This document shows positions 1 through 29,998 of a stretch of 29,998 bases of DNA, one piece after another. Each line of letters opens with the position of its first letter. The first letter of the stretch is position 1. This stretch comes from Candidatus Firestoneibacteriota bacterium (GTDB lineage Bacteria; Oederibacteriota; D2-FULL-39-29; JBBTED01), in assembly GCA_038042445.1 (NCBI GenBank), contig JBBTED010000121.1:1-29998 (forward strand), in the 5' to 3' direction. A program made the translations under genes and the position numbers. The notes below the pieces were generated by a model. That model did no database searches. It was not told the DNA's origin and saw only the letters and a list, made by a program, of their open reading frames with translations.

Positions 1-1035
1 AGCACCCTCAAAAGTTGCCATTTCAGTCATTATCCTGATACTTGCTTCAATAAGATTCATTCCAAGTGCTGCACCTGTGCCTTCACCTAAACGCATATTT
101 AAATTCAGTAGAGGGGATAGACTGATATAATCAAGTATAATTCTATGACCAATTTCAACTGAACAATGAGATGCAATTAAATAATCTTTCACTTTTGGTT
201 CAAGAGTATATGCAATTAATGCAGCAGCTCCAGATATAAAACCATCAATAACTACAGGAATTTTATGCGATGCACCTGCTAATATTACGCCTGCTAATCC
301 GCCAATTTCAAATCCACCAACTTTTGATAGAACATCAAGCCCATCTTTTTTAGACGGTTTATTTACTTCTAATGCTTTTTTTATGGCAGTTATTTTTTTT
401 GATAATTTGTCGTCATCTATGCCTGTGCCTCTGCCTGTTAATTTTTCTACATCTGTTTGTGTTATTGCAGCTACAATTGCGCTACTTGGTGTAGTGTTAC
501 CTATGCCCATATCACCAGTTCCAATTATATCAATGCCTTTTGCAAGTTCTTCTTCTACTATTTCTATACCTGCAGTTATTGATTTTATTGCTTCATCACG
601 TGTCATTGCAGGTCCTTTAGCCATATTTTTTGTGCCATAATTTATTTTTCGGACAACCAATTCTGGATACTTTTCCAAATCACAGGCAACTCCCATATCA
701 GCAACTATTACTTTTGCTCCAGCAAACTTTGCTAATACATTTATTCCAGCTCCGCCTCTTAAAAAATTGTATACCATTTGTGGAGTAACTTCTGATGGAT
801 ATGCGCTTACATTTTCTTCTACAACACCGTGGTCACCTGCCATAGTAAATATTACTTTATTTTTTATTGGTGGATTTTCTTTTCCTGTAATAGCTACTAC
901 TAATTTTGCTATTTCTTCCAATCTTCCAAGACTTCCAAGTGGTTTTGTAAGATTATCTAATCTTTTTTGTGTTTTCTCCAGCAATGATTTATCAATTGCT
1001 GTAATTTTTGCTAATGTTTCTTCTAATTTACCCAT
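1..1035 (-). CDS. cobT: Nicotinate-nucleotide--dimethylbenzimidazole phosphoribosyltransferase (3' end beyond window)
   Basis: Manual translation from ATG 1035 (SD GGAGG upstream): MGKLEETL...RLDNLTKPLGSLGRLEE...AGDHGV...GGAGINV...GDMGIGNTT...GRGTG...VGGFEIGG...IDGFISGAAAL...MRLGEGTGA, all CobT signature motifs. Not in the ORF track because the stop lies outside the window. Confidence 0.97.
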   Translation of the reverse strand, partial: MGKLEETLAKITAIDKSLLEKTQKRLDNLTKPLGSLGRLEEIAKLVVAITGKENPPIKNKVIFTMAGDHGVVEENVSAYPSEVTPQMVYNFLRGGAGINVLAKFAGAKVIVADMGVACDLEKYPELVVRKINYGTKNMAKGPAMTRDEAIKSITAGIEIVEEELAKGIDIIGTGDMGIGNTTPSSAIVAAITQTDVEKLTGRGTGIDDDKLSKKITAIKKALEVNKPSKKDGLDVLSKVGGFEIGGLAGVILAGASHKIPVVIDGFISGAAALIAYTLEPKVKDYLIASHCSVEIGHRIILDYISLSPLLNLNMRLGEGTGAALGMNLIEASIRIMTEMATFEGA

Positions 1036-1064
1036 AATTTTACCGCCTCCTTTTAAAATGTTAC

Positions 1065-1130
1065 TGTAGGGCAAACCTTTAGGTTTGCTTACTTCTGCAA
1101 GAGAATGCAAGGCTAAAGCCTTGCCCTACA
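1065..1130. repeat. GTAG-tagged REP doublet (REPIN-like)
   Basis: TGTAGG-GCAAACC-TTTA-GGTTTGC ... GCAAGGC-TAAA-GCCTTGC-CCTACA; near-identical (reverse complement) to 8701-8758. Confidence 0.85.
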
Positions 1131-1135
1131 TGTTT

Positions 1136-2461
1136 CTAAAGTTTATATTCAACCTCAACACTATTTAAGCCATTTTTTCTAAAACAATATTTTTCTTTTT
1201 TCTCAGCAATAATTCTAAATGCATATTTAATTACTTCTTTATAAAAATCACAAAATACTGCTTTACTATACATATTACCTAATGAATGTAATTCTGCAGG
1301 GCAAGGTGCACCACATATATTTCTAAAGATGCACACATTACATTCAGGAATTTCTTCTGTAACTCTGGCTCTTATTTGTTTGAATGGTTTAGAATGCATA
1401 GCCTTCTCAATAGAATCTTTAAAAATATTTCCGCCTGAAAATTTGTTTAATCCTATAAATTCTCCACAGGGTATCATTTTACCATTAGCTGTTATTGTGA
1501 AAAAGCATCTACCACCACCGCAAGGAGAGATGTCGCACATAAGTCTTCGTGCAGTAGGAGCAATTATTCCTAACAGAGTATTAGCAAAATTACCGATTAT
1601 TATTTTTCTTTTAGAATTCATTGAGTATTTTATAGCTTGTTTAACTGCTTTAAGAAAATATTTTGTCATAATTTTAGTATCGGGTTTAAGATTACGACTG
1701 TTTTTTTGTGTTAATCTGATAGGGTTTATTAATACACAAGGCACTTCTTTTTTATAGAGATACTTTACTAATTCCGGGAGTTTGGTAGCATTTAATTTTG
1801 TTATGGTGGTAAGAATATTTAATCCTTTATATCCACGAAACCATTCAAGAATTTGATTTATTTTTTGAAAATGTCCCCCATATTTTGCGTTTGGTCTTAA
1901 TCTATTATTTGTTTTAGCATCAGCTGCATCTAAAGAAATACCGATACTGATTTTATGTTTTTTTATAAACTCTACATCTTTTTCTTCTAATAGAAGTCCA
2001 TTAGTCTGAATACCAAAATAAAAATCCTTCTTAAATTTTAATATTAACTTGAACAAAATATCTTTAACTATTAGAGGCTCACTTGCATGAAATATAATTA
2101 CAGGCTTCTTTTTTGTATGCGAAAAATACTTTTTAATCTTCATTAATATAAATTCTAATTCTTTTTCACTCATTGAATGTCCGTATTTTCTTGTCTTAGC
2201 AGGAACATAACAATAAGGGCAATTTGCATTGCATCTATCTGTGGGGTCGATATATATAGCGGAAAGCTTTGTGGTGAAGCGAAATTGATACATTTCTTGA
2301 GCAGACCGTTTTTTCATTTTTTCATATAGAGAGAGTAATTTAGCTGGTATAGAAAATGGCAAATCATCATTATTTTTTACAATCCCCCAAAATACACTAT
2401 CAGGTTCAATTAAAATTTTATCTTTTTTGCTTAGATCTTCTAAATACAAGTTTTTCTCCAT
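1136..2461 (-). CDS. cbpB: Radical SAM/SPASM peptide-modifying enzyme, CbpB-like
   Basis: CxxxCxxC (CNANCPYC). C-terminal SPASM cysteines: CDISPCGGGRC...IPC...CNVC...ICGAPC...FC. N-terminal EPDSVFWG motif recalled from the CbpB family. A short Cys peptide gene lies directly upstream. Confidence 0.85.
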   Translation of the reverse strand: MEKNLYLEDLSKKDKILIEPDSVFWGIVKNNDDLPFSIPAKLLSLYEKMKKRSAQEMYQFRFTTKLSAIYIDPTDRCNANCPYCYVPAKTRKYGHSMSEKELEFILMKIKKYFSHTKKKPVIIFHASEPLIVKDILFKLILKFKKDFYFGIQTNGLLLEEKDVEFIKKHKISIGISLDAADAKTNNRLRPNAKYGGHFQKINQILEWFRGYKGLNILTTITKLNATKLPELVKYLYKKEVPCVLINPIRLTQKNSRNLKPDTKIMTKYFLKAVKQAIKYSMNSKRKIIIGNFANTLLGIIAPTARRLMCDISPCGGGRCFFTITANGKMIPCGEFIGLNKFSGGNIFKDSIEKAMHSKPFKQIRARVTEEIPECNVCIFRNICGAPCPAELHSLGNMYSKAVFCDFYKEVIKYAFRIIAEKKEKYCFRKNGLNSVEVEYKL

Positions 2462-2495
2462 AATATTTATTTGTCTCCCTGACTGTAAAAGTAAT

Positions 2496-2523
2496 GTAGG
2501 GAACAGGCAGACCTGTTCCCTAC
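2496..2523. repeat. Single GTAG-tagged perfect hairpin
   Basis: GTAGGGAACAGG-CAGA-CCTGTTCCCTAC, a 12-bp perfect stem, 7 nt downstream of the peptide stop codon. Confidence 0.8.
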
Positions 2524-2530
2524 TTCATCT

Positions 2531-2674
2531 TTATAACAATGCTTTTTTTGTGTCACCATACATCACATAGTGAGACAATCCATTTCCTGTTGTAGCGCAT
2601 TTTAATCGGTAAGATATAGCTTGTGTTTTTACAGCACCAACCTTTTTCAAGCTTTTTTTGCTTTTTTTAACCAT
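2531..2674 (-). CDS. cbpA: 47-aa modified-peptide precursor, CbpA-like: MVKKSKKSLKKVGAVKTQAISYRLKCATTGNGLSHYVMYGDTKKALL
   Basis: Read manually, not in the ORF track. Strong SD AAGGAGGTGA just upstream of ATG 2674; TAA at 2533-2531. The core YRxxCxxxGxGLSHY matches my recollection of the CbpA precursor family. Sits immediately upstream of the rSAM/SPASM gene. Confidence 0.85.
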   Translation of the reverse strand: MVKKSKKSLKKVGAVKTQAISYRLKCATTGNGLSHYVMYGDTKKALL

Positions 2675-2709
2675 ATATATTCACCTCCTTTATTTAGATT
2701 GTGTATGAA

Positions 2710-2766
2710 GGTAGTCGCAGGCTTTAGCCTGCGGTTTTTTTTAGCCCGCCTAGGCGGGCGGCTACC
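2710..2766. repeat. GTAG-tagged REP doublet
   Basis: GGTAGT-CGCAGGC-TTTA-GCCTGCG ... GCCCGCC-TA-GGCGGGC-GGCTACC; the first arm is nearly identical to 28789-28812. Confidence 0.8.
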
Positions 2767-2807
2767 ACTACTAAAATATTCACCAACGGTATTCACTGAG
2801 TATTAAC

Positions 2808-2851
2808 AAATAAAAAAGCCTCAAGCTTATATAAATTCAAACTTGAGGCTT
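2808..2851 (-). terminator. Intrinsic terminator (riboswitch expression platform)
   Basis: Minus strand AAGCCTCAAG-(loop)-CTTGAGGCTT followed by a U-rich run, between the aptamer and the first gene. Confidence 0.8.
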
Positions 2852-2874
2852 ATCAACCAGATAAAACCTTTCAA

Positions 2875-3042
2875 TATTTAGGCAGGTCTTCTGACTTGAG
2901 GTTTATTCTACACTTACTTCTTCCCGGGATAGTGGTCTATCCCAGTGATTTTATGTAAGTTCGTTTTCTCTTACAGCGGCGGGCCCGTTCCTGATTTTTA
3001 CAGGATTCCCTATTCTCTTGTTTTTCAACAAGCACCTAAATA
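2875..3042 (-). ncRNA. Cobalamin (B12) riboswitch aptamer
   Basis: Minus strand: AGGTGC...AATAGGGAATCCTGTAAAAATCAGGAACGGGCCCGCCGCTGTAAG...CACTGGGA...CCGGGAAG...AAGTCAGAAGACCTGCC (B12 box). P1 is TATTTAGG/CCTAAATA. Lies upstream of a cobT operon. Confidence 0.95.
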
Positions 3043-3050
3043 TTTTTAAA

Positions 3051-3079
3051 ATTATACTGTAAAAACTAAAAAGTGTAAA
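3051..3079 (-). promoter_or_regulatory. sigma70 promoter for the riboswitch/cbpAB/cobT transcript
   Basis: TTTACA (3079-3074), 17 nt, TATAAT (3056-3051); predicted TSS ~3044, just 5' of the aptamer. An 8-bp inverted repeat AGTGTAAA-7-TTTACACT (3072-3094) overlaps the -35. Confidence 0.75.
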
Positions 3080-3149
3080 TGTTTATTTTACACTACCAAT
3101 ATCAAATAGTAATTGATAAAATTTTTTAAAGGGAATAAAATAAATTCAA

Positions 3150-5336
3150 ATGAAAGCATTGTCTTTTGAACTTGTGAATTTACCGTTGTTTATAGTATGT
3201 GTTGTTGCTATTTTGTGGGGGCTTTTTTTATATTATAGGTATGTTCGCGAGAATAAGAAAACACCATTTGTTTTGCGTATTATCACATTTATTCTTGTTC
3301 TTATAATATGTTTGCATCCAACATTATTAATATTCAAAAAATTTGATAAAAAACCTGCACTTGCTATTATTGTAGATGATTCTGCGAGTATGCAGATTAA
3401 AGATCCTTTAATTCGGTTTGAACTTATTCGGAAACTTTTTAAAAGTGATAGATTAGTTAAGTTACAGGAGAAATATAAACTAAATTGGTATACTTTTTCT
3501 TCAAAGGTAGAAAAAAGTTCTATGGAAAATATCATTAGAAAATTTCCAAAAGGTGAAATGACAGATATAGGTCTTGCTATACAAAAAGTTACTGATGAAT
3601 TGTCTAATGAAAATTTGTCTGCTATGGTTGTTATTACAGATGGCGCTCATAATGGGAATTATGAACCAGTTCAAGTTGCCCAAAGATGCCCTGTTCCTAT
3701 TTATACAATTGGTGTTGGAAATCCTGAGAAATATTGTGATTTAGAATTAATGCAGGAACATATTCCGGATTTTATATTTAAGAATACAGAAGCTGCAATT
3801 TCTGTGAAAGTTAAATCCTATAATTTTAGGAGTGAAAAACTTCCAGTATTTTTACGAATAGGCAAAGAAGTTTTGCAAAGTAAAAAAATAAATATAAAAG
3901 AAGGCGAAGAAGTTAATGTGGATTTTAAGTTGAAATCTTCTAATATAGGGAATTGGACATACAATATAAGTATTCCCAATTACCCGCAGGAAATCACACA
4001 TTTAAATAATAGGAAAGAATTTGCAATAAATGTATTACGGGACAAAATAAGAATGCTTTATATATGTGGGCAACCAGGATATGAGTATAAATTTTTGCGA
4101 GCTTCTTTAAAGAGTGACCCTAATATAGAAGTGGTTTCATTTGTAATATTGCGAAATCCAGAAAATATATCACTGTTTCCTGAAACTGATCTTACATTGA
4201 TTCCGTTTCCTGCACAGGATTTACTTTTAAAAGACATTTATGATTTTGATATTTTTGTAATGGAAAATTTTTCATACAATAGATTTTTTTCGGTTCAATT
4301 ACTTGAAAATGTCAGAAATTTTGTTGTGGAAAAAGGTGGTGCTTTTGTAATGCTTGGCGGAGTAAATTCTTATGGTAAAGGAGGGTATAAAGGAACTGCT
4401 ATAGAAGATATATTGCCTGTTGAATTTGCAGGGAATCAGGAAGAAATGTTTAACAAAGATTTCAAGTTAAAGCCTGTTGAATTTAATCATCCTATAATGA
4501 TGCTTGGTGATATTCCCGAAGAAAGCAGGCAAATATGGGAATCTATGCCAGAACTTTCTACTTGCAACCAGTTATTAAAACCCAAAAACGGAAGTATTCT
4601 TCTTGGAGTAAATAATTTATCTCCTGATATGCCTGTTTTAACAGTTTGGCAGAAAGGTAAAGGTCGTGTTTTAGCTTTTGCTTCAAATTCTACATGGAAA
4701 TGGAAAACTGGATTAGCAATGAGTGGCAAAGGAACTTATTACTATGATGTATTTTGGCAATCTGTAATTCGCTGGCTTATAAATGCTCCATATCTAAAGC
4801 CTGTTAAAATTAATTTGACAAAACAAAATTTTACAACAGGTGAAGATGTCCGAATACGGATACATGTTTTTGACAAGTATTATAAACCAATTTCCGGTGC
4901 AGATATTAAATTGGATATTAAAACACCTGATAAAAAGAAAATTAATGTAGATGACATAAGTGAAGTAACTGCTGGGGAATACGAAACAAAAGTGAATTTT
5001 ACAGAGGAAGGAGACTATACATTAACCGCTAAAGCTCAGAAAGGTAATTCTATACTTGGAACAGATTCTGTCCATTTTAAAATAAATCTACCTAATTTTG
5101 AATATACTCAGGCTAATTTGAATGAAGAATTACTCAAATCTATTTCAGATGAAACAGGAGGAAAATATTTGCATATTTCAAATGCAGATAAATTTGAAAT
5201 TACATACAAGTCAAATATTCCCGAAGACATTTCAAAATCAAAGCTACCTATTTGGAATCTATTCCCACTTTTTGCAATAGTAGTTTTTCTTTTATCCTTA
5301 GAATGGTACATCCGCAGAATAAACAACCTGCCATAA
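3150..5336 (+). CDS. Membrane-anchored VWA-domain / glutamine-amidotransferase-like (DUF1355-type) protein
   Basis: Two N-terminal TM helices, MIDAS motifs (VDDSASM, TDIG, ITDG), Ig-like segments, GGAFVMLGG...GKGRV GATase-like fold, and a C-terminal TM ending EWYIRR. Confidence 0.75.
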   Translation: MKALSFELVNLPLFIVCVVAILWGLFLYYRYVRENKKTPFVLRIITFILVLIICLHPTLLIFKKFDKKPALAIIVDDSASMQIKDPLIRFELIRKLFKSDRLVKLQEKYKLNWYTFSSKVEKSSMENIIRKFPKGEMTDIGLAIQKVTDELSNENLSAMVVITDGAHNGNYEPVQVAQRCPVPIYTIGVGNPEKYCDLELMQEHIPDFIFKNTEAAISVKVKSYNFRSEKLPVFLRIGKEVLQSKKINIKEGEEVNVDFKLKSSNIGNWTYNISIPNYPQEITHLNNRKEFAINVLRDKIRMLYICGQPGYEYKFLRASLKSDPNIEVVSFVILRNPENISLFPETDLTLIPFPAQDLLLKDIYDFDIFVMENFSYNRFFSVQLLENVRNFVVEKGGAFVMLGGVNSYGKGGYKGTAIEDILPVEFAGNQEEMFNKDFKLKPVEFNHPIMMLGDIPEESRQIWESMPELSTCNQLLKPKNGSILLGVNNLSPDMPVLTVWQKGKGRVLAFASNSTWKWKTGLAMSGKGTYYYDVFWQSVIRWLINAPYLKPVKINLTKQNFTTGEDVRIRIHVFDKYYKPISGADIKLDIKTPDKKKINVDDISEVTAGEYETKVNFTEEGDYTLTAKAQKGNSILGTDSVHFKINLPNFEYTQANLNEELLKSISDETGGKYLHISNADKFEITYKSNIPEDISKSKLPIWNLFPLFAIVVFLLSLEWYIRRINNLP

Positions 5337-5367
5337 ATATGGCTTATCAGAGACTTTAGTGGGCATT

Positions 5368-5401
5368 TCCCCCTTTGAAAAAGGGGGATGGAGGGGGATT
5401 T
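5368..5401 (+). repeat. C/G-rich hairpin repeat
   Basis: TCCCCCTTT-GAA-AAAGGGGGA-TGGAGGGGGATTT; related to the reverse complement of 12576-12611. Confidence 0.7.
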
Positions 5402-5533
5402 TAAAAGTAGGGGTTCAAAAATTTTGGAGTAATTAAGCGTTTTCAAGTTTTAATTTCTAATTTCAGTTGTCTTTTTTATTTCATTATGGGTCAAATTATG
5501 TTATATTTAAAAAAATAAGGGGAGGTGATTAAT

Positions 5534-5743
5534 ATGAATAGAGAAGTAACAATTGAAGTTCCTGTAAAACTTGTAAAAAAAATGAGTAACGCAGTTAAGA
5601 TAACCGAAGATTTTATCAATGAATTCGAAGATTTTATTTTATCCAAAGATAAAAAAATACTTGATAAAATATATAAAGCAAGAGAGGAACATTTGTCAGG
5701 CTGTGTCAAACCACTTAGTGAATTGAAAAATAAATATGTATAA
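5534..5743 (+). CDS. Small antitoxin-like protein (69 aa)
   Basis: SD GGAGGTG fits ATG 5534. The acidic core EDFINEFEDF and the C-terminal 'AREEHLSG..KPLSEL' resemble antitoxins found upstream of RelE/ParE toxins. Overlaps the next ATG by 8 nt. Confidence 0.55.
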   Translation: MNREVTIEVPVKLVKKMSNAVKITEDFINEFEDFILSKDKKILDKIYKAREEHLSGCVKPLSELKNKYV

Positions 5744-6881
5744 AATAGAATATTTTTACAAAATAAAGATAATCAAGTATTTTATGATTTGTCTATTTGT
5801 AACATTTGTCTTTTTTGATATTGTGTTTTCCAAAGATAAATTACAAATTGCAGTAATGGATTTAACTCCTCAAAATATTTCAAGTGTAACCTCTACTATT
5901 GTTTCTGATTTTTTACGCAATGAGTTGTTTAATATCGAAAAATTTGTAGTTTTAGAAAGAAACAATATGGAAGCAGTTTTAAAAGAGCAATCTTTTCAGA
6001 GAAGTGGATGTACTACAAATGAGTGCGCAGTTGAAGTAGGAAAACTTCTTAATGTTCAACAAATGGTTGTTGGTAGTGTGAACAAGCTGGGAGATAAATA
6101 TTATATAAATGTAAGAATGGTTGATGTAGGAAGCGGGACAATAATAAAGTCTGTATCTGAAAAATGTTTTGCAGAAGATGAATTAGATGCTGCTTGTAAA
6201 GTGATAGCAAAAATGTTAGCTGGTGAAATAATAGCAAGAGAAACAAAACTTACAACTTCAGTAATATCTAAAAGTATAGAAACTGAGGTTCAGTATAATA
6301 AAATTACAGAATATTTTAGTGGAAAAATTGGAATAAGTGTCTATAGAAGTTATTGGTTTACAGATTTTACAGAGGGCAAGGACTCTACTGGTATTAATAT
6401 ATGGGGTGGTAGTTTGAAATATAATGTGAATGGGAGAGATTTCCTCGGGTTAGATGTTTTGATTCATAATATTTACTTAGATATAGGGGGGTTCGAATAT
6501 GCTGTGGATATACCCGGGGATACAGTGATGTGGATGTCTGATAAAATACTAGCTATTCCAATTCTTCTTAATTGGCAATGGAATATTACTCAGGATATAC
6601 GAGGGTTAGTTCCTTACATTAAATTTGGATTAGGTACTGTTATAATAAAAAGAACTATGGTGGTGAATTATTATAACGGAAGTCGTTCTGCGTTTGATGA
6701 GGATTTGGAAGCTAAATTTGGATATGAAATTAGCGGAGGTACTGAAATATTTGTAGCCCCACAAGATTTTCCAATTTCAATTAGCATAGACATAACCTAT
6801 CTTGATATATATAAATTTGACTCCATGATAAATGGATTATCTGGAGTAAAATTTGACGGTGGAATAAACGTATATTTCTAA
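5736..6881 (+). CDS. Secreted protein: CsgG/HfaB-like N-terminal domain fused to an outer-membrane beta-barrel
   Basis: Signal peptide; IAVMDL...FVVLERNNMEAVLKEQ...GCTTNECAVEVGKLL...VGSV (CsgG-like); alternating beta-strands ending in the C-terminal Phe (VYF). Confidence 0.75.
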   Translation: MYKIEYFYKIKIIKYFMICLFVTFVFFDIVFSKDKLQIAVMDLTPQNISSVTSTIVSDFLRNELFNIEKFVVLERNNMEAVLKEQSFQRSGCTTNECAVEVGKLLNVQQMVVGSVNKLGDKYYINVRMVDVGSGTIIKSVSEKCFAEDELDAACKVIAKMLAGEIIARETKLTTSVISKSIETEVQYNKITEYFSGKIGISVYRSYWFTDFTEGKDSTGINIWGGSLKYNVNGRDFLGLDVLIHNIYLDIGGFEYAVDIPGDTVMWMSDKILAIPILLNWQWNITQDIRGLVPYIKFGLGTVIIKRTMVVNYYNGSRSAFDEDLEAKFGYEISGGTEIFVAPQDFPISISIDITYLDIYKFDSMINGLSGVKFDGGINVYF

Positions 6882-6930
6882 TATATTACATTCAATCTAT
6901 ACAATTCCATTCCAAATTGCTCAATAATTC

Positions 6931-6961
6931 TTGACAAACTTTAAGTTTTTGAATATATATT
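6931..6961 (+). promoter_or_regulatory. Putative promoter of the TA pair with a palindrome in the spacer
   Basis: TTGACA at 6931-6936, AT-rich -10-like sequence at ~6954-6961, and the palindrome AAACTT-T-AAGTTT at 6936-6948. Confidence 0.5.
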
Positions 6962-6967
6962 AGGTGG

Positions 6968-7534
6968 ATGATAAAAATGTTAATCAAACATGAAAATGAG
7001 AAACTGATAAATGCAATAATCTATTTTCTCCAAAATACTAATCAGTGTGGAAAAACCAAATTGATGAAACTATTATATCTTTTGGATTTTGAACATTTTA
7101 GCCAGATTGGAAAGTCTGTTACTGGATTAGACTATTATGCTTGGGAATTTGGTCCAGTTCCTGAAAAACTATGGCGTGATTTAACTGATAAAAAATCAAA
7201 AATCAGTAATATTATCGTATGTTTTCAAGAAGTAAGCAGCAAATTTCAGAAATTAAAAGCAAGAAAAGATTTCGATAGTAAATATTTTTCAGATAGAGAA
7301 TTCAAATTATTAAAAAATATTGCTTATATTTATAAAGATGCAAGAGCTGATGATATGGTAAAATTATCTCATCTTCCTTTTGCTCCGTGGGATATGACAA
7401 TAAAAGCAAAAGGTGAAAAACAAAAAATAGATTATATGCTTGCCCTTGAAAGTTTTAAAAGTTCTTTGCCCAAAGAAGAAGTTGAAGAAAGAATAGCAGA
7501 TAGACACTTTATTCAAACCTTTTTCAATGGATAA
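6968..7534 (+). CDS. Panacea (DUF4065/SocA-like) antitoxin
   Basis: KLINAIIYF...KTKLMKLLYLLDF...G..VTGLDYYAWEFGPVP...LSH...PW are Panacea-domain motifs. Alternative start at 6977. Confidence 0.85.
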   Translation: MIKMLIKHENEKLINAIIYFLQNTNQCGKTKLMKLLYLLDFEHFSQIGKSVTGLDYYAWEFGPVPEKLWRDLTDKKSKISNIIVCFQEVSSKFQKLKARKDFDSKYFSDREFKLLKNIAYIYKDARADDMVKLSHLPFAPWDMTIKAKGEKQKIDYMLALESFKSSLPKEEVEERIADRHFIQTFFNG

Positions 7535-7934
7535 AAAAGGTGAGGTTATTTGGCATAAATCTTTTCCTTTCTCGAATGGCGGAGAACCAAAAGATAAATT
7601 TTTGATACTGCTTAATACTCCTGACAAAGAAGAACCTTTTTTATTTGCTTTAACAACATCTAAACCAAAAACACAAACATTAGGATGTCATTCGGATAAA
7701 GGTTATTTTGTAATTGAAGGTGGAAAAGAAAAGGTGTTTCCAAAACGTACTTGGGTTAAACTCTTTGACATTCAAGAATTTGATGGTATGGAATTGCTAA
7801 AACGTTCTCTACAGTTAAAACAAATAATACATAAAGAATCCTTATCAGAACAAACTATAAATGAAATAGTAAATTGTATAAAACGATGCATTGATGTTCC
7901 TCAGAATTACAAATTAATAATTTGCAAAAAATAA
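7527..7934 (+). CDS. Putative toxin, divergent MazF/PemK-like fold
   Basis: GEVIW..FPFSNG..K.K.LILLN...ALTTSK resembles the PemK N-terminus; 8-nt overlap with the Panacea gene. Confidence 0.6.
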   Translation: MDKKGEVIWHKSFPFSNGGEPKDKFLILLNTPDKEEPFLFALTTSKPKTQTLGCHSDKGYFVIEGGKEKVFPKRTWVKLFDIQEFDGMELLKRSLQLKQIIHKESLSEQTINEIVNCIKRCIDVPQNYKLIICKK

Positions 7935-7948
7935 TCCGTATCAAATTC

Positions 7949-8021
7949 TTGACATATTTTTGTATTTTTGGTAAATTTTACTATGGAAACTTAAAAAACT
8001 TTTATAGTTTCTATAGTAAAA
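7949..8021 (+). promoter_or_regulatory. Promoter and candidate TetR operator
   Basis: TTGACA (7949-7954), 17 nt, TAAATT with an upstream TG. A 16-bp inverted repeat TTTTACTATGGAAACT (7976-7991) / AGTTTCTATAGTAAAA (8006-8021) with 1 mismatch. Confidence 0.65.
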
Positions 8022-8036
8022 AAGGAGTTAAGTTGA

Positions 8037-8651
8037 ATGTCGGCAGAAATTAGAGAGCGGATTGTAAAAAATGCAGGGGAGTTATTTTTGCAATTTGGGT
8101 TTTCAAAAGTTACAATGGATGAGATAGCAAAAGTGCTTGGTATGAGTAAGAAAACACTATATAAATTTTTTCCAACAAAAGAAAAGCTTCTTAAAGAAGC
8201 GTTTACTTTTATAATTACTAATATAAGTATTAAAGTGAATAATCTTATGGCAGACAGGAATTTAGATTTTATTGAAAAACTTAGAGGCATCAGTGATTTT
8301 TTGATAATGTTTTTATCTAAAATTAGTCCCTATTGTATGCAGGATTTAAAAAGAAATGCTTTTGATATGTGGCAGACAATAGAGAAGTTTAGGCGTAAGA
8401 ATATAATGGATTGTTTTGGAAAACTTATTGAAGATGGGAAAAAAAGAGGGGTTATACGAAAAGATTGTAATACGCAAGTTTTATTGCTTGTATATCTAAA
8501 TGCAATACAAGGTATTGTTAATCCTGAAGTTTTGTCACAATTGCCTATTACAGCATCAGAAGGGCTTGATACGATTTTAAAAGTTTTTTTTGAGGGTGTT
8601 CTTACAAAAAATGGAAGGATTGGATATATTGGTTCAACAAGTAAAAAATAG
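8037..8651 (+). CDS. TetR/AcrR family transcriptional regulator
   Basis: RERIVKNAGELFLQFGFSKVTMDEIAKVLGMSKKTLYKFFPTKE helix-turn-helix. Confidence 0.95.
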   Translation: MSAEIRERIVKNAGELFLQFGFSKVTMDEIAKVLGMSKKTLYKFFPTKEKLLKEAFTFIITNISIKVNNLMADRNLDFIEKLRGISDFLIMFLSKISPYCMQDLKRNAFDMWQTIEKFRRKNIMDCFGKLIEDGKKRGVIRKDCNTQVLLLVYLNAIQGIVNPEVLSQLPITASEGLDTILKVFFEGVLTKNGRIGYIGSTSKK

Positions 8652-8700
8652 AGATTGGGGATGCATTTTTAGACGTCAGAGATTTTGTTGTACATAATTT

Positions 8701-8758
8701 TGTAGGGCAAGGCTTTAGCCTTGCAAATATTAATGCAAACCTGAAGGTTTGCCCTACA
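8701..8758. repeat. GTAG-tagged REP doublet (REPIN-like)
   Basis: TGTAGG-GCAAGGC-TTTA-GCCTTGC ... GCAAACC-TGAA-GGTTTGC-CCTACA. Confidence 0.85.
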
Positions 8759-8785
8759 TTTTTTATTATTTTCAGAGGAGGTAAA

Positions 8786-10102
8786 GTGAGATATTTTATA
8801 GTTTTAAGTTTCATTCTTTTGCAAATTACGACTGCTTATTCTCAGGATAAAGAAATACTTACTATTGAAGAAATAAAGAAAATTGTGCTTGTCAATAATC
8901 GGGATTTAATTTTGGCTAATGAAAAGATGAAATCAGCAGAAGGGAGTCTTATTGAAGCAAGGGCTGGTTTTTTACCAAAATTTACTTTAAGTGGGGCATA
9001 TAATTATATATCTCCAGTGCCGAGTATTAATATGGAGATTCCTATTTCAACAACTGCTAGGATTTCTAAAGAAATAGAAACAGGTGCAAATAATAATTGG
9101 TTGTTTCAGGCGGCATTAAATCATACTTTGTTTGATTGGGGAAGGACATCTGAAAGTTGCAGCTTAACAAATACCAAATTAGAGGTGGCGCAGTTGGATG
9201 TGGATTTAATAGGTATACAAGTATTATTTGATGCAATGCAATTATACTATAGAGTTATTCTTTTTGAAAAGATACTTGTGCAAAATGAGGAGCACTTAAA
9301 AAATTCAGAATTGCATTTAAAAAACTCAGAAGAAAGAGTTAAACAAGGGGTTGCTTCTTCATTTGAGTTGATTAAAGCTAAAGTTCAAGTTTCAAGTGTC
9401 AAACCGTTGGTCAGTAGAGCTAAGAAAAATCTTGAACTGGCAAAAATTTAATTAAAAAGTTTATTAGGAATGCCATTGGATAAAATTATTGAAGTTGAAG
9501 GTGATATAAAAGAAGAATTAGTTAATACTGTGAGTGTTAAAGATGCATTGAGAAATGCGAAAGAAAATAGGATAGAAATAAAAAAGATTCTAAAAAGAAA
9601 AGAAATAGCGTCTAAATTAGTTAATGTGGCAAATACAGGTGATAAACCGATAGTTTCAACAAATGCCAAATATCAATATCAAAATCCTTATTTTTCAGAA
9701 CTTAACTGGGTTAATAATTACAGTTTGGGAGTTGCAGTAACTTTCCCATTGTTTGATGGATTTTTAACAGAAGGTAAAATTAAACAATCTGAAGCAGAAT
9801 TAAATTCAGCAGATATTGATTTAAAAAATATTGAGGCCAAAATTCAATTAGAAATAAATCAAGCAATGCTTGTTTTGGAAGAGTCAATGGAGAATCTTAA
9901 ATACTGCAAAGATACTTGTATCCAAACAGAGGAATATTTGAAAATTGCAAAAATAAGTTTTCAAAGCGGAGTTGTTACAAATTTAGAAATTATTGATGCA
10001 GAATTATCAGTTTTATCTGCTAATACAAATTATTTGCAGGCAGTGTATGATTATAACATAGCAAAACTTGTTTATGCAAAAGCGATAGGGAAGTTAAGGT
10101 AA
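8786..10102 (+). pseudogene. TolC-family outer-membrane efflux protein interrupted by an in-frame TAA at 9449-9451
   Basis: ORFs 8786-9451 and 9470-10102 are in the same frame. Reading through gives ...NLELAKI*LKSLLGMPLD..., a continuous TolC sequence of 438 codons (ARAGFLPKF, LFDWGR, PLFDGF). Confidence 0.8.
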
Positions 10103-10123
10103 AATTCCTTTAATAACAGATTG

Positions 10124-10197
10124 TGTCATGCTGAATTTATTTCAGCATCTAATAAAATTAAGGTGTTTTGAGATCCTGAAACAAGTTCAGGATGACA
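10124..10197. repeat. TGTC-tagged palindromic doublet
   Basis: TGTC-ATGCTGAA-TTTAT-TTCAGCAT-CT ... AG-ATCCTGAA-ACAAG-TTCAGGAT-GACA; related to 26933-27012. Confidence 0.8.
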
Positions 10198-10238
10198 AAA
10201 AACAATTATGATAAAGCTTCTAAAGGAGGTAGGAGAAT

Positions 10239-11114
10239 ATGAATAGGAAGAAAATTTTTATTCCAATAGCAGTTGTGTTGGCAATCGCAGTTGTTTATAT
10301 TTTTTTGAATGTTTTTAACAAAACTAATTCTGATGAAATAGGTGGTTCAGGTACTATAGAAGTGACAGAAGTTGAAATTTCATCAAAGTTGTTAGGCAGA
10401 ATTGAAAAGATAATGTGTGATGAAGGGGATAGGGTGAAAGCAGGCGATTTGCTTGTTACTTTAATGCATCCTGAATTTGATGCTCAGCTTGAGCAGGCGA
10501 AAGCAAGTTTAGATGCTGTCCAAGAGCAAATGGTGCAGTTGAATTTACAAGTAGTTAATGCAAAGAAGAATTTTGATAGAGCAAAAGAATTATTTAATGC
10601 AGGTTTTTATTCAAAACAGCAATTAGAAAAAGAAGAAACTCAATATAAAGTTTTGAATTCTCAGCTTGTTGCTGCAAAACAGCTTTACAATCAATCAAAT
10701 GCTCAAATCACTTATATAAATACCCAGATTGAGAATACATATTTAAAAACGCCTATTTCAGGGGTAGTTTTGCAGAAAAATGCGCAACCGGGTGAAACAA
10801 TAACAGCTGGAATGTCCATATTAACCATAGGTGATTTAGAAAAAATCTGGATAAAAATTTATGTTTCTGGAGACAAGCTTGGCAAAATAAAGCTAAAAGA
10901 TAAGGCAATTGTAAAAATTGATACATTTCCAAACAAAAATTATGAAGGGAAAATAACTTATATATCTTCAGAGGCAGAATTTACTCCAAAGAATATTCAA
11001 ACAAAAGACGAAAGAGTGCGTCTTGTATATGCAGTTAAAATTAGTGTTGACAATAAAAATGAGGAATTAAAAGCTGGTATGCCGGCAGATGCAGTTATTT
11101 ATGTCCAAAAATAA
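10239..11114 (+). CDS. HlyD-family membrane fusion protein (YbhG-like)
   Basis: N-terminal TM, SGTIE..EV..SSK..GRI...EGDRVKAGD, coiled coil, AEFTPKNIQT. Confidence 0.92.
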   Translation: MNRKKIFIPIAVVLAIAVVYIFLNVFNKTNSDEIGGSGTIEVTEVEISSKLLGRIEKIMCDEGDRVKAGDLLVTLMHPEFDAQLEQAKASLDAVQEQMVQLNLQVVNAKKNFDRAKELFNAGFYSKQQLEKEETQYKVLNSQLVAAKQLYNQSNAQITYINTQIENTYLKTPISGVVLQKNAQPGETITAGMSILTIGDLEKIWIKIYVSGDKLGKIKLKDKAIVKIDTFPNKNYEGKITYISSEAEFTPKNIQTKDERVRLVYAVKISVDNKNEELKAGMPADAVIYVQK

Positions 11115-11117
11115 TCT

Positions 11118-11867
11118 ATGTCTAAAATAATTGAAGCAAAAAATATCAGCAAATTTTTTAAAGATAATAAGGCTGTGGAAAATTTAAGCTTTGAAATAGA
11201 AGAAGGAGAAATATTTGGAATAGTAGGGCCTGATGGCTCTGGCAAGACTACTACTGTTAGAATGTTAGCTGGTGTAATGGATTCTACAGCAGGTGTAATT
11301 TCTGTAAATGGATTTAATATGCATGATAATGCTGAAAAAATTAAAAGTTTTATAGGATATATGCCTCAGAGATTTAGCTTGTATGATGATTTAACTGTTG
11401 AGGAAAATATAATTTTTTTTGCTGATTTGTATTCTATTTCTTACAAAAATCGGATTGCGCGTATGAATGAACTATATAAATTTAGTCATTTGGAGAAATT
11501 CAAGAATAGATTGGCTCAAAATTTGTCTGGTGGTATGCAAAAAAAATTAGCATTAACCTGTTCACTGATTAATTTTCCAAAGATTTTAATTCTTGATGAG
11601 CCTACAATTGGGGTTGACCCTTTGTCCAGACAGGAATTGTGGGAAATTTTGCTGGAATTGAATAAACAGGAAGGAATAACTATTTTGTTCACAACATCGT
11701 ATATGGACGAGGTTGAAAGATGTAACAAAGTTGGATTGCTTTATAACGGAAGATTTTTACTGCAAGATAATATTTCAAGCATCATCAAAAAAGATATTTC
11801 ATTTGAAAAAATATTTATATCTGAAATTGAAAAGGTTGCCAGACAAAATGGTTTCAGTAGAAGTTAA
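11118..11867 (+). CDS. ABC transporter ATP-binding protein (YbhF N-half-like)
   Basis: GPDGSGKTT, LSGGMQKKL, ILDEPTIGVDP. Confidence 0.92.
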   Translation: MSKIIEAKNISKFFKDNKAVENLSFEIEEGEIFGIVGPDGSGKTTTVRMLAGVMDSTAGVISVNGFNMHDNAEKIKSFIGYMPQRFSLYDDLTVEENIIFFADLYSISYKNRIARMNELYKFSHLEKFKNRLAQNLSGGMQKKLALTCSLINFPKILILDEPTIGVDPLSRQELWEILLELNKQEGITILFTTSYMDEVERCNKVGLLYNGRFLLQDNISSIIKKDISFEKIFISEIEKVARQNGFSRS

Positions 11868-12576
11868 ATCACTTACAAAAATGTTTGGTAAGTTTACAGC
11901 GGTTGATAATGTAAGTTTTTCAATCAATCGCGGAGAAATATTTGGATTTTTAGGTCCAAATGGAGCTGGTAAGTCTACGACAATAAAGATGCTATGCGGT
12001 ATATTATCGCCAACAAGTGGAGAAGGATTAGTTGAAGATTTTGATATTTCAAAAGATTCTGATGAAATAAAAAAAATAATAGGATATATGTCCCAGAAGT
12101 TTTCCTTATACAATGATTTAACAGTTGAAGAAAATATAAATTTTTATGGAGGCATACATAATGTAGGTAAAGCGGAAATGCTTCAAAAAAGAGAATGGAT
12201 TTTAAATATGGCAGGTTTGAAAGGAAAAGAAAAAGTTTTAACAGGTGTATTGTCTGGTGGATGGAGACAAAGATTGGCATTAGGATGTGCTATTGTTCAT
12301 AATCCAAAAGTTGTATTTTTAGATGAGCCTACAGCAGGAGTTGATCCTATTTCAAGGAGAGATTTTTGGAATTTGATAAAAAAACTTTCAGAAAATGGTA
12401 CTACTGTATTTGTAACAACGCATTATATGGATGAAGCGGAATATTGTGGCAGAATTTCACTTATATATAATGGTAAATTGATTGAAATAGGTTCTCCATA
12501 CGATTTAAAAGATAAATATAAAACTAAAAGTTTGGACAAATTATTTGTGAAGCTTATAAGGGAGTATGATTTATAA
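11848..12576 (+). CDS. ABC transporter ATP-binding protein (YbhF C-half-like)
   Basis: Likely start is ATG 11848 (MVSVEVKSL); GPNGAGKST, LSGGWRQRL, FLDEPTAGVDP, TTHYMDE. Confidence 0.92.
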   Translation: MVSVEVKSLTKMFGKFTAVDNVSFSINRGEIFGFLGPNGAGKSTTIKMLCGILSPTSGEGLVEDFDISKDSDEIKKIIGYMSQKFSLYNDLTVEENINFYGGIHNVGKAEMLQKREWILNMAGLKGKEKVLTGVLSGGWRQRLALGCAIVHNPKVVFLDEPTAGVDPISRRDFWNLIKKLSENGTTVFVTTHYMDEAEYCGRISLIYNGKLIEIGSPYDLKDKYKTKSLDKLFVKLIREYDL

Positions 12577-12611
12577 AATCTCCCTTAACCCCTCTTTTTC
12601 AAAGAGGGGGA
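12576..12611 (-). repeat. C/G-rich hairpin repeat
   Basis: Reverse complement reads TCCCCCTCTTTGAAAAAGAGGGGTTAAGGGAGATTT, the same family as 5368-5401. Confidence 0.7.
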
Positions 12612-12634
12612 ACCACTAAAATTTTAGAAAAACC

Positions 12635-13771
12635 ATGAATAAGAAAGTTTGGGCAATATCAAGAAAAGAGGTTTTGCATATTTTAAGAGACCCAAGGTCA
12701 TTAGCATTAGCCATATTGATGCCTATAATTCTTTTATTATTATTTGCTTATGCGATAACTTTAGATATAGATAATGTCCAAATGACTGTAGTTGATTTGG
12801 ATAAAACTTTCAAAAGTAGAGAATTTATAAGTAAATTTGAGAGTGGTGGATATTTTGAAATTGTTGAACAGTCACAGAAAGAAAAAGATTTAGAATATCT
12901 TTTGGATAAAGGTGAATGTGTAGTTGGTGTGGTTATACCTCGTGGTTTCAGTAAAAATATAGAAGCTGGGAAAGATGTCAAAATACAGGTTTTAATAGAT
13001 GGAACTGAATCTAATAGAGCGAATATTGTAATTGGTTATGTGAAAGGTATAACATCTTTTTATTCTTACAAAATAGCTGTCCATTTTATGAATAGAAATG
13101 GTATATCTCCTAAAAAAAATACTGGTTTTTTGGAAGGAGTTTTTTATACATTTTACAATACTCAGCTAAAGAGTAAAAATTTTATAATACCCGGATTAAT
13201 AGCAGTCATAATGTCAATAATACTCGCTATTTTAACTTCACTGACAATTGTTAAAGAAAAGGAAAAGGGGACTTTTGAACAGTTAATTGTTACACCTGTA
13301 AAACCATGGGAATTGTTATTTGGTAAAATTGTGCCTTATTGGGTATTGGGAATGTTAGATATGTTGTTAGTAGTTTTTATTGGAACTGTTATTTTTAGTG
13401 TGCCGTTGAAAGGGAATATCATATTTTTATTTTTTACATCCGGGATATTCGCGGTTTGTGGATTAGGAATGGGGCTATTGATTTCTACTATAGCAACTAA
13501 TCAGCAATTTGCAGTTCAGTTTTCTATGATTTTATCAATGTTGCCAAGTTTCATACTTTCCGGGTTTTTATTTCCTGTAAAAAGTATGCCCAAAATATTG
13601 CAAATTATCACTTATGTTATTCCAGCTAAATATTTTTTACTACTTTTAAGGGGGATATTTTTAAAAGGCAGCGGTATCTATAACTTATTTTTAGAGGTAT
13701 TTATTCTTTTTGCATTTGGTGTTGCACTTATTTTTTTGGCATCATTAAAATTTAAGAAAAAAATAACGTAG
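12635..13771 (+). CDS. ABC-2 permease (YbhS-like)
   Basis: KEVLHILRDPR, IIPGLIA, KEKEKGTFEQLIVTP, LSGFLFPV. Confidence 0.92.
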   Translation: MNKKVWAISRKEVLHILRDPRSLALAILMPIILLLLFAYAITLDIDNVQMTVVDLDKTFKSREFISKFESGGYFEIVEQSQKEKDLEYLLDKGECVVGVVIPRGFSKNIEAGKDVKIQVLIDGTESNRANIVIGYVKGITSFYSYKIAVHFMNRNGISPKKNTGFLEGVFYTFYNTQLKSKNFIIPGLIAVIMSIILAILTSLTIVKEKEKGTFEQLIVTPVKPWELLFGKIVPYWVLGMLDMLLVVFIGTVIFSVPLKGNIIFLFFTSGIFAVCGLGMGLLISTIATNQQFAVQFSMILSMLPSFILSGFLFPVKSMPKILQIITYVIPAKYFLLLLRGIFLKGSGIYNLFLEVFILFAFGVALIFLASLKFKKKIT

Positions 13772-13820
13772 GGGCGGATTTACCCGCCCAAAAAGAGGGG
13801 TAGACAAGTTTGTCCCTACA
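13768..13820. repeat. Degenerate GTAG-tagged REP doublet
   Basis: GTAG-GGGCGG-ATTTAC-CCGCCC ... GGGGTAGACAAGTTTGTCCCTACA; overlaps the permease TAG stop. Confidence 0.65.
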
Positions 13821-13846
13821 GAAACAATAAAAAGTGAGATTTTTAG

Positions 13847-14983
13847 ATGAGAAGAATATTTGAACTGGCAAAAAAGGAATTCATTCAGACGTTTAGAGAT
13901 AAAAAAATGCTTGGGGTCATATTTATTGCTCCCATTATACAGCTTATACTTTTGGGGTATGCAGTGACCACAGATATAAAGCATATTTATGTGGGTGTAT
14001 GGGATGCTGACAAATCACAATATAGCAGAGAATTGACAAATAAAATTTTAAACTCAGGGTATTTTGATTTTAAAGGGGTCGTAGAAAACGATATGCAATT
14101 AGAGGAAAACTTTAAGAAAAGTAATTATGATTTTGTATTGTATTTCCCTCCTGATTTTAGCAGAAAAATTAAAAGATTTGAAAGGGCGCAATTTCAAATA
14201 ATTGCAGATGGAAGTGATTCAAATTTAACAGCTATAGGAATGAATTATTTAAACCAAATAATTATCAAGGAAAATAATTATCGTCGAAATAAAAATATAA
14301 ATAAAATTTCCGGAATGATGAAACAAAAAATTAATTTATCATTGATATCACCTGAAATACGAGTGAGGTATAATCCGGAACTTAAAAGTTCTAATTTTAT
14401 GGTGCCTGTGGTAATTGGTTTAATATTAACTTTAACAACTATGATGCTTACTTCTATGGCAATTACCAGAGAAAAAGAAGCAGGAACAATAGAACAGCTA
14501 ATTGTGTCACCTTTAAAACCTTTAGAAATAATCGCAGGTAAAACATTGCCTTTTTTAATAATTGCAATGGCAGATGTAGTTTTGGTGCTTACTATAAGTA
14601 CTTTTATTTTTAATATTTATGTAAAGGGTAGCTTGCTTTTGTTGTTTGCTTCTTCATTACTATTTGTTTTGAGTACTTTAGGTGTTGGACTTTTTATTTC
14701 TACAATTTCAAAAACTCAACAACAAGCTATGCTTACAAGTTTTATGTTTAATTTTCCATCTATGATTATTTCTGGGTTTACGTTTCCAATATCTAATATG
14801 CCTTTGGCGATTCAATATCTTTCTTATATAATTCCTCTCAGGTATTTTTTTATTATAATACGAGGAATTATTTTAAAAGGAAATGGTATAGCTATATTGT
14901 GGCCAGAAATTTTGTCTCTTTTTGTGTTTGGTATTACAATACTTTTTTTAAGTGCTTTAAGATTTCAAAAAAAATTAGGATAA
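13847..14983 (+). CDS. ABC-2 permease (YbhR-like)
   Basis: KKEFIQTFRD, YNPEL, REKEAGTIEQLIVSP, SGFTFPISNMP. Confidence 0.92.
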   Translation: MRRIFELAKKEFIQTFRDKKMLGVIFIAPIIQLILLGYAVTTDIKHIYVGVWDADKSQYSRELTNKILNSGYFDFKGVVENDMQLEENFKKSNYDFVLYFPPDFSRKIKRFERAQFQIIADGSDSNLTAIGMNYLNQIIIKENNYRRNKNINKISGMMKQKINLSLISPEIRVRYNPELKSSNFMVPVVIGLILTLTTMMLTSMAITREKEAGTIEQLIVSPLKPLEIIAGKTLPFLIIAMADVVLVLTISTFIFNIYVKGSLLLLFASSLLFVLSTLGVGLFISTISKTQQQAMLTSFMFNFPSMIISGFTFPISNMPLAIQYLSYIIPLRYFFIIIRGIILKGNGIAILWPEILSLFVFGITILFLSALRFQKKLG

Positions 14984-15046
14984 TTTTGCATAGATTTAAG
15001 AATTGTTATATTGATTACCATCAATTAATTTGATAAGATAAATCAT

Positions 15047-15937
15047 ATGGGTTCAGTAAAATTAGGAATTTTCCATACACAGATTTTATGGGATTTGCTG
15101 CATGATATACATTTTGTTTACGATGAAGTGGAATTAGCAGATCTTGTTGTTAATAAAGTATCTGAAGCACTTGGTGCAGAAGCTGGTACTGTATTTAAAG
15201 TTGATACAGTACAGGGTTTGCAAGACCATTGCAAGTTATATCCTCTTGCATCAAAAGGTGTTAAAATTGAAGACTTGCAAAAACAACATTTTGAAATTGG
15301 AAAAGGTGTAGTTGGCTGGGTTGTTGAGTATATGCAGCCGGTTAAAGTGGAAGATCCTGACAGGGATCCCAGATTCTATGGGAAAACAGATAAATCTACC
15401 GGTTTTACTACAAGAAACATTATTGCTTCTCCGATAGTTGCAAGAAATAAACCACTTGGTGTTTTGGAATTTATAAATAAAATAGGTGGACCATTTGTAA
15501 TTCAGGATTTAGAATTGATTTCTATGCTTGGCAGAGAAATAGGAATTGCAATGGAAAATGTACGTTTATTTAAGGAAATTAATTCCATTAGTTTATTCAA
15601 TCAATCATTAATTCATAATTTGAGAGTAGGACTACTTGTTTTGAATGATAAAGGTGAACTTATAAATGTTAATCCTCGTGCCGAAGAAATTTTTAAAATA
15701 CCTTTAATATCAAAAGATGATAATAAATTACCATATAATGTTATTTTATCTCCATTTCCTTCTTTAATACATATCCTTTCTGAAAGTTTTTCTTCTAAGA
15801 AAAATGTTGATTGGAATAAGACAAATATAATAATTGCAGGAAAAGAAGAGACTATTTATTATTCAATAAGTAATATCATAGATAAATCAGGTAAACATTT
15901 AGGCATTACATTTCTAATACAAAATATAAATATTTAA
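15047..15937 (+). CDS. GAF + PAS sensory protein with no output domain
   Basis: GKGVVGWV...DPRFY...D..TGFTTRNIIASP...GVLEFINK...F...D...IAMEN (GAF), then GLLVLNDKG....VNPRAEEIF (PAS); stops at the end of the PAS fold. Confidence 0.8.
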   Translation: MGSVKLGIFHTQILWDLLHDIHFVYDEVELADLVVNKVSEALGAEAGTVFKVDTVQGLQDHCKLYPLASKGVKIEDLQKQHFEIGKGVVGWVVEYMQPVKVEDPDRDPRFYGKTDKSTGFTTRNIIASPIVARNKPLGVLEFINKIGGPFVIQDLELISMLGREIGIAMENVRLFKEINSISLFNQSLIHNLRVGLLVLNDKGELINVNPRAEEIFKIPLISKDDNKLPYNVILSPFPSLIHILSESFSSKKNVDWNKTNIIIAGKEETIYYSISNIIDKSGKHLGITFLIQNINI

Positions 15938-15948
15938 TTTATATGTAA

Positions 15949-16977
15949 TTATCGTGGATATTTGTAATATTTGCCTTGATAGTTTTTTAAAATAAATCCT
16001 TTATTGGTTGTTTTAACTATATTTTCTGGGGAAATAATAATTTTCCCGCCTCCGTGAGGTGCATCAATTACATAATTTGGAACTGCTATACCTGATATAT
16101 ATCCGCGAAGTGCACTAATAATTTCTAAACCGGTTTCTACTTTGGTTTTGAAATGAGACGTTCCACGACAAAGGTCGGCTTGATATAGATAATATGGTTT
16201 AACTCGTAAAGTTAGTAATTTTCTCATTAATTCATTTATAATTTCTTTTGAATCATTAATCCCTTTAAGTAAAACTGTTTGATTTCCAAGAGGAATACCA
16301 TTATCAGCTAACATTTCGCAAGCTTTTTTGCTTTCTTCAGTTATTTCGTCAGGATGATTAAAATGTGTATTTATATAAATTGGATGATATTTTTTAAGCA
16401 TTTTACATAGCTTTTTAGTTATTCGTTGTGGTAAGACACAAGGTATTCTTGTGCCTATACGAATAATTTCAATATGTTTTATATTGCGAAGCTTTTCAAT
16501 TATTTCTTCAAGTTTAATATCGGTAAGCATAAGGGGGTCGCCACCGGATAAAATTACATCTCTGATTTGTGTATGCGATTTTATATAATTTATGCCTTTA
16601 TTTATAGTAGCATTATTAATTATAATTTTCGTTCCGACTTTGCGTTTCCTTGTGCAAAATCTGCAATACATTGCGCATTTACCTGAAATTAAAAATAATA
16701 CTCTGTCAGGATATCTATGTGTTAAATTAGAAACAGGACTATCTCCTTCTTCATTTAAAGGGTCTATATATCCTTTAGTATCATTAAGTTCTTTAATGTC
16801 TGGTATTGCTTGAAGTTTTAAAGCTGAATTTCTTATAATATTCAAATAATAATGAGGTATACGCATAGGATATTTATTTCGGACTTTGCGTATATCAGAT
16901 TTATTAATGAGAATGTGTTTTGCTAATTGTTCTTCATTAATAACGCTGTCTTTTACTAAAATTTGCCATTTTTCCAT
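15949..16977 (-). CDS. KamA-family radical SAM enzyme, probable lysine 2,3-aminomutase
   Basis: THRYPDRVL, CAMYCRFCTRKR, LSGGDPL, RIGTR, HFNHPDE, NQTVLLKGIND, YLYQAD, VIDAPHGGGK (PLP lysine). Confidence 0.92.
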   Translation of the reverse strand: MEKWQILVKDSVINEEQLAKHILINKSDIRKVRNKYPMRIPHYYLNIIRNSALKLQAIPDIKELNDTKGYIDPLNEEGDSPVSNLTHRYPDRVLFLISGKCAMYCRFCTRKRKVGTKIIINNATINKGINYIKSHTQIRDVILSGGDPLMLTDIKLEEIIEKLRNIKHIEIIRIGTRIPCVLPQRITKKLCKMLKKYHPIYINTHFNHPDEITEESKKACEMLADNGIPLGNQTVLLKGINDSKEIINELMRKLLTLRVKPYYLYQADLCRGTSHFKTKVETGLEIISALRGYISGIAVPNYVIDAPHGGGKIIISPENIVKTTNKGFILKNYQGKYYKYPR

Positions 16978-16978
16978 T

Positions 16979-17935
16979 TTAAGTGAAATTAGATATTTTA
17001 TAAATTAAATCTTCATAAGAAATACCTTTTGAAAAAGCCGCAAGAGCAAAGTAATCATTTCTACTTATATCTGGATTTGGATTAATATCTATAACATACA
17101 TTTTATTATTTTTTAGTCGCATATCAATCCTTGCATAGCTATTTAGTTTTAACACTTCATAACATTTTAAGGCGAAAATTTCAACTCTTTTTTTAGTTTT
17201 ATTGCCGATTTTTGCCGGAATAATAGATACTGTATTTTTAAATTCAAAGCTTTCCGTTATCCATTTTGCATCATACGATATTATTTTTCTGTAATCATCT
17301 TTTATATCTTTAAAATCAATTTCGCCTATGTTCAAAATTTTTCCTTCCAAGATGGATACATGTAATTCTTTGCCACGGATAAATTCTTCTACTAATACGT
17401 TTTGTTTGTATTTTTCTAAAATAAATTTAACCTGACTTCGCAAATCATTTAAATTAAAGATAATTGATTCATTGCTTATTCCCCTGCTGGCATCACTAAA
17501 ATTGGGTTTAACAATACAAGGAAAATATTTAAAATTAATTTCATCATTTTTTTTGAAAAGTTTGAATCTTGGGGTATTTATTTTTTCACTTATTAAGATT
17601 TGTTTGCACAAACTTTTATCAAGACATATCATAAGCGAATTGGAGTTATTTCCTGTGAATTTAAAATCTAAAAGTTCTAATGCTGAAACAAATCTATATT
17701 CATTTTGGCTAAGGCTATTATAATCTTCCACTAAATTAAATATAATATCAGGTTTTATTTTTTGTATTAAATTAATGTCTTTATTAATATTTCCGCTTAA
17801 AGATAGTGTTTTAGCGTTTAATATTTTTGCAATTTCATTAGCTGTTTTTATTGTAGATGTATCAGATATTCTTTCTTTTTCAAATTCGTACTTTGTGTGT
17901 TTTGTATCATAATATACGACTATAATTTTTTTCAT
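16979..17935 (-). CDS. Ddl-like ATP-grasp ligase (B)
   Basis: IFNLVE, FTG, DKSLCK, IVKP..SDASRGI, VEEFIRGKE, SYDAKW, ARIDMR, DINPNPD. Confidence 0.85.
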   Translation of the reverse strand: MKKIIVVYYDTKHTKYEFEKERISDTSTIKTANEIAKILNAKTLSLSGNINKDINLIQKIKPDIIFNLVEDYNSLSQNEYRFVSALELLDFKFTGNNSNSLMICLDKSLCKQILISEKINTPRFKLFKKNDEINFKYFPCIVKPNFSDASRGISNESIIFNLNDLRSQVKFILEKYKQNVLVEEFIRGKELHVSILEGKILNIGEIDFKDIKDDYRKIISYDAKWITESFEFKNTVSIIPAKIGNKTKKRVEIFALKCYEVLKLNSYARIDMRLKNNKMYVIDINPNPDISRNDYFALAAFSKGISYEDLIYKISNFT

Positions 17936-19059
17936 AACATATTATATCTTTTTAATGCTGTTTTTAACATATTAGTAATTAATGTATTGTAATTCCAGCC
18001 AAAAGCACACGCTGCTTTTGGAAAACAAGAATTGTCTTTAGGGTTTGGCAGTAATCCCGGCAAAGGATTTATTTCAATTATATTAGGTTCATTGTTGCTG
18101 TCGAGCCGGATATCAATTCTGCAGAAATCTCTGCATTTAAACAACTTAAAAGTTTTAATAGTTAAATCTTCAATTTTTGACTTAAGGATTGTATTTGTTT
18201 TGGCTGGACATTCAAATATATTTAATGGGTTATCAGGTTTATCCCAAACCCATTTTGCTTCATAACTATAGATTTTATTTGCGTTATGTGGTAGTTCATC
18301 AAATTTTATTTCAACTATTGGTAAAACAATAGGTTTGTAATTTCCAATTATTGCTACAGTGAATTCTCTGCCCGGCAAATATTCTTCTACTAATGCGGGT
18401 TGGTTATATATTTTAATTATAGATTTAATTCTATTTTTAAGCTCTATTTGATTATTTGCAATTGAATTATTTGAAATGCCTTTGCTTGAACCTTCAAAAT
18501 TAGGTTTAACTATTACAGGATACTTTAAGTTATGATTAATTTTTTCAGAAAAAGCTAATAAAAAAATTGGATTTTTTATATTTGCATAATTCATTAATTC
18601 TTTAGATTTGGCTTTATCAAGTGCTATAGCAAGAGTTAAAGTATCTGAGCCGGTATAAGGGATATTTAATTTTTCTAATATAGCAGGGATTTTTGATTCT
18701 CTTGCAAAACCTGATAAACCCTCAGCTATATTAAAAACTATATCTGGTTTAATATTCAAAAATATTTTATCGTTTGCAGATGGTTCATCAACTAAATATA
18801 CACTATGCTTTTCTGATACAAGGGCATTTTTAATAGCTTCAATAGTTGAATAATCGTCCCATTCAACGTAGAAATCCTGCGGCAATTTTTTTAAGTTGCC
18901 AGTAGGCAGTGAATTTCGCGAATTAAAAACCAATGCAATTTTTATCTTATTTGAACTCGATATTTTTTTGAATTCTATGAGAGGATTTTTAAATTTATTT
19001 AAATCACGTTTTCGTAAAGATATTTTTGATGAGAACTTTGTTAGATTGTTTAACATCAT
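17932..19059 (-). CDS. Ddl-like ATP-grasp ligase (A)
   Basis: FNIAEG, PYTGS, LDKAKSK, IVKPNFEGSSKGI, VEEYLPGREF, SYEAKW, RIDIR, EINPLPG. Start moved to ATG 19059 (or 19056) because ATG 19071 lies inside the -10 box. Confidence 0.85.
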   Translation of the reverse strand: MMLNNLTKFSSKISLRKRDLNKFKNPLIEFKKISSSNKIKIALVFNSRNSLPTGNLKKLPQDFYVEWDDYSTIEAIKNALVSEKHSVYLVDEPSANDKIFLNIKPDIVFNIAEGLSGFARESKIPAILEKLNIPYTGSDTLTLAIALDKAKSKELMNYANIKNPIFLLAFSEKINHNLKYPVIVKPNFEGSSKGISNNSIANNQIELKNRIKSIIKIYNQPALVEEYLPGREFTVAIIGNYKPIVLPIVEIKFDELPHNANKIYSYEAKWVWDKPDNPLNIFECPAKTNTILKSKIEDLTIKTFKLFKCRDFCRIDIRLDSNNEPNIIEINPLPGLLPNPKDNSCFPKAACAFGWNYNTLITNMLKTALKRYNML

Positions 19060-19069
19060 TCTGGTAAAC

Positions 19070-19098
19070 ATTATATGTTAAGTGAAAATTATTAGCAA
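19070..19098 (-). promoter_or_regulatory. sigma70 promoter for the ATP-grasp/KamA operon
   Basis: TTGCTA (19098-19093), 17 nt, TATAAT (19075-19070). Confidence 0.65.
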
Positions 19099-19136
19099 TA
19101 AAAAATTTTTTATTCGTGGAAATTTTTTATTCGCAC

Positions 19137-19168
19137 TTGACAAAAGAAAGAATAGCTTGTTATAAATT
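19137..19168 (+). promoter_or_regulatory. sigma70 promoter for DUF523
   Basis: TTGACA (19137-19142) and TGtTATAAA (19158-19166). Confidence 0.6.
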
Positions 19169-19172
19169 AGTT

Positions 19173-19607
19173 ATGATTATAGTTAGCGCTTGTTTGGCTG
19201 GAATAAATTGTGCTTATAATGGAAAAAATAATAGAGAACCTATTATTGAATCATTGGTAAAAAAAGGGAAAGCAATACCTCTTTGTCCTGAACAATTATC
19301 AGGATTTTCTACTCCTAGGCTTAGAATGGAAATTATAGGAGGCGATGGGAAAGATGTGTTAAAACATAAAGCAAAAGTGGTAAATATAGAAGGTGAAAAT
19401 GTAACAAATTTAATATTAAATGGAGTAAAAGAGGTGTTTAAAATTGTAAAACTTGTTGGAGCAAAAGAAGTTATATTTAAAGATAAAAGTCCTTCTTGTG
19501 GGGTTAAGTTCATACATAGTGGAAAGTTTGACGGTAAGTTAAAAAAAGGAATGGGTGTATGTTCTGCTTTTTTGCATAGAAAAGGAATTAAAGTTAAAGG
19601 AATTTAA
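19173..19607 (+). CDS. DUF523 family (TudS thiouracil desulfidase-like Fe-S protein)
   Basis: Likely start ATG 19173 (MIIVSACLAGINC); LCPEQ..G..TPR; KSPSCG. Confidence 0.88.
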   Translation: MIIVSACLAGINCAYNGKNNREPIIESLVKKGKAIPLCPEQLSGFSTPRLRMEIIGGDGKDVLKHKAKVVNIEGENVTNLILNGVKEVFKIVKLVGAKEVIFKDKSPSCGVKFIHSGKFDGKLKKGMGVCSAFLHRKGIKVKGI

Positions 19608-19750
19608 AATGGTCAGCTTACATTGAGCTACAAAATATTGGATATTGTTTTTTTGTAAGAAACGTGATATAACTATAATATAGACAATAGACTTTGGATT
19701 TTAGAGTCTGATGTCTGAGATATATTGTCTGAATTGTATCAGGAGGTATT

Positions 19751-20017
19751 ATGAAAAGGATTGATTTGGCAAGGGAAGTGTCTGAAGCTACTGGATTAAT
19801 TCTTGATGATGCAGATAGGGTTGTAAATGCTGTAGTATTGGGAATAAAAGAAGCATTGATTAATGGTAATAGAGTGGAAATAAGAGGGCTTGGTACTTTT
19901 GGAGTTAAACTTACTAAAGCGAGAATTGCAAGAAATATTAAAACAGGTGAAGCGATTCCAGTTGCACCAAGAAGAACTCCATTTTTTAAGCCAGGTAAGG
20001 AGCTGAAAATTATATGA
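19751..20017 (+). CDS. HU/IHF-family DNA-binding protein
   Basis: VEIRGLGTF...[11 protein letters not shown]...[18 protein letters not shown]. Confidence 0.93.
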
Positions 20018-20883
20018 AATTAAAATTAGGTTTGCCTGCAGGAAGTTTGCAAAATGCAACTTTAAATATATTAAAAAAAGCAGGATTTAATATAGCTGTT
20101 AGCACACGTTCTTATATTCCATATATTGATGATAGTGAAATACTTGTTCGTTTAATCAGGGCGCAGGAGATACCAAGGTATGTTGAAGAGGGTGTGCTTG
20201 ATGTAGGTTTAACAGGGAAAGACTGGGTTCTTGAAAACAAAGTTAAAGTTCATGAGGTTGCACAGTTGGTTTATGCCAAACAGGGATTGCGTCCGGTTAG
20301 GTGGGTTTGTGCAGTGCCTGTTGATTCAGGTATTTATAAAATAAAAGATTTACAAGGAAAAAGAATTGCAACAGAGATTGTAAATATTACAAAAGAATTT
20401 TTAAGAAAAAACAAAGTGAAAGCACTTGTTGAATTTTCATGGGGTGCTACTGAATCGAAACCTCCAGAATTGGCAGATGCAATAATAGAATTAACAGAAA
20501 CAGGAAGTTCACTTCGTGCAAACAATTTGCGGGAGATTGCAACTATTCTGGAATCTGTAACAGTGCTTATTGTAAACAAAAATAGCTGGAAAAACTCAGA
20601 AAAGAAGAGGAAAATCGAAAATTTGTCAATGCTATTGGTTGGAGCATTGCAGGCTGAGGAAAAAGTTGGGCTAAAAATGAATGTTCCCAAAAAGCAATTA
20701 GAAAAAATAATAAGTGAATTGCCTTCTTTAAAAAAACCAACTATATCGTCTTTGTATGATTCGGATTGGGTAGCATTAGAAATAATTGTAGATGAAAAAA
20801 TAGTGCGTGAAATTATTCCAGAACTTAAAAGAGCAGGAGCACAGGGAATAATAGAATATCCATTGAATAAAGTTATATATTAA
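20014..20883 (+). CDS. hisG: ATP phosphoribosyltransferase, long form
   Basis: [36 protein letters not shown], plus the C-terminal regulatory domain (PTIS, LKRAGA.GIIEYP). Confidence 0.96.
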
Positions 20884-20905
20884 AATGGTAGGGAGGTATT
20901 TTTAT

Positions 20906-21508
20906 ATGAAAAAGCTAAATATAATTTTAACTATGCTTGTTTTGTTATTTGCTGGAGTTTCAATATTAAATGCTCAGGAATATGAATGGAATGCAGAGTG
21001 TAAGATTAATATTAGTGGATGGACAAATTACTGGTTTACTTCTGCAATTGATCCTACAGATAGTAGCAAAAAAGTAAATGATTTTGTCTGGGCGGGTGGT
21101 ATAAAATACGGTGTAACGAATGATTTTTTGTTGGGAATAGATATTTTATACTTTAATTGGAGTAAGTCTTATCCTACACCTGTAACTGGTGAAGCAAAAT
21201 TTTCACTTACACCAATTTTTATTGCAGGGCAATATAATTTCCCTATTGAAGATGTCCCGGAATTATTGCCAAGTATTAAGCTGGGATTTGGATTTATTCC
21301 AACTAAAGTTATTACTTCTGTGAGTGTTGGAAATGTTTCAGTTATATCTGAATCTAATGAAAATAAATTTGGGTTTGAAGTAGTAACAGGTATAGAAATA
21401 TTTGCAGGCCCTGAATTCTCAATTGGTATGAATATAGGCTATTTATATAATGGATATGCTGATTTGAATGGTATATTTTTAGGCAGCGGTTTAAATGGAT
21501 ACTTTTAA
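20906..21508 (+). CDS. Small outer-membrane beta-barrel protein
   Basis: SD GGGAGG before ATG 20906; signal peptide; alternating beta-strands; C-terminal GYF. Confidence 0.75.
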   Translation: MKKLNIILTMLVLLFAGVSILNAQEYEWNAECKINISGWTNYWFTSAIDPTDSSKKVNDFVWAGGIKYGVTNDFLLGIDILYFNWSKSYPTPVTGEAKFSLTPIFIAGQYNFPIEDVPELLPSIKLGFGFIPTKVITSVSVGNVSVISESNENKFGFEVVTGIEIFAGPEFSIGMNIGYLYNGYADLNGIFLGSGLNGYF

Positions 21509-21532
21509 TTAGGGACACATCCCTAATTAAAA
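21503..21532. repeat. Perfect 13-bp hairpin (possible terminator or stabiliser)
   Basis: TTTTAATTAGGGA-CACA-TCCCTAATTAAAA, overlapping the barrel stop codon. Confidence 0.6.
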
Positions 21533-21589
21533 TCAAATACCAAAATTTAAATATCAAATATATTTTTGATTAATAAGGAGGAATATATT

Positions 21590-21898
21590 ATGCAAGAACA
21601 AATAGATGATTCTAAAATATTTCAGTTTTTATTTATGGAATTGGTTTATTCTTTTCAGAATATGGCTATTATGCAATTAGGTAAGATTGTGAATCCTGTT
21701 ACAAGCAAAGTAGAAAAAAATTTGCCACAGGCAAAAGCTACAATTGATATGTTAAGAATGTTGAAAGAAAAAACAAAAAACAACTTAAGTCCTGAAGAAG
21801 AAAAACTTGTAGAACAGGTGGTTTTAAATCTTCAGTTGAATTATGTAGATGAGGTAGAAAGAGACAAAAAGGAAGCAGAAAAGCCGAAGAGTGAATGA
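21590..21898 (+). CDS. DUF1844-family protein
   Basis: SD AAGGAGG before ATG 21590; A..QLG...NP......NL.QAK..IDML.ML..KT..NL..EE..L. Confidence 0.85.
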   Translation: MQEQIDDSKIFQFLFMELVYSFQNMAIMQLGKIVNPVTSKVEKNLPQAKATIDMLRMLKEKTKNNLSPEEEKLVEQVVLNLQLNYVDEVERDKKEAEKPKSE

Positions 21899-22335
21899 AT
21901 TTCATAAAGGCATTGAGTACAGGTTTATATCTTGGATATTTTCCGATTTTTCCGGGAACAATTGGAAGTTTGCTTGGGATGTTAGTATATCTGCTTGTTG
22001 GAAAAAATAGAACCATATTTTTTATAACATTATTTTTTTTATTGACTGTTGGAACATTTTCAGCTATTAAAACACAATTGTTGTTTAAGTCAGATGATCC
22101 TCCTGAAATAGTGATAGATGAAATCACAGGATTTTTTATTTCAGTAGCATTTTTACCATTTAAGTTATGGATTACAATTTTAGCTTTTGTAATATTCAGG
22201 ATATTAGATATATTGAAACCATATCCTATATCGTTTTTTCACAAAACATCATCTAAATTTGGTATAATGGCTGATGATATTGTTGCAGGTGCTTTTACGT
22301 TTTTAATAATGTTCATAATTTTAAAAATATTTTAA
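21895..22335 (+). CDS. pgpA: Phosphatidylglycerophosphatase A
   Basis: G.....PGTIGS, DPPEIVIDE..G, FRILDILKP.PI, GIMADD..AG. Confidence 0.95.
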   Translation: MNFIKALSTGLYLGYFPIFPGTIGSLLGMLVYLLVGKNRTIFFITLFFLLTVGTFSAIKTQLLFKSDDPPEIVIDEITGFFISVAFLPFKLWITILAFVIFRILDILKPYPISFFHKTSSKFGIMADDIVAGAFTFLIMFIILKIF

Positions 22336-22336
22336 T

Positions 22337-23599
22337 ATGGCGAGTGTAGAAATAGTTAGTATAGGGACAGAATTACTTTTAGGCCAGATTCTTGACACTA
22401 ATTCTACATATATTTCTCAGAAACTTGCAGAAATAGGAGTGGATGTATTTTTTAAATCTTCAGTTGGAGATAATGAAACACGTATTGAAAATTGCATACG
22501 ACAGGCTTTTGAACGTGCAGATATTATTATTGTTACAGGCGGACTTGGACCTACAGTTGATGATGTAACAAAAAACGCTGTAGTTAAAGTTCTTGGGAAA
22601 AGGTTGTTTTTGAATGAGAAAATTTTAGAGAAGATAAAAAATAATTTTAAACATCGTGGTGTTTCGATGCCAGAGAGTAATGTTTCACAGGCTATGATTC
22701 CACATGGTGCAATAATTATTGATAATGAATTAGGCACTGCTCCCGGATTATTGATAAACCATAACAGCAAAATTATAATACTTCTTCCTGGTGTTCCAAG
22801 AGAAATGAAAGCAATGATTGAAAATAATGTATTGCCGTATATTAAGAAGCATTATCATAGTGATAAATCCGAGATTATTAAATCTAAAGTATTAAAAGTT
22901 TTTGGAATGGGCGAGTCTATGGTAGATGCCAAAATACTTGATATATTCAAATCATCATCTAATCCAAGTATAGCATTGTTAGCAGACACAACAGAGGTGA
23001 AAATAAGGCTTACTGCAAAAGCTAAAGATGAAATTTTTGCATTGAAACTTATAGCACCACTTGAAAAAGATATAAGAAACAGATTGAGAGACAGTATTTT
23101 TGCAGTTGATGATGAAACAATGGAATATGTTGTTGCAAAATTATTACTTCAAAGCAAACTTACAATTTCAGTGGCAGAATCTCATACTGGTGGATTTATA
23201 TCGCATAAATTAACAAATATTCCAGACAGTTCTAAATATTTTAAAAGAGGCATAATTGCATATAGTGATGAGTCTAAAGTAGAATTGCTTAAAGTTTCGC
23301 CAGAGGCAATACGTTTGTTTGGTGCTGTGAGCAAACAAGTGGCTGATGCTATGGCAGATGGTGTTCGACGTATAGCAAATACAGATATAGGTCTTGCTGT
23401 TACAGGAATAGCTGGTCCATCCGGGGAAAGAGAAGGTAAACCTGTAGGCCTTGTGTATATAGCAATGGCATGGAAGGATTCATCTATATGTGATGAATAC
23501 AAATTAAAGGGCGACAGAATTTTAATTAAGGAGCAGACAGCTCAGCTGGCATTAGATGTGCTTCGCAGGTATCTTCTTAAAATGCAAAACGTAAAGTAA
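22337..23599 (+). CDS. cinA: CinA (MocF/COG1058 domain + PncC NMN-deamidase domain)
   Basis: IGTELLLG...DTN, VGDN, TGGLGPT.DD, LPGVP.EM; AESHTGG, GAVS, TGIAGP.G, KPVGLV. Confidence 0.95.
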   Translation: MASVEIVSIGTELLLGQILDTNSTYISQKLAEIGVDVFFKSSVGDNETRIENCIRQAFERADIIIVTGGLGPTVDDVTKNAVVKVLGKRLFLNEKILEKIKNNFKHRGVSMPESNVSQAMIPHGAIIIDNELGTAPGLLINHNSKIIILLPGVPREMKAMIENNVLPYIKKHYHSDKSEIIKSKVLKVFGMGESMVDAKILDIFKSSSNPSIALLADTTEVKIRLTAKAKDEIFALKLIAPLEKDIRNRLRDSIFAVDDETMEYVVAKLLLQSKLTISVAESHTGGFISHKLTNIPDSSKYFKRGIIAYSDESKVELLKVSPEAIRLFGAVSKQVADAMADGVRRIANTDIGLAVTGIAGPSGEREGKPVGLVYIAMAWKDSSICDEYKLKGDRILIKEQTAQLALDVLRRYLLKMQNVK

Positions 23600-23670
23600 A
23601 AAATGAAAAACTAAGAAAAGCTTTAAATTTTTAATTATAATTTTTAGCTTTATACTTTGAGTTTTTAGTT
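23580..23670. repeat. Degenerate heptamer tandem arrays (A-rich block then T-rich block)
   Basis: AAATGCA AAACGTA AAGTAAA AAATGAA AAACTAA ... TTTTAAT TATAATT TTTAGCT TTATACT TTGAGTT TTTAGTT. Confidence 0.55.
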
Positions 23671-23692
23671 TTTTGTGTGAGGGGGAAATAGT

Positions 23693-25165
23693 ATGAAAGG
23701 TAAGCTTAATATATTATTGGTAAGTTCTGAGGTTGTCCCATTTTCAAAAACAGGTGGTCTTGCAGATGTTGCTGGTGCTTTGCCAAAGGCATTGTTTAGT
23801 CTTGGGCTTGCAGATGTCAGGGTAATAACACCAAAGTATAAAACTGTAGATGAAGATAAGTTTGGTCTTAAAGAAATTGGGAAAATTAGTGTGCCTATTT
23901 CAGATAAAATTGAAACCGGTAAAGTTAAATTTTCTGTTTTTCCTAAAGTTGGGGTTCCTGTTTATTTTATTGAAAATGATAAATATTATATGAGGGATGA
24001 ACTTTACCGCACAAAAAATGGTGATTATCCGGATAATGCTGAAAGATTCATATTTTTTTCTCGTGGGGTTTTGGAAGCTATGAAATTAATAGATTGGGTG
24101 CCGGATGTAATTCATTGTAATGATTGGCAGACAGGGTTAATTCCAGCATATTTGAAGACAATTTATAAAGATGATAAATTCTATAAAAAAACAGCAACAG
24201 TTTTTACTATCCATAACCTTGCATACCAGGGTCTTTATTCCAAAGAAATGTATTCACTTACTGGTTTGCCAGAAGAATTATTTTCGCCATCTGGAATAGA
24301 ATTTTGGGGAAGTATGAATTTGATGAAGTCAGGGCTTGTTTACTCTGATGTTATTTCAACAGTTAGTGAAACTTATGCTCAGGAAATTCAGACTACAGAT
24401 GAGTTTGGCAGGGGACTTGAGGGTGTTTTACGTGACAAAAAAAATGATTTGTATGGGATTGTAAATGGTATTGACTATGAAGAGTGGAGTCCTGAAACTG
24501 ATGAATATATTGCTATTAATTATGACCTTGTAAATATAAGGAAGAAAAAAAGAAATAAAGATGCATTATTATCAATAAATGAATTGCCGGTTTTAAAAGA
24601 TTTTCCACTTATTGGGTTAATATCACGTTTGGATGACCAAAAAGGTTTTGATATTTTGTCTGAAGTAATGGATGAATTGATGGATATGGATATACAATTT
24701 GTTCTTCTTGGGACTGGAGATAAAAAATATCATGAATTATTTGAAGGGTTGGAATCCAAATATCCTGAAAAACTTTCTGTAAATTTAGTTTTTAATAATA
24801 AAATTGCTCACCAGATATATGCTGGTTCTGATATATTTTTAATGCCATCTAAATTTGAGCCATGCGGTCTTGGTCAGTTGATAAGTTTTAGGTATGGGAC
24901 TGTTCCTGTGGTAAGGGCAACAGGCGGGCTTGCTGATACAGTAGAAGATTTTGATTTAAAATCAGGTAAAGGCACAGGTTTTGTTTTTAAAGAGTATTCA
25001 AGTGGGGCATTGTTAGCAACATTAAAACGTGCAATTGATATTTACCATAATAGAAAAGCATGGGCAAAACTTGTTATTTCTGCAATGACTGCTGATTTTT
25101 CATGGGAAAATTCTGCAAAAAAATATATTGATTTGTACGAAAAAGCATTAGAAAAAAGGTCATAA
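23693..25165 (+). CDS. glgA: Glycogen synthase
   Basis: KTGGLADV, IHCNDWQTG, TIHNLAYQG, GIVNGID, SRL..QKG, PSKFEPCGLGQ, TGGLADTV. Confidence 0.97.
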   Translation: MKGKLNILLVSSEVVPFSKTGGLADVAGALPKALFSLGLADVRVITPKYKTVDEDKFGLKEIGKISVPISDKIETGKVKFSVFPKVGVPVYFIENDKYYMRDELYRTKNGDYPDNAERFIFFSRGVLEAMKLIDWVPDVIHCNDWQTGLIPAYLKTIYKDDKFYKKTATVFTIHNLAYQGLYSKEMYSLTGLPEELFSPSGIEFWGSMNLMKSGLVYSDVISTVSETYAQEIQTTDEFGRGLEGVLRDKKNDLYGIVNGIDYEEWSPETDEYIAINYDLVNIRKKKRNKDALLSINELPVLKDFPLIGLISRLDDQKGFDILSEVMDELMDMDIQFVLLGTGDKKYHELFEGLESKYPEKLSVNLVFNNKIAHQIYAGSDIFLMPSKFEPCGLGQLISFRYGTVPVVRATGGLADTVEDFDLKSGKGTGFVFKEYSSGALLATLKRAIDIYHNRKAWAKLVISAMTADFSWENSAKKYIDLYEKALEKRS

Positions 25166-25177
25166 AATTTGTGTAGT

Positions 25178-26059
25178 ATGCGTTCTATTAAAGAAGAAAC
25201 CCTTGCTTATATTTTTATATTACCTGCTCTTTCAATAATTTTTATTTTTCATATTGTTCCAGCACTATATGCTTTAAGGATTAGTCTTTATTCCTGGGAT
25301 ATGATAAGTTCAGTTAAAGAATTTGTTGGGTTGAAAAATTATATTTTATTACTTTATGACAAAGAGTTTTGGAAGTCTCTATTTAATACTGTCTATTTTA
25401 CACTCGGAGTTGTTCCACTAAGTATTTTGATTTCATTGGTAATTGCATTATTTCTCAATACTAAAATCAGAGGGCTTTCATTTTACAGGTCAGTTTATTT
25501 TTTGCCGGTTGTTACTTCAATGAATGCTGTAGCTATGGTGTGGCTGTGGATATATAATCCTGATTATGGAATTTTAAATTATTTGCTTGGGAAAATTGGA
25601 ATTTCTTCACAGAAGTGGCTACTTAGCCCATATCTTGCAATGCCTGCAGTAATATTAATGAGTATATGGAAAAGTCTTGGCTATAATATAGTAATATATT
25701 TAGTAGGTTTGCAAAATATTCCTGAAGAATATTATTCAGCTGCACAGGTGGATGGTGGTGGAAGATTTGCAATGTTAAAACATATTACAGTTCCTTTACT
25801 TATGCCGACTACATTTTTTATTATAACAGTATCTTTTATAAGCGCTTTTCATACTTTTACACAGATTTATATGTTGACCCCTGATGGTGGTCCATTAAAA
25901 AGCACATCTCTTATTGTTTATTATCTTTACCAAAACGCATTTGTTTTCTTTAAAATGGGATATGCATCTGCAATGGCATTTGTTCTTTTTATAATAATGT
26001 TTTTATTCACTCTGTTACAGCATAAGTTTTTGGAGAAAAGGATACATTACGAGATATGA
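25178..26059 (+). CDS. Carbohydrate ABC transporter permease (MalF/UgpA-like)
   Basis: FVGLKNY, W..LGYN..IYL.GLQNIP...Y.AAQVDG loop, MGYASA. Start is ATG 25178 or TTG 25169. Confidence 0.92.
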   Translation: MRSIKEETLAYIFILPALSIIFIFHIVPALYALRISLYSWDMISSVKEFVGLKNYILLLYDKEFWKSLFNTVYFTLGVVPLSILISLVIALFLNTKIRGLSFYRSVYFLPVVTSMNAVAMVWLWIYNPDYGILNYLLGKIGISSQKWLLSPYLAMPAVILMSIWKSLGYNIVIYLVGLQNIPEEYYSAAQVDGGGRFAMLKHITVPLLMPTTFFIITVSFISAFHTFTQIYMLTPDGGPLKSTSLIVYYLYQNAFVFFKMGYASAMAFVLFIIMFLFTLLQHKFLEKRIHYEI

Positions 26060-26865
26060 AAACTAAAGTTTTTATACATATTGTGTTATTTATAGGGATT
26101 ATAATTATGTCGTTTCCGTTTTTATGGATGATTCTGACTTCTTTTAAGCCTCAAGATGAAGTATTGCAGATTCCTCTTAAATGGCTGCCAACAAAATTTG
26201 AATTTTCAAATTATATACAGGCATGGGAATCTGCCTCATTCGGTAGATATTTTTTCAACAGCATATTGGTTACAGTAATTACAGTTTTTGGGCAAATTTT
26301 CACATCTGCGCTTGCGGGTTATGCTTTTGCCAAAATGAAATTTACAGGAAAGAACCTGATATTTTATGTTTTTCTTGGTACAATGATGATACCCTTAGAG
26401 GTAACACTTATACCAAATTATATTTTGATGAAAGAACTCGGCTGGCTTAATACTTATTTTGGACTTATAGTTCCATGGTTTGCTTCAGTATTTGGCATAT
26501 TTCTTATGCGTCAGTTTTTTAAAACTGTGCCACAAGAACTTTTTGAAGCCGCTGAAATGGATGGGTGTGGGCATTGGAGTTATTTATGGAAAATTCTATT
26601 TCCTATTTCAACACCTGTTTTTGTGAGTGTTGGAATTTTTTCAATGATTAGCACTTGGAATTCATTTCTATGGCCGCTTATAATGACAAATTCCACAAAT
26701 ATGAGGACACTCCCAGTTGGTTTAACATATTTTACACTGGAGTTTTCAACAAGGTATCATTTGTTAATGGCAGCAGCGACTATGGCTATATTACCTGTAG
26801 CTTTGGTATATTTTATAGCACAACGCCATTTTATACAAGGCATAGCCCGCACAGGTTTAGGATAA
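26056..26865 (+). CDS. Carbohydrate ABC transporter permease (MalG/UgpE-like)
   Basis: AGYAFA, IFLMRQFF..VP.EL.EAA.MDG, WNSFLWP, TLPVGL. Confidence 0.93.
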   Translation: MKTKVFIHIVLFIGIIIMSFPFLWMILTSFKPQDEVLQIPLKWLPTKFEFSNYIQAWESASFGRYFFNSILVTVITVFGQIFTSALAGYAFAKMKFTGKNLIFYVFLGTMMIPLEVTLIPNYILMKELGWLNTYFGLIVPWFASVFGIFLMRQFFKTVPQELFEAAEMDGCGHWSYLWKILFPISTPVFVSVGIFSMISTWNSFLWPLIMTNSTNMRTLPVGLTYFTLEFSTRYHLLMAAATMAILPVALVYFIAQRHFIQGIARTGLG

Positions 26866-26873
26866 AACGAAAT

Positions 26874-26905
26874 TCCCTCCCTGATAAGGGAGGGTTAGGG
26901 TGGGT
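26874..26905 (+). repeat. C/G-rich hairpin repeat
   Basis: TCCCTCCCT-GATA-AGGGAGGG-TTAGGGTGGGT, the same hairpin + G-tail architecture as 5368 and 12576. Confidence 0.6.
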
Positions 26906-27033
26906 TATAGAGCTTGTGCCAAAACCCTATTTTGTCATCCTGAACGCAGTGAAGGATCTCGTTTTTAAAGGACTTTAAAGCGAGATTCTTCGGCTACTGC
27001 CTCAGAATGACACCTTTTGGCACAGACTCTATA
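26906..27033. mobile_element. MITE-like element carrying a TGTC-tagged doublet
   Basis: Terminal inverted repeats TATAGAGCTTGTGCCAAAA / TTTTGGCACAGACTCTATA (17/19 match, TATA at both ends) enclose TGTCATCCTGAACGCAGTGAAGGATCTC...GAGATTCTTCGGCTACTGCCTCAGAATGACA. Confidence 0.6.
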
Positions 27034-27065
27034 GCTTCGCATAGGTTTAGGAGGATAAATTTAAA

Positions 27066-28367
27066 ATGCAAAGTGTAAAGTGCAAAATTAAAAATTTCAA
27101 AGGTCTAAAAAACGAAAGCATTATTATTTTGATAATTTGTTTTTTGTTTTGTTCTATGTTCATTGGTTGCAAAAAAAATACAGGAAAAACTGATGTTGTT
27201 TTTTGGCATGCAATGGGAGATCCAAATGACAAAATTTTAAATTCACTAATTTTAGATTTTGAAACAGAAAATCCGAATATCAACATAAAAGCAGAATATA
27301 TTGGTAATTATGATGTGTTAATGCAAAAAATACTGGCATCAATAGTTGCTGAAAATCCACCTGATATATCACAGGTTTATGAAAATTGGACCACAAGGTT
27401 AAAAGAGGCTGGTGCTATTGTTCCATTACAAAAATTTATTAATGGTCCAGATGGGCTTTCCAGAGAAAACATTAAAGATATATTCCCGATTTTTATTAAA
27501 AACGTAAGTTATGATGGTATGATATGGACATTTCCATTTAACAAAAGTATATATGTTTACTATTATAATGCAGCGCATTTTAAAGAATGTGGTATAGATA
27601 AACCTCCTGCTACAATTGATGAATTTCTTGAAACTTGCAAAAAACTTACAAAATATGATTCTAAAGGGAATGTCCAACGTTATGGTTTTGCATTTAAAGC
27701 CAATGTTGATATATTTTCAATACTTTTATATATTAACGGAGGAAAATTTTTTGACAGTAAAAAACCTGTTGCAATATTCAACGATGAAACAGGAGTTAAA
27801 ACATTGCAATTTATAGTTGACCTCGTGAATACTCATAAAGTGGCATATTATACGAAAGAACATATGGATGCTGATTTTGCTTCTGGCAGGATGTCTTCTT
27901 TTATTGCCACAATTACGCATAAGAATTATTTGAAACCTGTGATTAAGTTTAAACTTGGTGTTGCTATGCTTTTTCGTGGCAAATTTGCTTTATCGCCAAT
28001 TGCAGGAACAAACCTCGCAATTTTTTCCAAATCATCTCACGAAAAACAAAAAGCAGGATGGAAATTTATAAAATGGCTTTTAACTCCTGAAAATTCTGCT
28101 AAGTGGAGTATTGGTACTTCATATTTACCAGTAAGACGTTCTGCTTTGTCTGTGAAAATGATGCAAGAACATTTAAAAGAAGACCCTGAATGTTTAATTG
28201 GCATAAAGTCTTTAGATATAGCCTGCACAGACCCAAGGCCTAAAATATGGAATGAAGTCAGAATATTTATAAGTGAAGCAATCGAAAAAGCACTCCTTGG
28301 CAAATCCACCCCCAAACAAGCATTAGACGAAGCAGTCACCAAAGTAAATCTTTTACTTTCAAAATAG
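27066..28367 (+). CDS. ABC transporter substrate-binding lipoprotein (UgpB-like)
   Basis: Lipobox FIGC, VFWHAMG, PPDI, PFNKS...YYN, AGWKFIKWL, YLPVRRSA. Confidence 0.9.
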   Translation: MQSVKCKIKNFKGLKNESIIILIICFLFCSMFIGCKKNTGKTDVVFWHAMGDPNDKILNSLILDFETENPNINIKAEYIGNYDVLMQKILASIVAENPPDISQVYENWTTRLKEAGAIVPLQKFINGPDGLSRENIKDIFPIFIKNVSYDGMIWTFPFNKSIYVYYYNAAHFKECGIDKPPATIDEFLETCKKLTKYDSKGNVQRYGFAFKANVDIFSILLYINGGKFFDSKKPVAIFNDETGVKTLQFIVDLVNTHKVAYYTKEHMDADFASGRMSSFIATITHKNYLKPVIKFKLGVAMLFRGKFALSPIAGTNLAIFSKSSHEKQKAGWKFIKWLLTPENSAKWSIGTSYLPVRRSALSVKMMQEHLKEDPECLIGIKSLDIACTDPRPKIWNEVRIFISEAIEKALLGKSTPKQALDEAVTKVNLLLSK

Positions 28368-28389
28368 AAATATATTTACAAGGAAAACT

Positions 28390-28782
28390 ATGATAAAATG
28401 TAAAAGATGTGAAAAAGAGAATGATAGTAAGCTTTGGAGATGTGAAGTATGTAATGAGCTTCTTCACGAAGAACAAATTTCGCGTGAGAAAAAAAAGAAA
28501 CCAAAAAATTATATAGTATTTTCAATATTGCTTATTCTTTCGTTTATTCCTACTGCGATTATTTCTTTTTATTACGGGTTAAAGGTTAATTCTAATTTTC
28601 GTGCTGGAGATTACGATAAAGCAGAGGTCTGTAGCAAAAAAGCAAAACTTTGGTTCTGGATTTCGATTGGTATAAGCATAATATTAACAATCATATTTTT
28701 GAAATATATTTTATCTATGTATAATCAGCTTAACCCGTTGATTAATAAACAGATGCAGGATATTCTAAATCAAACAAGATGA
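28390..28782 (+). CDS. Zinc-ribbon + CD225/dispanin-family membrane protein
   Basis: CKRC...CEVC, then PKNY..FSIL......P.AII...Y..KV......GDY..A...SKKAK.W (CD225 pattern). Confidence 0.75.
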   Translation: MIKCKRCEKENDSKLWRCEVCNELLHEEQISREKKKKPKNYIVFSILLILSFIPTAIISFYYGLKVNSNFRAGDYDKAEVCSKKAKLWFWISIGISIILTIIFLKYILSMYNQLNPLINKQMQDILNQTR

Positions 28783-28788
28783 AGACAA

Positions 28789-28860
28789 GGTAGCCGCAGG
28801 CTTTAGCCTGCGAAAAAAACGGTAAAAAAACAATACCGCAAGCTAAAGCTTGCGGCTACC
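28789..28860. repeat. GTAG-tagged REP doublet
   Basis: GGTAGC-CGCAGGC-TTTA-GCCTGCG ... CGCAAGC-TAAA-GCTTGCG-GCTACC. Confidence 0.85.
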
Positions 28861-28894
28861 AATACAAAGAAAAAATATGGGGAGGAGATAGTAT

Positions 28895-29548
28895 ATGAAT
28901 ACTAAAAAACGGGCGTTAATTGTATGGGGTGGATGGGATGGGCATGAACCAAAAAAATGTGCAGATATTTTTGAACCATATTTAAGAGAAAAAAATTATG
29001 ATGTTGAAGTTTCGGATACTCTTGATGTTTACTTAAATCAGGAGAAAATAAAATCTTTAGATTTGATAGTGCCTATTTGGACTATGGGAACTATTACGGA
29101 TAAACAACAGAATGGATTGCTTGAAGCTGTTAAAAGTGGCGTTGGTATTGCAGGTTGGCATGGTGGTTTGGGAGATTCATTTCGCAATAATGTTGAGTAT
29201 CAATTTATGGTTGACGGACAATGGGTTGTTCATCCTGGTGGAGTAATTGATTATGAAGTCAATATTACAGACCATAATGATCCTGTAACATCAGGGTTAA
29301 AAGATTTCAAAATGCATTCAGAACAGTATTATATGCACATAGATCCTTCTAATAAAGTTTTGGCAACTACTACTTTTGATGATAAGATTCTTCCTTGGAT
29401 TAAAGGTTGTGTTATGCCTGTTGTATGGAAGAGAATGTATGGAGAAGGTAGAGTATTTTACTCATCCTGTGGTCATATTGCTAAAGATTTTGAAGTGGAC
29501 GAAGCTTTGGAAATAGTAAAACGCGGAATGCTCTGGGCAAGCAGATAA
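28895..29548 (+). CDS. ThuA-like (class I GATase-fold) protein
   Basis: [50 protein letters not shown]. Confidence 0.88.
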
Positions 29549-29765
29549 ATTTACAATATTTGTTTTAAATTACCATTTTGAAATATTCATACATCTATTA
29601 TATTTATGGTTATTAAAAAGTGCACCAAAAAGATAAAATAGTGCAATTGACAAAATCACTGATTTATATGATACTTTATAAAGAGTTGGGATGTATGGAA
29701 TTAGAAATGAAATGAAAAAAATAATCATGGATAAAATAGGGGGTTTAGTGCGTAAGGGGGGATAT

Positions 29766-29998
29766 ATGAGAATATATTTCATGGTATTAATGGCAATTGT
29801 AATTATTTTTGTAAATTCGTTGTCTTGGGCTGAAGTTTCATATACTTCTGCGCTATATAAAAATCAGCTTCCAGTTGAGATAAAAAATGGAACATTTTAT
29901 AGGGATGGTAAACCTGTATTTTTTTTAGGATGGCATTTAGAGGAATTAAATCCAACAAGTCATCAAGGTGGGAATTGGGAAGGTTCAAATCACAGAAT
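29766..29998 (+). CDS. Secreted protein, possibly a glycoside hydrolase (5' part only)
   Basis: G-rich SD before ATG 29766; MRIYFMVLMAIVIIFVNSLSWA signal peptide; VEIKNGTFYRDGKPVFFLG resembles GH TIM-barrel N-termini. Frame is open to the window end. Candidate promoter TTGACA-17-GATACT at 29647-29675. Confidence 0.55.
   Translation, partial: MRIYFMVLMAIVIIFVNSLSWAEVSYTSALYKNQLPVEIKNGTFYRDGKPVFFLGWHLEELNPTSHQGGNWEGSNHR

Follow-up and report, generated by a model that had tools for sequence, protein, structure and literature searches.

What does a short peptide do in an operon that is controlled by vitamin B12? In the window, by which we mean the whole stretch of 29,998 nt analysed here, the minus strand carries, in order, a cobalamin riboswitch, an intrinsic terminator, an open reading frame of 47 aa, a radical SAM/SPASM gene and cobT, Table 1.

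Table 1. Features of the minus-strand operon, in window coordinates.
Feature	Position	Strand	Details
cobT (nicotinate-nucleotide--dimethylbenzimidazole phosphoribosyltransferase)	1..1035	-	3' end cut by window edge; PF02277
Structured spacer with REP-like palindrome (1066-1129), then cobT ribosome-binding site	1036..1135	-	-33.2 kcal/mol, z -3.0
cbpB, radical SAM/SPASM peptide-modifying enzyme (predicted), 441 aa	1136..2461	-	TIGR04163, PF04055, PF13186
Perfect 12-bp hairpin in cbpA-cbpB spacer	2496..2523	-	-22.2 kcal/mol, z -5.9
cbpA-like precursor peptide gene, 47 aa	2531..2674	-	ORF; TIGR04164 match; behind AGGAGGTG
Two G+C-rich hairpins between terminator and cbpA ribosome-binding site	2712..2770	-	-33.5 kcal/mol, z -3.2
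Intrinsic terminator of riboswitch expression platform	2806..2851	-	14-bp stem (2851-2816), 8-nt loop, T run
Cobalamin riboswitch aptamer RF00174	2864..3054	-	123.7 bits, gathering score 31.5
Sigma-70-like promoter, TTTACA-17 nt-TATAAT	3051..3079	-	11/12 matches; at riboswitch 5' edge

Riboswitch and expected expression of the operon

The first-pass annotation had described one unit running from a promoter through the riboswitch, terminator, peptide gene and radical SAM/SPASM gene to cobT, and each of these parts was found on the minus strand in the place it gave. The search against RF00174 gives a match over the full aptamer (E 6.4e-31, model positions 1-189 of 189) that exceeds the Rfam gathering score, and it is the sole Rfam match within the window. 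The terminator stem is also present in the minimum free energy fold of 2910-2676, z -5.6. The 2.2 kb scanned contain hardly more promoter-like sites than expected (14 observed vs 10.3 expected), so that position is the chief argument for the promoter.

Given a cobalamin riboswitch with a terminator ahead of the pair, expression of cbpA and cbpB is expected when cobamide is scarce, as had been proposed. The operon would be of the OFF type. With plentiful adenosylcobalamin or another cobamide the aptamer would fold, the terminator (2851-2806) would form and transcription would stop, while scarce cobamide would allow read-through of cbpA-cbpB-cobT. At the distal end, CobT scores 460.5 bits against TIGR03160 (cut-off 319.3; profile positions 2-332 of 334), and its start is likely, from the sequence, to be the ATG at 1035 behind AGGAGG.

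Several spacers of the operon are structured. The two hairpins upstream of cbpA resemble the REP-like palindromes of the window, and one of them also scores as a terminator-like site on the plus strand (2713-2736). The hairpin between cbpA and cbpB has the ends GTAGGG/CCCTAC, which it shares with a family of palindromes at other places in the window, and the palindrome type in front of cobT recurs at 8702-8757 and 13768-13819. In the window, the spacer hairpins may be no more than REP-like elements of a generic kind. The cbpA-cbpB gap is 69 nt here and has a median of 146 nt in relatives, where the medians of the neighbouring junctions are 19.5 and 11 nt. In 62 of 70 related loci this spacer is structured (z <= -2, median z -5.3; the shuffles were mononucleotide shuffles, which overstate z). 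From such a long structured spacer 3' of cbpA, more peptide than enzyme is expected.

The CbpA/CbpB family and its conserved core

CbpB scores 493.2 bits against TIGR04163 (rSAM_cobopep; profile positions 12-425 of 428), above the equivalog cut-off of 375. The peptide encoded directly upstream obtains 27 bits against TIGR04164, the CbpA model cobo_pep (E 2.3e-6), with its conserved core aligned to model positions 2-19 of 25, and this is under the cut-off of 35. The likeness to CbpA/CbpB that had been pointed out before therefore holds by score for the enzyme but not for the peptide. The cobamide-operon context agrees with the family as well; a cobalamin biosynthesis operon is presumably part of the family description. 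Among the relatives, 18 of 75 peptides match TIGR04164 at E <= 0.01, and none scores above the window's own peptide. Database copies of the peptide that bear a name are called 'hypothetical protein'. Full-text literature searches found no paper describing a product or role of CbpA/CbpB, in agreement with the earlier statement that neither had been demonstrated. The window's pair belongs to this known, uncharacterised family and is otherwise an ordinary member.

The peptide has two parts, residues 1-19, which are Lys-rich and unconserved, and residues 20-47, which are conserved. Lys-rich N-termini are found across the relatives (455 Lys of 1426 residues) and lie outside the modelled CbpB interface described below, while the C-terminal ~30 residues are strongly conserved across phyla. 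Over 76 peptides the core reads [IV][SA][YF][RH][LM]KCx[KR]T[AGS]NGL[ST]H[FY]. N31, G32, L33 and H35 are invariant, and C26 and T29 are present in 75 of the 76; in the L074 peptide Gly replaces the Cys. Two positions of the motif YRxxCxxxGxGLSHY, suggested from the window, do not generalise: Ala stands in place of G30 in 68 of the 76 peptides, and Phe in place of Y36 likewise in 68.

The enzyme carries a radical SAM CxxxCxxC motif (C77, C81, C84) and a complete SPASM set (C309, C314, C332, C374, C377, C383, C387, C404), all invariant in 16 sequences, with the spacing C374-x2-C377-x5-C383-x3-C387. Its structure model (pLDDT 79.4, pTM 0.84) has an N-terminal domain of three strands and one helix. 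The nearest solved relatives by sequence are CteB (5wgg, E 5e-24) and anSME (E 5e-18). A fold search with the model gave 5wgg (E 3e-16, TMq 0.67) and 4k36 (E 1.5e-15, TMt 0.75), making CteB the best solved match by both sequence and fold and anSME the second-best, with the highest target TM-score (0.75-0.78).

Against the PapB, SCIFF and anSME models CbpB stays far below the cut-offs. The best NCBIfam match outside CbpB is PapB (NF047865, 123.3 bits vs 340); the anSME model TIGR03942 gives 107.6 bits (cut-off 349.45) and the SCIFF maturase model TIGR03974 80.4 bits (cut-off 425). Neither PqqE nor MftC is among the best 25 of the 70 NCBIfam families matched by CbpB. The CteB, SCIFF and PapB systems share with CbpB a radical SAM domain, a SPASM domain and an N-terminal peptide-binding part, which in CbpB is shorter than in CteB and which anSME lacks. 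The substrates differ too, as CbpA has one conserved Cys where SCIFF has six, and it has no sulfatase CxPxR motif. The CteB mechanism involves an open iron site to which the Cys of the substrate binds; in anSME the first auxiliary-cluster ligands include Cys. CbpB has C309 and C319 where CteB has no Cys, and these together with C332 align with the first auxiliary-cluster Cys pattern of anSME. With Cys at anSME auxiliary-ligand positions, the CteB mechanism may not apply to CbpB.

A model of the CbpA-CbpB complex scores 0.90, and the best control 0.01; this mark was also attained by 116 of the 157 solved complexes, against 2 of the 215 mismatched pairs. Between runs at least 52% of contacts are shared, and the partner pLDDT is at least 48. 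The CbpA side of the interface is formed by residues 17-47, i.e. the conserved part. On the CbpB side it consists of residues 24-29, of the barrel strands 118-125, 148-152, 170-174, 212-217 and 242-246, and of 300-320 and 332-334 in the SPASM region. Recognition of CbpA seems, in the model, to lie within residues 20-24, inside the conserved part. The high score may reflect likeness to solved complexes of radical SAM enzymes with peptides (5wgg/5why, 4k38, 9gm3, 5v1t), and the binding is a prediction from modelling.

As modification of CbpA by CbpB is itself predicted, CbpB could instead act on a corrinoid intermediate or a protein, and CbpA would then be its small partner with a regulatory or scaffolding function. 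Such an arrangement would suit the N-terminal domain of CbpB, which does not reach the length of a classical RiPP recognition element. However, the nearest relatives of CbpB all modify peptides or proteins, the complex model threads the conserved part of CbpA into the barrel, and cbpA adjoins cbpB in nearly all related loci (see below). We regard this explanation as very unlikely.

Gene neighbourhoods of related loci

Matches of the cbpAB type were found in at least 575 stretches among species-representative genomes, and in many anaerobes the two genes are part of cobamide operons. We compared the 80 closest related loci, which are not independent of one another and represent a few phyla, above all Omnitrophota, Nitrospirota and Planctomycetota. 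In 75 of them cbpB is directly preceded, on its own strand, by a gene for a homologous peptide. Three of the five exceptions have less than 240 nt of contig upstream, L008 has 301 nt, and L009 has no such peptide within 3 kb.

Cobamide genes are present in 76 of the 80 loci, nearly all on the strand of cbpB, and each of the 28 named cobamide-type gene clusters is almost wholly on that strand. In L001, L017, L029 and L038 no cobamide gene was found nearby. The scan for riboswitches of the cobalamin clan covered 44 loci, 18 of which have one upstream on the same strand; where the full 10 kb upstream was present (20 loci), the count is 15. The proposed link to cobamide metabolism is thereby supported by the neighbourhood survey. 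A position directly behind the riboswitch at the operon head, as in the window, was seen among the 44 loci in L006 only.

A radical SAM/SPASM gene behind a small peptide gene is the general layout of RiPP loci, and the product could be an exported antibiotic or signal whose genes sit in B12 operons by chance. We consider this hardly credible. The core is nearly invariant across phyla, the 76 loci show same-strand embedding in cobamide operons, and the 33 annotated recurrent neighbour clusters include no gene for an exporter, a leader peptidase or immunity.

Because the next gene activates the lower ligand, it had also been suggested that the peptide is a source of the lower-ligand base. In a broader form, CbpA would be a sacrificial scaffold for this base or for another cofactor of cobamide synthesis. 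PqqA/PqqE and MftA/MftC, in which SPASM enzymes act on peptides that give rise to PQQ and mycofactocin, offer a parallel: a small conserved peptide beside the enzyme, a cofactor-related operon and an architecture favouring excess peptide, as suits a consumed substrate. The core of CbpA is very strongly conserved across phyla, unlike that of typical antibiotic RiPPs, and no bza- or bluB-like cluster occurs among the recurrent neighbours. However, cobT is immediately 3' of cbpB, as in the window, in only 7 of the 80 loci. Upstream the most frequent neighbour is cbiO (20 loci), downstream cbiD (18), and cobT is no closer to cbpAB than other late genes (cobT in 33 loci, cobS in 32, cobC in 30, cobU in 29). 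The lower-ligand argument thus leans on an adjacency that is not conserved, and the idea is not supported in the form drawn from the cobT neighbour. Furthermore, the PQQ and mycofactocin systems carry peptidase and tailoring genes with the peptide-enzyme pair, but in cbpAB conservation is limited to two genes, and neither a peptidase nor a PqqD/MftB-like partner nor any other tailoring gene is found repeatedly beside them. The ~25-30 conserved residues also far exceed the need of a precursor, though some of them could serve for recognition. We therefore rate a peptide-derived small molecule as quite unlikely.

Gene content distinguishes several types of locus. In 25 loci ring-synthesis, late and cobalt-ECF genes occur together, while the flanks of 11 hold late genes only and those of 16 late and Btu salvage genes only. 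The 16 are called salvage-type on the strength of flanks of up to 10 kb per side, not of whole genomes; they have a Btu/TonB receptor and cobUTSC, and their flanks are free of genes for ring synthesis or cobalt transport.

This bears on the cobalt-binding or delivery role proposed in the first-pass annotation, in which modified CbpA would chelate Co2+ through Cys and His and deliver it to the ECF transporter or a chelatase; the TIGRFAMs note on the family reportedly suggests as much. The two residues are invariant or nearly so, and in the 20 loci with cbiO upstream this gene ends a cbiM-(small ORF)-cbiQ-cbiO transporter set. However, the loci with cbiO next to the pair are mostly related ones from Nitrospirota and Thermodesulfovibrionia. 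In 27 loci (the 16 and the 11 above) there is neither a cobalt transporter nor a ring-synthesis gene in the flanks, and cbpAB lies among cobU/T/S/C and corrinoid-uptake genes, where cobalt insertion is unneeded; the window itself is of this type. The presence of cbpAB in both de novo and salvage-type operons weakens a role in cobalt uptake, and we find a cobalt peptide rather unlikely. Judged by its neighbourhoods, the cbpAB module is tied to late or salvage steps, and not to cobT or to cobalt uptake.

Proposed maturation of CbpA and its role

The reading that we prefer, with a probability of roughly 40%, is that B12 represses the operon, CbpB matures CbpA, and the product is an intracellular accessory peptide for cobamide assembly or salvage. 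Its chemistry and cellular role are what we infer from the above, the chemistry being guessed from relatives. Under cobamide scarcity CbpB most likely introduces a crosslink into CbpA or oxidises it. CbpB would bind the conserved C-terminal ~30 residues, with I20-L24 joining its small N-terminal beta-sheet as an added strand and the remaining residues placed in the barrel beside SAM and the first auxiliary cluster. There, the 5'-deoxyadenosyl radical made by CbpB would abstract a hydrogen from the core. Our leading guess for the product is a thioether that joins Cys26, the single conserved Cys, to a conserved side chain close by (Thr29, Asn31 or Asp41). As second choices, Cys26 could be oxidised in the manner of anSME, or His35 or Tyr/Phe36 could take part in an aromatic cross-link.

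An excess of peptide over enzyme would fit a CbpA that is consumed or acts stoichiometrically. The mature peptide would stay in the cell as an accessory factor at a step common to de novo synthesis and salvage. For this role our best guess is that the small peptide carries incomplete corrinoids in the late steps of assembly, or donates an axial ligand to them (His35, perhaps Cys26).

The pathway of cobamide biosynthesis is generally held to be essentially mapped. It is conceivable, though doubtful, that anaerobes possess an unrecognised component dedicated to cobamide assembly or salvage, namely matured CbpA. As a cross-linked peptide it would carry incomplete corrinoids or bind them as an axial ligand, or else it would contribute part of the finished molecule. 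The CbpA-like peptides of the window's clade escape the existing CbpA model TIGR04164, and a corrinoid role, if true, would account for a widely conserved 'hypothetical' peptide. If modified CbpA handles or assembles corrinoids, a RiPP-like step would be added to a central cofactor pathway, and to make cobamides, anaerobes such as Omnitrophota, Nitrospirota and Planctomycetota would need a step that is absent from the textbook pathway.

A riboswitch-controlled operon with cobT

A single minus-strand transcription unit spans positions 1-3079 of the window, and its features are collected in the table below. The cobalamin aptamer is the sole Rfam match across the whole 30-kb window. The 14-bp hairpin also appears when the leader is folded by MFE (z -5.6); with an aptamer followed by a terminator, the leader is arranged as transcriptional OFF-switches usually are. 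The promoter call is weak by itself, because the scan found 14 promoter-like sites versus 10.3 expected. The identity of cobT is unambiguous, and no further cobamide genes were found in the gene annotation of the rest of the window. The nearest relatives of CbpB and CobT are in Omnitrophota MAGs, with 65-73% identity; the G+C content of the window is 31%.

Features of the minus-strand transcription unit, in the direction of transcription
Feature	Position	Strand	Evidence
Sigma-70-like promoter, TTTACA-17-TATAAT	3079-3051	-	11/12 matches
Cobalamin riboswitch aptamer, full-length, abutting the promoter	3054-2864	-	RF00174, 123.7 bits (gathering score 31.5), E 6.4e-31
Terminator-type hairpin, 14 bp and T run, 3' of the aptamer	2851-2806	-	Hairpin scan and MFE fold
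Two further G+C-rich hairpins, before the cbpA ribosome-binding site	2770-2712	-	Fold
cbpA-like 47-aa ORF with strong ribosome-binding site	2674-2531	-	ORF call
Perfect 12-bp hairpin in the cbpA-cbpB spacer	2523-2496	-	Fold
cbpB, 441-aa ORF	2461-1136	-	ORF call, HMM
Structured 100-nt spacer, cbpB to cobT	between 1136 and 1035	-	Fold
cobT, likely start ATG at 1035, continuing past the window end	from 1035 down	-	TIGR03160, 460.5 bits

Divergent from the riboswitch promoter, positions 3150-5336 (plus strand) encode a membrane protein of 728 aa that combines VWA, GATase1-like and Ig-like domains, without a link to cobamide. Further along the window, a TolC-like outer-membrane protein is encoded as two consecutive plus-strand ORFs (8786-9451 and 9470-10102), the first matching the N-terminal half of the family model and the second the C-terminal half. 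This gene has either been split or carries a frameshift, and genes for an adaptor, two ABC ATPases and two ABC-2 permeases lie downstream of it. On the minus strand (15949-19071), a gene for a KamA-family aminomutase, under the cut-off for AblA, precedes two D-Ala-D-Ala-ligase-like ATP-grasp genes, and together these may form a beta-amino-acid ligation cluster.

The CbpA/CbpB pair

The first-pass annotation had likened the pair to the CbpA/CbpB families. For the enzyme the HMM search agrees: the 441-aa protein is CbpB by the curated test of TIGR04163 (493.2 bits versus a cut-off of 375), and the runner-up NCBIfam families, PapB (123 bits), DynA, HxsB and anSME, are all far under their own cut-offs. 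For the peptide the likeness holds in part. Residues 20-37 match TIGR04164 at E 2.3e-6 and the core is clearly homologous, but the score of 27 bits is under the cut-off of 35; a Pfam search with the peptide gave no family. These sequence matches place the window pair within the bioinformatically defined CbpA/CbpB system.

CbpB contains the Pfam domains PF04055 and PF13186. Among 16 aligned CbpB sequences the radical SAM CxxxCxxC motif (C77, C81, C84) and the complete set of SPASM cysteines are invariant. In the AlphaFold model (pLDDT 79.4, pTM 0.84) the radical SAM barrel is preceded by three N-terminal strands and a long helix. The best fold matches are CteB (5wgg, E 3e-16) and anSME (4k36-4k39, TMt up to 0.78), followed by TigE, ChlB, SuiB and SkfB, and the sequence searches agree with these structural matches. 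According to pairwise alignments, C309 and C319 are cysteines in anSME too, whereas CteB has no cysteine there. CbpB is predicted to work like the SPASM peptide maturases CteB/PapB and anSME, but by the cut-offs it belongs to none of these families.

In a scan of species-representative genomes, at least 575 stretches encode a CbpB relative. The best 80 were retrieved with their flanks, and context was read within at most 10 kb per side; these loci are close relatives and phylogenetically clustered. Omnitrophota, Nitrospirota/Thermodesulfovibrionia and Planctomycetota contribute most of them, with single loci from Bacillota, Deltaproteobacteria, Hydrogenedentota, Nitrospinota, Deferribacteres and Syntrophorhabdaceae. 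The first-pass annotation had assigned the enzyme a small adjacent peptide with a characteristic core, and this is borne out among the relatives: the core is conserved, and in 75 of the 80 loci the gene immediately 5' of cbpB is a CbpA-like ORF. Among the five others, three have less than 240 nt of contig upstream and L008 has 301 nt; in L009 no CbpA-like ORF is present within 3 kb upstream of cbpB.

We compared 76 CbpA peptides with 60 distinct cores. The N-terminus is rich in lysine (455 of 1426 residues) and unconserved, and the last ~30 residues follow the pattern [IV][SA][YF][RH][LM]KCx[KR]T[AGS]NGL[ST]H[FY]VMYGD.... The N, G, L and H of the core are invariant, and the C and T are retained in 75 of 76. 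Six variants end in H[FY]VPxEKKxLV, without the MYGD stretch. The peptide of locus L074 (4495-4626) is the sole one with a glycine replacing the conserved cysteine, and a Cys-Cys pair stands nine residues before that position. None of the 75 relatives outscores the window peptide against TIGR04164, and only 18 reach E <= 0.01. A profile search of a large protein collection gave 695 such peptides, and those with a name are all called "hypothetical protein"; the enzymes of the same clade carry the CbpB name. Because of these weak matches and names, the CbpA precursors of this clade escape current annotation. The 75-peptide profile found only a chance match among PDB sequences (an antibody heavy chain, E 0.44), and an ESM Atlas search gave no structure, its best clusters being unnamed "hypothetical protein" entries at 0.87-0.88, under the 0.9 level.

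CbpB, accompanied by SAM and three clusters, was modelled in complex with CbpA, and the complex scored 0.90 versus 0.01 for the best control. The mark used is attained by 116 of 157 solved complexes and by 2 of 215 mismatched pairs; contact agreement between runs was at least 52% and partner pLDDT at least 48. The complex passes this mark as a likeness and not as a proof, because similar enzyme-peptide complexes have already been solved. On the CbpA side the modelled interface takes in residues 17-47, which coincide exactly with the conserved part. Of these, I20-L24 are placed alongside strand 24-29 of CbpB and its C-terminal tail (437-441), and the rest touches barrel and SPASM residues. It is well supported that CbpB is paired with a cognate peptide of unusually high conservation.

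Between cbpA and cbpB the spacer has a median length of 146 nt and is at least 60 nt in 67 of 75 loci, and the junctions flanking the pair have medians of 19.5 and 11 nt. Spacers of 35 nt or more occur in 70 loci, and in 62 of these the spacer folds more stably than shuffles (z <= -2), with a median z of -5.3, a value flattered by the use of mononucleotide shuffles. A stable hairpin 3' of a precursor gene is a common route to more peptide than enzyme, as in other RiPP operons and in PQQ operons.

The window also carries a family of G+C-rich intergenic palindromes with GTAGGG...CCCTAC ends, at 1066-1129, 2496-2523, 8702-8757 and 13768-13819. By chance, no palindrome of the long form and 0.01 of the short form would be expected, and they are probably REP-like elements. 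The spacer hairpins in the cbpA region of the window may simply be such elements; with same-ended palindromes at the last two sites, we rejected these hairpins as stand-alone evidence for specific regulatory signals.

Cobamide genes and riboswitches around the pair

ORFs were called and clustered in the 80 loci, and cluster representatives were annotated by Pfam and NCBIfam. The recurrent neighbours of cbpAB are cobamide genes, nearly always on the same strand as cbpB: a CbiO/BtuD-like ABC ATPase (52 of 80 loci), CbiB (39), CobD-type aminotransferase (38), corrin methylases (37), CobT (33 by clustering, 35 by tblastn), CobQ and CbiQ (33 each), CobS (32), CbiC/X and CbiD (31 each), CobC (30), CobU (29), CbiM (28), CbiA (24), CbiG-H (22), BtuF, BtuC and a TonB-dependent receptor (17 each), and CobA (14). 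At least one cobamide gene is present in 76 of 80 loci, which supports the link to cobamide metabolism proposed from the window. The neighbours of the other four (L001, L017, L029, L038) share no common theme; in L029 (region 7901-14275) the pair lies outside a cobamide operon, between two U32 peptidase-family genes and beside an ABC1 kinase-like gene.

Within the flanks, genes for ring synthesis and for late steps occur together with a cobalt ECF transporter in 25 loci; 16 loci have late-step and Btu salvage genes only, and 11 late-step genes only. The position of cbpAB inside the operon is not fixed. Upstream, the pair adjoins cbiO in 20 loci, cbiB in 9, cobS in 6, cobU in 5 and cobD in 5; downstream, it adjoins cbiD in 18, cobT in 7, and cbiA, a PF01902 gene or cobA in 6 each. 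Since the neighbours vary on both sides, the cobT adjacency in the window is one arrangement of many.

Of the 80 loci, 44 were searched with Rfam at the gathering threshold. A same-strand cobalamin-clan riboswitch lies upstream of cbpA in 18 of them, so the riboswitch seen in the window has counterparts near homologs. Among the 20 scanned loci with the full 10 kb upstream, 15 have a riboswitch, and in the other five the operon reaches the locus edge. Only L006 has, as the window does, a riboswitch immediately before cbpA (RF01482 at 1538-1667, cbpA at 1741). Most loci carry cbpA as an internal gene of the operon, with a median gap of 19.5 nt to the preceding cobamide gene. Locus L010 has a riboswitch downstream only (11336-11611), directly 3' of cbpB on the same strand, with the adjoining called ORFs on the opposite strand. 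That the pair is part of a B12-repressed operon is well supported.

Several further genes accompany the pair. A PF01902 PP-loop ATPase gene, diphthine-ammonia ligase-like but under that cut-off, is found in 13 of 80 loci (L003-L005, L007, L008, L011, L016, L046, L061, L065, L075, L076, L078; e.g. L011:12062-12754). It is directly 3' of cbpB in 6 of these 13, and Btu/TonB-receptor uptake genes accompany it in 12, L008 having none in its flanks; it could represent an unrecognised enzyme of corrinoid salvage or of CbpA tailoring. An asparagine synthetase C-terminal domain-like gene, weakly similar to lasso-peptide cyclases, is beside cbpA or cbpB in three loci (L005:8005-8937, L011:8872-9819 and, directly after cbpB, L022), and in L011 it continues in frame into cbpA. 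The cobamide operons of Nitrospirota contain two recurrent genes without an NCBIfam name (e.g. L053:13743-15041, L077:12012-12806), one for a 432-aa protein with a weak BPL_N match only (17 loci) and one for a 264-aa HD-domain protein (12 loci). A 113-aa ORF occupies the place of cbiN, between cbiM and cbiQ, in 27 loci (e.g. L053:3510-3851), and its Pfam search gave nothing at E <= 0.01.

Function of the pair

A full-text literature search, not covering subscription journals, found no experimental study of CbpA/CbpB. From the neighbour cobT, the first-pass annotation had more speculatively proposed a peptide-derived source of the lower-ligand base, and from the peptide core cobalt binding or delivery. 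The variable operon position, with cobT directly downstream in 7 of the 80 loci, and the occurrence of the pair in both de novo and salvage-type operons point neither to cobalt uptake nor specifically to lower-ligand activation.

No recurrent exporter, peptidase or tailoring genes were found near the pair in the 80 loci, which points to a predicted intracellular peptide product and not to an antibiotic or a multi-step small-molecule pathway. For the chemistry, our guess would be, in order of preference, a thioether from Cys26, an anSME-like oxidation or an aromatic cross-link.

A function of CbpAB tied to cobamide metabolism is well supported. Because the operon position varies and both operon types carry the pair, a step common to de novo synthesis and salvage is indicated, and our preferred guess is that CbpA may serve as a corrinoid carrier or ligand.
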